Source: a virus
Length of the DNA stretch: 40,236 bases
IMG/VR virus record: IMGVR_UViG_3300037196_000123
Coordinates: 1 to 40,236 of that record
Strand: one strand, 5' to 3'
Shown: in pieces, positions 1 to 40,236 of the stretch
Layout of the letters: each line of letters starts with the position of its first letter
Numbering within the stretch: the stretch's first letter is position 1
Program-made: the position numbers and the translations under genes
The notes under the pieces: generated by a model
Seen by the model: only the letters and a program-made list of their open reading frames with translations
Databases searched by the model: none
Told to the model about the DNA's origin: nothing

Positions 1-127
1 TACACCTGAGCGTAGGAGGCCTGGTCGAGACGGTCAACCATCATCGGGAGTTTGGACTCTAGAACTCCGTAGATGTTGGATACCTCAACAATCTTGGGAT
101 CTCCCTTGTCGTTCACACCAAAGCGAG
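1..127. repeat. terminal overlap, identical to 40110-40236 (circular contig closure or terminal redundancy)
   Basis: Direct comparison of the first and last 127 nt of the window gives the identical string tacacctgagcgtaggagg...cgttcacaccaaagcgag. Confidence 0.95.
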
Positions 128-755
128 CCTTGTCCGCCACAGACCGAGTCCACATGACTCCACGAGGATCTGTCCAAGCGAGACCGACTGTGGATCTCTG
201 AAGTTCGTTTTGATCGTTTGTTTCTCCCCAGATGTATTTGTACTTGTTTGCTTCATCCGAAGTCTGGACATCCATCGGATCCTTGGACTTCCCGGGTGAG
301 AATGCCAGCTTGATCGCTCCACGGCAGAGAGCGGAGGTTATGATATCTCCCTGTGAACTGTATATGTTGGTAGGGTAGAGATTGGCATCATCACTGGCGA
401 TCTTTGAGTTCTGTCCACTTCCAACCTGAGTGCCATAGACTTGCCAGCCACCACCTTGTCCCTCTTCCAGATACTGATGGCCCCTGTCATAGCTTCGTCC
501 TTCCCACACACTGAGAACTGAGAAGCGACGAGCAGGCTCTTCCTGTTGTGAACACGTAGATATAAGGGATTTCAGAGTCTCCACCAAGGTGGGATCGATG
601 GCTTTTAGATCATCCGGACGCCAGACTTTCGATGGTGTTATAATCGCAGGAGCCAGTTCACCCGGCTTGTATTCCTGAGCGACTTCCAGATCCCTCTGTT
701 CCTCGGGATTCATATCCTTGGGAGCATCGGAATCGTCTCTACGAGCTTGGGCCAT
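1..755 (-). CDS. portal protein, N-terminal part (ORF leaves the window start and continues at 40109 across the circular junction)
   Basis: The minus strand has no stop from 755 to 1. ATG at 755-753 is preceded by CAGGAG with a 6-nt spacer. My translation is MAQARRDDSDAPKDMNPEEQRDLEV...ARFGVNDKGDPKIVEV. It is in frame with ORF 38351..40225 through the overlap (755-116=639). The joined length is 837 aa. It lies between terL and the scaffold/capsid genes. Confidence 0.7.
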   Translation of the reverse strand, partial: MAQARRDDSDAPKDMNPEEQRDLEVAQEYKPGELAPAIITPSKVWRPDDLKAIDPTLVETLKSLISTCSQQEEPARRFSVLSVWEGRSYDRGHQYLEEGQGGGWQVYGTQVGSGQNSKIASDDANLYPTNIYSSQGDIITSALCRGAIKLAFSPGKSKDPMDVQTSDEANKYKYIWGETNDQNELQRSTVGLAWTDPRGVMWTRSVADKARFGVNDKGDPKIVEVSNIYGVLESKLPMMVDRLDQASYAQV

Positions 756-767
756 GATGTACTCCTG

Positions 768-1076
768 TTATTGTACTGGACCGACCACAGAAAACCTGTT
801 CACAAAGTTGTTCACGTTCTCAACCAATTTCTGGACATGAGGTCCCACTTTGTTGAAGTTCTCAAACAAGGTTGCATTGTCGGTCACAAGGCAAGCCACC
901 TGGTTCCTCAACAACGTAGTGTGTCCAATCAGGAGAGCGACATCATGCAGAATCCGCTCCTGATTCTCTTCCAGACGGTTGAGTCGATCCTGGATAGGAT
1001 CAAATGGAACTCGCGGCGTTCCGTCAAGCTCGTACGAAATGTGTTCGACAACAGGTTCTGTTTGGATGGTCTCCAT
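768..1076 (-). CDS. hypothetical protein (helical, coiled-coil-like)
   Basis: 102-aa ORF co-oriented with and closely packed against its neighbours. The overlapping plus-strand ORF 747..1100 looks like an antisense artefact. Confidence 0.55.
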   Translation of the reverse strand: METIQTEPVVEHISYELDGTPRVPFDPIQDRLNRLEENQERILHDVALLIGHTTLLRNQVACLVTDNATLFENFNKVGPHVQKLVENVNNFVNRFSVVGPVQ

Positions 1077-1093
1077 CTGAATTGCTCCTTGAT

Positions 1094-1402
1094 CTACTGA
1101 CCGGGAAGTCCCATGGTCGCGGCCTTTACAGCATCCTGGCCCGAGCCTTCTCCGCCTTCTGGCTCGCCTTCGGACATTGCACGCTCGACATCTTCCCCTG
1201 TAAATCCCATTTGCTTGAGCTGCTCGACAAGCGACATCGCCTTGGGATTGTCTTCGATTGAACCCTGTTCAGGCTCGTCAGTGCCACCGTCCCCCCTTGG
1301 AAGCAGATCACTGATTGACTTGCTGGGCTTGGGAGCTTCGGGCTTGTCAGGACGCAGCGGGTTCTTGTATCGGGTGTTGAACATGAACTTTCTCCTTGTC
1401 AT
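1094..1402 (-). CDS. hypothetical protein with a UBA-like helical motif
   Basis: 102-aa ORF. The segment MSLVEQLKQMGFTGEDVERAM resembles the UBA / TS-N type (L..MGF....A..A) three-helix motif. The rest is acidic and low complexity. Confidence 0.5.
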   Translation of the reverse strand: MTRRKFMFNTRYKNPLRPDKPEAPKPSKSISDLLPRGDGGTDEPEQGSIEDNPKAMSLVEQLKQMGFTGEDVERAMSEGEPEGGEGSGQDAVKAATMGLPGQ

Positions 1403-1439
1403 CTATTGGTGGGATTCCAAATATTGGTCTCGAACTCCT

Positions 1440-1712
1440 CTAGGCATCGACTGTTTTCTCCTCATCTTTCAGCTTACGAGAAGCTATCCTCGCCGCATCC
1501 CAACCTATCGGTTTCACGGGTACAGCGGGACGAGGTGCAGCTGGTGTTTTGGGAATAGGCTTGCTGATCACCATGAGATAGTCTTGCATCACGTCCAAGC
1601 GACGTTGCTGCTGAGCCACCTGTGCCCTCAACAGAGTGCACTCTTCTTCTAGGTGACGTCTGTAGGGAAACAGGAATCCCGATATCGCTTTGAGAAATTC
1701 GGCAAAACTCAT
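1440..1712 (-). CDS. hypothetical protein
   Basis: 90-aa ORF immediately downstream of terL on the same strand. Confidence 0.5.
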   Translation of the reverse strand: MSFAEFLKAISGFLFPYRRHLEEECTLLRAQVAQQQRRLDVMQDYLMVISKPIPKTPAAPRPAVPVKPIGWDAARIASRKLKDEEKTVDA

Positions 1713-1741
1713 GTGAACTCCCCTTTCATAATACGCTGATT

Positions 1742-4282
1742 CTACTTTGTGTTACCTCTCCAAGACGGAGGCATCACTTGACGCTTGGCCTTGTGGTTCT
1801 CCTTCTTCTTGGCAGCCACATATGTGAGGATCATTTTCTCCTGTGGGGAAGCAGCATCTATCTTCTCCTTGAGCTTCTCGTCCTCACTCTTCCGACGAGG
1901 ATTGAGCATTGACTTCAGCCCATACCGGCAATTGTGGACGAGCACTCCATTCACGAAGAATTCGTGTTCATCCTCAATTTCCAGGTCGTACACGTCCGCG
2001 AACCCCGCCTCCTGCAATTCGACTAACTGCACTGCATTGTCTACTACAGTGCTTGGTATCATCGAACTTGTCACTCCGAAACAACTTCCCACATACGATG
2101 CAAGATTTCTCAACATCGTCCAACCGTTGCTGCCTTCTCCACTTGGACTTGCAGTTGTTGGAGCAAAAGAGTTGAATACCTGTAGCGGCAAATTCTTTCT
2201 GACACTGCTTGCATGATTTGGTACTTCTAACTGGAACTCCAAAGGACTGGTTTCGAGCATGTTCGGAATGCCAGTTCCTGCCATCTGGAGAACCATGCCA
2301 CTTTCTAGCACCTTCCAACATTGCTTCAATCCATGCAGGCAAACCTCTGAGATGAGCTTCCTTGTCTGCTTGCCAATGATCTTTACAGGATAAACAATCG
2401 AGTTCATCAGGATCAACAGTCCACTTTGGTGAGTGGTCTTTGTGGTGAACATGAAATTTGGGAGGAATTGGTCCTCTATAGAATTCCCAGACATCACGGT
2501 GCAATGCGTGCCACTGAGGTCCTGTATAGTAACCACCGGGATAGTCGAGTTTGTATTTCTTTCCGTTGAAGATGACAAATTCTGGTTCCATGTAATTAGG
2601 TTCTCCCCATATCTAATACTATCCAGGGAGAAGAACCCGAAGTTAGTTGCAAATCTGTGATTCTGAGTACATGTTATCCTTCTACCATCACTGAGCACCG
2701 CTGTTACAACCTTCGCTCCTTCTCTGGTCTTCCAGGCATGAAGAACTCTACGCCATCCCTTACGAGTCATCACTCTCATTGACGATGCTACTTGTTCGAT
2801 AGGAACCTGACCATGATCAGTCATCACGGTAGTTCCTGCCACGAAGCAAGCATCATAACAATCGTCTTCCATCTGTGTGATGCCAAGATCCGACTTGAAG
2901 ACGTCGTCTAGATCCTTTGGGTTCCTCATGAGGACCGGAATGGTCTTCAGCAGTTCACTACACTCGGAAGAAATGAGCCAGACATCCTCAACTTGATCCT
3001 GCTCTTCGGCATCCAATCCGTGAAACTTCGTACCCTTGAGCAACTTGTCCATCAGGGCTGCTCCACCCTTGCGGTCGTTATCAGCCTTAGATGGATGAGG
3101 CATCCCCATCGGACGAGTTTCCTTGCCAATCTGTTGACCAATACAGTTCGGATCGTCTGTGCAGCATTCCGGAGACAGGAAGAAGTTCTTGTGCTTGGGC
3201 CTCTCAACAACAGGAGTGGACTCTACGATGAGTCGACCGATCTCTGAGCTCGTCTTCTCTGAGATGATCAGCTCTCTGTAGGTGACAACCACATTGATTG
3301 GTTTCTCTAATGTCCAGCCCAGATACTCGTGAACCTCTGACGGATTGAGAGTCGCACGATAGTTCCAGTACACCGCAGAGTAGTGAGTCTTGCCCCAGTC
3401 CATCGCCAGCCAGTGAGTTGCCCACGGCTTCCGCATCGCTTCGACTTTGTAGGACGGAAGTTGGACTGCTTCAAGATCCCAGGAATTGGCGAAGTACATT
3501 CCTTCAAGAGAATCCCAGTCTCCTTCCCAGTCTGCCTTGGCAATGACAGGATCCTTGCTCGCCAACTGCTTGGTGTACGGACCTCGCTCTGCTGAATACT
3601 TCTTCCGCTGATCATCCGTCCAACTGTAGTAATCCTGGACAGTGTATTTGTCTTCTTCCAGAGCATTCTGAACCCATATGTAGTTGTCCCAGGGATTCCA
3701 TCTCGTGAATGTGTAGTCAAGAGGATTCGGGACATCATGAAGATAGAACATCTTGCGATGGTCTTGAATAGATGAACCACGCATATTGAAAGACAGAATC
3801 AGCTTGGCCTGTTGCTTCTTCTTTCCCCAAGGAACACGAGCAGCATTCCTGATTTCTTCAATCTCTTTGAGAGTGAACTGCTCGGACTGATCTATCGCGA
3901 TGATGCTGTAGTTACCAGATCTGAAGTTTTCTTCTACGGATTTGTAGTCAGAGGCATATTTGAATTCGAGTCGGGATCCGTTTGGAAGTTTGAGAGTGGC
4001 AGGAGGGGAAGTTTTTAGATACTCATACGCAAGTTTTGGGAAATCCCGGGATATTGCCTCTAAATGAAAAGCAACAACTTGCTGAACCCAAGTCCGCATA
4101 ACCAAACAGCAGACCATTCCTGGGTTCTCATACATCAAAGCTATGAGTACCCGATCTACTCCCGATGACTTGGCAGATCCTCTCCCTCCCCCGATGCCGA
4201 CAACTGGGCACTTGCCATGTAGGAGTTCCTCGTACAGAGCTACCTGATTCGGAAGAAGGGAGATTTCCTGCTGTTTGGCCAT
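1742..4282 (-). CDS. terL: terminase large subunit precursor, interrupted by a 306-aa intein (spliced extein about 540 aa)
   Basis: Walker A-like VGIGGGRGSAKSS and Walker B-like YSIIAIDQSE are present. The C-terminal nuclease motif MEDDCYDA / CRYGL (DDxxDAxRY type) is split by the intein. TAATG overlap with the upstream gene. Confidence 0.85.
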   Translation of the reverse strand: MAKQQEISLLPNQVALYEELLHGKCPVVGIGGGRGSAKSSGVDRVLIALMYENPGMVCCLVMRTWVQQVVAFHLEAISRDFPKLAYEYLKTSPPATLKLPNGSRLEFKYASDYKSVEENFRSGNYSIIAIDQSEQFTLKEIEEIRNAARVPWGKKKQQAKLILSFNMRGSSIQDHRKMFYLHDVPNPLDYTFTRWNPWDNYIWVQNALEEDKYTVQDYYSWTDDQRKKYSAERGPYTKQLASKDPVIAKADWEGDWDSLEGMYFANSWDLEAVQLPSYKVEAMRKPWATHWLAMDWGKTHYSAVYWNYRATLNPSEVHEYLGWTLEKPINVVVTYRELIISEKTSSEIGRLIVESTPVVERPKHKNFFLSPECCTDDPNCIGQQIGKETRPMGMPHPSKADNDRKGGAALMDKLLKGTKFHGLDAEEQDQVEDVWLISSECSELLKTIPVLMRNPKDLDDVFKSDLGITQMEDDCYDACFVAGTTVMTDHGQVPIEQVASSMRVMTRKGWRRVLHAWKTREGAKVVTAVLSDGRRITCTQNHRFATNFGFFSLDSIRYGENLITWNQNLSSSTERNTNSTIPVVTIQDLSGTHCTVMSGNSIEDQFLPNFMFTTKTTHQSGLLILMNSIVYPVKIIGKQTRKLISEVCLHGLKQCWKVLESGMVLQMAGTGIPNMLETSPLEFQLEVPNHASSVRKNLPLQVFNSFAPTTASPSGEGSNGWTMLRNLASYVGSCFGVTSSMIPSTVVDNAVQLVELQEAGFADVYDLEIEDEHEFFVNGVLVHNCRYGLKSMLNPRRKSEDEKLKEKIDAASPQEKMILTYVAAKKKENHKAKRQVMPPSWRGNTK
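1931..2848 (-). mobile_element. intein in terL (residues 479-784 of the 846-aa ORF)
   Basis: Block A is CFVAGTTVMTDHG. Block B is DGRRITCTQNHRF (TxxH). Blocks F/G are VYDLEIEDEHEFFVNGVLVHN, followed by the +1 Cys (CRYGL). I checked codons TGC at 2848-2846, CAC AAT at 1936-1931 and TGC at 1930-1928 on the DNA. Confidence 0.85.
1974..2591 (-). CDS. HNH homing endonuclease, free-standing ORF nested inside the intein in a different frame
   Basis: 205-aa ORF offset by 1 nt from the terL frame. HNH_3-like core LHRDVWEFYRGPIPPKFHVHHKDHSPKWTVDPDELDCLSCKDH. Two CxxC...C..C zinc-ribbon-like units (CKQCQKEF..FCSNNCKSKW and CIVCGKLF..HCSRQCS). In-frame TAG 8 codons upstream of its ATG. GGGGAG lies 11 nt upstream. 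Confidence 0.75.
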   Translation of the reverse strand: MEPEFVIFNGKKYKLDYPGGYYTGPQWHALHRDVWEFYRGPIPPKFHVHHKDHSPKWTVDPDELDCLSCKDHWQADKEAHLRGLPAWIEAMLEGARKWHGSPDGRNWHSEHARNQSFGVPVRSTKSCKQCQKEFAATGIQLFCSNNCKSKWRRQQRLDDVEKSCIVCGKLFRSDKFDDTKHCSRQCSAVSRIAGGGVRGRVRPGN

Positions 4283-4494
4283 TACTCGGGATTGCAGGCC
4301 ACTGCCAGGTTCATGGCCATGACTGTCTCACGAAGATGGCGCATGGCTGCGGTCTTGTCTGCGCAGTCTGGAATAGCCGAATCAAAGAGCTCAGCGAACT
4401 CCTTGGCCGTTTTACGAAGGTCGTAGTAGATCATCAACTTTGTCGGAGTTGGAGCATGGTACGAGAACCAGTTGTCGATATCTTCCTGTTTCAT
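4282..4494 (-). CDS. small conserved phage protein with N-terminal WFxYHxP motif (possible helical-hairpin family)
   Basis: I place the start at the ATG at 4494, which gives an ATGA overlap with the upstream stop and has GGAG upstream. Sequence: MKQEDIDNWFSYHAPTPTKLMIYYDLRKTAKEFAELFDSAIPDCADKTAAMRHLRETVMAMNLAVACNPE. Confidence 0.65.
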   Translation of the reverse strand: MKQEDIDNWFSYHAPTPTKLMIYYDLRKTAKEFAELFDSAIPDCADKTAAMRHLRETVMAMNLAVACNPE

Positions 4495-4817
4495 TGAGTC
4501 TCCTTTTGCGAGCACCCGCGACACGTCTTTCCGTCCGCCGTGTAGATCATCACTTTCTGGCCCGGTTTAGGAATGCTCTTGCATCGCTTCATAGCCATCG
4601 CGTTAGCACCCATCCAATCTTGATGCGGCCAAGGTACAACTCCCAGCAGCCGAACGGACCGCGATAAATCTTCCAGCATGCCCGGCGGCGAGGCATCCAC
4701 AAAAACAGGAAAGTCTTGCCGAGTTTCATGCGGTCTCCTTTGTGCAAATCCTTGCACCCATCGTTTTGTGATCCCCTGTAACGGCCAACATGAAAACATC
4801 CCATTCTGGGATTTCAT
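4491..4817 (-). CDS. hypothetical protein (ATGA-coupled to terS)
   Basis: 108-aa ORF whose ATG overlaps the terS stop (ATGA at 4817-4814). Other frames are also open here, so the true coding frame or frames are uncertain. Confidence 0.4.
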   Translation of the reverse strand: MKSQNGMFSCWPLQGITKRWVQGFAQRRPHETRQDFPVFVDASPPGMLEDLSRSVRLLGVVPWPHQDWMGANAMAMKRCKSIPKPGQKVMIYTADGKTCRGCSQKETQ

Positions 4818-5281
4818 TTTCCTTGAACAACGATGTGTTTGACGACCAGTTCAATCGGACCGTCACCTTCTGCGTTAGAGAGTTGCGTCTTGTTGCCATA
4901 ACGGCGAGGCATCCACGACTGTGCCAGCCACTGGACTGTCCGGGACTTGGATTCCAGATGCTTCCAGTTCTTCTCATCGTAGATTTGGAGATCGTCAGCA
5001 CACTGATCTACCAGTGTCTGAACATGGATTGCTCTGGACTTCGCGAGAGCTAGGTCGAATGCAGGGTCTTCTAAGGAAGCTCGGTCAATCGTAGTCCTTG
5101 AGGGCAGTTCAGGATGAGCAGCACAAATCTCTCTTAAAGTGGCTGATTGCAGCAGTTCCGCAATCCTCTTCTTTGTCTCCGGAGTACACTTCGGCTTGGG
5201 ACCTCGTTTTGGCACAATTACCCCGCAATTACCCCCTGAGGCGTCTAAAACAGGCGGAGATAACACGAGATTCGTCGTCAT
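4814..5281 (-). CDS. terS: putative terminase small subunit
   Basis: 155-aa ORF upstream of terL. HTH-like segment TPETKKRIAELLQSATLREICAAHPELPSRTTI, followed by a helical oligomerisation-like region. Call rests on position and architecture only. Confidence 0.5.
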   Translation of the reverse strand: MTTNLVLSPPVLDASGGNCGVIVPKRGPKPKCTPETKKRIAELLQSATLREICAAHPELPSRTTIDRASLEDPAFDLALAKSRAIHVQTLVDQCADDLQIYDEKNWKHLESKSRTVQWLAQSWMPRRYGNKTQLSNAEGDGPIELVVKHIVVQGK

Positions 5282-5290
5282 GAGGTCATT

Positions 5291-5635
5291 TTACCCCGGA
5301 ATTACCCGATAATTGTTTTTCCATCTTCCTCTTTCTCTACGAATCTCTGCTCCATGAACTGGACAGTCCTCCTCGTTCCCGAACGGCCCGTTGCATACCA
5401 GACCACCCACGGACCCCTCAGACTCGACCTCAGTTCGCTCCACGTCCACCTCACGCTTATACGGAACCATGATTTCTCCTGCCTTGAATGCTCCGTAAGT
5501 TGCGCTCATCATCTGCATCCACCTGACACCCTGCTCGAAAGCTACCCTCAGGGCGATGGTTCCTGAGAACTGGTCATAGGGATACAGACGCTTCTCTTCT
5601 GCCGTTAGTGCTTGCAGAAATGTTATGTCTTCCAT
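5291..5635 (-). CDS. hypothetical protein
   Basis: 114-aa ORF, co-oriented and tightly packed. Confidence 0.5.
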   Translation of the reverse strand: MEDITFLQALTAEEKRLYPYDQFSGTIALRVAFEQGVRWMQMMSATYGAFKAGEIMVPYKREVDVERTEVESEGSVGGLVCNGPFGNEEDCPVHGAEIRRERGRWKNNYRVIPG

Positions 5636-5644
5636 TGTTTCTCC

Positions 5645-5836
5645 TCAGAATGACAGCGTGTGACCTACATGACCCTCGGGGATCGCAAACAGGCCGTTCT
5701 TTGTTTGCCATCTCATACCACAGCTGCAGTCTACGTTGTACTCATCTTCGAGTTGAGGATCTATCATTTCCGGTCCTCCTGGGATAGTGAATGGTTCGCC
5801 AAGTTCCTCTTCCAGCACTTTCCTAAGATCGTTCAT
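5645..5836 (-). CDS. hypothetical protein
   Basis: 63-aa ORF with an ATGA overlap onto the primase stop (5836-5833). Confidence 0.5.
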   Translation of the reverse strand: MNDLRKVLEEELGEPFTIPGGPEMIDPQLEDEYNVDCSCGMRWQTKNGLFAIPEGHVGHTLSF

Positions 5837-6585
5837 ATTTGCTCCTCCAAACTTTCCAACATCTCTTTCATGATGCGTGCTGCTGTCGGACTACACAACA
5901 CATCAGAAGGATCATGAGCCGGACAGTACTGCCTATTCACATTGATGAGTCCCTCACACTTCCTTCTCACTTCGAAATAACCCTTTTCTCCTACACCATA
6001 AACCCCCCTCTTCGCTGTATCGTTGTCATACATGCAGTGAATCGTATTCACTCCCAGCATCTGAAGATAAGCAAGATGTCCTGCTCCGAAGTTGATGCTC
6101 AAAGTGCTAAGAACCGGAATGTTGGGATTAAGAAGTCGTGTTGCAATCAGGTCAAATGGTCCTTCTACCAAGAGCACCCAACCACACTCTATCACGTGCT
6201 CAATAACCCTTTTTGAGTTTCCGAACCACGTGGGTCCTACAAATTCGGACTTGTCTGTCAAACCCTTCAAGCAGTACCGATCTTCCTTCTTCGGTCCTCT
6301 TACCTGACATTTAACGGCCTTTCCTTTGAGATCGACTAACGGAAAGATGTAGTTAGGTCCCCAAGGTGTACTGTTCGGAGCATAGACGCAATGAAGATCA
6401 CCAAAGACTCGTTTCGCATTCTTCTCAATCAACGACCGGCTTGGTTCCCACCCACGGAACTTGATCATCATCTTCAAAGTGCTCTGCCACCACACCTTGT
6501 CAATGCTGGCGTAGTACGACTTCACCCCATTGAAGATGTCTCTACCATCCGTCCAATCAGCTGTATCTTGCTGTAATAAGCTCAT
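5833..6585 (-). CDS. DnaG-like primase (Toprim domain)
   Basis: Toprim motifs LLVEGPFDLIA (ExxxD... EGxxD type) and MYDNDTAKRG (DxD). I chose the ATG at 6585, which is preceded by AAGGAG. The track ORF extends to 6624. Confidence 0.7.
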   Translation of the reverse strand: MSLLQQDTADWTDGRDIFNGVKSYYASIDKVWWQSTLKMMIKFRGWEPSRSLIEKNAKRVFGDLHCVYAPNSTPWGPNYIFPLVDLKGKAVKCQVRGPKKEDRYCLKGLTDKSEFVGPTWFGNSKRVIEHVIECGWVLLVEGPFDLIATRLLNPNIPVLSTLSINFGAGHLAYLQMLGVNTIHCMYDNDTAKRGVYGVGEKGYFEVRRKCEGLINVNRQYCPAHDPSDVLCSPTAARIMKEMLESLEEQI

Positions 6586-7726
6586 GGAACTCCTTCTCAG
6601 TGATTGCCTGACCTTTGTTCTCAAACACTACACACGCGCAAGTTGGAAAAGTGGGATAATGACGACCATGACCATCTAGCCAGTCTTCACCTTTGGTGGT
6701 TCCTCTACCACGACAGATTTTACAATCAGGGTTGATGGTTTTGGTGGGCATTGGAGGACGAACCTTCACTCCGGATTCGATGTACTGACGAACCATCTCA
6801 GGAATGTATTTTGACAGAGTAGCACGATCAGCAATCTTCTTCTTCACCCAGAACTCGTCCTTGGTCATGGTCAGGTGATATATACACGCTTCATGAACCA
6901 AGCTCCCCGGAATATCTCCGAGTTCTTCTTCAAAGGTTAGAGGATCGAACTTCAACGGAGCGGAAGTCTTCGACGAAACCGGAGCGGAAACAACCCTGTT
7001 CGGATCGTACGGAGGAATGAACGGATTACCTCCACGACGTCTAACCGGAGAAGTAGAAACGGAAAGAGGGGATGCAAGGGTCTCCCTTGTCTCGGAAGAA
7101 ATCGAAGCGACGCTCTCTTCTCTTCTCTTCTCTTCTCTTTCTTCTTTATTCCGGACGCGATCGCTCGCATTACATTCCGATGGGTTTACATCCAATGATA
7201 GCGACTGACAGGGTAACTGACGAGCGACTGACGAGCGACTGATAGGTGGACTGACGAGCGACTGACGTGGTAACTGACTAGCGACTGACGGGGTGACTGA
7301 TAAGCGACTGATCTTTGCTTCATGCTTACGGTCATTTGATGCCGCAAAATGTGCCGGCTGCTTACCCATCAGGAACGTCTGATGATCAATTTCTTCATCC
7401 GGAATGCGGTCTTCGGAATCGATATCCTCCGTTGGGGATAGGTGAATCAACCCGAGTTGATACATCTTTTCTATTGCCCGTCCCACATACTTCCGGAAGT
7501 CAGGATCCAAGTTCATCTTGTTGGTCAGGAATCCTATATCGAGTCTGGGTTTCTTCCCACTTCTTCCTGCTTGACGTCTGAGGAAATCGTAGTAGTACCT
7601 CTGTTCTGGATGTAATTGAGTGTACTCAAAGTCGTCCTCTTTTTCAGTCCAATCGAAGACGTAATCTCTACGACCTTTGAGATCCTTCTGGTACTTCTTC
7701 CAGTTCTTGATTCCGATGTAAATCAT
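6557..7726 (-). CDS. replication initiator-like protein carrying the origin iterons inside its coding sequence
   Basis: 389-aa ORF between the helicase and primase genes. N-terminal winged-helix-like region. The central low-complexity segment is encoded by the iteron array and the polypurine tract. C-terminal Cys cluster CKICRGRG...CAC. Confidence 0.55.
   Translation of the reverse strand: MIYIGIKNWKKYQKDLKGRRDYVFDWTEKEDDFEYTQLHPEQRYYYDFLRRQAGRSGKKPRLDIGFLTNKMNLDPDFRKYVGRAIEKMYQLGLIHLSPTEDIDSEDRIPDEEIDHQTFLMGKQPAHFAASNDRKHEAKISRLSVTPSVASQLPRQSLVSPPISRSSVARQLPCQSLSLDVNPSECNASDRVRNKEEREEKRREESVASISSETRETLASPLSVSTSPVRRRGGNPFIPPYDPNRVVSAPVSSKTSAPLKFDPLTFEEELGDIPGSLVHEACIYHLTMTKDEFWVKKKIADRATLSKYIPEMVRQYIESGVKVRPPMPTKTINPDCKICRGRGTTKGEDWLDGHGRHYPTFPTCACVVFENKGQAITEKEFHELITARYS
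7113..7147. repeat. 35-nt homopyrimidine (plus strand) tract with (TCTTC)n repeats next to the iterons
   Basis: The sequence ctctcttctcttctcttctcttctctttcttcttt contains no purine. Confidence 0.85.
7201..7311. repeat. origin-like iteron array: 6 copies of GCGACTGA within about 23-bp units; 10 ACTGA cores at 11-12 bp spacing
   Basis: GCGACTGA at 7201, 7224, 7235, 7258, 7281 and 7304. Units read gcgactgacagggtaactgacga, gcgactgataggtggactgacga, gcgactgacgtggtaactgacta and gcgactgacggggtgactgataa. Confidence 0.8.
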
Positions 7727-9219
7727 AGATCCTCCCCAGGTGCCAACTTCATGGTCTTATCTCTTCCGCCACTCTTTTTCTTTGGAGGATCTTCCTTCTT
7801 TCCGTAGAGAACTGGAACGTCGTCGTCATGGTCATGAATGTACTCAGTACCAGGATCCATCGACAAATTGTGATCGACAAACTTACCAGTCCCGCGACTT
7901 TTACTGGAATGAACCTTCATTTCATATCCCGACTTCAGATCGTCGTCAGAATACACCGACATAGCAAGATCGGTATCCTGCTGAATTTCTGATCCGTAGA
8001 ATATCGAGTTAAGATCGTAGGTTCCGTCATTCTTCAGAGCATTCTTGTTAGACTCACGGTTGACTTGAGCAGGAGAAATCAGCAAAAATTTGTTGGTTTT
8101 CTTACACCAAGCGATTGCTCTCGCAACCATCGCTCCGGTTGCTGACTTCTGATCTTTGGATTCAGGAACTGTTAGGTGAGACAGATAGTCAACCACCACA
8201 ACTGTGTACTGATTCTTCTCGACATTAGCTTCGTAGTAGTCCTGAATCTCATTAAGAGACCAGATTGCTTGAACATCAACCGTTCCTCTTACGAGAGTGC
8301 GGCTCTTGATATCGTCAATGACTTCACAAATGTGGTTGTATTCTCTATCACTGAACTCGCCACTCTGCACACGGAGCTTACTGGGTAAGTCATAATCCTC
8401 GTTGCGGAAAACGTAGGAGTGAACGAGAGCCAGACTTTCCCAAGTCTCCTTGATGGTGGCTTCCAAAGTGATATAGAGGATGTTTTCTCCATTGCGAGCC
8501 ATGTTGTAGACGACAGAGTTCAGGAAAGTAGATTTGCCATCACCAGATGTACCAAGGATGAATAGAGCCTTTCCTTTCTTGCACTTCATCTTGGCATCAA
8601 TGAACTTGAATCCTAGGCGGATGATTTCTCCGTCGTTTATACGATGGTCCTGAATACTCTGCTTAACGATTTCTGTGTTTTCATGAAGCATTCCAGCGAA
8701 TTCCTCGGAAGGAAGCTCGATGGAAGAGATACGAGATTCTTGTTCACGAACCCAGGAAGGAACTTCATCAGGAGACAGCACCCTTTTGGTTCTGGGAATC
8801 TGCGTCTTACCCTTAGAGGATCCGGTAGCAGAATGGGCCATTCGGTAGGTGAATAGGCGTGCTGACCTCTTAGCCTCAGCAATTGTTTCCGAAGCAAGAA
8901 CATCAAAGTCGAGGTTCTTTTCGAAGGAGGGTATTTCCGTACGAAGCTCAATGATTTCGTCTTCAACAGTGGAGGCCACGATGGGAATTCCCTTGGCGAA
9001 CTGAACCACTGCATCAGTGCTTGGTGGACATCTTCTGAACTTTTCATCATAATCCAGAACACATCCCAAGGTTATCCAGTAGGGTAGATCAGATTCATCC
9101 TTGCTGGGACAAGTCACTGCCAAAGCGTAGGCATCGTTGAGACGACCGCGATACTTCGTGATTTCGGTGTGTCTGTCAGGATCAGAAGTGAGAAGATGTA
9201 TCAATTCCTTGATAGCCAC
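7723..9219 (-). CDS. DnaB-family replicative helicase
   Basis: Walker A GTSGDGKST, H1a-like ITLEA, Walker B VVVVDYLSHL, H3-like SPAQVNRES and H4-like GSEIQQDTDLAMSVY. Confidence 0.8.
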   Translation of the reverse strand: MAIKELIHLLTSDPDRHTEITKYRGRLNDAYALAVTCPSKDESDLPYWITLGCVLDYDEKFRRCPPSTDAVVQFAKGIPIVASTVEDEIIELRTEIPSFEKNLDFDVLASETIAEAKRSARLFTYRMAHSATGSSKGKTQIPRTKRVLSPDEVPSWVREQESRISSIELPSEEFAGMLHENTEIVKQSIQDHRINDGEIIRLGFKFIDAKMKCKKGKALFILGTSGDGKSTFLNSVVYNMARNGENILYITLEATIKETWESLALVHSYVFRNEDYDLPSKLRVQSGEFSDREYNHICEVIDDIKSRTLVRGTVDVQAIWSLNEIQDYYEANVEKNQYTVVVVDYLSHLTVPESKDQKSATGAMVARAIAWCKKTNKFLLISPAQVNRESNKNALKNDGTYDLNSIFYGSEIQQDTDLAMSVYSDDDLKSGYEMKVHSSKSRGTGKFVDHNLSMDPGTEYIHDHDDDVPVLYGKKEDPPKKKSGGRDKTMKLAPGEDL

Positions 9220-9557
9220 TAGACCACCTTCTTTCCAGTCAGGTTACTAAGCCTTTCCTTCATATAGGCGTTAATAACACACTGAGCACAAGTTCTAGCC
9301 GCAGAAAGGTTTTCATGTCCGGGAGTAAGACTTTCCCACAATAGAACCAGAGACTTTTGATCAGTATCAAAGTCGTTGTCTATTCCAAAGACCTTTTCTT
9401 TTTCTTCAATCCTTTGACGAATATAGGCGATAGCAGCATCCATACGACTAAAATCTTGCATATATCTCCCTTGCAGAGCTTCCGCTCTACTGTTGAAAAG
9501 TTGAAGTTGTACAGGAAGTTGCTTCCTGCGAATCTGCTTTTCATTCCCTTTGCTCAC
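9219..9557 (-). CDS. hypothetical protein (start uncertain: GTG at 9557 without SD, or ATG at 9461 with AGGGAG)
   Basis: 112-aa ORF. The internal Met33 is preceded by AAGGGAGATAT. Confidence 0.5.
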   Translation of the reverse strand: MSKGNEKQIRRKQLPVQLQLFNSRAEALQGRYMQDFSRMDAAIAYIRQRIEEKEKVFGIDNDFDTDQKSLVLLWESLTPGHENLSAARTCAQCVINAYMKERLSNLTGKKVV

Positions 9558-9571
9558 TAAGTAGGAGGGAA

Positions 9572-9595
9572 GAGGGGTCGGTGTATTGACCCCTC
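9572..9595 (-). terminator. stem-loop GAGGGGUC-8nt-GACCCCUC followed by UUCCCU (weak terminator or attenuator candidate)
   Basis: 8-bp perfect GC-rich stem in the gap between two early genes. The tail resembles the tail of the capsid terminator but is U-poor. Confidence 0.3.
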
Positions 9596-9625
9596 AGCAA
9601 ACTCGCTACTCACTGGCATGAGCAG

Positions 9626-9844
9626 TCAGGAGCTACCTGACATCAGATTCAATACTGCCTTTCTCGCATCATTTTGAACATCTTCCACTTCCCATCTATT
9701 TCCATTTCTGATGGGACTCGGATGAGATTCGACATCCAGTTCACGGATCTTCAGATCCTCGTAGCTGATCGGTGCCCGCTTGAACCCAGCCATCCGACGA
9801 AGAACGTCTCTTGCGCTTGTGCGATAGACCAGTGGAATTCTCAT
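9626..9844 (-). CDS. hypothetical early protein
   Basis: Start moved to the ATG at 9844, which forms an ATGA overlap with the upstream micro-ORF. Sequence begins MRIPLVYRTSARDVLRRMAGFKRAP... Confidence 0.5.
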   Translation of the reverse strand: MRIPLVYRTSARDVLRRMAGFKRAPISYEDLKIRELDVESHPSPIRNGNRWEVEDVQNDARKAVLNLMSGSS

Positions 9845-9927
9845 GACTTCATCCTCCAGAGCAGCGATATGAAACACGCCTGTGCTGCCACAATTATCAG
9901 TCCAACTATCAAACCGATGATGATCAT
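9841..9927 (-). CDS. 28-aa hydrophobic micro-protein, first ORF of the leftward operon
   Basis: My translation is MIIIGLIVGLIIVAAQACFISLLWRMKS. AGGAG lies 6 nt upstream of the ATG. Its stop overlaps the next start (ATGA). It is below the ORF-track size cutoff. Confidence 0.45.
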   Translation of the reverse strand: MIIIGLIVGLIIVAAQACFISLLWRMKS

Positions 9928-10071
9928 TTTTGTCTCCTACACCCTGTGTTCGGTAGTCCGGAAACAGTTTTTCATTATGTTTCGCCTTTTGTTCGCCTAC
10001 TTAATAATTTCCTGTTTTCCATTAAACCAGCGTATCATCATTTCAGATCGTTAGTTAGATGCTTTCCGACT

Positions 10072-10100
10072 TTGCCATCCAAGGTGTAGAACACATTAAT
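10072..10100 (+). promoter_or_regulatory. sigma70-like promoter candidate for the rightward early cluster (TTGCCA-17-ATTAAT)
   Basis: The hexamers were read directly. They lie about 57 nt upstream of the ATG at 10157. The host is unknown, so this is tentative. Confidence 0.25.
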
Positions 10101-10156
10101 CGTTCTGCGCGGGCTGCGTTCGGCGAAGAGGCCACCGCATCAAAACAGGAGCAAAC

Positions 10157-10321
10157 ATGACAGAAACCGAGATCGACCTTCGCAACGGTGCTGAGCGTCT
10201 GGCCAAGAAGCAAGAGGTCCTGATCAAGATGGTGAAACGGATGGACGAATTCATCGCCGACACAATGGAACGGATCGCCCGTTTAGAGACCACGAACGAG
10301 GCCACGAATGCGCATAGTTGA
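10157..10321 (+). CDS. 54-aa coiled-coil protein
   Basis: My translation is MTETEIDLRNGAERLAKKQEVLIKMVKRMDEFIADTMERIARLETTNEATNAHS. AGGAG lies 5 nt upstream. It replaces the antisense ORF 10096..10341. Confidence 0.5.
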   Translation: MTETEIDLRNGAERLAKKQEVLIKMVKRMDEFIADTMERIARLETTNEATNAHS

Positions 10322-10793
10322 CATGCTCCGCTCCAAACCACGGATGCTCAGAGTTCCGGAAGTCGCGGAGCTCCTGGGCACCCCCGAAAATTCCTTCCAT
10401 GAAGTGCTAGGTTCAAAGAACCATCCTCCGTTCTATAAGATCTACGGATCGAAGAACAGACAAGGGATTCGGATAGATGCTGAGGACCTCGCGATCTACT
10501 TAGAAAGCGTCCTCATCGCGGCGGATGTACCGGAAGCGAAAGTAGACCTCGCGCCTCAGCCTATCCAGCAGCCGGATGTACCACCGGTCATTGAAGAATC
10601 GTCTGACGTCGATCTGAGCGTCGTGGTGGAGCCTCCGGTGCCTGTTTCCGCTGAACTCGAAGAGGAAGAAGTCGAAGATGACGATCCTGATGCAAAGTAT
10701 GCTGAGATGTCGATCATTGAACTCCGTGCTCTCACCAACGATCAGCTGGCGCTGGATGAGATCTTCCGTCGCAAACAGTTATTGAAGAGGTAG
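10308..10793 (+). CDS. excisionase/MerR-type HTH DNA-binding protein with an acidic linker
   Basis: The segment LRVPEVAELLGTPENSFHEVL...IRIDAEDLAIYLES is HTH_17-like. An alternative start is the ATG at 10323, just after the upstream stop. Confidence 0.6.
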   Translation: MRIVDMLRSKPRMLRVPEVAELLGTPENSFHEVLGSKNHPPFYKIYGSKNRQGIRIDAEDLAIYLESVLIAADVPEAKVDLAPQPIQQPDVPPVIEESSDVDLSVVVEPPVPVSAELEEEEVEDDDPDAKYAEMSIIELRALTNDQLALDEIFRRKQLLKR

Positions 10794-10797
10794 CGAG

Positions 10798-10878
10798 ATG
10801 AAAGTTCTAATGTGCGGCATGGCAATCGTGAGTATCGTGCTCTGGATCACTTTTACGCGGCTCAGGTATTGGGAATGA
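10798..10878 (+). CDS. 26-aa hydrophobic micro-protein (tentative)
   Basis: MKVLMCGMAIVSIVLWITFTRLRYWE, with GAGG 7 nt upstream. Confidence 0.3.
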   Translation: MKVLMCGMAIVSIVLWITFTRLRYWE

Positions 10879-10927
10879 TCGCACAGGGCACTTGTTCTGT
10901 AATCGTTGAACCTTTGTAGGAGACGAG

Positions 10928-11068
10928 ATGTACGACGTTTATGAAGAAAACCGTTTCCTCCGCAAACGGGTGTTCCAACTCCAGCTTCAACTGGGGATGA
11001 GGAGGAAGATCATGTTTGCTGCCCTGTTGGTGTCCCTCATATGGTTGTACCTGAGATGCAGACATTAA
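10928..11068 (+). CDS. 46-aa protein with a C-terminal transmembrane segment (tentative)
   Basis: MYDVYEENRFLRKRVFQLQLQLGMRRKIMFAALLVSLIWLYLRCRH, with AGGAG upstream. Confidence 0.4.
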   Translation: MYDVYEENRFLRKRVFQLQLQLGMRRKIMFAALLVSLIWLYLRCRH

Positions 11069-11100
11069 CCGTTTTGATTCCCATTTCGGTAGAGTATTCC

Positions 11101-11448
11101 ATGGTCTGGGTCAATGTCAAATCGAGCGCCATCAAGCAGATCGCATTCCGCAGCGGCCTGATATACATCCGCTGGATTGCTGACAAGCACCTGTTCTATC
11201 GTTATGGCCGGTTCACTCGCCAGCAGTATGACGACTTCCGGCACTCCAAGAGCCTGGGTGCGTTCTACCACTTATACATCGTGGGAACGGACTGGACCAA
11301 GGTTCGTCAGATGCAGGAGCAGCTTGCCCAGTTAGTCTTGGAACTGGATCCTGACTATGGCAAGATGTTGACAGCATTTACATCAGTGAACCCTATGGCT
11401 CTGAGGGACTGGATCGGTGAACCGGAATTGGAACTAGCTCTTCGGTGA
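11101..11448 (+). CDS. KTSC domain protein
   Basis: The segment SSAIKQIAFRSGLIYIRW...FYRYGRFTRQQYDDFRHSKSLGAFYHLYI matches the KTSC pattern (S..I..I.Y...L.V.F..G..Y.Y..V....Y......S.G.Y....I). I chose the Met at 11101. The track ORF starts at 11041. Confidence 0.65.
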   Translation: MVWVNVKSSAIKQIAFRSGLIYIRWIADKHLFYRYGRFTRQQYDDFRHSKSLGAFYHLYIVGTDWTKVRQMQEQLAQLVLELDPDYGKMLTAFTSVNPMALRDWIGEPELELALR

Positions 11449-11625
11449 GGGATAATCTACCGCGTGGAAACCCTGGCCGACAAACTTTGGTGGACTCATC
11501 CTCGACAAGATCCTCTTAGCAGGTGCACCGCATCTCTCGCATTCGATGTGCTCCGGAGGATCGCGGAGCACTCGCTCTGTCACGTGATCACATGTGGGGT
11601 TCTCGCATTTGAACTCACAAATCAC
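11434..11625 (-). CDS. FmdB-family zinc-ribbon protein
   Basis: MICEFKCENPTCDHVTERVL....IECERCGAPAKRILS (C..C...CxxC). GTG start with a GTGA overlap onto the upstream stop. GGAGG lies 7 nt upstream. Confidence 0.65.
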   Translation of the reverse strand: MICEFKCENPTCDHVTERVLRDPPEHIECERCGAPAKRILSRMSPPKFVGQGFHAVDYPSPKS

Positions 11626-11915
11626 TCCTCAACCTCCGCAATGACTGCCCAGATTCTGGAAATCTTGGATGGAGACAAGTGAAGTCCTCGGTCAGCCAAC
11701 CACTTGCTGCCTGCTCCCTTGACCCATTCTTTCCTTGCTTCAGGATCGGAGGGTATAAGACAGGACTCCGCCCACTGGTCCAATTCTGCCTGATCAAACA
11801 TCATCCATCCATGCTCTACCCGCTGATGATAAGGGATAATCTTTTTGCCTGCCAGGGAAATTAAATTGTCGTAGGGGATGCCAAGATACTCGGATGCCTG
11901 AGTGGATGTCATCAT
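11622..11915 (-). CDS. excisionase/MerR-type HTH DNA-binding protein
   Basis: MMTSTQASEYLGIPYDNLISLAGKKIIPYHQ....FDQAELDQW is HTH_17-like. Start trimmed to the ATG at 11915. The track ORF starts at 11993. Confidence 0.6.
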   Translation of the reverse strand: MMTSTQASEYLGIPYDNLISLAGKKIIPYHQRVEHGWMMFDQAELDQWAESCLIPSDPEARKEWVKGAGSKWLADRGLHLSPSKISRIWAVIAEVEE

Positions 11916-12342
11916 TTTGCGGACTCTCCCGGAGTTTCTAATACTCCTTCCGGAAGTCGGGAAACCATTAGTTATCAAACCAAGACCCGTCACAGTATTG
12001 ACATGGGTGAATCAGCAAATCATTGACGCAGTTATCGCGCAAGTGAAAGAACATCCGGATCTTCGTCAGCAACAGCTTGCTGATCTACTTAACATCTCTA
12101 AATATACTGTTTTCACTATCCTCAGAGCATCTGGATTATCTTTCCCTGGTAGGAGAGGCAAGGGAATCAAGAGGAAGCAGGGGCAATCGGAAGAACAATG
12201 TCACTGGGAGAACGTGTTACACGATCTAAATCTAGGTATGGATAGAGGACTGATGATTGGTGACTATAGAATTTTCTATGGAGAGGAATACTACCTAGAC
12301 TCAAACTCCCGCCATCTCAGACGGGAGTCGAGCAGACGATAG
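11902..12342 (+). CDS. HTH DNA-binding protein (start uncertain)
   Basis: The segment IIDAVIAQVKEHPDLRQQQLADLLNISKYTVFTILRASG is winged-helix/HTH-like. The first about 35 codons look like antisense of the neighbouring gene, so the real start may be TTG at 11998 or GTG at 12007. Confidence 0.5.
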   Translation: MDVIILRTLPEFLILLPEVGKPLVIKPRPVTVLTWVNQQIIDAVIAQVKEHPDLRQQQLADLLNISKYTVFTILRASGLSFPGRRGKGIKRKQGQSEEQCHWENVLHDLNLGMDRGLMIGDYRIFYGEEYYLDSNSRHLRRESSRR

Positions 12343-12353
12343 GATCACCCCCT

Positions 12354-12908
12354 CTACAGTTTCGCAGCGGCCAGTGCAGGATTGGTCTTGACGGCAGCAG
12401 CCCATTGATCCTTGGAATCTTTGGCACTCGTCACCGTTGCGCGTCCCTTCCATGGATTTGGAGCATGAGCAGTCATCACATTGGCTGTCACAGCAGGAGT
12501 TGGCAACAGTAGGGACAGCACAGCATCAATCCCTGCCACGAGGATACCGATCAAGCTAGCATAAGGTACCAGTGGCGAGATCAGTGCTGCTACTTGCTCA
12601 AGGTCGTTCAGGACGTTGATCACATCCTGTACAGCGCCTCCCTTGATCCATGCCGCCTCATCCACCTTGAGCAGATTCGCAGCCTTAGTAAAGTCCGCCA
12701 GCCAGGATACTCCCGGATCGGCAACTGCAATAATGCCAGCGGCCTCCTGCAAGATCGTGTTGACTTCGTTCTCGATCTGGGTAGGAGTTAACGGACAGCC
12801 GGTAAGCGGGATAATCGTCACCGTGCACATCGTGCCCAATAACAGGGTCATGATCATTGCCCACGCACCTAACTTCGGTGTCGTAGGATATTTCATTGAC
12901 ATTTCCAT
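12354..12908 (-). CDS. lipoprotein (lipobox LTGC), last gene of the long operon
   Basis: The start at 12908 is preceded by AAGGAG. Signal-like segment AWAMIMTLLLGTMCTVTIIPLTGC. A second hydrophobic helix is LIGILVAGIDAVLSLLL. Confidence 0.6.
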   Translation of the reverse strand: MEMSMKYPTTPKLGAWAMIMTLLLGTMCTVTIIPLTGCPLTPTQIENEVNTILQEAAGIIAVADPGVSWLADFTKAANLLKVDEAAWIKGGAVQDVINVLNDLEQVAALISPLVPYASLIGILVAGIDAVLSLLLPTPAVTANVMTAHAPNPWKGRATVTSAKDSKDQWAAAVKTNPALAAAKL

Positions 12909-12918
12909 CGAATCTCCT

Positions 12919-13116
12919 TTACTTGACTGGTGTTGTTGGTGTATCAACCTGGATCAGTCCGATCCAGACACGAGCAATCGCTGCCACAAGAGTCACGATA
13001 CCTGATGCCGTCGCCGCCTTGGGGCTGTTGATGGTTGCCAGATATGCGGTCAGTGGACCTGATGCTGACAGGATAGCTGTAAGGATGCCGTTCGCTGTGG
13101 TCTTCCAATTCTTCAT
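12919..13116 (-). CDS. holin-like small membrane protein (two predicted TM helices)
   Basis: The ATG at 13116 is preceded by AGGAGG. Sequence: MKNWKTTANGILTAILSASGPLTAYLATINSPKAATASGIVTLVAAIARVWIGLIQVDTPTTPVK. Confidence 0.5.
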   Translation of the reverse strand: MKNWKTTANGILTAILSASGPLTAYLATINSPKAATASGIVTLVAAIARVWIGLIQVDTPTTPVK

Positions 13117-13127
13117 TGCACTACCTC

Positions 13128-13604
13128 CTATTTGTGCATGTAGTACACGGTTATCGCCCATCCGATAAGCCCACCGACGCCTGAAGCGAGGAAGCAAGAC
13201 GCAAGCACCATTCCAATAGTCTTCCAGCGCCATTCATCCAGGACAGCAACTTTTGCTTCCAGTGCTCCATGGACTTTATCGAACCAGTCTTTTTCTACCC
13301 GACTTTGCTCAAGGCCGGCAATTCTTACTTCCGTCTTCCCATGGTTGGCCTCGTACCATTCCTTGTCTACAAACCGATGCCGAATGTCGTTCAGCTCGAC
13401 CATCTTTCCTTCGAGGGCTTTGTATGCAAGCTCGACGGCTCTCTGTTCAAGGACATGCTCAGTGATGTGAGCATCTTTCCAAACCTTGAACGTGGCATCG
13501 AGGACAGCCACCTTCCCTTCATCTGACATCTTCTGCCATGACTGAAAGGTAGCTTCCAGAGCAGCAAACTTCAGTTCTATATCCTTGTCACGGTTGTCTT
13601 CCAC
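13128..13604 (-). CDS. coiled-coil protein with a C-terminal membrane anchor
   Basis: 158 aa with a GTG start. Heptad-rich N-terminal region. C-terminal segment WKTIGMVLASCFLASGVGGLIGWAITVYY. Confidence 0.55.
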   Translation of the reverse strand: MEDNRDKDIELKFAALEATFQSWQKMSDEGKVAVLDATFKVWKDAHITEHVLEQRAVELAYKALEGKMVELNDIRHRFVDKEWYEANHGKTEVRIAGLEQSRVEKDWFDKVHGALEAKVAVLDEWRWKTIGMVLASCFLASGVGGLIGWAITVYYMHK

Positions 13605-13619
13605 AACTGACCAACTTCC

Positions 13620-13811
13620 CTACAGCACCTTGGGTGCGATGACAGCAGCCACATTGGCTCCGAAATTGTTGGCTCCCTTCGTGCCAGTGATAACAAGAGT
13701 TCCGGTTCCAGCAGTCGCCTGCAAGTTCGATAGAACTCCCTGGTATGATCCGGGAGTGCCTGCCACATCAGCGAAGGTAACAGTGGCTCCAGGAACTGCC
13801 ACGCTCTTCAC
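13620..13811 (-). CDS. small beta-rich protein (GTG start, no SD seen)
   Basis: 63-aa ORF KSVAVPGATVTFADVAGTPGSYQGVLSNLQATAGTGTLVITGTKG.... The frame is open for 22 further codons upstream without an ATG. The opposite-strand ORF 13585..13836 looks antisense. Confidence 0.4.
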   Translation of the reverse strand: MKSVAVPGATVTFADVAGTPGSYQGVLSNLQATAGTGTLVITGTKGANNFGANVAAVIAPKVL

Positions 13812-13903
13812 ATCGAGCAGAGAGGCGCATTCGTAATCTCCAACACTGCCCTCTACATAAACAACCGTACACTCGCCTCATCGATAAAGCAGTTGTCTCC
13901 GCT

Positions 13904-16900
13904 TTACCAGCCGGAGAATTTGGCTTGTGCTCCTGCCCCACCTGTGCCACCAACTCCGCATCCGGTAAACGATAGACATGACCCTCCAGCACCGCCGCTG
14001 TTGGTCAGCGTAAGGCTGTAGGTCTCTGCCGCCTGACTGGACAGCACGATGGGGCCACCACCACCACCGCCACCGGCTCCTACGTTGTTAGCAGTCGAGT
14101 TTCCGCCAGCTTGACCTGACATATTGATTGTCCCGGTGCCGGTGATTGAGCCACAGATGAGCGTGAATCCGCCGCCCTCATAACCACCTGCCCCACCCGA
14201 ACTACCACCGGCTCCGCCGGGTGCGCCAGTCCAGTAGTAACCCGCGCTGGCTCCAGAATTTACGATGGAATACCATGCCGGTGCGGTACTCAACAAAGAG
14301 TTACCATTGCCACCTGTGCCGCCGGAACTTGTCCCCGCCGTGCCCCCTGCGGATACTCCATAAGTGCTGCCATAAGGCAGACCCGGATAGAGTCCGTCTC
14401 CAGTTCCTGCGGTTCCTGCCGCTGTACCTCCGCCGCCACCGCCTCCAGAACCACCGCCACCAGCATATCCGCCGCCCTGTCCAGCGCTTATAGCCGTGCC
14501 GATTGTGCCATTGATGGTGCAGGCACCTGTCACGTAAACGACCGCGTAGGCGGTGCTGTAGTTGAGCGTTGCACCGCTTGATACATTGAAGGTGGTGTAG
14601 TTGTAGACCGCACCACCTTTCGTGCATGTCCCGGTTGCACAGCTATAAGCCCCGTCTGTGCCGGTGCCAAGATACTGCAACCACGCTGGGGCAACAGATG
14701 GCGTTCCGGTGCTCGCGCTACACCCGCTGGTTGTCAGAGTGTTGTTCGGCCCATTTGGGCACACAGGATTCGTACTTGATGACGGCGCGGCAATCTGGGT
14801 TGTTGGCAGATTCCCGTTGGCATCCTGAAGCGGAATTCCCATCCAGTTGGCTGCTGTCCCTGTTCCCGATGCCGTGGCCACCCATCCGGCGACACCGTTC
14901 GCCGTTGCGCCTGAGTTCTGCTCCATGTCTCCCTGTGACCATGCAAGCGTTGTTGGAGCCGCTGCGCTCTTTGTGGGCAACTGAATCTCAGGCCCAAGAA
15001 CAGGAGTATGGAAATTGAGAGTGGCGTTGGTGAAGGTTCCAAAGTTGCCTAAATTTGAGGTCACCACCACCGCCGTTGCGTTGGAAGCGTCTATGCCACC
15101 AATTTTACGATTGGTCGAAGTGCTGATGTCGATAAACTGTCCGTACGACAAATCCGTGGCGCTGGAGCAGATCATTACGTTCGTTCCTCCAGGGGCCGTG
15201 CAGGTTGTACCTCCTGCATTGGGCGTCCCTGTGGTTCCAGCGGTGTACACCACATCGAGGGCGTACCGCTTGCCGTTTGCTCCATTCCAGTAGGTTGGAG
15301 GGGCAAGTATCTGTCCCGCGTATAAGGTAGTGGCATTGGGTAGAGCGGCAAAGGCTGTGTCTGAATACATAAACGCCGATGCTGCCACCGCGTCTTGATA
15401 CAACTGTGAGAATTCAAAACTGCCAACGGTCTGACTGGCGTTCTGGTATGAATAAGTCAGCAGAGGGATACGAGGGTTTGCCAGAGAAGAACTGTCAGCA
15501 CGCGATAGAGCAGGGATTCCAAAGAAATGGGGAGAGGTTTGGAGTCCCATTTGAAAATTGACCAGACTGAGGCCCACTGCGGCATCGTTAGGAGGATTTA
15601 CTGCGATCAGCGGCGAATAGGCAACCGAGGCAGTGGTTCCGCCTCCGGTCATATCTATAGTTAGTTGCTGAGGAAAAGTAACCGCCACGCCGGGACACGG
15701 AATGAGATTGACCATGCCAGTTCCTGCGTTTAGACTGGCACCTCCATTTTCGAACGACCAGTTGTGGAAACTGAGAATTGTTGTAGTATTACCGCCTCCA
15801 CACCCTTCGTTATCTACGAGGATGAACCCCCCGGTTCCAGTGCTTGCGGTGAAACTTTGCCCGTTTGCTATACCGAGATTTCCACCAAAGGTGATATAAA
15901 CATCGTCAATCCCAGCGGAATCAAATCGTGAATTGTCGTCAATCATCCCGTTAATAATACCTCCGCTCATGTATATTCCGTACATGGATGGGGTTTCAAA
16001 CTCTGCGTGGAGGAATCTCGATCCGATGTCCAGGCGCGAGCCCTCAAACATCTGGATTCCGCTATGCTGAAACTGGATATTCTTGATCAACTGCTCTGAC
16101 CGGGCATAAGAATTAGAAGCAAACATCACACTCGTGCTGGTCGCCGTGCAGGTATCGGTATAGGTTCCAACTGCCGGGTAATAGGGGAAGGCATCCGCAA
16201 TCGTGAAAGAACTGGATGACACCGACGTGACCTGACCAACAAGATTATTGATCTGTAAGCCCTGTGTAGACGAGCAGCCGGTGATAGATACCCAGTTGTT
16301 CAGCGCGAAGCTGTTGGTTGCGGCGAAAGTAACGGCGTAGTTATAGGGATAATTGCGTCCCCCCGATGGATTTGATGGTGCATAAGCCGCGCTCTGCACC
16401 GTGATGTTGGTCGGGTCACTCGTGGCAACTGACTCTACCTTGCCGTTCAACCCGATCGACTGCCACTTGAAATACACCACACCTGCGCTCGGATTTGTAT
16501 ACGGGTAGCTGTTGTGGATTGGTCCGCTGCCGCTCGTGCTGAAGGTGTTCAGGAAGGTATAAAGCGCGGTCGCGGTCGCCGTAGCACTGGCTCCAATGTT
16601 CACTTGATTGCCGGTAGCACCGCTAGATACAAATGTGACCACGACGCCGTTGACAGTAACCGTGTCGCCTGGGTTTGGGTTCCCGGTCAGTGTGATAGAC
16701 GCTACATTGAGCGCAACCGTAAAGCCGGTCACAGATGCTGTTGCTCCGTATGTCGGGCCTAAATAATCTACCTCCGTTGCCTCGTCGTTGCCCAATAGGT
16801 TTCCTGTCACGCCCTCAATCTGACAGGTATCATAAATGTTAATCGTGCCAGTGGTCTTGTACGTGCGGCCACCGGGGAACTCCACCACGCCCCCGTACGG

Positions 16901-17863
16901 CAGTAACCCTGTGCCGTTCGCCCAGCAGGCAGTGAATGCAGCTTGAATCGCCGCTGTATCGTCTGTCGTACCATTCCCAACAGCGCCGAACTGCGTCACA
17001 TCGTAACGTGGGCCGATAGAAGCCATGTTCTTTGCACTCAAAGTGCCAGCCGTGACGGTGCCCGTGAACGATGCGCTGGTGCCATTGAGTGCGCCGGTCA
17101 GCGTGCCGCCAGTGAGGGGAAGTTTCGTCGGGTCTGCGGCAGTTCCCGCACTAGTCGCATAGGTGGCTGTGGCCGCGTTGCCAGTGGTGTTGGCTGCGTT
17201 GTTTGGTATGTCGCCGGAAAGCAGTGTGGGCAACTGCGCGTGAGGCAATGTGCCAGTGGTCAAGTCTGAAGCGGAAACTGTGACGTTGCTGCTTAATGCG
17301 TGGCCGTTAACCGTTGTTGCGGTTGAGACCGCGCCAAGGTTCACCAGCGCCCCGGCTGCCGTGGTTGCACCTGTGCCGCCCGACGCCGGAAGCAATGGCG
17401 ATCCAAGCGTCTCACTGCCCGCCGCCACGGTGCCCGATGCTGTCACGTCGGTAAACGCCCCTGTGCTTGGCGTTGTTGTGCCGATAGGACCGGGGACAGC
17501 GGGATTGAATTCCGGACCTCCTATGCTCACATTCTGGTCAGGGTAACATTGAGTTCCGGTGTAGTTGGAGACGTAGCAAACGGTGTAAACTCCGGGTGTT
17601 AGATACGCCGTACACATGCCCAACCCATTGGTGGGCACTGGGTTGTTCACCAGAGTTCCTGTGGAACTGCTATAGATGGTCGCGAGAGGAGTCAGAGACT
17701 GTGTATTCGCCGGTTGTGTCAGAAAGTAGACATTTGCCCCTGCCACTGCTTGTCCCATAGCTGTCTGTAGGGAGCAAGTCTGGTACAGCCCATACTGAGC
17801 AATCGCGGGAATGCCTGTGGCTAGGGTAACAAGAGCAATGAGCGCATTACGCAATTTGAACAT
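13904..17863 (-). CDS. tail fibre/tailspike with pectate-lyase-type depolymerase domain and glycine-rich C-terminus
   Basis: Motifs YDVTQFGAVGNGTTDDTAAIQAAF (Pectate_lyase_3 / tailspike beta-helix signature), LPASGGTGATTAAGALVNLGA and LPLTGGTLTGAL (tail-fibre motifs). C-terminal GGGYAGGGGSGGGGGGG... repeats. The N-terminus looks like a Sec signal peptide. Confidence 0.8.
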   Translation of the reverse strand: MFKLRNALIALVTLATGIPAIAQYGLYQTCSLQTAMGQAVAGANVYFLTQPANTQSLTPLATIYSSSTGTLVNNPVPTNGLGMCTAYLTPGVYTVCYVSNYTGTQCYPDQNVSIGGPEFNPAVPGPIGTTTPSTGAFTDVTASGTVAAGSETLGSPLLPASGGTGATTAAGALVNLGAVSTATTVNGHALSSNVTVSASDLTTGTLPHAQLPTLLSGDIPNNAANTTGNAATATYATSAGTAADPTKLPLTGGTLTGALNGTSASFTGTVTAGTLSAKNMASIGPRYDVTQFGAVGNGTTDDTAAIQAAFTACWANGTGLLPYGGVVEFPGGRTYKTTGTINIYDTCQIEGVTGNLLGNDEATEVDYLGPTYGATASVTGFTVALNVASITLTGNPNPGDTVTVNGVVVTFVSSGATGNQVNIGASATATATALYTFLNTFSTSGSGPIHNSYPYTNPSAGVVYFKWQSIGLNGKVESVATSDPTNITVQSAAYAPSNPSGGRNYPYNYAVTFAATNSFALNNWVSITGCSSTQGLQINNLVGQVTSVSSSSFTIADAFPYYPAVGTYTDTCTATSTSVMFASNSYARSEQLIKNIQFQHSGIQMFEGSRLDIGSRFLHAEFETPSMYGIYMSGGIINGMIDDNSRFDSAGIDDVYITFGGNLGIANGQSFTASTGTGGFILVDNEGCGGGNTTTILSFHNWSFENGGASLNAGTGMVNLIPCPGVAVTFPQQLTIDMTGGGTTASVAYSPLIAVNPPNDAAVGLSLVNFQMGLQTSPHFFGIPALSRADSSSLANPRIPLLTYSYQNASQTVGSFEFSQLYQDAVAASAFMYSDTAFAALPNATTLYAGQILAPPTYWNGANGKRYALDVVYTAGTTGTPNAGGTTCTAPGGTNVMICSSATDLSYGQFIDISTSTNRKIGGIDASNATAVVVTSNLGNFGTFTNATLNFHTPVLGPEIQLPTKSAAAPTTLAWSQGDMEQNSGATANGVAGWVATASGTGTAANWMGIPLQDANGNLPTTQIAAPSSSTNPVCPNGPNNTLTTSGCSASTGTPSVAPAWLQYLGTGTDGAYSCATGTCTKGGAVYNYTTFNVSSGATLNYSTAYAVVYVTGACTINGTIGTAISAGQGGGYAGGGGSGGGGGGGTAAGTAGTGDGLYPGLPYGSTYGVSAGGTAGTSSGGTGGNGNSLLSTAPAWYSIVNSGASAGYYWTGAPGGAGGSSGGAGGYEGGGFTLICGSITGTGTINMSGQAGGNSTANNVGAGGGGGGGPIVLSSQAAETYSLTLTNSGGAGGSCLSFTGCGVGGTGGAGAQAKFSGW

Positions 17864-17900
17864 TTACCAATCTCCTCTTTTCCCATCCTCGTAAACACGC

Positions 17901-17929
17901 AATTTAGCCGATCTCAAAAACGCGGTCAA
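17901..17929 (-). promoter_or_regulatory. sigma70-like promoter candidate upstream of the tail-fibre gene (TTGACC-17-TAAATT)
   Basis: Read on the minus strand as TTGACC gcgtttttgagatcggc TAAATT. It lies about 35 nt upstream of the ATG at 17863. Confidence 0.3.
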
Positions 17930-18714
17930 GCAAAAATTGTGCAAACCAATCCGGTAGTGCCATCCCCTCCCGTCATACTCAGCACCTTGGCACGAACAAA
18001 CTTTGCCATCAGGAACGAATATTCTGCTCCGTTTTGAGTGACAGCCGATCCGGCGATTGTAGCCAGTGCGTCGCTTGAAACCACAACTCCGGTGGTACTG
18101 CATCCGTAGTTGTTGGCAGCGACATAGTACCGACCATCCCGATTAACATTGGCGACTTCCAAGACAACGGTCGCAGCAGAGGGCATCGTTCCAGACCAAG
18201 TGGCTTCTGCAAAAAGGCAACGGCTGTTGTCATCCTCATCGGGGGTGAAAGCAAGTGCCACTGGATATGAGGCAGATCCCGATACCACGAGGTCCGGGTA
18301 CTCGTAGGGTAGCACCTGGATTTCACCGATGTCTGCTGTGGTAGCCTGAGTTCCGGAAGGGCCAGCAAAAGTGAGAGTACCAACTCCCTGGGCATTCAGA
18401 CTCACACCAGTCACAGTGACCGGGTCAAGGTTCAGAGCGCCACCGTCAGTCTTAGTTCCGCGAACTCCCATGGTGGCGCCAACCACCGGCATGGGGTTGT
18501 TTCCGAGAGCTCCTACAGTGCCTCCTTGACCACCTCCCCCGTCAACCAGAGCGACTGTAGCAGTCACCACGTTGCCGGCCAAAGCCATGTGATTGACGGC
18601 AAACCGGAATGGAATGGTGTGAGAGTCGAAGCTACCAAACAGATACTGTGGAAGCAATCCGGTGGATAGGCGAATTACAGGATTCGGGAATGCGGTGGAA
18701 GTGTATAGTGCCAT
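17926..18714 (-). CDS. virion structural protein (beta-rich)
   Basis: The start at 18714 is preceded by AGGAG. 262 aa, rich in Gly/Thr/Val. It lies between the internal-core-like genes and the tail-fibre gene. Confidence 0.55.
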   Translation of the reverse strand: MALYTSTAFPNPVIRLSTGLLPQYLFGSFDSHTIPFRFAVNHMALAGNVVTATVALVDGGGGQGGTVGALGNNPMPVVGATMGVRGTKTDGGALNLDPVTVTGVSLNAQGVGTLTFAGPSGTQATTADIGEIQVLPYEYPDLVVSGSASYPVALAFTPDEDDNSRCLFAEATWSGTMPSAATVVLEVANVNRDGRYYVAANNYGCSTTGVVVSSDALATIAGSAVTQNGAEYSFLMAKFVRAKVLSMTGGDGTTGLVCTIFA

Positions 18715-18858
18715 CTTGGTTCTCCTGTCGAGTTCATGATAACTTGTTACAATTACCCGTTTTGCTTGCTTCACCCGTAGAGTAAAGAGTGAGGTGTGAA
18801 ATGTGGTTCATCGTAGGACTCTTCGTAGCATGGTGCATCAAATACTGCTGGGAATAGC

Positions 18859-21264
18859 TTACTCCTTCTCAGGATCAGTCACAATCTTCTTGACACCTGG
18901 AGGTATCTCATCCGGATGTGCCAGATACCTCGCAGCTAGGCCTCTAGTATTCCGATGTCTCTCAGTTTCGTTAAAGAGATCCTGGAGAGGTGGCGGAACG
19001 TCTTTATACTTTGCTAGGTATTTGGCGACGGTGTCCTGAAAACTGTGATTGTTCTCAATTGAAGTTTCTTGATCTTCCGATGGCAGCTGTGGTTTGACTC
19101 TTGGTTCATCGGGTATATATGAACCAGGATCGGGATTGTCAATTCCGTGTTTATCAAGCAATCTGGAAACAATAGGATTGATTTCACCATATGTTCTAGA
19201 TTTTCCACCACTTGGTGCCACAATATCCCTGAGATCTGATTTGTGTGCTTCTTCAGCATTGAACAAAGGAGTATCAGGAATAGAGGGCACTCCCTCTATG
19301 TTGGTCGGTGGCGCAACATAAGATCCTCCTCTGCTTGTCGAGAACCCAGGCTTGTTTGTCCGTTCTTTATCCGCCCATGGCGTGTCGAAAGAAGTATCGT
19401 TGGGGACACCAAGGGGACCGTCATTCTTCTTACCCCGGCCAAAGGGTCCCCATCCCCCGCTTTCATCCATAACCCCAGAAGGCATATCGGGAAGTCTGAG
19501 CGAAGGAACCAAGTTGTGAAGAGATGGAAACTCCGAACCTAAGGCTTTACCTCCATAGTAAAGACCGGAAGCCAGACCAGATTTAACCGGAGTTGACTCT
19601 AATGCTATTCCTAGACCTGCTCCACTTAGGGCTTCCAAAGGACTATGTGACATAATTCCTGGAGTTAACCCTGCTCCCATTTCGAATGCTCTCCTAAGAC
19701 CTATACCCCAAGTTGGTCCAGTATTGGCTCTGCTTCGAGCAGCCTCAGCAAATGGAGTTAGGTTTTTGTACACAGAATTCAGTGGACGAAGAGAAGGAAT
19801 CTCATCAGCAATAGCTCCTCCTAATCCTCCTGTAATCTGTTGACCAACTTGTTTCAAACCAATTTGGGTGGGATCAGTCCATGAAATGTTACTGGCCACA
19901 TTATGCTTAATATCCTGCACATCTCTAGGATCGTATGGAAGTCCGAAATCTCTCCCCCCTTCTTCATGGCCCTGAAAATTGTCATTTAGAAAATCTTTGA
20001 GTCCTGTCATCCGTTCATCAAGAGCAGAAGATCCTGGACCATAAGGTCCATTTAGGACATCATGAGCCTTGTTGTATGGTCCTAGGATAGCATCAGCCAC
20101 TTTTCTGTAGGGAATAGGGCGATAATCCGACCCTGGTGGATTATCTGCGGGATCCCAATCTTCAGGAATCACTCCCTCAGGTGGCAACCAGGAAGCATTG
20201 TTAACTTTCTCCCCAATCTTTCTTCCAGCAACATCTCTCCCAGCTTCTGCCTTATCGGCTAGACCTGATTCAGTCGAGATAGCACGAAACGGACGCTGCC
20301 ACCATGGATAGTTTTGATCTATATGCTGAAAGTATCCAAGTGCTGGATTTTCTCCCATGGTATTGACATCAATCGGGTTACCTTTGGCATCCGTAGCTCC
20401 AAACTTTGCTGGTTTATCTCCAAAGGCTTTCTTACCGATACCAACTGCTCTATTAAGGGTTCCGACACCTCTATTCATCAGGAAATTAGAAGGACCTTCA
20501 CTGATCGCTTTTCCAAATGGAGTGTCGAATGCTGCATCAGTGGTTTCACCCATCAGCATGGGAGCCACACTAGCAGCGTTGCCCAAAACTGTGCCGAGGA
20601 CACCCGGATTCGTGAGGGTCTTGGCTACGGCATCTCTGAACCCATAAGAAGGAGATCTCTGGTCTACACCAGTCTGGATACCAGCACCAATAAACGGAAG
20701 AGCGTAAGCTGCATGTTCCCCAAACTTTGAGAAGTTGTTCTCATTCAGACCTCTACCAGCCTGAGCCAATTCAGATAGGCTTCTCTCTCCTCCATGCCAG
20801 AGACCTTCTCCAATCTGACCTGCAGGTCCAGCAAGATCACGGAGAACATCCTGGACCGGATGTTCCTGTAGATCTCGCACCTTCTCCAAACCTGCCCGAT
20901 CATGATGCCACAAATCTCCAAGACCAAGTGGCTTCGCGACAGACTCAAAAAATCCAGGTTTGTCATAATTGGGATTGTACTTGATCGCCTGAGCATGATC
21001 CTTGTTGTACTGAGATTCATATTCCGGCTTGTCGAAAGTAAGACCATTTTCCTGAGCAGTGTTGACCTGACCAAAAGGAACCCAGTTCAGAGTTCCCTGG
21101 TCATCTCTCATTCCATAGACGCCTTCCTTACCCGGATTAGGCAGGTGAATGTCTGCGTTCAGAGGAGTAGACGTCATGGTCTTCGGATCGAATTTAGGCA
21201 AGTCTTGATCCAATGGCGTAGACGTCATGGTCTTCGGATCGAATTTTGGGAGCTGATCAGCCAT
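18859..21264 (-). CDS. internal virion/ejection-like protein (801 aa)
   Basis: Large ORF in a series of three (214, 616 and 801 aa), as in podovirus core proteins. TAATG coupling to the upstream gene. The N-terminus carries a tandem duplication of LPKFDPKTMTSTPL. Confidence 0.5.
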   Translation of the reverse strand: MADQLPKFDPKTMTSTPLDQDLPKFDPKTMTSTPLNADIHLPNPGKEGVYGMRDDQGTLNWVPFGQVNTAQENGLTFDKPEYESQYNKDHAQAIKYNPNYDKPGFFESVAKPLGLGDLWHHDRAGLEKVRDLQEHPVQDVLRDLAGPAGQIGEGLWHGGERSLSELAQAGRGLNENNFSKFGEHAAYALPFIGAGIQTGVDQRSPSYGFRDAVAKTLTNPGVLGTVLGNAASVAPMLMGETTDAAFDTPFGKAISEGPSNFLMNRGVGTLNRAVGIGKKAFGDKPAKFGATDAKGNPIDVNTMGENPALGYFQHIDQNYPWWQRPFRAISTESGLADKAEAGRDVAGRKIGEKVNNASWLPPEGVIPEDWDPADNPPGSDYRPIPYRKVADAILGPYNKAHDVLNGPYGPGSSALDERMTGLKDFLNDNFQGHEEGGRDFGLPYDPRDVQDIKHNVASNISWTDPTQIGLKQVGQQITGGLGGAIADEIPSLRPLNSVYKNLTPFAEAARSRANTGPTWGIGLRRAFEMGAGLTPGIMSHSPLEALSGAGLGIALESTPVKSGLASGLYYGGKALGSEFPSLHNLVPSLRLPDMPSGVMDESGGWGPFGRGKKNDGPLGVPNDTSFDTPWADKERTNKPGFSTSRGGSYVAPPTNIEGVPSIPDTPLFNAEEAHKSDLRDIVAPSGGKSRTYGEINPIVSRLLDKHGIDNPDPGSYIPDEPRVKPQLPSEDQETSIENNHSFQDTVAKYLAKYKDVPPPLQDLFNETERHRNTRGLAARYLAHPDEIPPGVKKIVTDPEKE

Positions 21265-23114
21265 TACTTCTTCTCCCCAAGATTGTTACCCTGAGCATCG
21301 TGGTAGTAGGTCTTACCACCAGTTGAGAATGTACCAGTTGCACCCTTGGGAACTTCAACTGGAGTGGCTTTGGCAGGAGCACTGGACGCGCCAGCTGGCT
21401 TGCCCTTCATTCCCGAATCAATCTGGTATTGCAACTCACGAGCCTTGTCTCCTGTTGCCCGTTCCCACGTCCCCAGGACTCCCTTCAACTGTTCGGGAGA
21501 TTCCGCCTGACTGATTTCATTTCTGATGGTCTGCTGTTCATCCACTGTAGCTCCATTGCTAGCAGCGATGTTGGCAATTTCACCTGACATGATTACACGC
21601 AAGGCACCAAAATCAGTTGGAGCATGGCCACCAGACCATCTAGATATACGGTTTCCGATTTCGTTGGCAGTCTGGATATCACCGTTCTGTAGAGCCTCTG
21701 CAAGACCACCCATTTCTGCCATGTGATCGTTAGCAGTACGAAAGGCTGTGAGCTTCTTGCCGATATCTCCAGAGGTGGCACTACGCAGCACAGACGCAGC
21801 TGCCCGATATCCCATTCCTGCAGTTCCTTCTTGACCCATTGCATCCAAGCGACTAACATATACCGTCTTGTTTGGGTCATTCGGATCCACAACCTGCACG
21901 GGACTGAATCTAGCCAGAGCCTGCATGCGAGCAACACCAGGCTGAGTTTTGGTCTGATCAACCCATTGACCATATCCCTTGAGATAAGCCTGATCATCAG
22001 GAGATAGAGGTTTACCTGCATCTGCCTGTGCCATGAGACGAATAGCCTTGTCGTCACGCTGCTCGGGCTTCAAAGTTGCGTTCTTGTTCCGCAAAGCTTG
22101 GAGATCTAGATGATTCTGGTTGTTGGCAGCATCAATGGATTCACGAGATTTGTTGGCATCCGTTTTCCCAGCACTGGTCATCACTTGCCCTGAATTGACT
22201 GGCATTCCTTCCCATTCAGGGTGACCAGCTCCAACCGCTTCATCGTGAGTCATTGGACGAGTTGCAGCAGCGTCACTACGAGCTCCGTAGTAACTAGCCT
22301 GTGCTGCCTCCAAGTTTCTCTTGGAGGAATTGTCCCTTTCTTGCTCATCCTGACGATAGTCATCAGACAGCTGACTGGACATTTCCTTTCGCTGGGCAGC
22401 AATCTGAGGATGAGCCTTCTGCCAAGTTCCTGTGGTTCCGATCGCGTCGCTCAGTTTGCCCCAGAATCCCTCCTTCTTGTTTGGATCGATATATCCACCA
22501 AAGGGACCTGTGTGACCTTCCAGTATTCTGTTAACCTTGTCCTGAAGTTTCTGTTCTTCCTGCTGACGAGGACTGGTAACATTAGGTACGAGAGACTTGA
22601 GACCTGTGTCTGGAAGAGCCGGAAGATCACCAAGACCTCCAAGTGGTGGCATTCTGTCATCTGGAGGAGCGCCCATCGGTGAAGGCATGAGACTCTTCAG
22701 CATGGGAGGTTGAGTTCCCATGGTCCGCTGCAGATCTGCAGGATTAGGAATCACTGTGGTTGGAACCTGTGGAACGATAATCTCAGGACCATTTTCTCCC
22801 ACCAGGGCTGGAAGTCCGGGAGTAGGATCTCCACCTTCTGCGAAGGCCCCCAGCGAATTAATCTTGGCAATGTCAGCATCTGAGGAGTGACCTCCTCCGA
22901 ATAGGCTCTTCAGATTAGAAATGGCTTGGCCAGTTGGTCCTCCACTGTCAACTTTCCCATGAGCCAGGTCCTTGAGTCCACCAATAGCATTGCCAGTTGG
23001 TCCACCAGAAGGTGAGGCGGAGATTGGAGATTGGCTACTGTCAAATTGAGCCTGGTAACCAGTGCCTGTCCAGTCCCTCATGAGATCCGGATGTATTTGA
23101 TCTGCTGTATACAT
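21264..23114 (-). CDS. internal virion/ejection-like protein (616 aa)
   Basis: GGAGG SD. Contains the LVGENGPEIIVP motif (the GE.GPE motif common in tape-measure/ejection proteins). Long helical Gln/Ala-rich region. Confidence 0.5.
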   Translation of the reverse strand: MYTADQIHPDLMRDWTGTGYQAQFDSSQSPISASPSGGPTGNAIGGLKDLAHGKVDSGGPTGQAISNLKSLFGGGHSSDADIAKINSLGAFAEGGDPTPGLPALVGENGPEIIVPQVPTTVIPNPADLQRTMGTQPPMLKSLMPSPMGAPPDDRMPPLGGLGDLPALPDTGLKSLVPNVTSPRQQEEQKLQDKVNRILEGHTGPFGGYIDPNKKEGFWGKLSDAIGTTGTWQKAHPQIAAQRKEMSSQLSDDYRQDEQERDNSSKRNLEAAQASYYGARSDAAATRPMTHDEAVGAGHPEWEGMPVNSGQVMTSAGKTDANKSRESIDAANNQNHLDLQALRNKNATLKPEQRDDKAIRLMAQADAGKPLSPDDQAYLKGYGQWVDQTKTQPGVARMQALARFSPVQVVDPNDPNKTVYVSRLDAMGQEGTAGMGYRAAASVLRSATSGDIGKKLTAFRTANDHMAEMGGLAEALQNGDIQTANEIGNRISRWSGGHAPTDFGALRVIMSGEIANIAASNGATVDEQQTIRNEISQAESPEQLKGVLGTWERATGDKARELQYQIDSGMKGKPAGASSAPAKATPVEVPKGATGTFSTGGKTYYHDAQGNNLGEKK

Positions 23115-23119
23115 TAGGA

Positions 23120-23764
23120 TTATCCTCCGCCAGGAATCAGGGACATAAGGTCAGTAGCATCGTTGACGCCTCTCGGGATAGCCTGCATCCAACCGTCCTG
23201 TGTAGCTGCCATGCGAGCCTTGATATCGTTGGCAATCTGTCCGGACTGCTCGGACTGAGCCTTAACATTGGTTCCGTAGAGACCACCCAGAGTTCCTGCT
23301 GCATCCTTGGATTGGTTCAGTTTGACTTCAGCATTGTTGGCAGCCACACGCTCACCAGCACCGGCTGCAGCTTTATCTTTCTGACGAGCAGCGGCATCAA
23401 GAGCAGCGGAGAAACCCATAGGATTCCGAGTGACTGCTCCATTCTTGTCAGCAGCACCAGTAAGTCCAGCAGTAGCTCCTCCGGCACCGGCTCGAGCAGC
23501 GGTCAACTGAGCAGCCACATCTCTCTGGGATTCTCCCTGAGGATTGATCATCTGGCGTGTCTCAAACGGAATGAGATTCGCTCCGATGCCTGCAGCTGTA
23601 GCTCCGTACTGGGCGGCATTAGTCGAGGCAGCAACACTGGCAGCATTTGCCTGATCCTCAGCTGCCCTGATGGCTAGTGCCAGTGGACCAGTGTACTCAT
23701 AGGAATCACGGAGAATTTCTTCTCCGGTTTCCATGTCTATGACGACTCGGGTGTTGATTCGCAT
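23120..23764 (-). CDS. internal virion protein-like (214 aa, Ala/Gly-rich)
   Basis: Call rests on composition and position only. Confidence 0.45.
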   Translation of the reverse strand: MRINTRVVIDMETGEEILRDSYEYTGPLALAIRAAEDQANAASVAASTNAAQYGATAAGIGANLIPFETRQMINPQGESQRDVAAQLTAARAGAGGATAGLTGAADKNGAVTRNPMGFSAALDAAARQKDKAAAGAGERVAANNAEVKLNQSKDAAGTLGGLYGTNVKAQSEQSGQIANDIKARMAATQDGWMQAIPRGVNDATDLMSLIPGGG

Positions 23765-24165
23765 GGGTTAACATCCTGTAGGGGTCGTGACCATCCATTC
23801 CATCCCAGACGATCCTTACCCCAACCTAGTTGATGTAGACGTTTTTTGAAAATGGCCTCGGTCTCTTCAGGAATCCGAGCGATGATATCATCTAGCCCGA
23901 TTCCCCATGCTGCTTCTATGATACTCTGTTGTAGATCGGACATCGTCTCCATCTTCTCCGGAGGAGACAACGACGGATCCAACCAGAGGTACGTTTCGGC
24001 AGTCAGTTTAAGCGCACAAGCACTGATGACTTTACCATCAGCATCGAAGACTTTCTTCACAACCCAGAGAGGCCCAGAGATATCGGGAAACTTATAGTCG
24101 GATCCCATGGCCCTGTGTATCTCTGCAATGGCTGGTGTATCCTCGTGTTTGGCATCTCTTACCAT
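23737..24165 (-). CDS. GNAT-like acetyltransferase (short)
   Basis: The N-terminal VRDAKHEDTPAIAEIH and C-terminal FKKRLHQLGW resemble the first and last GNAT elements. I did not recognise a clear Q/RxxGxG/A acetyl-CoA motif. Confidence 0.4.
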   Translation of the reverse strand: MVRDAKHEDTPAIAEIHRAMGSDYKFPDISGPLWVVKKVFDADGKVISACALKLTAETYLWLDPSLSPPEKMETMSDLQQSIIEAAWGIGLDDIIARIPEETEAIFKKRLHQLGWGKDRLGWNGWSRPLQDVNPCESTPESS

Positions 24166-24172
24166 GTCTCCC

Positions 24173-24760
24173 CTACTCGGTGCGTTTCTGTGTGAATCCT
24201 AAACCCTGTCCGGACTTACCCGTATTCGGACCTGTTCCACTTCCGTGACTGGGTTGCAATGTTAACTGAGTAGTTCCAGTCATCGTGAACTTGGTTGGCG
24301 AGGAAGATCCTCCCACAGTGTACTTCTCACTAGGTTGACTACCTGGATACTGAGCAAATCCTCGGACGAAATATCCCAGAGTGTTTCCGTTAGCATCTTG
24401 CGTTGGTAGAGGAAACGGATGAGAAGTGCGGCTACAACCATGGTCAATCGTGATTGTGGTACCTTCAGCAAAAGATGAGGTTGTGGAAACCTCTGTGATG
24501 TGCTGGATTCCACGATCAATCGGTCCAGACAGAGAATGGGAAACATGCATGTACTCTCCACCTACTGATACTCTTATTGAATCAGGAGCCTTTGGAGGAG
24601 CGATCGATCCAACTGCTGAAGAAGCCGTGTTTGTGGCAAGGGTATTGACTCCATCAATGACAGTCTGCAGCAACTGACCAAGGCGAGGATCCTTGTTGAC
24701 TAATTCGGTGAGCAGCCGACCTCCCGATAGTCTACCCGAACCAGTAGTTGCATTTACCAT
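24173..24760 (-). CDS. virion structural protein (195 aa)
   Basis: ORF in the structural block. Beta-rich and Ser/Thr/Gly-rich. Confidence 0.5.
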   Translation of the reverse strand: MVNATTGSGRLSGGRLLTELVNKDPRLGQLLQTVIDGVNTLATNTASSAVGSIAPPKAPDSIRVSVGGEYMHVSHSLSGPIDRGIQHITEVSTTSSFAEGTTITIDHGCSRTSHPFPLPTQDANGNTLGYFVRGFAQYPGSQPSEKYTVGGSSSPTKFTMTGTTQLTLQPSHGSGTGPNTGKSGQGLGFTQKRTE

Positions 24761-24782
24761 TTAACTCCTTTACAATGATACA

Positions 24783-27700
24783 CTACTTGCCGCGCAATGG
24801 CGACCACGGAGCCTGTTGCATCACAATTGTCATTCGTGACAACCTGAACCATCCTCCTAATACTGAAAGCTCCACAAAGAGTCTCTGAGCATATTCATCA
24901 AGTGGACCTTCAATGTCGTTGTTAGGATCAGTGAGATCCAATCCTCCCGGGACGACATAAGGGGAAGGAGCAGTCAAAGTGTTTTGAAAGAAGGACATCT
25001 GAACAATACCGTTGGCCTGATTTTGATTCACTGGACCTGTTTCCGGAGATCCTGTTACGATACCATCGTAGTAAACTGCCTGTTTATTGTGCATTCCGAA
25101 AGTGGGATTCTCTTTTTCCTTTTCCGTGGAGACTGCGCCATAAGTACAGTAGCTCGACTTGAATGGAGTTCCATCATCCAGACCAGTCTGGTAGTCACCC
25201 AGTTCGTAGATTTTGCTTGACTGAATTCCGTTGCAGAACATCAACTCGGAGAAGAGTTCACTCCTCTTGACATGTCCGATGTACGGAGTTGGAATGCTCC
25301 AGGGACTCCACTTCCTGCGCAGATCGTTTGAAACAGTTTTCCCCATCAGCGTCACATGTAGAGGTTCGGAGGAGATAAGCTGCTCGATGGTTCCGATGCC
25401 GTCATAGTTCAGCATCAGGATGACGTTGTTGTAGTTCGGATTCGTGACTGGTGGGAAGTCGGGCATCCATTGATTAGGTGTTGTCATCGGACAAGCAACG
25501 AAGATCTTCCGGTCGACAACATCATTTCTGACAACCAGTCCTTGAGCCGAGGGCCAGTTGATGGCTTGCCAGATATCCGGAATTTCTAGCTGAATTTGTA
25601 CCGGAGCTCCCCCGTTGAACGCAAATAAGCCGTTCTGACCGGCCATGATAGCCCACTCTTCGCCAACGTCATAAGCGTTGATTCCGCAAGCTCCAGCGAC
25701 GTTGGAGACCTCTCGGAACGGGTTCCAGTTTGCTGGTTCCTGACTAGGACTGTCGCTCAAATAACCAAGAGAACTCTCCTTGACAATGTAGAGCTGATCA
25801 TGGATTACAAATGCACCATTTGTTGGTTGAGAATTAACCGTGCTGGTGTCGTTTCCACCTGTCACATCATCGAAGCTCTCCCAGTCATTCAAATAACTGA
25901 AAGTTAGACCCGTTAGATTGACCGGGTTAAGTGTGGGGAAAACTTCAATGCGATCAATTTCAATGTCCCCGTTGTTGGCAAGATTTTGAGCCCACACCCT
26001 GAGCACAAGACTGGAAGGGATGGTCAGCGTGTCGGAGGTAAGCAAAGTGCCGGTATACGTGACCATATTGCTGGCCATCGCGGAAGTGTTAAGTGTAAAG
26101 CTGCCATACGTCTGTCCATATCCGCTACCAGCATTGTAGGTGGTCAAATCTATGACCAAAGCTCCAATAGTGGATGAACCGGGTGTGCGACAAGTGACAC
26201 GCACAGAGTAAGTGGTTGAGTTGTTTAGTATCGCCACCCCGTTCTGATCCTGGAATGCTGATTGCGTGATCATCCCTAGAGTAGTTTGATCCGAACCACT
26301 CAGGTTCTTGATGTAGTAACTGTTACCAAAAACAGGGGACTCAAGCAATGTCGGTAATGAACTGGAGAGGTTGCTTGAGTCAAGCCCCCACCCTAGAGGG
26401 AGAATATTGCTGCCAGGGTTGGGCAGGTAACCACCATCAAAGCTGAGATTGATGAAGTTTCCAATCTTATTGTTGACTCTCCCCCAAACTGAACGACCAG
26501 CATATTGGGTACACCAAGCAGCGTCTCCAAGTTCTTGCAGATTAAACAAGTCATTGCCCTGGATGTCAATCTCTTCCGCTTCTAGAAGCACTGTGTCGGG
26601 AAAAGTGAACTTGGCTGTGGTTGTTACGTTGTCGTTGATAAACAAGGAAGAAGACAGGTAGGTTACCCCAGCCACAGTGAAGCTAACAGGAGTCGGAATA
26701 GTGTAGTAGGAAGCTCCAGGGATTCCGTTCTGACCAGCCTCTGTAAAAGCTATACCGCGAGCGATTACATCTGCTGGCCCAACGGGGATTCCAGAAGCGA
26801 GGATGTAATTGGTGAACTCAATCACGGAAAACTGGAAATAGGGAGAGGGTGCTGTGTAAAATCCGTTCCGTGTGATAAAGAACACCACTCCACGACGAGT
26901 TCCTGTGCCGACAATAATCGAAGTGGAACCAACTAAGGTGATGAAACCTCCACCCGAGTTGCCATATATCGGAGTTCCAGAATTGCTATTAACCAGCAAC
27001 GGACCTGGGTCGATTTGGAACACCGTGCCCGATGTTGTGGCTTGAGCACCCTGAGGCTCCACCACCGGAGTTGCTGCTGTGATGTTAGACGGGGCAATTG
27101 TAACAGTTACAGTTCCTGATCCACCAAGCCAGCTTACCGATGCGATTGAGGCATCCGCTATATTGAACTGTGCTGCTGGATTGAGGCATCCGGTTACCGT
27201 GATCAACTGACCAGCAGCAGGGGGAACGCTGGTAAAACCAGTGTATGACAAGTTGTATGTCGCAACACCGGCTGTGATACTCGTTTCGGAAACAGAGAAA
27301 CTTCCTGAATTGAGGGCATTTACAATCGACCATGTTTCATCCCACCCACCCACATTACCCGACAAGCTAACTTGATCGCCAATTTGAACGCCAGGAAGTG
27401 GGAGTGTTGCTGTAACTGTAGCAACAGTGAGTTGATATTGGCCATTAGTTCCCAAACCGAATCCAGCTTGGGTCGTAGCCGATTGAGTTACGTTGTAGGT
27501 GAAATACCATGCTTGCGTTCCAGCATTTGGCGGGTAACCTTGACCTATATTGGTGATTTGGAAAGTGCCATTTGCAGCAGCTATATCTGTCCCCGATACA
27601 TATACATAAACCGGGAACAACTGTTGCTGGAACAACTGAACGAGGGCTGGGTCTTCCATCGTTAGCGAGTAGTAAACCGTCACTACGCTTCCAGCATCTT

Positions 27701-29849
27701 GGGAACCCGGACCTGCCGATTGAAGCACTACACGAAGACCTGTTTCGGGACCATTTTGAGTTATACCATTCGGTGACGCCGCGATTGGATAAGTGTACTG
27801 ACCTGTTGCTGTACCTGTGGCGGTGCCCGAACCAGTTGCACCGCCATAAGCAACCTCGAACTGACTCGACAACAATCCCGACCCAAGCACGTTATAACCC
27901 GCCGCGCCATTCAAGTATGTGGGACCTGTCAGTATGTTGATGATAACCACTTCGCCCGCAGTGAACGTATTTGCTGCAGTGAGAGTTACAATCCCACCAG
28001 ATGTGGTATAACTGGTTATGGTTGCAATACCTCCTGCTGCGAGAGTCCCAGCGAACGCGGGAGGAGCACCAGGTCCTACCTGGCTGACCCTGTCATGCCA
28101 AGTGCCGTTGTAACCCTGAGGAGGGTAATTTCCTTGCTGCAGGTCGGAAATGGCAATGAACTGACGGCTATCAGCAGTGAACGACGATGCATAGCTATCG
28201 TCAGGAATCCCGCTGAACAGAGGAGTCAGTAGTCCAGGTGCTGAGTTGATATTCTCCACCCAGAAATTGCCATCGGCATCAAGAGCCAGAGTTCTGATGG
28301 TGGAAAAGTTGTCTTCGAACGTGGTAATGTAGTTGAAGTTGACCAAAGATGGCAAAAAGAAGGCTTCAAAAGTTACATATCCAATAGCCAGAACTGCAGC
28401 TCCGCTGCTCACAGCTGTGATCCGCACACCAAAATCGATGCTGTTAAGATCGGCATATGTCCACGTAGTACCAAAAAGATCGTTGATGCCTCCATAAGTG
28501 AACGTGGCAGGAGTTCCACTGAAGCTGGATGTTATTGCTACTCCCACCGGAACTCCTGCTTTTAACATCTGAATAGTGAATGTCGCAGCATCTGTGGCAT
28601 AGTTCAGAACAGTGAGCTTGAGTCCTTGCGGAGTAGATGTGCTGGGGAGAGACAGCCCAAAGTGAGTGATATCCAGAGCATCTGTAGTCAGTACCGATAT
28701 GGAGTAATACACCGTTACAACCAGTGTGTTCACGGACACTACTGTCGTGGCTGTGGATGATGTAAAGAAACTAACTTGCAAGGCTGCAAGAGTGGCTTCA
28801 GACCATGACGAATATCCCCACAGAGATGTGGACCCTCCGGATGTGTATACCGCTGGAGCAGTTGTCAAAGTGAAAAAGGGATCAACATTACCAACATTCA
28901 AACCCACCTGAAATGAAGGAGCAACGCCAGTATAATCGGCATTGAACGAGATTCCTATTCCAGTGATCACCCCAGCCGATGGAATTGTCAATCCGGCAAT
29001 GGCAGCCTGTAGAGTTTGAGCGGATAATTGGCCTGTCCCGATTACGGTTGCATACCAGCTGCTCACCGCTCCACCCACGTTCGCGTACCCGAACGGGCTA
29101 CATCCAGCAGTCGCAACAAGCTGAATCTGCACTGTCGATAGATTCGAAAATCCTCCAATCGAAATAGGGACATTTCCCACATACGAGGAGGTCCATTGCC
29201 CAGCTTGCTCCCAGTATGACCCACCATCGACCGAATAGTTAAGAACAACCGATCCGCCACCCTCAGTGGCAGCAATGGTCACATCGATTGTGACATACAA
29301 GGTGGCTAAAGTGGTAACAATCGATGCAAGACCTGTCAAAGTTGTGTGCGTCGTAGGAGGCGTTGGATTAGACGGGGTGGCAAAATTGTAAACACTGCCA
29401 GAATTTCCGTAGTATTTCTCTGGGCCACCGGGAGCTAGAGACACGCTCGCAAACGCAACAGTTGAGTCAATGTTTGCTGGATTTGACCAGGGTGCTCCAC
29501 CTCCAGTGTTCGATCCAGTCGATGCAGACGATACTTCTGTCCCACTGGTTGCGATTGTAGATGTAGCGTACACTCCAGTATTCAGAAGAGCATTACCTGG
29601 ATTTACCCACTCGATATTGCCCAAGGAGGTATCGACTGCTGATCCTCCAGGTGTAGGTCCGACATAGTTTCCAGAGTATGTAAACGGGTTCTGCAACCCC
29701 TGCCGAGTGAAGGCAGATCCCACGTCGTAGTCCATATTTTGCGTGCGTGGACTTCCACCTTCTGGCAGATTTTGAGGCTGCGCCAGAGTTATAGTACCCC
29801 CAAAGGTCTCGAGGTGAGCGGATTGCCTGCCGAGCAAATTATGTGCCAT
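24783..29849 (-). CDS. giant virion protein (1688 aa), probable tail hub/nozzle-fibre protein
   Basis: Largest ORF in the window. Thr/Ser/Gly/Val-rich beta composition. It sits where podoviruses encode tail tubular/nozzle proteins. Confidence 0.55.
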   Translation of the reverse strand: MAHNLLGRQSAHLETFGGTITLAQPQNLPEGGSPRTQNMDYDVGSAFTRQGLQNPFTYSGNYVGPTPGGSAVDTSLGNIEWVNPGNALLNTGVYATSTIATSGTEVSSASTGSNTGGGAPWSNPANIDSTVAFASVSLAPGGPEKYYGNSGSVYNFATPSNPTPPTTHTTLTGLASIVTTLATLYVTIDVTIAATEGGGSVVLNYSVDGGSYWEQAGQWTSSYVGNVPISIGGFSNLSTVQIQLVATAGCSPFGYANVGGAVSSWYATVIGTGQLSAQTLQAAIAGLTIPSAGVITGIGISFNADYTGVAPSFQVGLNVGNVDPFFTLTTAPAVYTSGGSTSLWGYSSWSEATLAALQVSFFTSSTATTVVSVNTLVVTVYYSISVLTTDALDITHFGLSLPSTSTPQGLKLTVLNYATDAATFTIQMLKAGVPVGVAITSSFSGTPATFTYGGINDLFGTTWTYADLNSIDFGVRITAVSSGAAVLAIGYVTFEAFFLPSLVNFNYITTFEDNFSTIRTLALDADGNFWVENINSAPGLLTPLFSGIPDDSYASSFTADSRQFIAISDLQQGNYPPQGYNGTWHDRVSQVGPGAPPAFAGTLAAGGIATITSYTTSGGIVTLTAANTFTAGEVVIINILTGPTYLNGAAGYNVLGSGLLSSQFEVAYGGATGSGTATGTATGQYTYPIAASPNGITQNGPETGLRVVLQSAGPGSQDAGSVVTVYYSLTMEDPALVQLFQQQLFPVYVYVSGTDIAAANGTFQITNIGQGYPPNAGTQAWYFTYNVTQSATTQAGFGLGTNGQYQLTVATVTATLPLPGVQIGDQVSLSGNVGGWDETWSIVNALNSGSFSVSETSITAGVATYNLSYTGFTSVPPAAGQLITVTGCLNPAAQFNIADASIASVSWLGGSGTVTVTIAPSNITAATPVVEPQGAQATTSGTVFQIDPGPLLVNSNSGTPIYGNSGGGFITLVGSTSIIVGTGTRRGVVFFITRNGFYTAPSPYFQFSVIEFTNYILASGIPVGPADVIARGIAFTEAGQNGIPGASYYTIPTPVSFTVAGVTYLSSSLFINDNVTTTAKFTFPDTVLLEAEEIDIQGNDLFNLQELGDAAWCTQYAGRSVWGRVNNKIGNFINLSFDGGYLPNPGSNILPLGWGLDSSNLSSSLPTLLESPVFGNSYYIKNLSGSDQTTLGMITQSAFQDQNGVAILNNSTTYSVRVTCRTPGSSTIGALVIDLTTYNAGSGYGQTYGSFTLNTSAMASNMVTYTGTLLTSDTLTIPSSLVLRVWAQNLANNGDIEIDRIEVFPTLNPVNLTGLTFSYLNDWESFDDVTGGNDTSTVNSQPTNGAFVIHDQLYIVKESSLGYLSDSPSQEPANWNPFREVSNVAGACGINAYDVGEEWAIMAGQNGLFAFNGGAPVQIQLEIPDIWQAINWPSAQGLVVRNDVVDRKIFVACPMTTPNQWMPDFPPVTNPNYNNVILMLNYDGIGTIEQLISSEPLHVTLMGKTVSNDLRRKWSPWSIPTPYIGHVKRSELFSELMFCNGIQSSKIYELGDYQTGLDDGTPFKSSYCTYGAVSTEKEKENPTFGMHNKQAVYYDGIVTGSPETGPVNQNQANGIVQMSFFQNTLTAPSPYVVPGGLDLTDPNNDIEGPLDEYAQRLFVELSVLGGWFRLSRMTIVMQQAPWSPLRGK

Positions 29850-29888
29850 GCTACCCGATCTCCGAACTCAGTCCGTAGAAGAAATCAT

Positions 29889-29946
29889 GACGCGGCACGA
29901 CTAGACGTGACGCCACCCGACATGACTAGGCGCGACTCAACAAGAC
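29889..29946 (-). promoter_or_regulatory. array B: 12 phased GTCNN pentamers on the sense strand
   Basis: Reads GTCTT GTTGA GTCGC GCCTA GTCAT GTCGG GTGGC GTCAC GTCTA GTCGT GCCGC GTC from 29946 down to 29889. Confidence 0.9.
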
Positions 29947-29950
29947 AAGA

Positions 29951-29986
29951 AGGAGAGCCTGAAGGATCGCTCCGACAGGCTCTCCT
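29951..29986 (-). terminator. intrinsic-terminator-like hairpin after the 127-aa gene
   Basis: AGGAGAGCCUG - 14 nt - CAGGCUCUCCU (11 bp), followed by UCUUGUCUUGUUG. Confidence 0.55.
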
Positions 29987-29988
29987 AA

Positions 29989-30372
29989 TCAGTCCTTGAC
30001 CCAGATTGCCTCGAACTTGATGACGTCCGCCAACACACCAGCCGGCAACGCGCCATTGGGCAGTTCGGCGAAAGGACCATTGGCAGCCGAAGATTCAAGG
30101 ATCTGGATCTTTCCGGACGCAGCGTTCCACTGATAGACATAGCCACTTCCTGCAACAGAAGTGAACACGATGTCATCGGGCTGGACGTTGAGAGTCGGAA
30201 TCAGGACCGCTGCACCAGATGCATCCGAGTACGGAGGAACATTTGGTAGGACCCCGCCTGCAGCATAGGTTCCTGCTCCCCATGCCAACTTGCCCCGCAG
30301 CCACATCCGAGACATGGTCTGGTCGATGCCGTAGGGTGCATTAAAAACGGTTAAAACTGCACTGATAGCCAT
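29989..30372 (-). CDS. small beta-rich virion-associated protein (127 aa)
   Basis: The ATG at 30372 is preceded by GGAG. The track ORF starts further upstream at 30492. Confidence 0.5.
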   Translation of the reverse strand: MAISAVLTVFNAPYGIDQTMSRMWLRGKLAWGAGTYAAGGVLPNVPPYSDASGAAVLIPTLNVQPDDIVFTSVAGSGYVYQWNAASGKIQILESSAANGPFAELPNGALPAGVLADVIKFEAIWVKD

Positions 30373-30445
30373 TATGCTATCTCCTTCTGACGGACAATCT
30401 CGAGCCGTCTCTTTTGTGAATTGCGGATCTTGGTCACTGGTCTCA

Positions 30446-31306
30446 TCAGTAGAGAGTCCTTGAATTCTGGTTACCACCAGCACCCGATCCATAGATCGGC
30501 ATGGTGTATGAAATATGCTGGCGATCCCGCGTTATTTGCTTTCTCAACTTCAGTAGTGCCTTGGCTGCATCCATAACAGCCGTTTGGTACGCCGTGCCTC
30601 CCAAGCGACTTGCGTACATTTGGCTGATCTTGGTTGCAACGCATTCTTGACAATCCATGACCGGAACCATCGTCGTTGACCAATCAACTGTGCTTACGTT
30701 ATCCGGGTCCGCATCTGTGTTGGGAGACGGAAGCAAGTCTTGGTACACTATGAAGTATCTTAGCCTAACATCCATCGGCTGCGTTGCGCCGTTGCACCAC
30801 AGACCATCAGTCCTCCACTCCCACTTACCAAGTGAGTTCGAAGACTGCTGTGTGGGACAGAGAGCTCCGGTAGACTGCTTGACTTCTGAGAAACTCATGC
30901 TGGAATTTCCAGAAGGTCTCTGCCAGAGTGAGATTGGCTGCAAGAGAGTGGAAGGAAGTGGAAAGTTTGGCCACATCATCAATCCGTCGAAGTATCCTCC
31001 GAACTGGAAGGAAACTTGGGCAGCCGGATTGATCACTCCTACTCCTAGAGCAGAGTTTACCGGAGGAACTGAAAACAGAATGTAGTTGTCTCCGATCAAG
31101 GTTGGCTGGCCCATGATTCGGACATCACGCCACATATCTCTGATCGCTGAGTTGAGGAAGTTCTGGAGAGTAACGGATGTGTTAGTCAGGATCTGACCTT
31201 CACCTGGTGTGCCAGTGGCTCCCTTTTTGTCGTCGTTGCACATACTACGTGCCAGGTTCGCAATGACAGCGAGCGAAGGGTAGTTTTGGGAGGGTCCAAC
31301 TGCCAT
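30446..31306 (-). CDS. virion structural protein (286 aa), adaptor/connector-like by position
   Basis: GAGGTGA SD. Call rests on position downstream of the capsid block. Confidence 0.5.
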   Translation of the reverse strand: MAVGPSQNYPSLAVIANLARSMCNDDKKGATGTPGEGQILTNTSVTLQNFLNSAIRDMWRDVRIMGQPTLIGDNYILFSVPPVNSALGVGVINPAAQVSFQFGGYFDGLMMWPNFPLPSTLLQPISLWQRPSGNSSMSFSEVKQSTGALCPTQQSSNSLGKWEWRTDGLWCNGATQPMDVRLRYFIVYQDLLPSPNTDADPDNVSTVDWSTTMVPVMDCQECVATKISQMYASRLGGTAYQTAVMDAAKALLKLRKQITRDRQHISYTMPIYGSGAGGNQNSRTLY

Positions 31307-31418
31307 TACATCACCTCAAAATTGACATCCAGGGGCGTCTCTGTAGCATCCTGAATCGGGGAGACCATCCCGTCTCTAGCAGGCCGAGTAATTCTGCTGA
31401 TCGGCCCCTGGAAGATTG

Positions 31419-32291
31419 TTAAGCCAGAACTTCTTCTGGCTTGACATTTGGAGGACGTCCACCAGGATTCTTGAACCGATCCGGGAAGAGTTTCCTCGCC
31501 TTTGTTTCGTCCAGCACCGCCGAGCAGAACCTGCAAACAGCGGCTGCCGGATTGACCATTTCTGCACAGTTGGGACATTCGATCTTCCCAACATTGTCGA
31601 GCTTGGGAACCAGAGCAAGTCCGTTCCAGGAAGTGGATTGGTTGAAATAGCTGGCAGCCATGTAGCTGATCTTGTTTGCACGCGCCTTGGCCGCGTTCAC
31701 CCCATCTACCCCAGCTTCGATGCGAGACATTTCCTTGAGTTCTTCCCGATAAGTGGTCTCTAGACGAGCCTTGGCCGCCTTGACTTCTTCAAGGAGAGGA
31801 GGATTGTGTGTGGACCAGAAGACGCCAAACTTGTTGAGATTCGCACCGACCATGAATTGGTTTGGATCGTCAAAGTTCTGAACAGCGATAGGATGACTTG
31901 GATGGTCGACAGGTACATCAGGATCAGCCACTCCATTGTTCATCGGATTCAACATCTTGGTGGCCTCGATGTAACCATCCGTGTACTCGCACTTCTTCTT
32001 CCCGTTGACAGTGTCGAAACTGAACTCGGGAAACGGATGCTGCAAGTTTCCCGTCAGGATATAGTCCTTGTCAGCCGGGCATGCCTTGATATAGATGTGC
32101 GGATGATTCGGAGGACGACTCACTCCATCATCCTTGCCCCAGGCCATGGGGCTGACATTGAAGATGTAGATTGCGGTGGATGCTGGGCGGAATCGACGAT
32201 CTCTCTGAGGGATAAACTCGTTGGGAAGAATTTGGTTGTTCATAGCAGCTTGACGCTGCGCAGCGACTTCGGGTACTTCTTCATAAGGCAT
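31419..32291 (-). CDS. virion structural protein (290 aa) with a C-terminal zinc ribbon
   Basis: AGGAG SD. C-terminal CPNCAEMVNPAAAVCRFCSAVL (CxxC-10-CxxC). Confidence 0.5.
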   Translation of the reverse strand: MPYEEVPEVAAQRQAAMNNQILPNEFIPQRDRRFRPASTAIYIFNVSPMAWGKDDGVSRPPNHPHIYIKACPADKDYILTGNLQHPFPEFSFDTVNGKKKCEYTDGYIEATKMLNPMNNGVADPDVPVDHPSHPIAVQNFDDPNQFMVGANLNKFGVFWSTHNPPLLEEVKAAKARLETTYREELKEMSRIEAGVDGVNAAKARANKISYMAASYFNQSTSWNGLALVPKLDNVGKIECPNCAEMVNPAAAVCRFCSAVLDETKARKLFPDRFKNPGGRPPNVKPEEVLA

Positions 32292-32304
32292 GATTGTTGG
32301 TCTC

Positions 32305-33042
32305 CTAGGTTCCCAAACGCTGCTGCGTCTGGAAGAATTTATTTCTCGACATCATGGCAACCAGTGAGGCATTAAATGCTCTCTCCTGAGCTCTCACTTT
32401 GTCTTCCAGCCATGACGTAGAAGATAAAGTTTCCTTGCGCTTTGCGTCTTTCCAGGCATCTTCGTAGACCTTGCAACGATCGTCTTCCGCCTTGGCTTCC
32501 TCATCCTTGAAGAATTTCATCTTAGCTTCAGTCGTGAGGATCATTGAACCTTTGATGATCGGAATCATCATATTGACAATCTCGGTTGACAGTGGGAAGG
32601 CCTCAATAAACATCTGAGGAACTCCCTTGGCATCCTTGATGACTAGCTTGGCCACCAGACTGAGCACCGTCTGATAGGATCCGTGATACGGATACTCACC
32701 CAGGATCTGTAATCCTGTCTTGGGGCAGCGATTCTCTGCATAGAAGGATACATCCGATTGAGACGGAAGATGAGGCATCTCAGCAGACTTACCAGCATCC
32801 ACCCACATCATCAACATCCAGTGAGGGTTGCCATCTCCTTTGAGGACATCACGGTATCCTACATGTGCTTCGCCCATCACTTCCCATTCGCCACCTTGAC
32901 GCATGATCTCAGTCTGGGCCCAAGCAATCTTGAAGTTGGGCTGACCATAGCGATTCAGTCCACCGGCAAGGGTGATTCTGTTCTGGAAATGCTGTGGGCA
33001 GTGTAGACGCTCGGGTTGAGGAAGCTCGGAGGTTATCTGCAT
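32305..33042 (-). CDS. hypothetical structural-module protein (245 aa)
   Basis: GGGAGG SD. Co-oriented and tightly packed. Confidence 0.5.
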   Translation of the reverse strand: MQITSELPQPERLHCPQHFQNRITLAGGLNRYGQPNFKIAWAQTEIMRQGGEWEVMGEAHVGYRDVLKGDGNPHWMLMMWVDAGKSAEMPHLPSQSDVSFYAENRCPKTGLQILGEYPYHGSYQTVLSLVAKLVIKDAKGVPQMFIEAFPLSTEIVNMMIPIIKGSMILTTEAKMKFFKDEEAKAEDDRCKVYEDAWKDAKRKETLSSTSWLEDKVRAQERAFNASLVAMMSRNKFFQTQQRLGT

Positions 33043-33230
33043 TCAGCCTCCCTCTTTCTCCTCAATTTCTGAGATTCCCTCATTTTGGATAGAATTTCAG
33101 GAGAAGGAGAAGGAAATTTTCTGCCAAGGTTTGGACCTTTGCAACCCAGCTTCTTCAAACGAATTCTTTCTTTTGTTTCCTGAGAATGAACGTAACCCTT
33201 ATGAAGAGGGTGCTCTCGGCAATTGTTCAT
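33033..33230 (-). CDS. stand-alone NUMOD3-repeat DNA-binding protein (65 aa)
   Basis: KGYVHSQETKERIRLKKLG and GRKFPSPSPEILSKMRES resemble tandem NUMOD3 motifs (G..HS.ETK.KIS). The ATG at 33230 forms an ATGA overlap with the upstream stop. Confidence 0.5.
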   Translation of the reverse strand: MNNCREHPLHKGYVHSQETKERIRLKKLGCKGPNLGRKFPSPSPEILSKMRESQKLRRKREAECR

Positions 33231-33733
33231 GGCTTCTCTACTGCAAAGTGACAAGATTCCACCAACTTAATGTCCCATACACTACAAAGGGTGAAAATCT
33301 CGTCACCAACCTTGATGTCTTCCGTGTTGAAAGCTCCGAAAACGACTAAATCTCCCACCTTAACCTGGTCACTCATAGGGAAACTCTTTCCTTCCCATAT
33401 GAATGTGGCCGCTGTAGCTACAACCACACCGCGATTTGGCGACTGCTGAGCAGACTCCGGTATGACAAATCGAGTGCCACCATAGACAGTCTCTTTTGCC
33501 ATTCGTCTAATCAAAACATGATTGAATATCGGCAACGGATCGTCGTACACTCTTTCAACCGTCTGAATTTTCCTACCGGAGTAAAGGCTCTCCAGTTCGT
33601 CCTTGGTGAACTCTGCCGGAGTGATGGCTTCAACAGCCTGATTTTCGGCCGCAGGATCTCCTGGAGCTTGCTGAGTTTCCTTGATTTTCCGACGGTCAAC
33701 AATTTCAAAGGGTCCGTTCTTACTGGTTGACAT
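33227..33733 (-). CDS. GroES/Cpn10-like co-chaperonin with a roughly 70-aa N-terminal extension
   Basis: The ATG at 33733 is preceded by AAGGAG. The C-terminal roughly 95 aa aligns by eye with GroES: FNHVLIRR..E....GG..IPESAQQSPNRGVVVA........VKVGDLVVF......I. Confidence 0.65.
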   Translation of the reverse strand: MSTSKNGPFEIVDRRKIKETQQAPGDPAAENQAVEAITPAEFTKDELESLYSGRKIQTVERVYDDPLPIFNHVLIRRMAKETVYGGTRFVIPESAQQSPNRGVVVATAATFIWEGKSFPMSDQVKVGDLVVFGAFNTEDIKVGDEIFTLCSVWDIKLVESCHFAVEKP

Positions 33734-33786
33734 TATGGTCTCCTTGATTACCCGTTCTGTGTTTCTGTTCGGTAGAAAGCTATCTC

Positions 33787-33844
33787 GACCAGACATGACT
33801 GCACCAGTCAGGACGTGGCAAGACGTGACTCGACTAGACCCGAC
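33787..33844 (-). promoter_or_regulatory. array A: 12 phased GTCNN pentamers on the sense strand
   Basis: Reads GTCGG GTCTA GTCGA GTCAC GTCTT GCCAC GTCCT GACTG GTGCA GTCAT GTCTG GTC from 33844 down to 33787. Confidence 0.9.
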
Positions 33845-33851
33845 AAGGGAA

Positions 33852-33878
33852 AAGGGTCAGGTGATAAGCCTGACCCTT
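33852..33878 (-). terminator. intrinsic terminator after the major capsid gene
   Basis: AAGGGUCAGG - CUUAUCA - CCUGACCCUU (10 bp), followed by UUCCCUUGU. It starts 8 nt after the capsid stop codon. Confidence 0.6.
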
Positions 33879-33885
33879 CTCACAG

Positions 33886-35229
33886 TTAGATGGTGGGCTG
33901 AGACGCACCGTACACGAAGAGCTGGTGCTTAGGTGCGCTGCAGGCGAGGTTGAACGCTGCCTCATAGGCGAACTGGAATGCAGTCAACCAATCGTTGCTG
34001 GTACCAGGAACAGGGATGGAAGTCACGCCATCTCCGTACTGGTACAGCTGGAGAGGAATGAGCTCTCCAAGGTACCACTCATTCGTCAGGAGGAGGTCCA
34101 AGCGACCAGAAGGCTGAGCGTAGGAGAGGTGAGATTCGCGGCCACCGAAGGTACCCTGGAAATACTTGCGAGAAGTATCCGGAGTCTTCTTGTTGCCACC
34201 ACCACCCTCGTCAGAATTCTGGGTGATCTGCTTGTTGTAGTAGTTCGTGGTGCCGATGGCGACCGCCTGGTCCTCAGGAATGATGTAGATACCCGAGTCC
34301 TTGCTCTTGTTGTCTCCGCCCATCGCACGACCAAGCAATGCCTCGACGCGCAGTGAGAGAGAAGCTGTAATCGATCCACCGTTCAGGTTGATCGAAGGAG
34401 CAGTCACGCGGTTCGGATAGTCAGCGCGGTTGACACCAGCGATGGTACCAGTCGTGGAAGAGCTATTCCAGGCAGTGGTTCCGAAGACGCCCTGGTTGAG
34501 TGCGCCTGTGGATCCGGCAATCATGATGTAGTCGCCAACTGCAGTTGCGCCACCCAAGGAGGGTAGGGCAGTGCTGAAGAACACCGTGCTCGAGGCCGGA
34601 TCGGTCACAGAAACAGTCGCATTGCCACGACTGGATCCGCCTTCCGAGGGGAAGATCTGAACGATCTGGTTGTCGGTCAGGGCCATTGCGCGGATGCCAG
34701 TGATGTAGCTGGTGGCGTTACCCGAACCAGAACCGCTGGAAACCGTCGCGCCGGTGGGAATCTGGGTGATTGCACCCGAGCTATCCCCGTACATGATGCC
34801 CTCGAGGCCAGCCATTGCGGAGTCAAGAGAGTTCTTGAGCTCTTCGGCCTTCAGAGAGATGAGACCTCTCTTCTTATTGCCGGTGGCCGCCTGAGCGATG
34901 CGGGTCTGTTGGTTCGTGGCGTAGTGATACACAGGAGACAGAACGAAGTCAGCCCACTGCGATGCGTTACCAGATCCAAGGGAGTCACCGTTGCCAGTTC
35001 CCTGACCAATCGCGGATCCACCCTGGACACGGAACGGTACACGGAAAGAAGGCCGCGTGGTTCCTGATACCGAAGTACCAGCAAGAGTTGTGTGAGAAAT
35101 AGGAATGCTCGTAAAGCGATCCTTCGCCAACGAGAACAGAGTCGAACTCTGTGGAATAAGAGAGGGAATGGAGGTCGCGAACGATTCAAGTTCAACGGCC
35201 TGTACAGCAGATTCTGCGCCGACTGCCAT
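33886..35229 (-). CDS. major capsid protein
   Basis: 447-aa ORF directly after the scaffold region and followed by a strong terminator. GGGAGA SD. Call rests on size and position. I cannot verify the fold. Confidence 0.7.
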   Translation of the reverse strand: MAVGAESAVQAVELESFATSIPSLIPQSSTLFSLAKDRFTSIPISHTTLAGTSVSGTTRPSFRVPFRVQGGSAIGQGTGNGDSLGSGNASQWADFVLSPVYHYATNQQTRIAQAATGNKKRGLISLKAEELKNSLDSAMAGLEGIMYGDSSGAITQIPTGATVSSGSGSGNATSYITGIRAMALTDNQIVQIFPSEGGSSRGNATVSVTDPASSTVFFSTALPSLGGATAVGDYIMIAGSTGALNQGVFGTTAWNSSSTTGTIAGVNRADYPNRVTAPSINLNGGSITASLSLRVEALLGRAMGGDNKSKDSGIYIIPEDQAVAIGTTNYYNKQITQNSDEGGGGNKKTPDTSRKYFQGTFGGRESHLSYAQPSGRLDLLLTNEWYLGELIPLQLYQYGDGVTSIPVPGTSNDWLTAFQFAYEAAFNLACSAPKHQLFVYGASQPTI

Positions 35230-35352
35230 GGTGTGATTCTCCCGGAGCTAAACGAGCCTCGTGTGAACGTGTGTAAATGGGTCTCAACGTCACATCTACA
35301 ACAGGAGAACATTTTCAGTGGCAATTCAGGACTCTGCTACCAGTAATGTTGA

Positions 35353-35493
35353 CTAATTAAGTCTCACTGGAGGTTTTGCACCCTCAGAACTGTTTCCTTG
35401 AATGTTCTTCAGCAACAACTTCTTACCTTTTCTAATTACTAGCTTATCACCCTTTTTCGATTTTGAATAGTTGTACCCTTCTTCTTTCAACAT
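35353..35493 (-). CDS. 46-aa basic micro-protein (tentative)
   Basis: MLKEEGYNYSKSKKGDKLVIRKGKKLLLKNIQGNSSEGAKPPVRLN. Weak SD. Its ATG lies inside the 3' strand of an 8-bp stem. Confidence 0.25.
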   Translation of the reverse strand: MLKEEGYNYSKSKKGDKLVIRKGKKLLLKNIQGNSSEGAKPPVRLN

Positions 35494-35544
35494 CGATAGT
35501 TGTCTCGTAAAGTTTGCACGAACGAAAATTGAAATGGATGTTGA

Positions 35545-35617
35545 CGCTCTACCAGCTGAGCTACATGATTTTCATCATGACGGGACTCGAACCCGTGACC
35601 TTCTGTACCCAGACAGA
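35545..35617 (-). ncRNA. circularly permuted tRNA-shaped element: anticodon-arm-like hairpin, variable loop, T-arm, GAAA-capped acceptor stem, D-arm
   Basis: Minus strand reads UCUGU CUGGGU ACAGA AGGUC ACGGG UUCGAGU CCCGU CAUGAU GAAA AUCAUG UA GCUC AGCUGGUA GAGC G. Canonical U8, A14, G15-C48, G18G19, G26-A44, G53-C61 and T54-A58 equivalents are all present. No encoded CCA and no free acceptor end. Confidence 0.7.
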
Positions 35618-35653
35618 TAACCCACTTCTAGCGGCTCGTGCTTCCATTCAATA

Positions 35654-36040
35654 CTACTGAGTTCCCTTACGTTCCACCATTCTGCTGGTAGGTTCCGTGA
35701 ATCCGACATCCGGAGAATTAAGGAAATCCACTTTCTCCTTTATTGTACCAGGCCAGCGAACCTGCGGATTAGAGAACCAAACTTTGTTGGGATCCCAAGT
35801 GATAAATCTGCCACTCTTGAGATAACCTTGTCCTCTGATAAGCATAAGATCTGCTTTATGATAGTGAAAATCCAGTTCACTATCGAGAGGACGACGATGA
35901 AACCACTGCAGATAAAGTTCTCTGATTAGACCTCTAAGTTTCGGAGGTTTGACCCTCTGGTTCTGACGATCCCAGTACTCGTCATACGAAATGGTTTTAT
36001 CCAAGTTGTTTCTTCTTCCACTTGCATTTTGTTTGAACAT
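35654..36040 (-). CDS. hypothetical head-module protein sharing a C-terminal motif with the scaffold protein
   Basis: AAGGAG SD. LDSELDFHYHKADLMLIRGQGYLKSGRFITW compares with EDSAIDWTRPRAEIMFIEGRGYLKGSGRYVQW in the scaffold protein. Confidence 0.6.
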   Translation of the reverse strand: MFKQNASGRRNNLDKTISYDEYWDRQNQRVKPPKLRGLIRELYLQWFHRRPLDSELDFHYHKADLMLIRGQGYLKSGRFITWDPNKVWFSNPQVRWPGTIKEKVDFLNSPDVGFTEPTSRMVERKGTQ

Positions 36041-36055
36041 GATGGTCTCCTTGAC

Positions 36056-37369
36056 TTACTGAACTGCCGGCTTCACCCATTGAACATATCTTCCCGATCC
36101 CTTCAGGTATCCGCGTCCCTCGATGAACATGATTTCGGCCCTGGGACGGGTCCAATCAATGGCGGAGTCTTCTGGTTTCTGACTGACGTAGATCGGTCCG
36201 CCACCAACAGCAGTCTTAGGAGATCCAGCCTTGACTACACCAGTCCCCTGCTGTTGACCAGGAATGGTTCCCTTCGGTGCACCATAGATGTTCTTGGCGA
36301 CTTCGAAAGCCTTGGCTGCCATCCGACGATTGAACTCCCCAGCAGTGTAGGCAGCGATACTGTCAGCAGACCGCTTGGGATTGTCGTAACGGAGTTTGAC
36401 TTGACGCATGTAGTTCTGGTCTGCCTTCATTTCTGCAACGACAGCACTCTGCAAACTACTCTTGTAGTGCTCCTTCTGCGTGTCGTTCAGCTTGTAGGCT
36501 TTGGCATACTTGTCGACAATCGGAGTGGTACCAGTCTCGATCTGTTTGTTCACCCGTTCGTTGACTCCAGTGGTGAACAAATTTTCTTTCTCCTGATTGA
36601 ATGCTTCACGATCTTTGGCCAGACGCTCAGCACCGGGATCCTTCTGGCTTCTCGTCTGACGAAGCTGCTGGACATTCTGAGACTGACCGGCAAGCCAGTT
36701 ATATGCTTCGATTGCTAACTGCTTGGCCTGAGCAGGATCGGTAGCATTGGCGATCTTCGCCAAATGATCACCAAGTCCAGCACCTACCAGCATGTTGACT
36801 GCATACGGAGCGATGGCTGCCTGTAGTGCCTGAGGATTCGATGCTCCCAGTTTCTCTAGATAAGGAGTGACGAGCGCAGCTGCTCCTTCGGGGAAGTCCT
36901 TGAAGAAACCATCTAGAACCTCCGGATTGCCTTGCTCAAGATTCAGCTCCTGTGTATCGAAGTCGGAGATTCTCTGCTGCAGGGTTGCTGCACCTTCAGA
37001 TCCACCGATGGCCTCGATGAGTTGCTTCGCTTGTGTGGCCTCCGCCGGTGTGGGAAAAGCACTCTTGTAAGCAGACTCAACACGGAAGTGTGAATCAGCC
37101 ATCTGCTTCAGGATCTTGGCGTCTTCGGGATGCTCCTGAGACAAGCGATTGACTGCCTCACGGATTTGCTTGCCGGATAGAGGACTGACTTTGTCACCAC
37201 CACCACCAGATCCGGTATCTACTCCGGAGTCTACCCCACTTTCGGAAACGTCTGTACCCTCTCCGGTATCGACCTCCGTTGATTCAGTTGTAGATGTATC
37301 AACGGATTCAGACCCAGTGTCAAGACTACCCGGATCGATGGAACCTAGATCAACTGCTGATGTTGCCAT
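36056..37369 (-). CDS. putative scaffolding protein
   Basis: 437 aa with an acidic Ser/Thr/Asp/Gly-rich N-terminus and a long helical Ala/Gln/Lys-rich body. It lies between the portal and capsid genes. Confidence 0.55.
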   Translation of the reverse strand: MATSAVDLGSIDPGSLDTGSESVDTSTTESTEVDTGEGTDVSESGVDSGVDTGSGGGGDKVSPLSGKQIREAVNRLSQEHPEDAKILKQMADSHFRVESAYKSAFPTPAEATQAKQLIEAIGGSEGAATLQQRISDFDTQELNLEQGNPEVLDGFFKDFPEGAAALVTPYLEKLGASNPQALQAAIAPYAVNMLVGAGLGDHLAKIANATDPAQAKQLAIEAYNWLAGQSQNVQQLRQTRSQKDPGAERLAKDREAFNQEKENLFTTGVNERVNKQIETGTTPIVDKYAKAYKLNDTQKEHYKSSLQSAVVAEMKADQNYMRQVKLRYDNPKRSADSIAAYTAGEFNRRMAAKAFEVAKNIYGAPKGTIPGQQQGTGVVKAGSPKTAVGGGPIYVSQKPEDSAIDWTRPRAEIMFIEGRGYLKGSGRYVQWVKPAVQ

Positions 37370-37391
37370 TGTGTGGTCTCCCTCTTAACTG

Positions 37392-37589
37392 TTATTTCCC
37401 AATATCAGGATACTTCTGGTGAACTGCTGCACGGACCTTGGCCTTCTCTGCTGGAGATCCAAACTGTGATACTCGGGATAAGGCATTGGCCGCATGACTA
37501 CGATCCGGAATCGGGTATTTCCGACCCTTGCGGATCGCGAAGACTGCCGATGGAAGAGAGCTCCGTTCTCCACTGGTTAGCTTTGCCAT
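37392..37589 (-). CDS. small conserved head-module protein (FA..RKYPI.D..HA.NAL.RV.Q motif)
   Basis: MAKLTSGERSSLPSAVFAIRKGRKYPIPDRSHAANALSRVSQFGSPAEKAKVRAAVHQKYPDIGK. I have seen this motif type near phage scaffold/protease genes, but I cannot verify the family name. Confidence 0.6.
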   Translation of the reverse strand: MAKLTSGERSSLPSAVFAIRKGRKYPIPDRSHAANALSRVSQFGSPAEKAKVRAAVHQKYPDIGK

Positions 37590-37590
37590 G

Positions 37591-37725
37591 TCAACCTCTC
37601 TTGATGATCTTATGAAGACCCTTGAGGACTTCTTCGGGAGAACCTTTTGCCTTGATCTTCACTTTCATCTCGGCTGGTCCTGGTTCCTTCTTGCGAATTG
37701 CGAAGATTGCGCTCTTGTCTGACAT
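37591..37725 (-). CDS. 44-aa micro-protein
   Basis: MSDKSAIFAIRKKEPGPAEMKVKIKAKGSPEEVLKGLHKIIKRG. GGAG lies upstream. It shares SA(I/V)FAIRK with the next ORF. It is below the track cutoff. Confidence 0.45.
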   Translation of the reverse strand: MSDKSAIFAIRKKEPGPAEMKVKIKAKGSPEEVLKGLHKIIKRG

Positions 37726-37736
37726 GATCAGTTCTC

Positions 37737-38351
37737 CTAACTTCCGCCGAAGGCAGCCTCTTCAACATCACCGAACACAGGAACAACCTCGTGATGGTCC
37801 CCATCCCAGTAGATTTCAGCAATTCCACCGGGTTTCACTGAATCACCAAACTCTGGCTCGATGTTGTGAGCACCTTCAGTCAGGTTTACCAGCGCAGTGA
37901 CATTGCTGGTGTGAGCTACATATAGTGTAACTCCCACCTTCCTGGCCTGAACCAGTGCTGCTCCCCAGAAAGCAAATTGACGATCCTCGAAATCAGAGAG
38001 ACATTCACCTTCAGGGATGCAAACATCAGGACTGTGAACAAACAACCTTAAAGCCTCGTTATGCAAGGATTTGTCTAATCCTGTGAAGACTCCGAGTCTC
38101 CAAGGGAAGAGTCCTCTTGACTGATACACAAAGTTCTTTTGGCAGCAGATATCTGCCGTCACGAACGCTCTGAGTAAGGGTGAGGATATCACCTGCTTAA
38201 TCTGGTATCTCTTCAAAAACTCATTCGCAGCAGCAGCTTGTTTCTTACCCTTGGCATTCAGAGGAGGATCGCTCCACGAACGGAACTTGTTATCCGCATT
38301 GACTGCGGTTTCTCCGTGCCGGAGGACAATTCCAACAAGTTTCTTGGCCAT
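37737..38351 (-). CDS. histidine phosphatase superfamily (PGAM-like) protein
   Basis: RHG motif VLRHGETAVN, then SSPLLRAFVTA, GECLSDFEDR and YVAHTSNV. Together these supply the catalytic R-H-R-E-H set. TAATG coupling to the portal stop. Confidence 0.75.
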   Translation of the reverse strand: MAKKLVGIVLRHGETAVNADNKFRSWSDPPLNAKGKKQAAAANEFLKRYQIKQVISSPLLRAFVTADICCQKNFVYQSRGLFPWRLGVFTGLDKSLHNEALRLFVHSPDVCIPEGECLSDFEDRQFAFWGAALVQARKVGVTLYVAHTSNVTALVNLTEGAHNIEPEFGDSVKPGGIAEIYWDGDHHEVVPVFGDVEEAAFGGS

Positions 38352-40236
38352 TACAGCTTCCTAGTAGTTCTCGTCTTGATTTCAGCCATCGGATTTCTCC
38401 TGATGGTTTCTTGAGTTTGTTCACTCGGTTCAGGCTTGGGAGGAGATACCTGAATCCCAGCCATACCCAAGAGTTCCGAGATGGTATTCGGATCCAACTT
38501 GCCGCTGAGACTGACCTTCGGGGCAGCTGGAACAGGTTTGGCGAACTTTTCAGCAAGCTCCTTGTTTGCCTTCCAATAGAGCAAAATGTTTGTAAACTTG
38601 GCCCAATTCTGCTTCATCTTAGGATCGGGATTGTTGCCATCTTCTTTTGCCGCAGCTCTGCGAATCTTCCTGAATTCGGGTTTCTGCATGAAGCTGAACA
38701 AAGTAGCAGTGATGGTGGCATAGTCGACACTCTGGTCATCTGGAACTTCTACTGAAGGAAGATACTGAGGAGTCCCATCCAGCTGCTTCTTGACCTCACC
38801 AACTTTTTGCTCCAGTTGCTGACCTTGCTCGGTATCTTCCGGATGAAGTCTTCCCTCTTGAGCAGCCTGAGTTGCCAGCTGCTTGGCCTGTTCATGAACC
38901 TCGCTCATTTCCCGATACTGGCGGTTCAATTCGTGCCACTGTGGATTTTCAAGAGGCTCGGACTCTAGAAGGATTTCAACAGTCTCCATGGCTCCATCTT
39001 CCGAATCAGCTTCATCAACCGTGATGACGTCATCCATGTGCAGCCCATTGATGATCTCACGAGCATTGCTCGGAGTTCCCACGATGGACTGAATCTGTTG
39101 ACTCGAATTTGCCATTTCGAGGATCTGCAATATCTTGGCTTCACGTTGGGCACCCGACTCTGGGATTCCATTAATCGTCTCCGCCTTGCACTTGAAGTTA
39201 CCCTTGAGATTCTCAGGATTGACAGTGATATCACCATATTCCGAAGAGTTGCTGGAGATCTCCGTATTTCCGTTGTCTGCACAGCATCTGACGGCCTGTG
39301 AGCACGCTTCGGCAAACATCTTGTTGGATACTAGCCATGCAGTTCCGATGCGCTCCAAAGCCTGCTGAAGACGGATCTGTGTTGCACCAACCGTGTTGTC
39401 TGCTCCTTCACCGCCTCCAAACAACGCTGGTGTTCCTCCGTCAATGGACTGGATGAGTGGTCCTAGATACCACTGCAGCATTTCACTGAATCCCGGAATC
39501 GGTTGAGGAGTGGGAGTCTGTCCCACGATGGATTGCATCGTCTGCTGGTTCGCTGTATCGAGTGCTACTTCAACGAATCTTGTAGTGCTGGCTTCTAGCT
39601 TCGACATTGCCTCAGCATCGAATGCTTCCGACTCCAGCAGTCCGATCGGAATAGATCCTCTGACATACTTGTCCCAAAGATCCGCCCAGATGTTGATCCT
39701 CTTCTGAATCGGGATATCAGACGATCCAAGAGCGCGGCGATCCTGTCCAAATCCTCTAGAGTACATTCCCATAGACAAGTGGTCGTCCATTGATTCCGTC
39801 CAGCAACAGACGAATTCAGGTCCAGCCATGACAATGAAGATGCCCTTTGAGAACTCTTTGAGGAAGAACTCACGCTGACTTGCCTTCACCTTATCGTCGT
39901 AGAAGATACCAACACGATACCAGGTGTAACCCATAGTGCATTCACGGACACCTGCTGTACCTGTAATGTAACGACCCATCATACCAAGGCGAGTGTTGAT
40001 ACGAGCAATACGCTCAAACTCCAGTTCACCCGCTGTGCCCCACGACGGCTTGATCTTGTTACCCATCCACGGATATGCTGCACGTGCGATGGCATAGTCA
40101 ACTTCTTCGTACACCTGAGCGTAGGAGGCCTGGTCGAGACGGTCAACCATCATCGGGAGTTTGGACTCTAGAACTCCGTAGATGTTGGATACCTCAACAA
40201 TCTTGGGATCTCCCTTGTCGTTCACACCAAAGCGAG
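38351..40236 (-). CDS. portal protein, C-terminal part (continues from 755..1 through the junction)
   Basis: The 624-aa track ORF begins at a GTG that is an internal Val codon of the longer frame. See the feature at 1..755. Confidence 0.7.
   Translation of the reverse strand, partial: RFGVNDKGDPKIVEVSNIYGVLESKLPMMVDRLDQASYAQVYEEVDYAIARAAYPWMGNKIKPSWGTAGELEFERIARINTRLGMMGRYITGTAGVRECTMGYTWYRVGIFYDDKVKASQREFFLKEFSKGIFIVMAGPEFVCCWTESMDDHLSMGMYSRGFGQDRRALGSSDIPIQKRINIWADLWDKYVRGSIPIGLLESEAFDAEAMSKLEASTTRFVEVALDTANQQTMQSIVGQTPTPQPIPGFSEMLQWYLGPLIQSIDGGTPALFGGGEGADNTVGATQIRLQQALERIGTAWLVSNKMFAEACSQAVRCCADNGNTEISSNSSEYGDITVNPENLKGNFKCKAETINGIPESGAQREAKILQILEMANSSQQIQSIVGTPSNAREIINGLHMDDVITVDEADSEDGAMETVEILLESEPLENPQWHELNRQYREMSEVHEQAKQLATQAAQEGRLHPEDTEQGQQLEQKVGEVKKQLDGTPQYLPSVEVPDDQSVDYATITATLFSFMQKPEFRKIRRAAAKEDGNNPDPKMKQNWAKFTNILLYWKANKELAEKFAKPVPAAPKVSLSGKLDPNTISELLGMAGIQVSPPKPEPSEQTQETIRRNPMAEIKTRTTRKL
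40110..40236. repeat. terminal overlap, identical to 1-127
   Basis: Direct comparison. Confidence 0.95.

Follow-up and report, generated by a model that had tools for sequence, protein, structure and literature searches.

Organization of the terL locus

The window, i.e., the whole 40,236-nt stretch of viral DNA analysed here, carries a terL gene on the minus strand with terS (Sf6_terminase) upstream. The terL ORF matched Pfam Terminase_3 (weakly) and Intein_splicing, and its product is interrupted within the nuclease motif, the junctions reading ...MEDDCYDA/C...VHN/CRYGL (slashes mark junctions throughout). Inside this insert lies an ORF for an HNH endonuclease in another frame of the same strand (Table 1). 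An earlier note, made from the letters of this DNA alone, had described a 306-aa intein with blocks A, B, F, and G that splits the nuclease motif, and a separate 205-aa HNH ORF with its own ATG, a TAG 8 codons upstream, and its stop inside block F; both descriptions stand in coordinates and motifs.

Table 1 Features of the terL intein and the HNH gene nested in it (positions in the window).
Feature	Position	Strand	Basis
terL precursor ORF (N-extein, intein, C-extein, and stop codon), 846 aa	1742..4282	(-)	ORF list, translation
N-extein, aa 1-478, C-terminal end ...GITQMEDDCYDA	2849..4282	(-)	aligns with intein-less homologue L087
Class 1 intein, 306 aa, aa 479-784, Cys1 to His-Asn, terL frame	1931..2848	(-)	Pfam; boundaries match relatives
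Intein N-terminal splicing region, ~86 aa	2592..2848	(-)	profile of relatives matches residues 1-84, E=8e-31
Intein block A, Cys1, right after ...DDCYDA	2846..2848	(-)	C1 invariant in 35 aligned relatives
Intein block B, T61-Q-N-H64 (TxxH)	2657..2668	(-)	H64 invariant, T61 at least 90% conserved (alignment A4)
TAG stop in the HNH frame, 8 codons 5' of the HNH ATG	2613..2615	(-)	sequence; upstream stops in 54 relatives
Shine-Dalgarno-like GGGGAG, 11 nt 5' of the HNH ATG (2589-2591)	2603..2608	(-)	sequence; family-wide enrichment
HNH_3 homing-endonuclease ORF, 205 aa and stop, two-frame overlap of 206 codons	1974..2591	(-)	Pfam HNH_3, family profile
HNH catalytic motif region, residues 47-76, HVHHKD...ELDCL...H72...D76	2364..2453	(-)	alignments A2 and A3; aligns to I-HmuI 1U3E
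Two CxxC...CxxxC zinc-ribbon-like modules of the HNH protein (C127, C130, C143, C147; C164, C167, C182, C186)	2034..2213	(-)	alignments A2 and A3
Intein blocks F and G, VYDLEIEDEHEFFVNGVLVHN, then +1 Cys	1931..1993	(-)	motif kept in all 64 overprinted loci
C-extein, 62 aa, first residue the +1 nucleophile Cys, CRYGLKSMLNP...	1745..1930	(-)	intein-less counterpart ARYGLKSMLRP

In Pfam searches, the intein scored 48.5 bits against Intein_splicing (cutoff, 35.8; E=1.1e-12) and 26.5 bits against Hint_2 (E=9e-6), the latter slightly under the cutoff of 28.4. In 64 homologous loci, the terL ORFs that are complete and contain the intein share its N-terminal start and C-terminal end. Within the lineage of the window, the intein-less TerL of L087 (40% identity) reads ...LEQDVADS/ARYGLKSML and lacks the insert. 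The sequence features of a class 1 intein are all present in the window terL, namely block A, block B, the His-Asn of F/G followed by Cys, the Intein_splicing match, and precise insertion. Judged by these features, the insert is a true intein at a precise site. Its splicing would be expected because TerL is essential and the catalytic residues are intact. A single-sequence AlphaFold model of the intein (pLDDT 32) was uninformative.

The HNH gene

The HNH ORF is offset from the intein frame by 2 nt (the -1 frame, or 'frame 3') and occupies the stretch between block B and the HN terminus of the intein, its TGA stop (1974-1976) falling within block F. The upstream TAG closes the HNH frame to read-in from upstream. 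At 11 nt, the spacing between the Shine-Dalgarno-like motif and the ATG is among the longer of those usually seen.

The domain identity of the ORF was borne out by a score of 27.0 bits against Pfam HNH_3 (cutoff, 24.8; E=3.6e-6), and PF13392 is present in all 120 homologues listed. H49, H50, and H72 are invariant in alignments A2 and A3, and all eight cysteines of the two zinc-ribbon-like modules are invariant or nearly so. These modules, whose fold weakly resembles that of the YacG zinc finger, presumably bind DNA. The AlphaFold2 model built from a 60-sequence alignment had a pLDDT of 91.2; the C-terminal tail that overlaps block F is poorly conserved, has low pLDDT, and is disordered in the model. 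A whole-model Foldseek search returned no significant match, and a literature search found no biochemically characterised member of the HNH subfamily of the window.

Distribution in other phages

We examined 82 places that encode this HNH protein, consisting of the window, the 740-bp locus L001, in which a recognisable N-domain is absent, and 80 IMG/VR loci. The frame relation seen in the window, within a terL intein, was found in 64 of the 82 (54 distinct; hereafter overprinted loci), and in all 64 the HNH frame is -1 to the host frame. The layout recurs at 31-43% HNH identity across the 54 distinct loci, and the identical 846-aa precursor is encoded on 4 independent contigs or assemblies. 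In the overprinted loci complete at the 5' end, every intein begins NH/C[FLIV]; in four others, the N-junction is not seen because the contig end cuts it off. All overprinted inteins finish VY.L.V....F.ANG.LVHN/C. Their hosts are TerLs of the Terminase_3, Terminase_6, and T7-like types, from phages of Clostridioides, Acinetobacter, and Tetrasphaera and from many metagenomic lineages. In the cultured phages phiCDHM19, TJE1, and Highwayman, each sequenced independently, the annotated terL reads through the HNH gene in its +1 frame, and the HNH ORF is unannotated.

In a sister lineage of that of the window, two C. difficile phages with 94% nucleotide identity differ in the presence of the intein: CD1801 has an intein-less HDDA-P-DA, whereas phiCDHM19 has HDDA/intein/C-DA. 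The divergences of the splicing domain and the HNH protein are correlated (Mantel r=0.79, 0/2000 permutations). In the related TerLs L021 and L060, the overprinted-HNH intein is accompanied by a canonical LAGLIDADG intein.

At least 8 fractured terL loci (L013, L017/L018, L030/L032, L033, L037, L042, L046/L047, and L061) contain an HNH gene of this family, placed between the two halves of a split intein. There, an ORF for the N-extein and IntN is followed by the HNH gene and then by an IntC of 44-62 aa (81 aa in L046/L047), which starts at an ATG within the 3' end of the HNH gene. Unlike these genes of two ORFs, terL of the window is one continuous 846-codon ORF. A free-standing relative, gp3 of Lactobacillus phage CL2, has terL on one side and the portal gene on the other. 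The HNH family profile matched 1264 representatives at E<=1e-30; the best 150 of these included no in-frame HNH version, and the best 120 database matches listed included no long in-frame relative. The arrangement had been proposed to be an intermediate between inteins with an in-frame endonuclease and fractured genes; the fractured loci support one side of this idea, and the other found no counterpart among those 150 representatives.

Conservation of the open frame

Over the 206 overlapped codons, the intein frame of the window has 0 stops and the third frame has 15. The in-frame linker under the HNH gene is rich in Ser, Thr, and Asn (29% together), as the earlier note had described. That note had put the chance of such an open frame at about 1e-4, which is overstated for a single sequence. 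As a baseline, we used homologous HNH genes with a closed +1 frame (free-standing or between split-intein halves), in which this frame contains 3.3 stops per 100 codons; therefore, ~7 stops are expected in the window overlap and P(0) is ~1e-3. Synonymous-codon permutation of the window ORF gave P(0)=0.09. The decisive evidence for a frame kept open is comparative and not this single-sequence statistic: the +1 frame has 0 stops in the 54 distinct overprinted loci versus 2-11 in 15 distinct closed-frame loci, in line with the suggestion of the note that the read-through frame is preserved.

Amino acid identity in the overlap was 0.376 in the HNH frame versus 0.218 in the intein frame. Substitutions in the overlap among close relatives numbered 250 at HNH codon position 3, which is position 2 of the intein frame, versus 98 and 74 at the other positions, and those in the splicing domains numbered 214 at host-frame position 3 versus 89 and 75. 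The codon-position pattern changes frame exactly at the overlap. Because the substituted positions switch frame in this way, the HNH ORF behaves as a protein-coding gene and the intein linker as a segment merely kept stop-free. The read-through frame is, by these comparisons, held open and otherwise unconstrained. Purifying selection and mobility were shown in sister lineages only, because the collections searched contained no close relative of the window phage.

The HNH start codon is ATG in 51/54 overprinted loci, preceded by an in-frame stop at a median distance of 4 codons. A Shine-Dalgarno-like motif precedes it in 24/54 loci (44%), versus 10.9% of control ATGs (p=4e-10). These features support independent translation of the HNH protein, which the note had likewise assumed.

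Discussion

The window probably carries a mobile composite, made up of a class 1 intein in the TerL nuclease motif and a separately translated HNH_3 homing-endonuclease gene in its -1 frame. We infer splicing, internal initiation, the activity and target of the nuclease, and homing in the following way. The HNH gene would occupy the endonuclease-insertion loop of the intein, and ribosomes translating terL would traverse it to produce a ~180-aa unconserved linker whose sole requirement would be freedom from stop codons. Excision of the 306-aa insert by the N- and C-terminal splicing blocks would then restore TerL with the junction ...DDCYDA-CRYGL.... A second set of ribosomes would initiate at the internal Shine-Dalgarno-like motif and ATG (2591) to make the 205-aa nuclease, in which an HNH core resembling that of I-HmuI is predicted to be joined by a helical linker to two zinc ribbons. 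When phages with and without the intein infect the same cell, terL alleles that lack it would be cut by this nuclease, and repair would copy the intein and the HNH gene jointly.

It is also conceivable, though we consider it unlikely, that the HNH ORF of the window is a decaying or inactive relic. In that case, the insert would in effect be a vertically inherited mini-intein whose long linker is junk, and the ORF would still be open only because decay was recent. Four positions that are at least 90% conserved among 50-60 relatives as N58, N59, N63, and H76 are T, V, E, and D in the window protein, and position 63 is the counterpart of the central Asn (N87) in the alignment with I-HmuI; the activity of this copy may be reduced or lost. 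In addition, its branch in the HNH tree is among the longest, and close relatives with which selection in the window lineage could be assessed are absent from the searched collections. However, the 205-codon ORF, its ATG and Shine-Dalgarno-like motif, and the eight zinc-ligand cysteines are all intact, as are the general-base pair H49/H50, D52, and the metal-ligand H72. The model folds with a pLDDT of 91, and purifying selection on the HNH frame is clear in the sister lineages. Given the 15 stops in the unused third frame, an HNH ORF long free of selection would probably have gained stops as well.

Production of the HNH protein by programmed -1 ribosomal frameshifting, as an N-extein-IntN-HNH fusion, seems very improbable. 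The HNH frame is in the classical direction for such frameshifting in all 64 overprinted loci, and translation of an internal ORF is otherwise awkward under heavy terL ribosome traffic. However, a stop lies so near the conserved ATG (8 codons in the window) that the frameshift would need to fall inside a tiny interval, and no X XXY YYZ slippery heptamer is present between the TAG (2615) and the ATG (2591). The enrichment of Shine-Dalgarno-like motifs before the ATG and the stand-alone occurrence of the same HNH family in fractured terL loci and beside terL also argue against a fusion. Stop scarcity accounts more simply for the uniform -1 relation, since the HNH +1 frame of closed-host-frame loci has threefold fewer stops than the +2 frame (3.3 versus 9.8 per 100 codons).

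An assembly or sequencing artefact, in which two compensating indels mask an ordinary in-frame HNH domain, could not be dismissed from a single sequence with a permutation P of 0.09, but it is effectively refuted by the identical product on independent contigs, by the recurrence of the layout, including a separate ATG and the stop before it, in 54 distinct loci and three cultured phages, by the exact switch of the codon-position pattern, and by the lack of a long in-frame relative among the best 150 family representatives and the best 120 database matches. HNH_3 genes often sit in phage group I introns, and I-HmuI is intron-encoded, but removal of the HNH region as RNA, by a group I or II intron that carries the endonuclease gene inside the intein and makes the open host frame irrelevant, has a negligible probability, as no Rfam intron or other RNA family was detected at E<=0.1 within 1500-4500, shuffled sequences fold as well as the RNA around the HNH start (z=-0.03), and an intron would not need the host frame that is stop-free in 54 distinct relatives.

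In its architecture, the element is not unprecedented. Inteins with an out-of-frame endonuclease were first reported in 2025 in a survey of PhagesDB actinophages only (Gosselin et al., bioRxiv 10.1101/2025.01.02.630785); the HNH_3 nuclease and the other terL site are new here. Like TerL (gp2) of Gordonia phage Keitabear, the window has a contiguous terL intein with a same-strand endonuclease ORF in 'frame 3' of the HEN-insertion region, a host frame without stops, and a linker without recognisable fold, and the proposed origin in both is a free-standing HEG that invaded an intein. In contrast, the nuclease of the window is HNH_3 with two zinc ribbons, whereas that of Keitabear is endonuclease VII-like (CVDHDH...), and the two ORFs show no sequence similarity (BLASTP E=0.57). 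The insertion sites also differ, being the nuclease motif (DA/CRY) in the window and the ATPase motif (...LVM/C...SHN/TRWHEDD) in Keitabear. Judged by its sequence, the window has the layout that defines these inteins, with an ORF between the splicing blocks and a stop-free host frame, and is outside the published endonuclease VII-like clade.

In fractured genes, a free-standing homing endonuclease gene is located between the halves of a split intein; GIY-YIG and Vsr-like endonucleases were found there, and fracturing of genes by HNH endonucleases was only predicted (Dassa et al. 2009, NAR, PMC2677866). The window shares with them an endonuclease gene that occupies the HEN-insertion point, has a separate start and stop, and overlaps the C-terminal part of the intein at its 3' end. 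Unlike theirs, the host frame of the window has no stop, and therefore the intein is contiguous and would splice in cis.

Out-of-frame 'hidden' HNH insertions of the ShiLan type occur in phage DNA methylase genes (Arsenault et al. 2025, Genes, PMC11855218). Compared by layout, they resemble the window in an HNH protein with zinc fingers (~195-205 aa) whose gene lies in the third frame under an open host frame. Unlike in the window, intein splicing blocks are absent, and therefore the read-through peptide remains in the host protein. The ShiLan HNH gene has a GTG start without a detectable RBS, for which leaderless initiation was proposed (PMC11855218), whereas the family of the window is enriched for ATG and Shine-Dalgarno-like motifs.

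Canonical bifunctional inteins with in-frame LAGLIDADG or HNH domains resemble that of the window: they have the Hint fold, they interrupt essential genes at conserved catalytic motifs, their endonuclease lies between blocks B and F, and they show the presence/absence polymorphism typical of homing. They differ in that the endonuclease of the window is encoded in another frame as a polypeptide of its own and the in-frame filler is unconserved. As for the nuclease, the closest known enzymes are the I-HmuI-type (HNH_3) phage homing endonucleases, free-standing or intron-encoded: the family motif ...HHKD..NN...NL......H aligns with residues 44-103 of I-HmuI (1U3E; a marginal similarity, E=0.019), the HNH_3 score is above the gathering score, and free-standing copies are found beside terL (CL2 gp3). 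Unlike I-HmuI, the C-terminal half comprises two zinc ribbons instead of the I-HmuI DNA-binding domains, and the window copy lacks the central Asn.

We lean slightly toward a broader reading, in which one lineage of HNH_3 genes and terL nuclease-motif inteins would keep every stage of a pathway hypothesised long ago, HEG invasion of inteins and gene fracturing: free-standing beside terL, overprinted in a contiguous intein, and between split halves. The overprinted stage would then be no passing accident but stable in evolution and mobile, persisting through deep divergence (~30-40% amino acid identity), three TerL families, and three adjacent insertion sites, and its universal -1 frame would stem from the scarcity of +1-frame stops in the HNH gene.

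Annotation misses genes that overlap in this way, and the split-intein relatives, with their IntC of 44-62 aa, may serve as new trans-splicing pairs. The element documents, in natural sequences, the acquisition of endonucleases by inteins and the splitting of essential genes, a pathway that was modelled in 2009 and of which actinophages gave only a glimpse in 2025. It raises the questions of whether an intein can splice in cis with a ~180-aa unselected linker, how translation initiates in the -1 frame inside a heavily translated late gene, and whether homing of the whole intein is driven by the separate HNH protein. Cultured phages of Clostridioides difficile, Acinetobacter, and Tetrasphaera are among the members of this widespread family, and these questions are therefore directly testable.

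The overprinted intein of the window

The earlier note had proposed an intein in the large terminase gene (terL) of the window, and translation of the ORF together with Pfam matches (Intein_splicing, E=1e-12, plus Hint_2) bore out the intein, its blocks and its site. It begins with Cys, carries block B as T61-Q-N-H64, and ends in VYDLEIEDEHEFFVNGVLVHN, followed by the +1 Cys. The separate HNH endonuclease ORF (hereafter HNH) was likewise found in the window sequence as described, with its own ATG, a TAG in its frame 8 codons before the start, and a TGA stop within intein block F; GGGGAG lies 11 nt ahead of the ATG. Its product scored 27.0 bits against Pfam HNH_3 (curated cutoff, 24.8). Over the 206 overlapped codons, there were 0 stops in the terL frame, which is the +1 frame of the HNH gene, and 15 in the third frame. 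The in-frame linker is 29% Ser, Thr, and Asn. We conclude that the overprinted terL intein is a real feature and that its first interpretation was correct.

Features of the window and fractured terL loci among its relatives
Feature	Position	Strand	Remarks
terL ORF	4282..1742	-	846 codons, large terminase
Intein insert	2848..1931	-	306 aa; between ...GITQMEDDCYDA and CRYGLKSML...
HNH ORF	2591..1974	-	205 codons, fully within the intein, offset 2 nt (-1 frame)
Candidate anti-CBASS/anti-Thoeris cyclic-nucleotide sponge	4285-4494	-	70 aa; Pfam Acb2_Tad1_hairpin, E=4.2e-11, 43 bits (cutoff 27)
terS	4817-5281	-	Sf6_terminase type, E=1.6e-10
DnaB-like helicase	7723-9219		Only recognisable one of 10 large ORFs tested
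Fractured terL loci	L013 4498-6800; L017/18 (L017 4543-6780); L030/32 (L030 395-2600); L033; L037; L042; L046/47; L061

Occurrence of the arrangement in relatives

Used alone as a query, the HNH ORF gave 1 match; a two-sequence profile and then a larger profile found the family. The first database homologue, P0001 (35% identity), is encoded on a 740-bp contig (L001), where HNH is preceded by a stop and has its own Shine-Dalgarno (SD) sequence and ATG. The +1 frame of this contig is open throughout and finishes with ...VYNLTVEDEHEYFANDLLVAN/CDALRY (slash, insertion point), an intein C-terminus; no intein N-domain was recognisable in these 740 bp. A profile scan of IMG/VR yielded 123 relatives, and 80 of these loci were analysed, giving with the window and L001 82 places for comparison. 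HNH was nested in an ORF of 600-1539 codons in the +1 frame in 64 of the 82 (54 distinct), and the +2 frame was closed in every one of these 64 overprinted loci. All 64 carried a block F/G motif and the +1 Cys (Ser instead in one locus). A clean N-junction, ...NH/C[FLIV]..., was present in all overprinted host ORFs complete at the 5' end and out of view in 4 loci ending at a contig edge. The host genes encode TerLs of Terminase_3, Terminase_6, and T7-like types. Cultured phages have the same frame relation, with an annotated terL reading through HNH: Clostridium phiCDHM19 (and phiCD119), Tetrasphaera TJE1, and Acinetobacter Highwayman. In phiCDHM19, TJE1, and Highwayman, the HNH ORF carries no annotation, and the phiCD119 region is labelled 'hypothetical protein' overlapping ter2.

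An RNA intron around HNH was rejected, as an Rfam scan of 1500-4500 gave no intron. Compensating indels or sequencing errors were excluded by the exact 846-aa product of the window on 4 independent contigs and by the same layout in 54 distinct loci and cultured phages. With regard to chance, synonymous-codon permutation gave a probability of zero stops, P(0), of 0.09 for the window ORF (median 0.046 across relatives). This test is too conservative because the codon content has already been purged; therefore, homologous loci with a closed +1 frame were used as a natural control. Homologous HNH genes from loci without an open host frame have 3.3 stops per 100 codons in the +1 frame, which implies P(0) of ~1e-3; the figure of 1e-4 put forward earlier was too generous. 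What decided the matter was the comparison with the relatives described above.

Selection on the two frames

Mean pairwise amino acid identity in the overlap was higher in the HNH frame (0.376) than in the intein frame (0.218; 52 distinct inteins). Substitutions were counted in pairs of close relatives drawn from at least five clades. Since the only intein-less relative found for the window TerL is 40% identical, the selection pattern comes from pairs in other lineages. Substitutions in the overlap fell mostly at HNH codon position 3 (250 vs 98 and 74), which is intein-frame codon position 2, and those in the splicing region mostly at host-frame position 3 (214 vs 89 and 75). Purifying selection therefore changes frame at the overlap boundaries. 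Judging from these patterns, HNH is a real protein-coding gene, and the in-frame linker is constrained solely to stay stop-free. The read-through frame, which the earlier note had considered to be under selection, is indeed kept free of stops in 54 distinct loci, with the linker otherwise unconstrained. The final ~15 HNH residues, over block F, are poorly conserved and of low model confidence; the intein frame wins where the HNH tail overlaps this block.

Probable translation of HNH

For each of the 54 distinct loci, the first ATG following the upstream stop was used as the HNH start. The start codon was ATG in 51 and GTG in 3, and the median distance to the in-frame upstream stop was 4 codons. 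In 44% of the loci, an SD-like tetramer occurred at -18..-5, compared with 10.9% of 2347 control ATGs from the same host ORFs (p=4e-10). The ATG, the nearby upstream stop, and the SD enrichment thus favour independent internal initiation over -1 frameshifting, and HNH is probably made by internal initiation. Programmed -1 frameshifting was rejected, given the enriched start signals, the close upstream stop, and the lack of any slippery heptamer between the TAG and the HNH ATG of the window.

Pairing is possible in the window between the HNH SD (GGGGAGAA) and a UUCUCCC located 17-24 nt upstream (2603-2632, minus strand). Such a hairpin, which may have arisen by chance, would hide the SD until the passage of a ribosome translating terL. 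The RNA fold near the HNH start was no better in energy than shuffles (z=-0.03), and we therefore claim no regulatory role for it. A subgroup of loci (L003-L012, L025, L026, L064, L072-L076, and L079) shares a conserved AAAATTAAAACnnAAAAAGG-ATG context at the HNH start, in which the HNH-frame stop is TAA; translated in the intein frame, this context gives K-I/F-K-T-x-K-G-W. These loci are without a classical SD, and their hosts may not use SD-led initiation.

Stops in the +1 frame of HNH genes whose host frame is not kept open are three times fewer than in the +2 frame (9.8 per 100 codons). We attribute the universal -1 relation of HNH to this difference: only the +1-frame registration would be readily purged of stops. 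The two published out-of-frame cases are likewise in 'frame 3' (bioRxiv 10.1101/2025.01.02.630785; PMC11855218).

The HNH product

AlphaFold2 with 60 homologues predicted the HNH product at pLDDT 91.2; the modelled protein has a beta-rich N-terminal part and the HNH motif, together with a long helical hairpin and two modules of zinc-ribbon type. Foldseek of this elongated, multi-domain model (pTM 0.51) found nothing significant in the PDB, and a profile-vs-PDB sequence search placed I-HmuI as the closest solved relative at a marginal E=0.019. For the 306-aa intein, AlphaFold2 run on the single sequence reached pLDDT 32, and this model is uninformative on the linker. The window HNH departs from its family at four positions with at least 90% conservation (N58T, N59V, N63E, and H76D), and position 63 aligns with the central Asn of the I-HmuI H-N-H motif. 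The phiCDHM19 copy retains N58, N59, and N63. These changes would fit a catalytically impaired or decaying copy; however, the general-base His pair, D52, the metal ligand H72, and all eight Cys are intact, and we consider such impairment or decay unlikely.

Fractured and free-standing relatives

The +1 frame was closed in 18 of the 82 loci, a mixed group in which only some are simple free-standing genes. In at least 8 distinct loci of this group, terL is fractured, broken in two with the HNH gene between the halves of a split intein (IntN and IntC). In those with the upstream region available, the N-extein and IntN are encoded by an ORF of ~480-545 codons that terminates where the HNH gene begins. 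The start of IntC is an ATG within the 3' end of HNH, from which it runs on into C[x]DA.RY...; its length is 44-62 aa in seven fractured loci and 81 aa in L046/L047. A truly free-standing HNH directly downstream of terL was found in L063, L071, and Lactobacillus phage CL2 (gp3). Overprinted, fractured, and free-standing states were intermixed in a neighbour-joining tree of low resolution.

The earlier note had placed the arrangement between inteins with an in-frame endonuclease and fractured genes. The fractured side of this idea is supported, as these terL loci carry the same HNH family. For the other side, no long in-frame fusion of HNH was found in the 150 top-ranking family representatives (of 1264 at E<=1e-30) or in the best 120 database matches, all of which were 161-395 aa long. 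A search for mini-intein or in-frame-endonuclease relatives with a concatenated profile of the N- and C-terminal splicing regions gave one uninformative match.

Insertion sites and probable mobility

When IMG/VR and JGI metagenomes were scanned with the spliced window TerL, the 40%-identical homologue was the only intein-less relative to appear; it reads ...QDVADS-ARYGLKSML. In a sister lineage of C. difficile phages, the terL of CD1801 (L090 1-1407) is intein-less and shares 94% DNA identity with that of phiCDHM19 (L082 443-2842) up to the junction, HDDA-P-DALTG in CD1801 vs HDDA/intein/C-DATTG in phiCDHM19. The presence and absence of intein plus HNH in these two sequences is the pattern expected of homing. 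Splicing domains and HNH have diverged in a correlated manner (Mantel r=0.79, 0/2000 permutations), and the two therefore travel together.

Three neighbouring insertion points lie within four residues of the TerL nuclease motif: NH/CxDAxRY, NHx/CDAxRY, and DA/CRYG, the last used by the window, L016, L024, L034, L049, and Highwayman. The site types were not monophyletic in the HNH tree, which suggests that this intein/HNH family has made repeated small shifts of insertion site. Two TerL precursors, L021 2099-6715 (1539 aa) and L060 97-3873 (1259 aa), apparently have two inteins: an in-frame canonical LAGLIDADG intein upstream and an overprinted-HNH intein in the nuclease motif. L019 (1090 aa) and L080 (1024 aa) likewise have TerL precursors of unusual length.

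The phage and neighbouring genes

No match to terL was found at the DNA level in 50,697 phage records, and the phage is without a close cultured relative. In PHROG at 1e-5, no match was obtained for 9 of 10 large window ORFs tested (263-1688 aa). The window is a very divergent phage without a close relative in the INPHARED, IMG/VR, or JGI collections. Its long ORFs are on the minus strand, and no tRNA genes were found in it. The 70-aa Acb2_Tad1_hairpin ORF lies between terS and terL, its stop abutting the terL ATG.

Relation to known systems

Fractured genes were described by Dassa et al. (2009), whose cases had GIY-YIG or Vsr-like endonucleases; these authors suggested that inteins are invaded by free-standing endonuclease genes and predicted the same for HNH (PMC2677866). 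The fractured terL loci found here have that arrangement with an HNH endonuclease, which was a prediction there. Gosselin, Arsenault and Gogarten surveyed PhagesDB and found inteins, many of them in terL, in which the endonuclease lies either on the opposite strand (LAGLIDADG or Vsr-like) or in 'frame 3' (endonuclease VII-like), the latter stated as previously unreported (bioRxiv 10.1101/2025.01.02.630785). The intein of their example, Gordonia phage Keitabear gp2, is in the ATPase domain (...LVM/C...SHN/TRWHEDD), whereas that of the window is in the nuclease motif, and the Keitabear frame-3 ORF has no similarity to the window HNH (E=0.57). Arsenault et al. (2025) reported out-of-frame HNH in methylase genes without a splicing domain (PMC11855218). 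The architecture of an intein with an out-of-frame endonuclease is therefore already known, although very recently, having first been described in 2025. This nuclease family, the insertion site, the host range, and the direct tie to HNH-fractured terL are absent from the papers searched, in which an intein in phiCD119, phiCDHM19, or TJE1 is not mentioned either.

The window probably holds a mobile composite of a class-1 intein and a separate HNH, for which we infer splicing, internal initiation, cleavage, and homing. We lean slightly towards the view that a single lineage records, as stable states, the whole path from a free-standing gene through an overprinted intein to a fractured gene.

Follow-up and report, generated by a model that had tools for sequence, protein, structure and literature searches.

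The window, by which we mean the whole stretch of 40,236 nucleotides that was analysed (IMG/VR record IMGVR_UViG_3300037196_000123), is a closed phage genome: bases 1–127 are identical to 40110–40236, and a matching record (JGI 3300036911 Ga0334875_000127) has the sequence rotated and reverse-complemented, with an 837-aa gene running across what are the ends of the window. Because that gene crosses the ends, the terminal repeat is an assembly overlap, which makes the genome complete at about 40.1 kb. Almost every gene is on the − strand. Among the genes with a recognisable product are those for a small terminase, a large terminase with an intein, a DnaB-like helicase, a Toprim primase-like protein, a Cpn10-like protein (encoded after a 447-aa capsid-like protein) and a 70-aa Acb2/Tad1-like protein; the bulk of the remaining genes had no family in Pfam and PHROGs scans of 38 window proteins. 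No DNA similarity to deposited phages was detected for positions 29000–36000, and Rfam and tRNA scans of the window gave no match. Homologues of the 447-aa protein occur in metagenome-assembled genomes (MAGs) named Terracidiphilus, Pseudacidobacterium and Acidobacteriota, an indication that the host may be acidobacterial.

Two tandem arrays of pentamers, elements A and B, lie apart from each other in the late structural operon of this phage. The array of element B (29889–29946, placed provisionally on the + strand) consists of 12 in-phase units, GACGC GGCAC GACTA GACGT GACGC CACCC GACAT GACTA GGCGC GACTC AACAA GAC(AA), which on the − strand read as (GTCNN)12; GTC is exact in eight of these triplets, and G is the first base of every one. 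Element A, which comes after the capsid-like gene and is laid out in the same way, has its array at 33787–33844 (+), again of 12 pentamers (GACCA GACAT GACTG CACCA GTCAG GACGT GGCAA GACGT GACTC GACTA GACCC GAC(AA)), nine of which have GTC on the − strand. When the units of both arrays are taken together and read on the + strand, every one (24/24) has C at position 3, 21/24 have G at position 1 and 20/24 have A at position 2, the triplets being GAC (17/24), GGC (three), CAC (two), AAC (one) and GTC (one); on the − strand the first base is G in 24/24 units. Positions 4 and 5 make use of all four bases. Alignment of A with B gives identity at 29/36 triplet positions and at 7/24 dinucleotide positions, the latter being at chance level. 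This agrees with the initial annotation, made from the sequence of this stretch, in its view that the arrays are not recent duplicates of each other. When both strands were scanned for phased units, A and B were the only arrays in the window to score at least 5/12 (the best score in each of 200 mononucleotide shuffles of the window was 3–5 of 12), and a triplet-agnostic scan for 5-nt periodicity likewise picked out only A and B in the window and nothing in 13 related genomes. No variant copies with other dinucleotides were found, the only other contigs with the arrays being 100% identical.

The flanking parts that had been described for element B (hairpin, GAT, a short box and the start codon of the next gene), like its 12 pentamers, are all in place, and element A does share the layout of array, hairpin, box and ATG. 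The B hairpin (29951–29986, with no strand assigned) has a 14-nt loop and an 11-bp stem in which AGGAGAGCCTG (29951–29961) pairs with CAGGCTCTCCT (29976–29986), and it is the dominant helix of the predicted fold of either strand (z −4.2 on +, −2.6 on −). On the + strand it lies 3′ of the array after AAGA, as a putative RNA 3′ end; on the − strand it comes after the stop codon of the upstream gene (29989–29991) and before a T-rich run. The A hairpin (33854–33876, or 33852–33878 when extended; also with no strand assigned) is formed by GGGTCAGG and CCTGACCC around a 7-nt loop, has a stem that can be extended to 10 bp, and on the + strand lies 3′ of the array after AAGGGAA. The hairpin of B had been called terminator-like: its 11-bp stem is certainly present, but a simple terminator scan called neither hairpin, and both are terminator-like only. 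On the − strand, the array of B is followed by GAT (29886–29884), the box TTCTACGGA (29880–29872) and, at 29849, the ATG of a 1688-aa gene, and that of A by TTCTACCGA (33777–33769) and a true ATG at 33733. A search for further cassettes in which box and array are combined gave five chance matches only.

The box, which had been regarded as a specific part of the array element, has turned out to be something more general. Its complement is the right half of a bipartite motif, TAMCCG-N17-GTAGAR, which occurs four times in the window (shuffle mean 0.09), always on the + strand and with identical spacing, and two of the four copies have no array. The copies at element B (29852–29880) and element A (33749–33777), both TACCCG-N17-GTAGAA, end 8 and 9 nt, respectively, before the first GAC. 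Of the array-less copies, that at 18754–18782 (TACCCG-N17-GTAGAG) is 19 nt upstream of a hydrophobic + strand ORF of 18 codons (18802–18858) with a GAGG ribosome-binding site, and that at 11066–11094 (TAACCG-N17-GTAGAG) precedes, by 6 nt, the start codon (ATG at 11101) of a KTSC-domain gene on the + strand. I­n view of these positions, we read the motif as a putative promoter for antisense RNAs that would extend as far as the hairpin, over about 100 nt; as a + strand promoter, its predicted starts are at the first GACs and at the + strand ORF starts. A − strand promoter reading fails, because the −10-like half would then abut the ATG of the 1688-aa gene. A sigma-70 scan called nothing at the motif, and since its sequence also forms a loose inverted repeat, an operator is conceivable in place of a promoter.

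Neither copy of the element is present in any of 14 relatives. Thirteen of these, from IMG/VR (62–75% identity in the 447-aa protein), share the gene order from the terminase through genes past the 1688-aa protein and have no arrays, either by the GTC scan or by generic scans; the closest relative, with 95% identity in the 447-aa capsid-like protein, lacks both arrays. At site B the gap between the genes is 12 nt in the closest relative and 3–12 nt in those relatives that are readable there, and the B hairpin is absent as well, so that the whole of element B (about 125 nt, hairpin included) is evidently an insertion. At the other site, relatives without an extra inserted gene have, after the capsid-like gene, a hairpin directly and then CAAGGAGACC-ATG, with no array. 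The array-less relatives conserve the small proteins that are encoded next to the arrays and in the interval between them. On this comparison the arrays are accessory and were recently gained in this lineage.

What might such arrays be? The closest parallel is provided by the VIPR systems, each comprising a small RAMP protein (Vipr), an accessory protein (Vap) and vrRNAs, of which a type II example is found in Escherichia phage SUSP1 (bioRxiv 10.64898/2026.04.26.720920, 10.64898/2026.04.26.720927). The vrRNA is about 100 nt long and contains 9–16 pentamers, each with a conserved GGY ‘or a related consensus’ and a hypervariable NN, followed by a structured tail; the NN pair with double-stranded DNA, one base being skipped per unit, and competing phages are silenced (bioRxiv 2026). 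According to the companion structural paper, there is one Vipr protomer per repeat, and a pocket at triplet position 3 excludes purines (bioRxiv 2026). This bears out the earlier suggestion of a periodic recognition code: fixed triplets with free dinucleotides are expected of a protein that reads such a code, and Vipr RAMP protomers read their vrRNAs in this fashion, with one protomer to each pentamer. The published triplet consensuses are GGY (YNNGG) and the alternatives NNNGG, YNNNG and NNNNG, and no GAY or GUC consensus appears in the published VIPR text; in the SUSP1 system a change of GGY to GAY is not tolerated (bioRxiv 2026). When our periodicity scan was applied to SUSP1 as a positive control, it recovered exactly the four published vrRNAs, on the vipr/vap strand, with scores of 25–29, compared with 27 for A and B.

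Other viruses have similar arrays. When IMG/VR was scanned for exact runs of five consecutive GTCNN units, at least 119 loci were obtained; among the matches listed, 23 loci have arrays of 8–39 units with variable NN (the others being plain microsatellites), many of the 23 have more than one array, with the arrays of a locus almost always on the same strand, and 17/23 have a Vipr homologue within a few kilobases. This protein emerged from clustering of the neighbouring ORFs as a family of about 190–300 aa with a glycine-rich C-terminal loop, found in 11 loci and extended to the 17/23 by an HMM. It matches no Pfam family and, among PHROGs, only phrog_4652 (function unknown). HHalign related it to SUSP1 Vipr with a probability of 97.4% (E 1.4e-11), and a profile of five array-adjacent proteins had ‘SUSP1 Vipr protein’ 36pp as its sole significant match in the PDB (E 1.9e-6). 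From these two comparisons and the SUSP1 scan, we conclude that the GTCNN arrays in those contigs are VIPR arrays with another middle base. In 13 loci vipr is opposite the GTC strand, so that the operon-sense RNA would be GAC/NN, and in two of the loci (L073 and L051) terminators follow the arrays in the GAC/NN direction. The arrays of this kind beside Vipr homologues (phrog_4652-like) are in L027, L040/L099, L051, L059, L073, L075, L083, L087, L106, L118, L121 and L122; the GAC-clade Vipr of L059 (IMGVR_UViG_3300042549_005977) is a protein of 188 aa. In three further loci (L031, L096 and L110) the operon-sense arrays are GTC/GTT and co-directional with vipr–vap, with a terminator after them in L031. 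The commonest variant of each class is a change of C to T at sense position 3, giving GAT in the GAC class and GTT in the GUY class, which agrees with the pyrimidine pocket of Vipr. Arrays and flanking genes are co-directional in 16–17 of the 17 Vipr-linked loci.

Which strand of A and B would be the functional one? A triplet of the form G-N-C is strand-symmetric, and so only the middle base and the context can reveal it; for annotators, this means that the transcribed strand of such arrays is ambiguous from sequence alone. The description of the arrays as lying in the sense orientation of the operon holds for GTC; the strand that functions, however, may be the other (GAC/NN), and we consider this somewhat the more probable. 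On the + strand the invariant position 3 is C, and the deviant triplets include the canonical GGY, as the three copies of GGC. The spectrum of deviants fits the GAC class (13 loci) better than the GUY class by 3–4.5 nats, a fragile figure because the GUY class amounts to only 99 units. Moreover, both arrays end on the + strand with GAC-AAG, a purine- or A-rich linker and a hairpin, and an end of this type (GAC-AAG, A-rich linker, hairpin) recurs in the Vipr-linked loci L121, L087, L106 and L073; an array with the same 3′ end is also found in L125, where the fetched DNA contains no vipr. The bipartite motif, with its four copies all on the + strand, points the same way. Against the + strand, Vipr-linked arrays are nearly always co-directional with their neighbours, which in the window favours the − strand; the sigma-70 and terminator scans called nothing, and the motif may be an operator; a U-tract is lacking after both hairpins in this direction; and the hairpin sequences of A and B differ, so their 3′ parts do not form an invariant tail, whereas on the − strand the conserved GAT...TTCTACSGA could act as one.

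The main alternative is that A and B are vrRNA-like GUC/NN repeats on the sense transcript of the late operon, either cut from the polycistronic mRNA or bound on it, with GAU...UUCUACSGA as a conserved 3′ tail. Transcription of the late operon must in any case cross both arrays, the part conserved between A and B is the sequence just 3′ of the array in this direction, the first base of the unit is invariably G, and L031, L096 and L110 show that GUY/NN arrays co-directional with vipr–vap, and with a terminator, do exist; the orientation usual for Vipr-linked arrays adds to this. We nevertheless think this alternative rather unlikely, if well worth keeping in mind. It would put a purine (in two GUG units) where the Vipr pocket is restricted to pyrimidines, and it would have the array directly following a terminator-like hairpin; the proposed tail, together with its partner half, recurs at two array-less sites; A and B are unlike the arrays of the GUY class, with their 4-nt separators and their GTCAA or GTCAG ends; and the deviant triplets are closer to those of the GAC class.

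Two other explanations do not involve a guide RNA. The arrays lie between a hairpin and the ribosome-binding site of the next gene, and the initial annotation took them for a conserved cis-acting leader of the late genes; such a leader might be bound by a ring-forming or polymerizing RNA-binding protein, in the manner of TRAP, and so control termination or translation of the virion genes. In Bacillus trp leaders, TRAP, an 11-mer ring, binds 11 (G/U)AG triplets with 2–3-nt spacers. The 12 triplets of A and B, with their 2-nt spacers, resemble this in having a period of about 5 nt and 11–12 triplets, with one subunit per triplet. However, the TRAP site is a conserved cis-regulatory leader, and the arrays are not conserved: 14 relatives keep the genes without them, in the same order, including the 95%-identical one, with just 3–12 nt at site B, and an essential late-gene leader is therefore unlikely. 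The spacers of A and B are, moreover, strictly 2 nt and carry variable information, no TRAP-like gene was seen in the window, TRAP and HutP, which were not queried by name, are absent from the families listed by the Pfam and PHROGs scans, and elsewhere the same type of array is linked to genes for Vipr RAMPs. Taken together, these points make a leader function very improbable. We give slightly less credence still to an element acting at the DNA level, whether a cluster of T7-type primase sites or iteron-like or centromere-like sites bound by a protein. GTC is the recognition triplet of T7 primase, every GTC of both arrays is on one strand, and the phage has its own primase-like (Toprim) protein and DnaB-like helicase. 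GTC is common throughout the genome, however (629 on the − strand and 600 on the +), and a primase-site cluster would have to be dispensable in the relatives; their lack of arrays, and the Vipr linkage of the same array type elsewhere, weigh against any such element. Typical repressor dimers could not bind side by side on double-stranded DNA at a period of only 5 bp, and a separate and much better origin-like iteron block is present at 7193–7311.

No gene for a Vipr could be recognized in the window. An HMM of ten Vipr homologues, used with hmmsearch --max against all six-frame ORFs, had a best E value of 1.2, and HHalign with an 11-sequence profile that included SUSP1 Vipr gave a best probability of 3.3% among six-frame ORFs of at least 90 aa. 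The Pfam and PHROGs scans of the 38 window proteins showed no match to the Vipr family (phrog_4652) and no other candidate. Profile methods do have reach for Vipr, since the published set was assembled with PSI-BLAST starting from one query (bioRxiv 2026). Those window proteins that were considered as candidates are conserved in array-less relatives or are membrane-, HTH- or primase-like, and the other small proteins are HTH-, KTSC-, Toprim- or membrane-like, or have no assignment. For vap, no window ORF fell into the BLASTP clusters that contain the Vap-like neighbours of IMG/VR Vipr. The genome, then, is complete and lacks a recognizable vipr, with the qualification that RAMPs are hard to detect by sequence and that a very divergent vipr may have been missed. 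A scan of a genome collection for Vipr of the GAC clade had only three matches, none of them acidobacterial, and is uninformative about Acidobacteriota.

Targets were sought as matches to the NN with a 1-nt skip at 80% or more of the NN positions. In the window, its relatives and the other fetched loci (1.4 Mb of viral DNA), the best matches for A and B were 17–18/24, the level given by shuffled guides; with skips of 0–3, self-targets and targets in the relatives were at chance level. Exact searches with the central eight units of A and B in IMG/VR found chance sites only, and those with units 1–10 in JGI metagenomes found no match. For 75 other arrays, targets in the 1.4 Mb of local loci were likewise at chance level, apart from one 16/18 match, without extension, between a guide from L083 and the capsid-module relatives.

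On balance, we judge it a little more probable than otherwise that A and B are two solitary vrRNA-like genes in a genome without vipr, serving guide piracy or as decoys. Each would give a + strand RNA, (GAC-NN)12, antisense to the late genes. Transcription would start at or beside the first GAC, driven by TACCCG-N17-GTAGAA (the −10-like half of which is the box of the initial annotation), and the RNA would end at the hairpin, giving predicted units of about 96 nt (A, about 33785 to 33880) and 102 nt (B, about 29887 to 29988). A protomer of a Vipr-family RAMP may grip each conserved triplet, in alternation with the free NN, which, as in VIPR, would pair with double-stranded target DNA with one target base skipped per unit. 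Because the complete genome has no recognizable vipr, the protein would have to come from another element, such as a resident prophage, a VIPR system of the host or a co-infecting phage, and because the SUSP1 system rejects GAY in place of GGY, it would have to belong to a different, GAC-reading clade of Vipr. The RNAs of A and B might then act as pirated guides that retarget the foreign Vipr, or as decoys that sequester it. More specifically, and more tentatively, we may be dealing with a Vipr-less phage that uses vrRNA mimics against foreign VIPR systems, either as an ‘anti-VIPR’ decoy (which could occupy 12 protomers per RNA) or as pirated silencing guides. If so, GAC/NN scaffolds would move between phages as promoter–array–hairpin cassettes of about 125 bp.

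If A and B are real vrRNA-like genes, VIPR guide scaffolds circulate independently of their effector, the conserved triplet extends beyond GGY (with GAC and GUY versions beside Vipr homologues in many uncultivated viruses), and countermeasures against VIPR, or its piracy, become directly testable. Arrays without the protein were invisible to the original approach, because VIPR was found (in 2026) by starting from the Vipr protein. Arrays of this kind are known from the 2026 preprints; the novelty here lies in a triplet other than GGY, in the lack of a recognizable Vipr and in copies that are scattered and, on our reading, antisense.

In comparison with the published vrRNAs, A and B are alike in being tandem pentamers in one register (12 units, within the published 9–16), in combining a conserved triplet with a hypervariable NN and some internal degenerate units, and in being phage-borne and intergenic with a predicted unit of about 100 nt. 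They differ in their triplet (GAC or GUC instead of GGY, with GAY rejected by SUSP1 Vipr), in having no evident invariant pseudoknotted tail and no target that we could find, in being scattered in a late structural operon instead of flanking vipr, and in the lack of a recognizable vipr or vap in the genome. The GAC/NN arrays of IMG/VR have the same triplet as A and B, with the deviants GGC, CAC and AAC, and the same 3′ end, ‘GAC-AA-GAC-AAG’, followed in L121 and L073 by an A-rich linker and then a hairpin. These arrays, however, are a few kilobases from vipr and co-directional with it, usually in clusters of 2–14 with 9–39 units each (median 15), whereas A and B are two 12-unit singletons without vipr, antisense to their neighbours if GAC is the sense triplet, and have consensus triplets in 71% of units as against 88% in the Vipr-linked arrays. 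A further comparison is with mini-CRISPR arrays and RNA anti-CRISPRs, in which solitary repeats carried by phages and other viruses reportedly use or jam the Cas proteins of the host. Those belong to CRISPR and not to VIPR, and for A and B the sole pointer to piracy or a decoy is the absence of vipr; in both cases, however, a virus carries the guide-RNA part without the effector, which implies action in trans, and A and B, if our reading is correct, would be the VIPR counterpart.

Element A, one of the two arrays of 12 pentamers in the window, lies between the major-capsid-like gene and a gene for a Cpn10/GroES-domain protein (33227-33733, minus strand), which directly follows the capsid-like gene in gene order and is kept in every relative examined. 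In three relatives (L002, L005 and L009), an additional ORF (starting MNNFYVYQYLR...GKGxGxRAW) is inserted just after the capsid-like gene, c. 150-400 nt downstream of the match, at the intergenic site that element A occupies in the window; this ORF looks like a GIY-YIG homing endonuclease. The junction just after the capsid-like gene seems to be an insertion hot spot. Elsewhere in the genome, the large terminase gene (1742-4282, minus strand) contains an intein (Pfam Intein_splicing and Hint_2), and in some relatives the terminase is uninterrupted, at c. 480 aa. It lies just downstream of a 70-aa gene (4282-4494, minus strand) with a precomputed Pfam match to Acb2_Tad1_hairpin, a family of anti-CBASS/anti-Thoeris sponge proteins.

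A plus-strand module and a short plus-strand ORF accompany copies of the bipartite motif TAMCCG-N17-GTAGAR, read here as a putative promoter. The small module at 9869-11448, opposing the rest of the genome in transcription, has genes for HTH_17-like proteins; it also includes a KTSC-domain gene (11101-11448), whose ATG lies 6 nt after the motif, a leaderless geometry. Antisense to the late operon, 19 nt behind another plus-strand copy of the motif, is a hydrophobic ORF of 18 codons (MWFIVGLFVAWCIKYCWE; 18802-18858) with a GAGG ribosome-binding site, which may be a gene for a small membrane peptide.

Directly downstream of the DnaB-like helicase gene, a 389-aa ORF (6557-7726) contains about 10 iterons of 11-12 nt (TCAGTCGCTNG; 7193-7311, minus strand), followed by an AG-rich, purine-only, (GA)n-like run (c. 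7113-7150, minus strand). The iteron block and purine run resemble a lambda O-type replication origin inside its initiator gene. As to the ends of the window, positions 1-127 and 40110-40236 are identical, but an 837-aa gene runs across them in the public record, which is a rotated reverse complement of the window; the 127-bp overlap is therefore a product of circular assembly and does not represent a physical terminal repeat.

In some uncultivated phages of IMG/VR, very many GAC/NN arrays alternate with genes around a homologue of Vipr, the RAMP protein of VIPR systems, as at loci L118 and L094 (a single contig, IMGVR_UViG_3300037070_005035), L040/L099, L073 and L082; in one such phage, 14 or more arrays, each 7-39 units long, are spread across c. 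9 kb. GTC/GTT arrays in the sense direction of vipr-vap (vap encoding the accessory protein) occur in L031 (11291-11511), L096 (6560-7230) and L110 (2070-2610), as blocks of 10-15 units with joints of 4-9 nt between them (GGCA, TCGR, AACGCT). They are probably cases of the architecture that the VIPR paper calls 'staggered', though with GUY as the triplet.

Follow-up and report, generated by a model that had tools for sequence, protein, structure and literature searches.

VIPR (Viral Interference Programmable Repeat), of which the type example is found in Escherichia phage SUSP1, is an RNA-guided DNA-recognition system that has been proposed to be older than CRISPR (bioRxiv 10.64898/2026.04.26.720920, 10.64898/2026.04.26.720927). 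Its vrRNAs are phage-borne RNAs of about 100 nt that contain 9-16 tandem pentamers, in which a conserved triplet alternates with a hypervariable dinucleotide (NN) and internal degeneracy is frequent, and that end in a structured, invariant 3' tail (10.64898/2026.04.26.720920). The Vipr protein is a minimal RAMP (RRM core, G-loop, and thumb) that forms a helical filament on single-stranded RNA, each protomer covering a single pentamer; the triplets are hidden by the protein, and the NN dinucleotides read double-stranded DNA with a one-nucleotide skip (10.64898/2026.04.26.720920, 10.64898/2026.04.26.720927). A VIPR locus contains vipr beside the vrRNAs, usually together with a vap gene, and the targets, with an NN match of at least 80%, usually belong to a competing phage, satellite, or prophage (10.64898/2026.04.26.720920, 10.64898/2026.04.26.720927). 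The consensus triplet is GGY (YNNGG), and a GGY to GAY change abolishes silencing in SUSP1; in the text, only NNNGG, YNNNG, and NNNNG are given as "related" patterns (10.64898/2026.04.26.720920, 10.64898/2026.04.26.720927). RAMPs are notoriously divergent (10.64898/2026.04.26.720920). The stretch of viral DNA analysed here (the window, 40,236 nt) is a complete 40.1-kb genome with a 127-nt terminal repeat, and it harbors two modules of tandem pentamers, elements A and B (Table 1).

Spaced triplets are also read by TRAP (MtrB), which binds the trp leader, trpG, and trpP RNAs of Bacillus at sites of 9-11 triplets with spacers of 2-3 nt. Each subunit of the closed 11- or 12-mer ring binds one triplet on single-stranded RNA, the spacers are not constrained in sequence, and the ring acts in cis on attenuation or translation. 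At the DNA level, tandem short-repeat operators include the heptads of the omega protein (pSM19035) and the tetramer boxes of ParG, and 5'-GTC-3' is the site of the T7 gp4 primase. Camara-Wilpert et al. are said to have described, in Nature in 2023, RNA anti-CRISPRs (Racrs), or solitary repeat units, and phage-borne CRISPR mini-arrays.

Table 1. Positions of the repeat modules, boxes, and replication genes in the window.
Feature	Position	Strand	Description	Basis
Element A, whole module	33747-33881		Intergenic, ~140 nt	
Element A, repeat tract	33785..33844	Minus, GTC+NN; plus, GAC+NN	12 phased pentamers	Sequence, phased scan
Element A, hairpin	33849..33881		13-bp stem, GC core GGGTCAGG/CCTGACCC, 7-nt loop	Sequence and RNA folds, both strands
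Element A, bipartite box	33747..33777	Plus	ATTACCCG-N17-GTAGAA; minus strand reads TTCTAC-N17-CGGGTAAT	Sequence and alignment of five copies
Element B, whole module	29850-29986		Intergenic, ~140 nt	
Element B, repeat tract	29887..29946	Minus, GTC+NN	12 phased pentamers	Sequence, phased scan
Element B, hairpin	29951..29986		GGAGAGCCUG...CAGGCUCUCC, 11+3 bp; belongs to the inserted module	Sequence and RNA folds
Element B, bipartite box	29852..29880	Plus	TACCCG-N17-GTAGAA	Sequence
Third box copy	18754..18782	Plus	1 mismatch, without array; intergenic, between 801-aa and 262-aa genes	
Weaker box copy	10063..10091	Plus	2 mismatches; precedes the first plus-strand gene (ATG 10157) by 66 nt	
Weaker box copy	11066..11094	Plus	2 mismatches; 6 nt upstream of ATG 11101, plus-strand KTSC-domain gene	
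Primase-like gene (Toprim-like)	5833..6624			
Helicase (DnaB-like)	7723..9219			

Read on the minus strand (33844..33787), element A is GTCGG GTCTA GTCGA GTCAC GTCTT GCCAC GTCCT GACTG GTGCA GTCAT GTCTG GTC, in which 9 of the 12 triplets are exactly GTC, the remaining three (GCC, GAC, and GTG) are one base off, and the first position is G throughout (12/12). Element B (29946..29889) reads GTCTT GTTGA GTCGC GCCTA GTCAT GTCGG GTGGC GTCAC GTCTA GTCGT GCCGC GTC, with eight exact triplets among its 12 and the degenerate units GTT, GCC, GTG, and GCC. Taken together, 17 of 24 triplets are exact and G occupies position 1 in all 24 units; the phased triplet no. 13 is GAT in both elements. The NN dinucleotides, read from the sequence, agree between A and B at only 5 of 24 positions, which is chance level, whereas conservation is seen in the triplets and in the flanking box. 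The first-pass annotation had recognized the 12 phased pentamers of A and the second copy, and both were confirmed by sequence inspection, a phased scan, and shuffling. A relaxed 6-unit pattern gave 13 matches, all within A and B, against 0.01 expected in 100 dinucleotide-preserving shuffles, and when the whole window was scanned for 12 phased units, nothing outside the two elements rose above 3-4 of 12.

Contigs from six independent samples were 100% identical over both elements, and thus A and B are not an assembly artefact. The phage is present in the JGI samples 3300050010 and 3300036909 and in SRR11570526, SRR11575706, SRR30280154, and SRR23247783. Exact-protein look-ups returned nothing but copies of this phage with 100% identity, which leaves the arrays without allelic variants for comparison, and near-identical DNA was not found among GenBank phages. 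Covariance models of Rfam gave no match in the whole window at gathering thresholds, and the tRNA search found none. Folded alone, the tracts did not exceed shuffled sequence in structure (z = +0.9 for A and +0.6 for B), which fits a single-stranded tract. Several simple explanations were rejected: the tract is too G-rich for a Rho utilisation site, a packaging (pac) site is at odds with a count of two in this genome and of many in other genomes, and a 5-nt period is incompatible with the reading frame of coding repeats.

Both modules have the same layout. On the minus strand, the order is hairpin, array, TTCTAC(C)GRAC, CGGGTA located exactly 17 nt past TTCTAC, and the start of the next gene. 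On this strand, the element A hairpin comes after the 447-aa gene, whose stop codon is at 33886..33888, and is itself followed by UUUUCCCUU; its GC core is 9 nt from the array, not 8 nt as first counted. On the plus strand, the same hairpin lies 3' of the array, and in both elements a strong hairpin comes after the repeats, although not with the same sequence in A as in B. The U-tracts of the hairpins are better on the minus than on the plus strand.

The bipartite box consists of two conserved hexamers that are exactly 17 nt apart, with a spacer that is not conserved in sequence; the downstream hexamer is A/T-rich. Matches with at most 2 mismatches occur five times in plus and once in minus orientation, and two of the plus-orientation matches are located upstream of the only genes on the plus strand, a position for which chance predicts about 0.05. 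The third copy shares with A the identical extended run AACGGGTAAT and is followed on the plus strand by GAGG, an 18-codon ORF, and a 9-bp hairpin; since it has no array, box and array are separable. The copy at the KTSC-domain gene shows extended similarity, CTCTACCGAA...AACGGTTAAT, on the minus strand. This arrangement points to a putative, promoter-like element of the plus strand. In A, TAGAAA plus 7 nt leads to the first GAC unit as the predicted start, and in B, TAGAAG plus 7 nt does the same. A minus-strand promoter was rejected, because in B its end is only 5 nt from the ATG of the 1688-aa gene (29849). An RNA stem between TTCTAC and CGGGTA was not supported by inspection of the five copies; on the minus strand, the box after the repeats forms no consistent stem and recurs elsewhere without arrays.

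The strand that is transcribed is close to evenly balanced, with a slight lean toward plus. On the plus strand, each module would be a self-contained unit antisense to the structural operon, composed of a promoter-like box (ATTACCCG-N17-GTAGAR), a start at the first GAC, (GAC NN)x12, and a hairpin; the agreement of the predicted start with the first GAC unit in both elements favors this layout. Alternatively, a GUC-reading tract would be part of the sense-strand late mRNA. The degenerate units give clues in both directions, as G at position 1 in 24/24 units favors GUC, whereas a GCC-rich, GTT-poor spectrum and the "GTCTT" start favor GAC. The minus (GUC) strand assumed in the first-pass annotation is not established, and the evidence within the window leans slightly the other way.

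Relatives with the same gene order lacked the arrays (0/31). A search of metagenomes for closer relatives gave 18 loci, none of which had arrays. At site B, the genes of relatives are 10-19 nt apart and no hairpin is present at the junction, and the module of hairpin, array, and box is an insertion here. At site A, relatives have a hairpin too, and the junction is an insertion hotspot, being occupied in relatives by homing-endonuclease genes. The 167-aa ORF next to element B (29989..30492) is conserved in array-less relatives. Judged by these sequence comparisons, the arrays are an insertion and not a core regulatory site.

Other viral contigs contained many arrays of 8-34 units with the triplet GTC/GAC and hypervariable NN, and in approximately 20 unrelated contigs these adjoined homologues of the Vipr RAMP protein. 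With the Vipr of SUSP1, recovered from KT454805, as a single query, ORFs directly adjoining GTC/GAC arrays were detected, and a family HMM identified a Vipr homologue in 21 fetched loci, mostly directly beside the arrays, with E = 1e-50 to 1e-70. A Vipr homologue was encoded at each of the 17 array loci whose flanks were long enough, and in the six loci without one the array was at most ~2 kb from the locus end. On the vipr strand, both dialects showed a near-invariant G1 and a C to U wobble at position 3 (GAC to GAU; GUC to GUU), a strand-asymmetric spectrum that is expected for a protein-read RNA. The Vipr residues contacting base 2 co-vary with the dialect, being R138/W178 for GGY, F138 with an aromatic residue or Met at 178 in the core clade for GAC, and R138 with G/Q/D at 178 for GUC. 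The orientation of the arrays relative to neighboring genes varies among phages.

These results bear on several earlier statements. The claim that no such system had been described is outdated by the vrRNAs of 2026 (GGY/NN) and by the GTC/GAC arrays beside vipr homologues. A proposed scan for arrays with constant triplets and varying spacers gave a positive outcome in other viral contigs and a negative one in the 31 relatives. The earlier model, in which a helical or ring-shaped oligomer with some 12 subunits takes up a triplet every 5 nt on single-stranded RNA, agrees with the VIPR filament. TRAP offers only an analogy, and the 8-34 units of the wider array family fit a filament rather than a ring.

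The window itself has no detectable vipr. A 21-member Vipr HMM searched against its ORFs and six-frame translations gave a best E of ~1, HHalign gave a probability of at most 1.7%, and Pfam detected no RRM or RAMP domain in the ORFs scanned; the complete genome also lacked a vap gene. A tblastn search of the window proteins against the array-bearing loci detected no relevant shared protein. No conserved tail common to A/B and any vipr-linked array was found; the only resemblance was TTCTTCTAC in a single locus (L082), which was not recurrent. UUCUUCUAC, tried as a vrRNA tail shared by L082 and element B, was rejected as not recurrent, since 6 of its 7 matches were chance and TCTAC was not enriched. 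In viral contigs, the flank pattern TACCCG-N17-GTAGAA-...-ATCNNGAC gave a chance match only. The plus-strand end of element B (...AAGAC AAGAA) is similar to the "AAGAC AAGAC" 3' end in vipr-linked GAC arrays.

Elements A and B are therefore probably two solo ("orphan") vrRNA genes of the VIPR type, with Vipr supplied in trans. Each would encode an RNA of approximately 100 nt, composed of 12 pentanucleotide repeats and a hairpin cap. Vipr, as known for VIPR, would polymerise along the tract with one protomer per pentamer; the triplets would be hidden, and the NN dinucleotides would be presented to read double-stranded DNA with a one-nucleotide skip. Because the phage has no detectable vipr, the RNAs would act only with the Vipr of another element in the same cell, for instance a prophage resident in the host, another phage that infects at the same time, or a host island. 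They might serve as hijacked guides that re-target the foreign Vipr, or as decoys that soak it up at 12 protomers per RNA. Speaking against the orphan vrRNA reading are the absence of a detectable vipr from a complete genome, a triplet other than GGY, the unusually high degeneracy of the arrays, the empty target searches, the missing shared tail, and the direction of the terminators, with better U-tracts on the minus strand. With the one-nucleotide-skip rule, the best match within the window was 19/24, which is inside the range of permuted controls, and exact 22-base patterns gave no matches in the viral and genome collections. The xNN-coded target of element A would read CAnATnTGnCAnAGnGTnAAnGTnTCnTAnCC.

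A tentative and rather unlikely possibility is that the arrays are RNA anti-VIPRs, that is, highly expressed solo RNAs that nucleate Vipr filaments on a harmless guide and would thereby disarm the VIPR of a resident prophage or the host, much as RNA anti-CRISPRs do with Cas proteins. The NN dinucleotides would then be free to drift, except for avoiding a match to the phage's own genome.

It is less likely still that A and B are non-functional remnants of VIPR arrays, recombined from a vipr-carrying phage and now decaying. A complete genome without detectable vipr, the empty target searches, and the arrays' absence from all 31 relatives would fit such decay, as would the degeneracy of A and B, which at 29% is about double the 13-14% of vipr-linked arrays and includes substitutions (GTG twice and GAC) that are rare in both vipr-linked classes. 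However, both copies keep exactly 12 units in perfect 5-nt phase without an indel, G is retained at position 1 in every unit, and the six samples are identical. In addition, box and hairpin were kept while NN diverged to chance level, and a scaffold retained around such freely varying dinucleotides is the signature of selection on the scaffold.

Cis control of the downstream genes, as proposed in the first-pass annotation, is improbable. A TRAP-like ring or helical oligomer would act on the late read-through transcript and control the translation, stability, or termination of the GroES-like and 1688-aa genes. The sense-strand tract does lie between a terminator-like hairpin and the next RBS, it is unstructured, and its 5-nt period with a 3-nt core is the geometry of B. 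subtilis TRAP. The GroES-like gene was named correctly (Pfam Cpn10, E = 1.4e-11). The 447-aa gene upstream, a putative "capsid", had no PHROG, Pfam, or PDB sequence match. On the other hand, all 31 relatives with the same genes lack the tract and the B module is an insertion, NN is unconstrained between the copies, and identical array types elsewhere are part of VIPR loci. There is no candidate binder either, as the 167-aa ORF is retained by relatives without arrays, and the small ORFs named earlier as possible partners gave no match to an RNA-binding family. Pfam scans, which covered most of the long ORFs and every one of these small ORFs, found no TRAP-like protein, and the triplet differs from that of TRAP, so that the TRAP-like site is not supported.

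The chance is small that the tracts are elements of duplex or single-stranded DNA, such as an operator or partition-type array bound by a small DNA-binding protein, or a cluster of primase sites. The variable orientation of arrays among phages, the primase-like and helicase genes of this genome, and the existence of tandem short-repeat operators are in favor of it. However, a primase gives no reason for strict 5-nt phasing, the substitution spectrum of vipr-linked arrays is strand-asymmetric, the residues of the Vipr pocket follow the triplet, and no array-associated DNA-binding gene was found in the window. Equally slim is the chance that the window encodes a complete system in cis with a cryptic, very divergent RAMP or another filament-forming RNA-binding protein: roughly half of the ORFs are not assigned to a family and RAMPs diverge strongly, but the Vipr family is coherent enough for the single SUSP1 sequence to find array-linked homologues, the profile and HHalign searches of the window were empty, and the genes adjoining the arrays are conserved in array-less relatives.

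Repeat RNAs of the VIPR kind are thus probably not limited to GGY triplets, and GAC/GUC dialects are widespread beside vipr genes; the base-2 contact residues that co-vary with them offer a handle on how Vipr reads the scaffold. A complete phage may carry only the RNA half of the system, which implies the use in trans or the sabotage of another element's Vipr. Orphan guides or decoys would add a further layer to inter-virus conflict, analogous to RNA anti-CRISPRs. The modules of ~140 nt were inserted at structural-operon junctions, and at one of these, homing endonucleases have invaded the genomes of relatives as well. Should Vipr binding and a role as decoy or hijacker be borne out, A and B would be the first anti-VIPR or trans-VIPR element.

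Compared with the known systems, A and B share with DNA operators and T7 primase sites only very short direct repeats and the GTC trinucleotide. We know of no 5-bp period in the omega, ParG, or T7 primase systems, and arrays of the A/B type are strand-asymmetric and linked to a RAMP protein, which points to RNA. The likeness to TRAP sites is closer, in that triplets are spaced on single-stranded RNA by unconstrained spacers; however, TRAP triplets are GAG/UAG instead of GUC/GAC, no TRAP-like gene was found here, and the arrays are dispensable in relatives. The elements differ from VIPR in their triplet (GUC or GAC versus GGY), in a genome without vipr or vap, in their position as single modules at two structural-operon junctions and not beside vipr, and in sharing no tail with any of the vipr-linked arrays examined; no target was found for them. 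In contrast, the strict-phase pentanucleotide repeats with a conserved triplet and hypervariable NN, the 12 units (within 9-16), the internal degenerate units, the putative structured cap, the predicted length of ~100 nt, and the phage-borne location are all as in vrRNAs, and identical GTC/GAC arrays flank vipr homologues in those ~20 viral contigs. Racrs mimic CRISPR repeats and bind proteins of the Cas6/Cas7 type, whereas A and B would bind Vipr in a decoy role that is hypothetical. Common to both is a mobile element that brings just the RNA component of an RNA-guided system and depends on effector proteins from another genome, or subverts them.

Elements A and B, the two intergenic modules of this phage genome, are best read as solo vrRNA-like elements, a variant of a very recently described kind, written in a non-GGY dialect. 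Read directly on the minus strand, exact GTC triplets made up 9/12 units in A and 8/12 in B, position 1 was G in all 24 units, and the 13th phased triplet was GAT in both. Elsewhere in the window, phased scanning of both strands for 12 units reached at most 3-4/12, and all 13 matches to a relaxed six-unit pattern fell within A and B, compared with 0.01 expected when the sequence was shuffled with dinucleotides preserved; the phased array and second copy reported by the first-pass annotation are therefore real. The minus strand also carried a strong hairpin 5' of each array (13 bp in A, 11+3 bp in B) and, 3' of it, a conserved bipartite box (TTCTAC-N17-CGGGTA), followed by the start of the adjoining gene. 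Triplets and box were conserved between A and B, whereas the variable dinucleotides (NN) were identical at 5/24 positions, which is chance level. Both elements were 100% identical across contigs from six independent samples and are therefore not assembly artefacts.

An exact direct terminal repeat of 127 nt at the two ends of the window shows it to be a complete, circularly closed phage genome with a unique length of ~40.1 kb. The minus strand carries almost all genes; the identified products include TerS, TerL with an intein, a DnaB-like helicase, a Toprim-like primase, and a GroES-like protein, and approximately half of the ORFs had no family assignment. No near DNA match was found among GenBank phages, indicating a divergent phage. 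The length of TerL is due to its intein (Pfam Intein_splicing, E = 1.2e-11, best stretch aa 507-784; Hint_2, aa 479-516), and the terminase ATPase domain is N-terminal (PHROG 2, Terminase_3). A histidine-phosphatase-family gene (Pfam His_Phos_1, E = 2.4e-26) lies inside the head-morphogenesis module, an unusual position for such a protein, and is conserved in relatives.

Coordinates of features in the window and in other viral loci (L-numbers)
Feature	Position	Strand	Remark
Element A pentamer tract	33844..33787	minus	12 pentamers, unbroken 5-nt register
Element B pentamer tract	29946..29889	minus	12 pentamers, unbroken 5-nt register
Terminal repeat	1..127, 40110..40236
Box copy 3	18754-18782	plus	one mismatch, intergenic, no pentamer array
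Box copy, weaker	10063-10091	plus
Box copy, weaker	11066-11094	plus
Candidate third antisense unit	18754..18925	plus	18-codon ORF at ~18797..18853
Plus-strand gene cluster	10063..11448	plus
Best local match to NN code of A	33272..33307	minus	inside GroES-like gene
TerL	1742..4282	minus	846 aa
Histidine-phosphatase-family gene	37737..38351	minus
Site-A insertions in relatives	L002:7419-8030, L005:7399-8073, L009:7428-8090, L011:7418-7909		homing-endonuclease-like; NUMOD3 motif; Endonuclease VII
Site-B extra ORFs in relatives	L005, L009, L010, L011
Variable-spacer GTCNN arrays, no Vipr homologue fetched	L114:1345-1412, L125:6072-6174, L045:501-847, L037, L094, L128		near locus ends
34-unit array	L106:712-879

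According to the preprint texts, Vipr is a phage-encoded minimal RAMP protein of ~20 kDa that binds vrRNAs of ~100 nt and forms a helical filament with one protomer per repeat; the NN dinucleotides read double-stranded DNA with a one-nucleotide skip, and this guided binding leads to transcriptional silencing, the natural targets being competing phages, satellites, and prophages (10.64898/2026.04.26.720920, 10.64898/2026.04.26.720927). A vrRNA comprises 9-16 pentanucleotide repeats, each a conserved GGY and a hypervariable NN, with a structured tail after them, and the preprint text names no repeat consensus other than GGY and its variants NNNGG, YNNNG, and NNNNG (10.64898/2026.04.26.720920).

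When viral contigs were scanned for runs of five GTCNN units, simple repeats appeared together with ~90 variable-spacer arrays of 8-34 units, often several per contig. Searching with Vipr from the reference locus recovered from phage SUSP1 detected ORFs directly adjoining GTCNN arrays. Vipr homologues were present in 21 loci (family HMM, E = 1e-50 to 1e-70) and at every array locus with sufficient flanking sequence; six array loci had none in the fetched sequence, the array lying at most ~2 kb from the locus end in each. The L114 array follows a gene for a 97-aa non-Vipr protein, and ATTCCTAC and a strong terminator come after it on the GTC strand. The triplet was GAC or GUC instead of GGY at the VIPR loci L118, L106, L040/L099, L073, L059, L027, L110, L096, L031, and L082. 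L118 held at least 13 arrays within 6 kb, single arrays reached 34 units (far above the 9-16 published for vrRNAs), super-repeats with conserved linkers occurred in L040 (35 nt) and L073/L059 (~24 nt with a GCGG-N4-CCGC hairpin), and L110 and L096 had staggered arrays separated by GGCA or a 1-nt phase slip.

On the vipr strand, arrays read GAC+NN at ~12-14 loci, often beginning 4-5 nt past the vipr stop codon and ending in 'AAGAC AAGAC', and GUC+NN at 4-5 loci (L031, with a one-directional terminator 3' of its arrays, L110, L096, L082, and part of L131). Degenerate units of both classes followed an RNA-level rule on this strand, with G1 nearly invariant and position 3 wobbling from C to U; the GAC class had ATC (= GAU) and GCC (= GGC), the GUC class GTT (= GUU). 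R138 and W178 of SUSP1 Vipr contact the second triplet base in the structure reported in the preprints (10.64898/2026.04.26.720920, 10.64898/2026.04.26.720927). When the 21 array-linked homologues were aligned with SUSP1 Vipr, these residues co-varied with the array triplet: R138/W178 in the GGY dialect, F138 with Met/Trp/Phe at 178 in the core GAC clade, and R138 with Gly/Gln/Asp at 178 in the GUC class; L131 kept W178 and contained GGYNN units. The Vipr linkage, the degeneracy rule, and the co-varying residues thus suggest that GTC/GAC arrays are genuine vrRNA-type repeats.

The 31 relatives found (13 viral and 18 metagenome contigs, the 447-aa protein upstream of A being 41-76% identical at the amino-acid level) contained no phased array within the fetched flanks (at most 6 kb per side; some contigs shorter). 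At site A, the junction holding element A, some relatives had a hairpin with the RBS of the GroES-like gene directly after it, and others had a homing-endonuclease-like gene inserted there; at site B, the two genes were merely 10-19 nt apart, or an additional ORF was inserted. Since the site B junction is this short, the whole ~140-nt module of hairpin, array, and box in the window is an insertion. Both sites are hotspots for mobile insertions. The genes flanking both arrays were conserved in these array-less relatives, including the 167-aa ORF previously suspected as the partner of the arrays, a role that its distribution does not support.

The box recurred three further times in the genome, without arrays. 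All five copies had the two hexamers in common with an unconserved spacer of exactly 17 nt, which looks like a promoter or protein-binding site rather than an RNA stem. On the plus strand it reads ATTACCCG-N17-GTAGAR, the downstream hexamer being the A/T-rich one, and the genome's only plus-strand genes have the two weak copies upstream of them, at distances of 66 nt and 6 nt (~0.05 such matches expected by chance). Because these copies precede the plus-strand cluster, the box may be the plus-strand (early?) promoter of the phage. This sole cluster comprises a 54-aa ORF and genes for a 161-aa HTH_17-like protein, small peptides, and a KTSC-domain protein of 115 aa, whose mRNA may be leaderless. 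The box was rejected as a minus-strand promoter of the gene after B, since it ends 5 nt before the ATG. The start predicted 7 nt past TAGAAR coincides with the first GAC unit in A and B, and the plus-strand end of B ('...AAGAC AAGAA') resembles GAC-class arrays. The box layout, predicted start, plus-gene placement, and end of B favor a layout in which A and B are each self-contained and transcribed from the plus strand (box, 12 repeats, hairpin; ~98-100 nt), in antisense to the structural operon. Counting for a minus-strand RNA are the better hairpin U-tracts on that strand, its invariant G at position 1, as in GUC-class RNAs, and the same hairpin-array-TTCTTCTAC-RBS-ATG layout on the vipr strand of L082; the 9-mer TTCTTCTAC was not recurrent among the vipr-linked arrays examined. 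We lean slightly toward the plus strand. Box copy 3 is followed by GAGG, an 18-codon hydrophobic ORF (MWFIVGLFVAWCIKYCWE), and a 9-bp hairpin (GAGGTATCT...AGATACCTC), and may head a third small unit of antisense transcription with the build of A and B.

As the genome is complete, a vipr gene beyond the end of the window is impossible. The Vipr HMM, run on window ORFs and, with filters off, on stop-to-stop six-frame translations, detected nothing (best E about 1), HHalign of the Vipr family alignment against all 81 window ORFs of at least 90 aa gave at most 1.7% probability, and no RRM, RAMP, Hfq, or TRAP-like domain was present in the window ORFs scanned against Pfam. The NN register survives reverse complementation, and the 1-nt-skip target search is therefore valid for either strand. 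No target for A or B beyond permuted-guide controls, and no self-target, was found in 2.7 Mb of DNA, nor did exact 22-base target patterns match the viral and genome collections. The best local match to the NN code of A (19/24), ~500 nt downstream of the array, was attributed to chance, being below the 80% NN match that serves as the preprint's target threshold and within the permuted-guide control range.

Because the defining vipr gene was looked for and not found, A and B cannot be classified as a VIPR system. Their RNAs would be made and would assemble with Vipr in trans, the protein coming from a prophage, a host island, or a co-infecting phage, and would then act as hijacked guides or as decoys tying up 12 protomers each. 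SUSP1-targeted satellites bear their own vrRNAs (10.64898/2026.04.26.720920), a partial precedent. That A and B are decaying relics is a live alternative, given 29% degeneracy in the window arrays vs. 13-14% in vipr-linked arrays, although both copies retain exactly 12 in-phase units, box, and hairpin with NN diverged to chance level. The oligomer of ~12 subunits proposed by the first-pass annotation, contacting single-stranded RNA at one triplet per 5 nt, matches the VIPR mechanism well, but its TRAP-like cis control of the downstream genes is not supported, as the arrays are absent in the 31 relatives whose flanking genes are conserved and the Pfam-scanned ORFs have no TRAP-like domain. Compared with VIPR, the solo vrRNA-like elements A and B have a GTC/GAC instead of a GGY triplet and no detectable vipr in their genome, whereas they share pentamers in phase, a triplet with variable NN, a repeat number (12) within the 9-16 of VIPR, and a predicted length of ~98-100 nt (~100 nt in VIPR).

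What the first reader, a model, noticed from the sequence alone, without database searches (positions are those of the whole stretch)
35545..35617. Circularly permuted, acceptor-capped tRNA mimic between the scaffold and capsid genes
A 424-nt gap lies between ORF 35654..36040 and the capsid gene. In it the minus strand carries all four tRNA arms in the order anticodon-arm-like hairpin (UCUGU/ACAGA with a non-canonical 6-nt loop CUGGGU), variable loop AGGUC, T-arm ACGGG-UUCGAGU-CCCGU, a 6-bp acceptor helix CAUGAU/AUCAUG closed by a GAAA tetraloop, UA, D-arm GCUC-AGCUGGUA-GAGC, and G. This is a cloverleaf permuted at position 26/27. The tertiary-interaction positions are all canonical (U8-A14, G15-C48, G18G19 with the T-loop, G26-A44, A9/U12-A23, G53-C61). 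There is no free 5' or 3' acceptor end, no CCA, and a 6-nt anticodon loop, so it should fold into an L-shape but cannot be charged or decode. The topology recalls bacterial Y-RNA-like (YrlA) tRNA mimics and permuted tRNA genes of some algae. It is unexpected in the middle of a phage head operon. Possible roles: a decoy or sponge for tRNA-targeting defence nucleases or tRNA-binding enzymes; an RNase P/Z punctuation site that separates scaffold and capsid mRNAs; or a Y-RNA-like adaptor.
Basis: partly seen in the sequence, partly recalled or inferred. Interest (0 to 1): 0.85.

Follow-up and report, generated by a model that had tools for sequence, protein, structure and literature searches.

The report
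Phage-encoded YrlA-like tRNA mimic
Just upstream of its capsid gene, a small phage carries a roughly 126-base RNA gene of the known YrlA ("bacterial Y RNA") type, whose core folds like a tRNA with a sealed acceptor end; the only unusual point is that the phage has no gene for Ro60, the protein that normally partners this RNA.

Summary
The sequence is exactly as described at 35617..35545 (minus strand) and is well beyond chance. It is the only Rfam match in the whole genome (YrlA RF02553, 44.7 bits, E 6.9e-7).

It is not a new class. It is the tRNA-like module of a YrlA-type Y RNA, which the literature already describes as a "circularly permuted tRNA with a closed acceptor stem".

The flanks pair into a long bulged stem, giving a 126-nt RNA (35641..35516; MFE z = -3.66). 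The "anticodon-like" hairpin sits where YrlA has its V stem-loop, after the conserved YUAY motif.

The window is a complete circular 40.1-kb phage genome with no Ro60/TROVE gene, so this is an orphan copy.

It lies in an accessory cassette at an insertion hot spot between the scaffold-like and capsid genes:
- 31 more distant relatives lack it.
- One sister phage keeps it, with a remodelled but still perfect acceptor helix (7 bp + GCAA versus 6 bp + GAAA) and a tRNA-Trp gene next to it.
- Another sister has lost the acceptor and D arms through a 39-nt deletion.

Verdict: a new, Ro60-less member of a known kind. Function is inferred only.

The parts
35516..35641 (-). Whole predicted YrlA-like RNA (126 nt): terminal stem, V hairpin, T arm, closed acceptor, D arm
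   Evidence: MFE equals the centroid structure, -43.8 kcal/mol, z -3.66, 0 of 200 shuffles. The same fold appears in larger contexts. The sister allele L179 folds identically.
35634..35641 (-). Stem 1, 5' strand GCACGAGC; pairs with 35523-35516
   Evidence: All 8 pairs are kept in 4 alleles, with one G-C to G-U change.
35629..35633 (-). Internal loop, 5' side CGCUA, opposite 35530-35524. The 5 x 7 geometry is like the 5 x 8 loop of the Rfam YrlA consensus.
   Evidence: consensus structure line.
35620..35628 (-). Stem 2, 5' strand GAAGUGGGU; pairs with 35539-35531
   Evidence: All 9 pairs are invariant in 4 alleles. Flank duplex is -25.4 kcal/mol against -15.6 +/- 3.1 for shuffles, 7 of 1000 as good.
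35617..35620 (-). UUAU, matching the YUAY motif that begins the V region in most YrlA RNAs
   Evidence: Sequence. Motif defined in Chen et al. 2014. GGUUAY recurs in TROVE-linked and bacterial YrlAs.
35602..35617 (-).
   Evidence: Equivalent 4-5-bp hairpins with other sequences occur in L121, L164, L161, L159 and L156. Not significant on its own. MFE prefers a shifted 8-bp register that uses AGGU.
35597..35601 (-). Variable-loop equivalent AGGUC (C = Levitt partner of G15)
   Evidence: NGGUC recurs in family members.
35580..35596 (-). T arm ACGGG-UUCGAGU-CCCGU
   Evidence: Aligned to YrlA model positions 31-47. A-U becomes G-U in L179.
35564..35579 (-). Closed acceptor stem (AS) CAUGAU-GAAA-AUCAUG: 6 bp plus a GNRA tetraloop
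   Evidence: The L179 allele is CAUGACA-GCAA-UGUCAUG: 7 bp plus GNRA, with one pair changed on both sides.
35562..35563 (-). UA linker (U8 A9 equivalents), conserved in YrlA
35546..35561 (-). D arm GCUC-AGCUGGUA-GAGC
   Evidence: Identical in L179. Deleted in L181/L182.
35540..35545 (-). Unpaired linker GUCAAC between the D arm and stem 2; variable (UUUCAU in L179)
35531..35539 (-). Stem 2, 3' strand AUCCAUUUC
35516..35523 (-). Stem 1, 3' strand GUUCGUGC
35654..36040 (-). Lineage-specific 128-aa ORF, left part of the inserted cassette. Residues 46-82 repeat the C-terminal motif of the scaffold-like protein.
   Evidence: Found only in this phage lineage. 99% nt identity to L179, against 93.6% for the scaffold gene.
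35353..35493 (-). 46-aa ORF of doubtful reality, the variable right part of the cassette. L179 has tRNA-Trp(CCA) at this position; L181 has unrelated sequence.
   Evidence: Called in L135 but not in L136. No family hit. L179 tRNA-Trp.
36056..37369 (-). Conserved scaffold-like gene (437 aa), the true upstream neighbour in relatives
   Evidence: 38-56% identity in all relatives, ending just upstream of the capsid gene there.
33886..35229 (-). Putative major capsid gene (447 aa), downstream neighbour
   Evidence: Weak capsid_maj_Podo hit. Conserved at 61-76% in 31 relatives.

Best explanation
The 73-nt motif is the tRNA-like module of a roughly 126-nt non-coding RNA of the YrlA class (bacterial Y-RNA-like tRNA mimics), at window 35641..35516 on the minus strand.

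Shown:
- The order is terminal stem 1, a 5x7 internal loop, stem 2, UUAU, V hairpin, AGGUC, T arm, a 6-bp acceptor helix sealed by GAAA, UA, D arm, and a linker back to the stem.
- It sits in an accessory cassette inserted between the scaffold-like gene and the capsid gene of a complete circular 40.1-kb phage genome that has no Ro60/TROVE gene.

Inferred:
- It is transcribed with the late head genes, as YrlA is co-transcribed within the rsr operon, and trimmed out of the transcript.
- It folds into a tRNA L-shape whose T/D elbow is the working surface. It cannot be aminoacylated or decode.
- It acts in trans on host proteins that recognise YrlA or tRNA elbows. The most likely partner is a host Ro60/Rsr-PNPase type RNA-decay or repair particle; otherwise another tRNA-binding factor.
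- It is a dispensable, exchangeable accessory ('moron') function rather than part of head assembly.
For: Match to the family:
- YrlA is the only Rfam hit in the genome (44.7 bits, E 6.9e-7).
- That score is at the top of the range for phage YrlAs that sit next to TROVE genes (33-44 bits) and within the range for bacterial ones (38-50 bits).
- The stem / 5xN loop / stem / YUAY geometry matches the Rfam consensus.
- The UA linker, the pyrimidine at the end of the variable loop, the Levitt pair and the 6-bp AS match the crystallised S. Typhimurium YrlA.

Stability:
- Fold z = -3.66. Flank duplex 7 of 1000 shuffles.
- Flank complementarity is enriched across 29 closed-acceptor elements compared with adjacent-tRNA controls (mean z -1.16 vs 0.05).

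Comparison with sister allele L179 (93% nt identity):
- It keeps every helix.
- It changes 3 of 74 paired positions, all pair-preserving, against 10 of 52 unpaired positions (Fisher p 0.008).
- Its AS is remodelled to 7 bp + GCAA.

Genome context:
- The genome is complete (127-nt terminal overlap).
- No TROVE by Pfam, tblastn or HMM.
Against: - No expression data of any kind.
- No consensus promoter or terminator flanks the element.
- The strict GNCGAAN0-1G Ro60 motif is absent.
- There is no Ro60 in the phage, and the host is unknown.
- The score is below Rfam's gathering threshold.
- Sister allele L181/L182 has lost the AS and D arm through a 39-nt deletion, so the tRNA-like domain is not essential.
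- 31 relatives by capsid lack the element.
- Covariation rests on two informative alleles and has no statistical power by the tool's shuffles (239 of 500). The AS change may be a single complex event.
- The V hairpin is not significant by itself.
Confidence: 0.7

Rival explanations
1. It is a cis-acting element of the late head mRNA. A very stable tRNA-shaped structure in the long leader of the capsid gene would act as a processing site or a nuclease barrier, separating or stabilising the scaffold and capsid messages. It would not be a trans-acting RNA.
For: - It lies inside an operon with no promoter or terminator of its own.
- It begins 13 nt after the stop codon of the upstream ORF.
- Relatives have a long conserved capsid leader at this position.
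- In L179 a real tRNA follows it, so RNase P/Z cuts are expected nearby.
- The L179 allele has a 7-bp AS, the length at which M. smegmatis YrlA is cut by RNase P.
Against: - 31 relatives express the same genes without it.
- The deletion allele shows it is not needed for capsid expression.
- The window's 6-bp closed AS is the type that RNase P does not cleave.
- Retention of every tRNA tertiary nucleotide and of the YrlA-specific T and D stem sequences exceeds what a simple barrier needs.
Confidence: 0.15
2. It is a decoy or sponge for host factors that bind or cut tRNAs (defence nucleases, modification or repair enzymes, RtcR-type sensors), working without Ro60.
For: - There is no Ro60 gene and no strict Ro60 motif.
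- It travels with phage tRNA genes: tRNA-Trp in L179, and similar elements sit inside phage tRNA arrays.
- Erwinia jumbo phage AH06 has such an element, RtcB and an RNA 2'-phosphotransferase, and no detectable TROVE.
Against: - The hairpin loop has 6 nt and no anticodon-loop signature, so it is a poor mimic for anticodon nucleases.
- No partner has been identified.
- TROVE-linked phage YrlAs also lack the strict motif, so its absence does not show independence from Ro60.
Confidence: 0.15
3. It is a non-functional relic of two adjacent tRNA genes (T arm of the first, D arm of the second) that happens to look like YrlA and is decaying.
For: - Its T arm is identical to a phage tRNA-Asp-type T arm and its D arm to that of the next tRNA in real dimers (L134; Erwinia phage tRNA-Asp|tRNA-Ile).
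- Dimeric tRNAs are a known false positive, and the proposed evolutionary origin, of YrlA.
- One sister allele has deleted half of it.
- A tRNA gene is adjacent in L179.
Against: - The spacer is a perfect 6-bp helix with a GNRA tetraloop. In L179 it is a different perfect 7-bp helix with another GNRA loop.
- The flanks form 17 conserved pairs.
- Substitutions avoid or preserve the stems.
- No remnant of the outer tRNA halves is detectable.
- Closed spacers of at least 5 bp occur in about 17 of 128 pattern hits, against about 1 expected by chance.
Confidence: 0.08
4. It is a true circularly permuted tRNA gene that is processed into a functional tRNA.
For: The 3'-half-before-5'-half order is as in the permuted tRNA genes of some algae (from general knowledge; also noted).
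Against: - The acceptor strands are joined by only 4 nt, with no leader, trailer or CCA.
- The would-be anticodon loop has 6 nt.
- The chain is open at position 26/27, and no bulge-helix-bulge motif is apparent there.
- Bacteria lack the splicing endonuclease/ligase route used for permuted tRNAs (general knowledge).
- ARAGORN finds nothing.
Confidence: 0.01

Closest known systems
YrlA (Y RNA-like A; Rfam RF02553) of S. Typhimurium, M. smegmatis, many bacteria and Ro60-encoding phages (Chen et al. 2014, PMC4201824; Wang et al. 2018, bioRxiv 10.1101/312249)
   Same: - T arm, closed acceptor stem-loop, UA, D arm, in that order.
- The same near-invariant T and D stem sequences.
- All tRNA tertiary nucleotides.
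- The YUAY motif and V stem-loop.
- Ends paired into a long bulged stem with a 5xN internal loop.
- A 6-bp AS, as in Salmonella.
- Embedded in an operon without its own promoter.
   Different: - No Ro60/TROVE gene anywhere in the complete phage genome. The published sets were defined by lying within 4 kb of Ro60.
- The strict GNCGAAN0-1G motif is absent.
- A 6-nt linker separates the D arm from the stem.
- The score is below Rfam's gathering threshold, though so are the TROVE-linked phage and bacterial copies examined here.
- It is located in a head-gene cassette next to (in a sister phage) a tRNA gene.
YrlB and D. radiodurans Yrn1 (other bacterial Y RNAs)
   Same: - A terminal stem plus a T-arm-containing effector module.
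- The deletion allele L181/L182 (stem, V hairpin and a weakened T hairpin only) resembles this reduced layout.
- Yrn1 has a 5-bp, 6-nt-loop 'anticodon arm'.
   Different: Yrn1 has the opposite T/D orientation and a well-conserved Ro60-binding helix. No D arm or closed acceptor is needed in YrlB.
Dimeric (adjacent) tRNA genes in phage tRNA arrays
   Same: A T arm of one tRNA followed closely by the D arm of the next. The arm sequences are identical to real tRNA-Asp / tRNA-Ile or Gly type arms. This is the proposed evolutionary source of YrlA.
   Different: Here the spacer is a sealed helix. There are no complete flanking tRNA halves, and the outer sequences pair with each other instead.
Circularly permuted tRNA genes (Cyanidioschyzon merolae and others), tmRNA tRNA-like domain, plant-virus TLS
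   Same: tRNA-shaped RNAs with non-standard topology. All share the T/D elbow.
   Different: Those have, or regain, a free CCA end and are aminoacylated. This element cannot be.

Membership tests
YrlA (RF02553) | Near-invariant T and D stem-loops in the order T then D | tested here: met
   Aligned to model positions 24-84 with posterior about 1.0. T stem CGGG/CCCG and D stem GCUC/GAGC are as in family members.
YrlA (RF02553) | [quoted passage not shown] | tested here: met
   6 bp + GAAA, then UA. Kept as 7 bp + GCAA in L179.
YrlA (RF02553) | tRNA tertiary-interaction nucleotides: U8/A14, Levitt 15-48, G18G19, T54/A58, pyrimidine at the end of the variable loop | tested here: met
   Read directly from the sequence. 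Criteria taken.
YrlA (RF02553) | YUAY motif opening the V region; optional V stem-loop upstream of T | tested here: met
   UUAU at 35620-35617, followed by a 5-bp hairpin. The hairpin alone is not significant.
YrlA (RF02553) | 5' and 3' ends pair into a long stem with an internal loop (Ro60-binding module) | tested here: met
   8 bp, 5x7 loop, 9 bp. All 17 pairs kept in 4 alleles. Consensus geometry is 6 bp, 5x8, 7 bp. This is a prediction only.
YrlA (RF02553) | GNCGAAN0-1G motif in the 5' strand (putative Ro60 contact) | tested here: not met
   No exact match within 90 nt upstream; by eye, CACGAG (35640-35635) matches 3 of the 5 specified positions. Five phage YrlAs adjacent to TROVE genes also lack an exact match, so this is weak evidence against.
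YrlA (RF02553) | Encoded within about 4 kb of, and on the same strand as, a Ro60/TROVE gene | tested here: not met
   The genome is complete and circular. No TROVE by Pfam on all large ORFs, by tblastn with 4 phage TROVE/DUF2828 proteins, or by HMM on all ORFs of at least 150 aa.
YrlA (RF02553) | Score at or above Rfam's gathering threshold (69 bits) | tested here: not met
   44.7 bits. TROVE-linked phage copies score 33-44 bits and bacterial copies 38-50 bits, so the threshold is too strict outside the seed taxa.
YrlA (RF02553) | Bound by Ro60/Rsr; carries pseudouridine-55 and dihydrouridine | not testable with these tools
   Needs immunoprecipitation and modification mapping.
Canonical tRNA | Free paired 5'/3' acceptor ends and a 7-nt anticodon loop | tested here: not met
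   ARAGORN finds 0 genes. The acceptor is sealed by GAAA and the hairpin loop has 6 nt.
Permuted tRNA genes (algal/archaeal type) | The two halves can be re-joined and trimmed to give a standard tRNA | tested here: not met
   Only 4 nt lie between the acceptor strands, there is no CCA or trailer, and the loop has 6 nt. A bulge-helix-bulge motif was not searched for formally.
tmRNA | tRNA-like domain plus mRNA-like tag region | tested here: not met
   Only the T arm matches: 10.5 bits against a gathering score of 47.

The most novel reading that the evidence does not exclude
Stand-alone YrlA-type tRNA mimics may be a mobile accessory RNA of phages that travels with phage tRNA genes and works without a phage Ro60. 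It would either capture the host's Ro60/PNPase particle or titrate tRNA-elbow-binding defence or repair factors. That would give Y-RNA-like tRNA mimics a role in phage-host conflict that does not depend on a linked Ro60 gene.
Probability: 0.3. Interest if true: 0.65.

Novelty: new member of a known kind. Interest (0 to 1): 0.4.

Why it matters
YrlA RNAs were defined by their linkage to Ro60, and their effector is still unknown. A structurally intact copy in a complete 40-kb phage genome that has no Ro60 separates the RNA from its usual partner gene. The copy is exchanged as a cassette alongside tRNA genes. One sister phage has a remodelled allele and another has a deletion allele, which amounts to a natural allelic series.

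If the RNA is expressed, it points either to phage hijacking of host Ro60 particles or to a Ro60-independent job for the tRNA elbow mimic.

Two practical points also follow:
- Rfam's YrlA threshold (69 bits) missed every phage and bacterial copy examined here, including those next to TROVE genes.
- A cultivable jumbo phage, Erwinia phage AH06, carries an unannotated element of the same build and could serve as a test system.

Tried and rejected
- **Standard RNA scans.** ARAGORN and Rfam at gathering thresholds found nothing. Only the E-value mode exposed YrlA.
- **Close DNA relatives.** Megablast against isolated phages found no match.
- **Protein families.** PHROGs, Pfam, NCBIfam and PDB sequence searches of the neighbouring proteins were mostly empty.
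- **Orthologous copies via the capsid protein.** 13 viral and 18 metagenomic relatives were found, none with the element. There were no relatives in genome contigs.
- **Specific DNA pattern in viral contigs.** It hit only a true tRNA dimer, L134.
- **Shuffle test of the V hairpin.** Not significant. A first version of that script was wrong and an earlier regex was mis-registered.
- **RNAalifold on the conserved capsid leader.** No consensus structure.
- **Promoter and terminator scan.** Nothing convincing on the minus strand around the element.
- **Direct repeats flanking the insertion.** None.
- **Possible mini-TROVE in AH06.** A weak tblastn hit of AH06_219 to the N-terminus of the L061 protein turned out to be a P-loop region, not TROVE.
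- **Literature.** The Ro60/Y RNA review PMC10870794 is not held.
- **Host identification.** Failed. The only hint is a scaffold homologue labelled as coming from a Pseudacidobacterium MAG.
Full report

Yes.
- UCUGU-CUGGGU-ACAGA, 35617-35602
- AGGUC
- ACGGG-UUCGAGU-CCCGU
- CAUGAU-GAAA-AUCAUG
- UA
- GCUC-AGCUGGUA-GAGC
- G, 35545

In tRNA numbering, U8/A14, G15/C48, G18G19, U54/A58, G53-C61, A9 with U12-A23, and G26/A44 are all in place by direct reading.

ARAGORN finds no tRNA in the window, and no Rfam family reaches its gathering score. With E-value reporting, the YrlA model (RF02553, "Y RNA-like") matches 35603..35543 on the minus strand at 44.7 bits, model positions 24-84 of 114. The E-value is 8.6e-9 for the local stretch and 6.9e-7 for the whole window on both strands. 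It is the only match with E<=1 among 4227 families. The motif is therefore far beyond chance, and it has a name.

**2.

The flanks are complementary:
- GCACGAGC (35641-35634) pairs with GUUCGUGC (35523-35516).
- GAAGUGGGU (35628-35620) pairs with AUCCAUUUC (35539-35531).
- A 5 x 7 internal loop separates the two stems.

The 126-nt RNA (35641..35516) has identical MFE and centroid structures at -43.8 kcal/mol, z = -3.66, and none of 200 dinucleotide shuffles is as stable. The flank duplex alone is -25.4 kcal/mol, against -15.6 +/- 3.1 for shuffles, with 7 of 1000 as good.

The Rfam YrlA consensus has the same layout: a 6-bp stem, a 5 x 8 internal loop, a 7-bp stem, CUAc, the T arm, a closed stem-loop, UA, and the D arm.

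Chen et al. 2014 define YrlA by these features:
- an intervening "AS" stem-loop
- a less conserved "V" stem-loop upstream of T, whose loop begins with a conserved YUAY
- a 5' GNCGAAN0-1G motif
- a position within 4 kb of Ro60

The window has UUAU (35620-35617) directly before the hairpin.

Wang et al. 2018 solved the Salmonella module. [quoted passage not shown] They note a 6-bp AS in Salmonella, the conserved UA linker, the pyrimidine at the end of the variable loop, and the Levitt pair. All of these are present here.

**3. How good is the family assignment, given a score below threshold?**

I collected independent copies.

A pattern scan of viral contigs returned mostly adjacent tRNA genes. 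About 17 of 128 matches had a spacer closed by at least 5 pairs, where about 1 is expected by chance. Most of these fold with a flanking terminal stem.

Five of them (L121, L036, L061, L117, L102) lie next to TROVE / Ro60-vWA genes, so they are genuine phage YrlAs. They score only 33-44 bits on RF02553, and none has an exact GNCGAA motif.

Bacterial copies with the same T and D arms score 38-50 bits. One of these is in Kitasatospora, next to a TROVE gene.

So 44.7 bits and the missing strict motif are normal for real YrlAs outside the seed taxa.

Across 29 closed-acceptor elements, flank complementarity is enriched relative to adjacent-tRNA controls: mean z of -1.16 against 0.05, with 10 of 29 versus 3 of 40 below -2.

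Several members (L121, L164, L161, L159, L156) have, after GGUUAY, a 4-5-bp hairpin with a 7-nt CU...AA loop followed by NGGUC. Taken alone, however, the window's hairpin is not significant (70 of 300 shuffles), and the MFE prefers a shifted 8-bp register.

**4. Genomic setting**

The window is a complete circular phage genome. Its first 127 nt are identical to its last 127 nt, giving 40,109 bp at 50% GC. It encodes:
- a large terminase with an intein
- a small terminase
- a DnaB-like helicase and a primase-like protein
- a GroES-like protein
- a histidine phosphatase

There is no TROVE/Ro60 by Pfam on all large ORFs, by tblastn with four phage TROVE/DUF2828 proteins, or by an HMM on all ORFs of at least 150 aa.

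The true conserved upstream gene is the 437-aa scaffold-like protein (36056-37369). In all relatives this gene ends just before the capsid gene. It repeats the scaffold C-terminal motif at residues 46-82 and has no homologues outside this phage lineage.

The element therefore belongs to an inserted cassette of about 0.7 kb. The site is a hot spot:
- 31 relatives by capsid (61-76% aa identity, and one at 41%) lack the element.
- Some carry small ORFs there.
- L004, L012 and L013 carry a MUG113/T5orf172 gene.
- L153 carries a genuine tRNA-Pro.

No consensus promoter or terminator flanks the element. By eye, TGGTACAAT at 35750-35742 resembles the TGTGnTATGAT motif that follows the scaffold gene in relatives. 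This is inference only.

**5. Comparative test in sister phages**

Exact-protein look-ups recovered three alleles in phages 92-93% identical to the window.

*(a) The window allele.* It is identical in contigs from at least three samples.

*(b) L179.* Stems 1 and 2, the V hairpin and the D arm are identical. Other differences:
- The first T-stem pair changes from A-U to G-U.
- The acceptor helix is CAUGACA-GCAA-UGUCAUG (7 bp + GNRA) instead of CAUGAU-GAAA-AUCAUG (6 bp + GNRA). That is one pair changed on both sides plus one added pair.
- G26 becomes U.
- The linker and the internal loop differ.
- It folds into the same architecture.
- Between the two alleles, 3 of 74 paired positions differ, all pair-preserving, against 10 of 52 unpaired positions (Fisher p = 0.008).

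Two cautions apply. The AS change may be a single complex event, and the tool's own shuffle control has no power with so few sequences (239 of 500).

In L179 a genuine tRNA-Trp(CCA) follows 24 nt downstream, where the window has a doubtful 46-aa ORF.

*(c) L181/L182.* A 39-nt deletion removes the end of the T stem, the whole acceptor helix, UA, the D arm and GUC. The terminal stems and the V hairpin remain.

The cassette's left part is more conserved than the flanking genes. The 128-aa ORF is 99.0% identical to L179 and the 5' half of the element 97.3%, against 93.6% for the scaffold gene. The 3' half of the element is only 83.6% identical. This suggests recent exchange of the cassette and a variable right end.

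Taken together, two lineages show structure-preserving evolution and one shows loss. That is the behaviour of a functional but dispensable accessory gene.

**6. Mechanism**

Shown: the anatomy, the family resemblance, the orphan status, and the cassette behaviour.

Inferred:
- The RNA is co-transcribed with the late head genes, as YrlA is within the rsr operon, and trimmed to a stable RNA of about 126 nt.
- The L-shaped T/D elbow is the effector surface.
- With a sealed 6-bp acceptor it should not be an RNase P substrate. Salmonella YrlA is not cleaved; the 7-bp M. smegmatis one is.
- It cannot be charged.

I consider the most likely mode of action to be in trans on host factors. The first candidate is a host Ro60/Rsr-PNPase particle bound through the terminal stem. 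Otherwise it acts on tRNA-elbow-binding proteins.

Rivals, each with lower weight, are:
- a cis-acting processing or stability element of the capsid leader
- a Ro60-independent decoy
- a decaying tRNA-dimer relic
- a true permuted tRNA (effectively excluded)

**7. Novelty and score**

The RNA is a new member of a known family, not a new class. What is new is the context:
- a complete small phage without Ro60
- a position in the capsid-gene leader cassette
- linkage to a tRNA gene in a sister phage
- a natural allelic series

A similar unannotated element (37.3 bits) exists in the cultivable Erwinia jumbo phage AH06. That phage has no detectable TROVE and no tRNAs, but it does have RtcB and an RNA 2'-phosphotransferase. 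TROVE genes occur in 124 of 50,697 phage records.

Noticed in passing
window 1-127 and 40110-40236: An exact 127-nt terminal overlap shows that the window is a complete circular assembly of about 40,109 bp (50.4% GC). All large ORFs are on the minus strand.
   Followed up: yes
window 1742-4282 (minus): The large terminase gene carries an intein (Intein_splicing and Hint_2 domains in residues about 479-784).
   Followed up: no
window 35309-35304, about 35279-35274, and 35243-35237 (minus); L001-L011 about 3905-4000: The capsid 5' leader keeps three conserved blocks in most of the relatives aligned (L005 and L009 are divergent): (G/A)UUCUCC, GAGACC, and the Shine-Dalgarno GGAGAA. UUCUCC is complementary to the SD, which suggests SD sequestration. 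RNAalifold on a gappy alignment gave no consensus structure.
   Followed up: partly
gap upstream of the capsid gene: L153 1167-1241; L179 2722-2798; L004 3322-3858 (also L012, L013): The scaffold-capsid gap is an insertion hot spot in this phage group. It holds tRNA-Pro in L153, tRNA-Trp in L179, a MUG113/T5orf172 (GIY-YIG-like) gene in L004, L012 and L013, and small ORFs in others.
   Followed up: yes
window 35654-36040 (minus), residues 46-82: The lineage-specific 128-aa ORF contains a copy of the scaffold C-terminal motif (RGxGYLKxGxxxxW). It is 99% identical between sister phages whose flanking genes differ by about 7%. This looks like a recombination scar of a recently exchanged cassette.
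   Followed up: partly
L042, L049, L090, L096, L100, L104, L131, L132; MAG contigs L159, L161: Closed-acceptor YrlA-like elements sit inside or at the end of large phage-type tRNA arrays, some of which also hold tmRNA. None reaches the Rfam YrlA gathering score of 69, and neither do copies next to TROVE genes (33-50 bits). The threshold misses much of the family.
   Followed up: partly
L172 3998-4062 = MZ501268.1 about 171419-171483: Erwinia jumbo phage AH06 has an unannotated YrlA-like element (AS UAGCCU-GAAA-AGGCUA; 37.3 bits). Its genome shows no TROVE by tblastn or HMM and no tRNA by ARAGORN. It does encode RtcB (AH06_49) and an RNA 2'-phosphotransferase (AH06_91).
   Followed up: partly
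L104 1199-2935; also L033, L105, L118: A DUF2828 + DUF7788 protein lies immediately downstream of a YrlA-like element in L104, and homologues occur at three further loci from the T-arm/D-arm pattern scan. It may be a Ro60-analogous partner. Its relationship to TROVE was not tested.
   Followed up: no
L121, L164, L161, L159, L156 (table): In several YrlAs the V stem-loop is a 4-5-bp stem with a 7-nt CU...AA loop followed by a 5-nt NGGUC. This is an anticodon arm plus variable loop in all but name, and it fits the proposed origin from tRNA dimers.
   Followed up: partly
window 35544-35534 and 35497-35487 (minus): UCAACAUCCAU, just 3' of the D arm, is 10 of 11 complementary to AUCGAUGUUGA, which covers the AUG of the 46-aa ORF. 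This alternative helix competes with stem 2. It may well be chance.
   Followed up: no
window 37737-38351 and 33227-33796 (minus): A histidine-phosphatase (His_Phos_1) gene and a GroES-like (Cpn10) gene with an extra N-terminal region are conserved members of the head-gene module in all relatives. Their role is unknown.
   Followed up: no
window 35750-35742 (minus): TGGTACAAT resembles the extended -10-like TGTGnTAT(G/A)AT motif that follows the scaffold gene in relatives. It could start a transcript about 95 nt upstream of the RNA. This was read by eye only.
   Followed up: no
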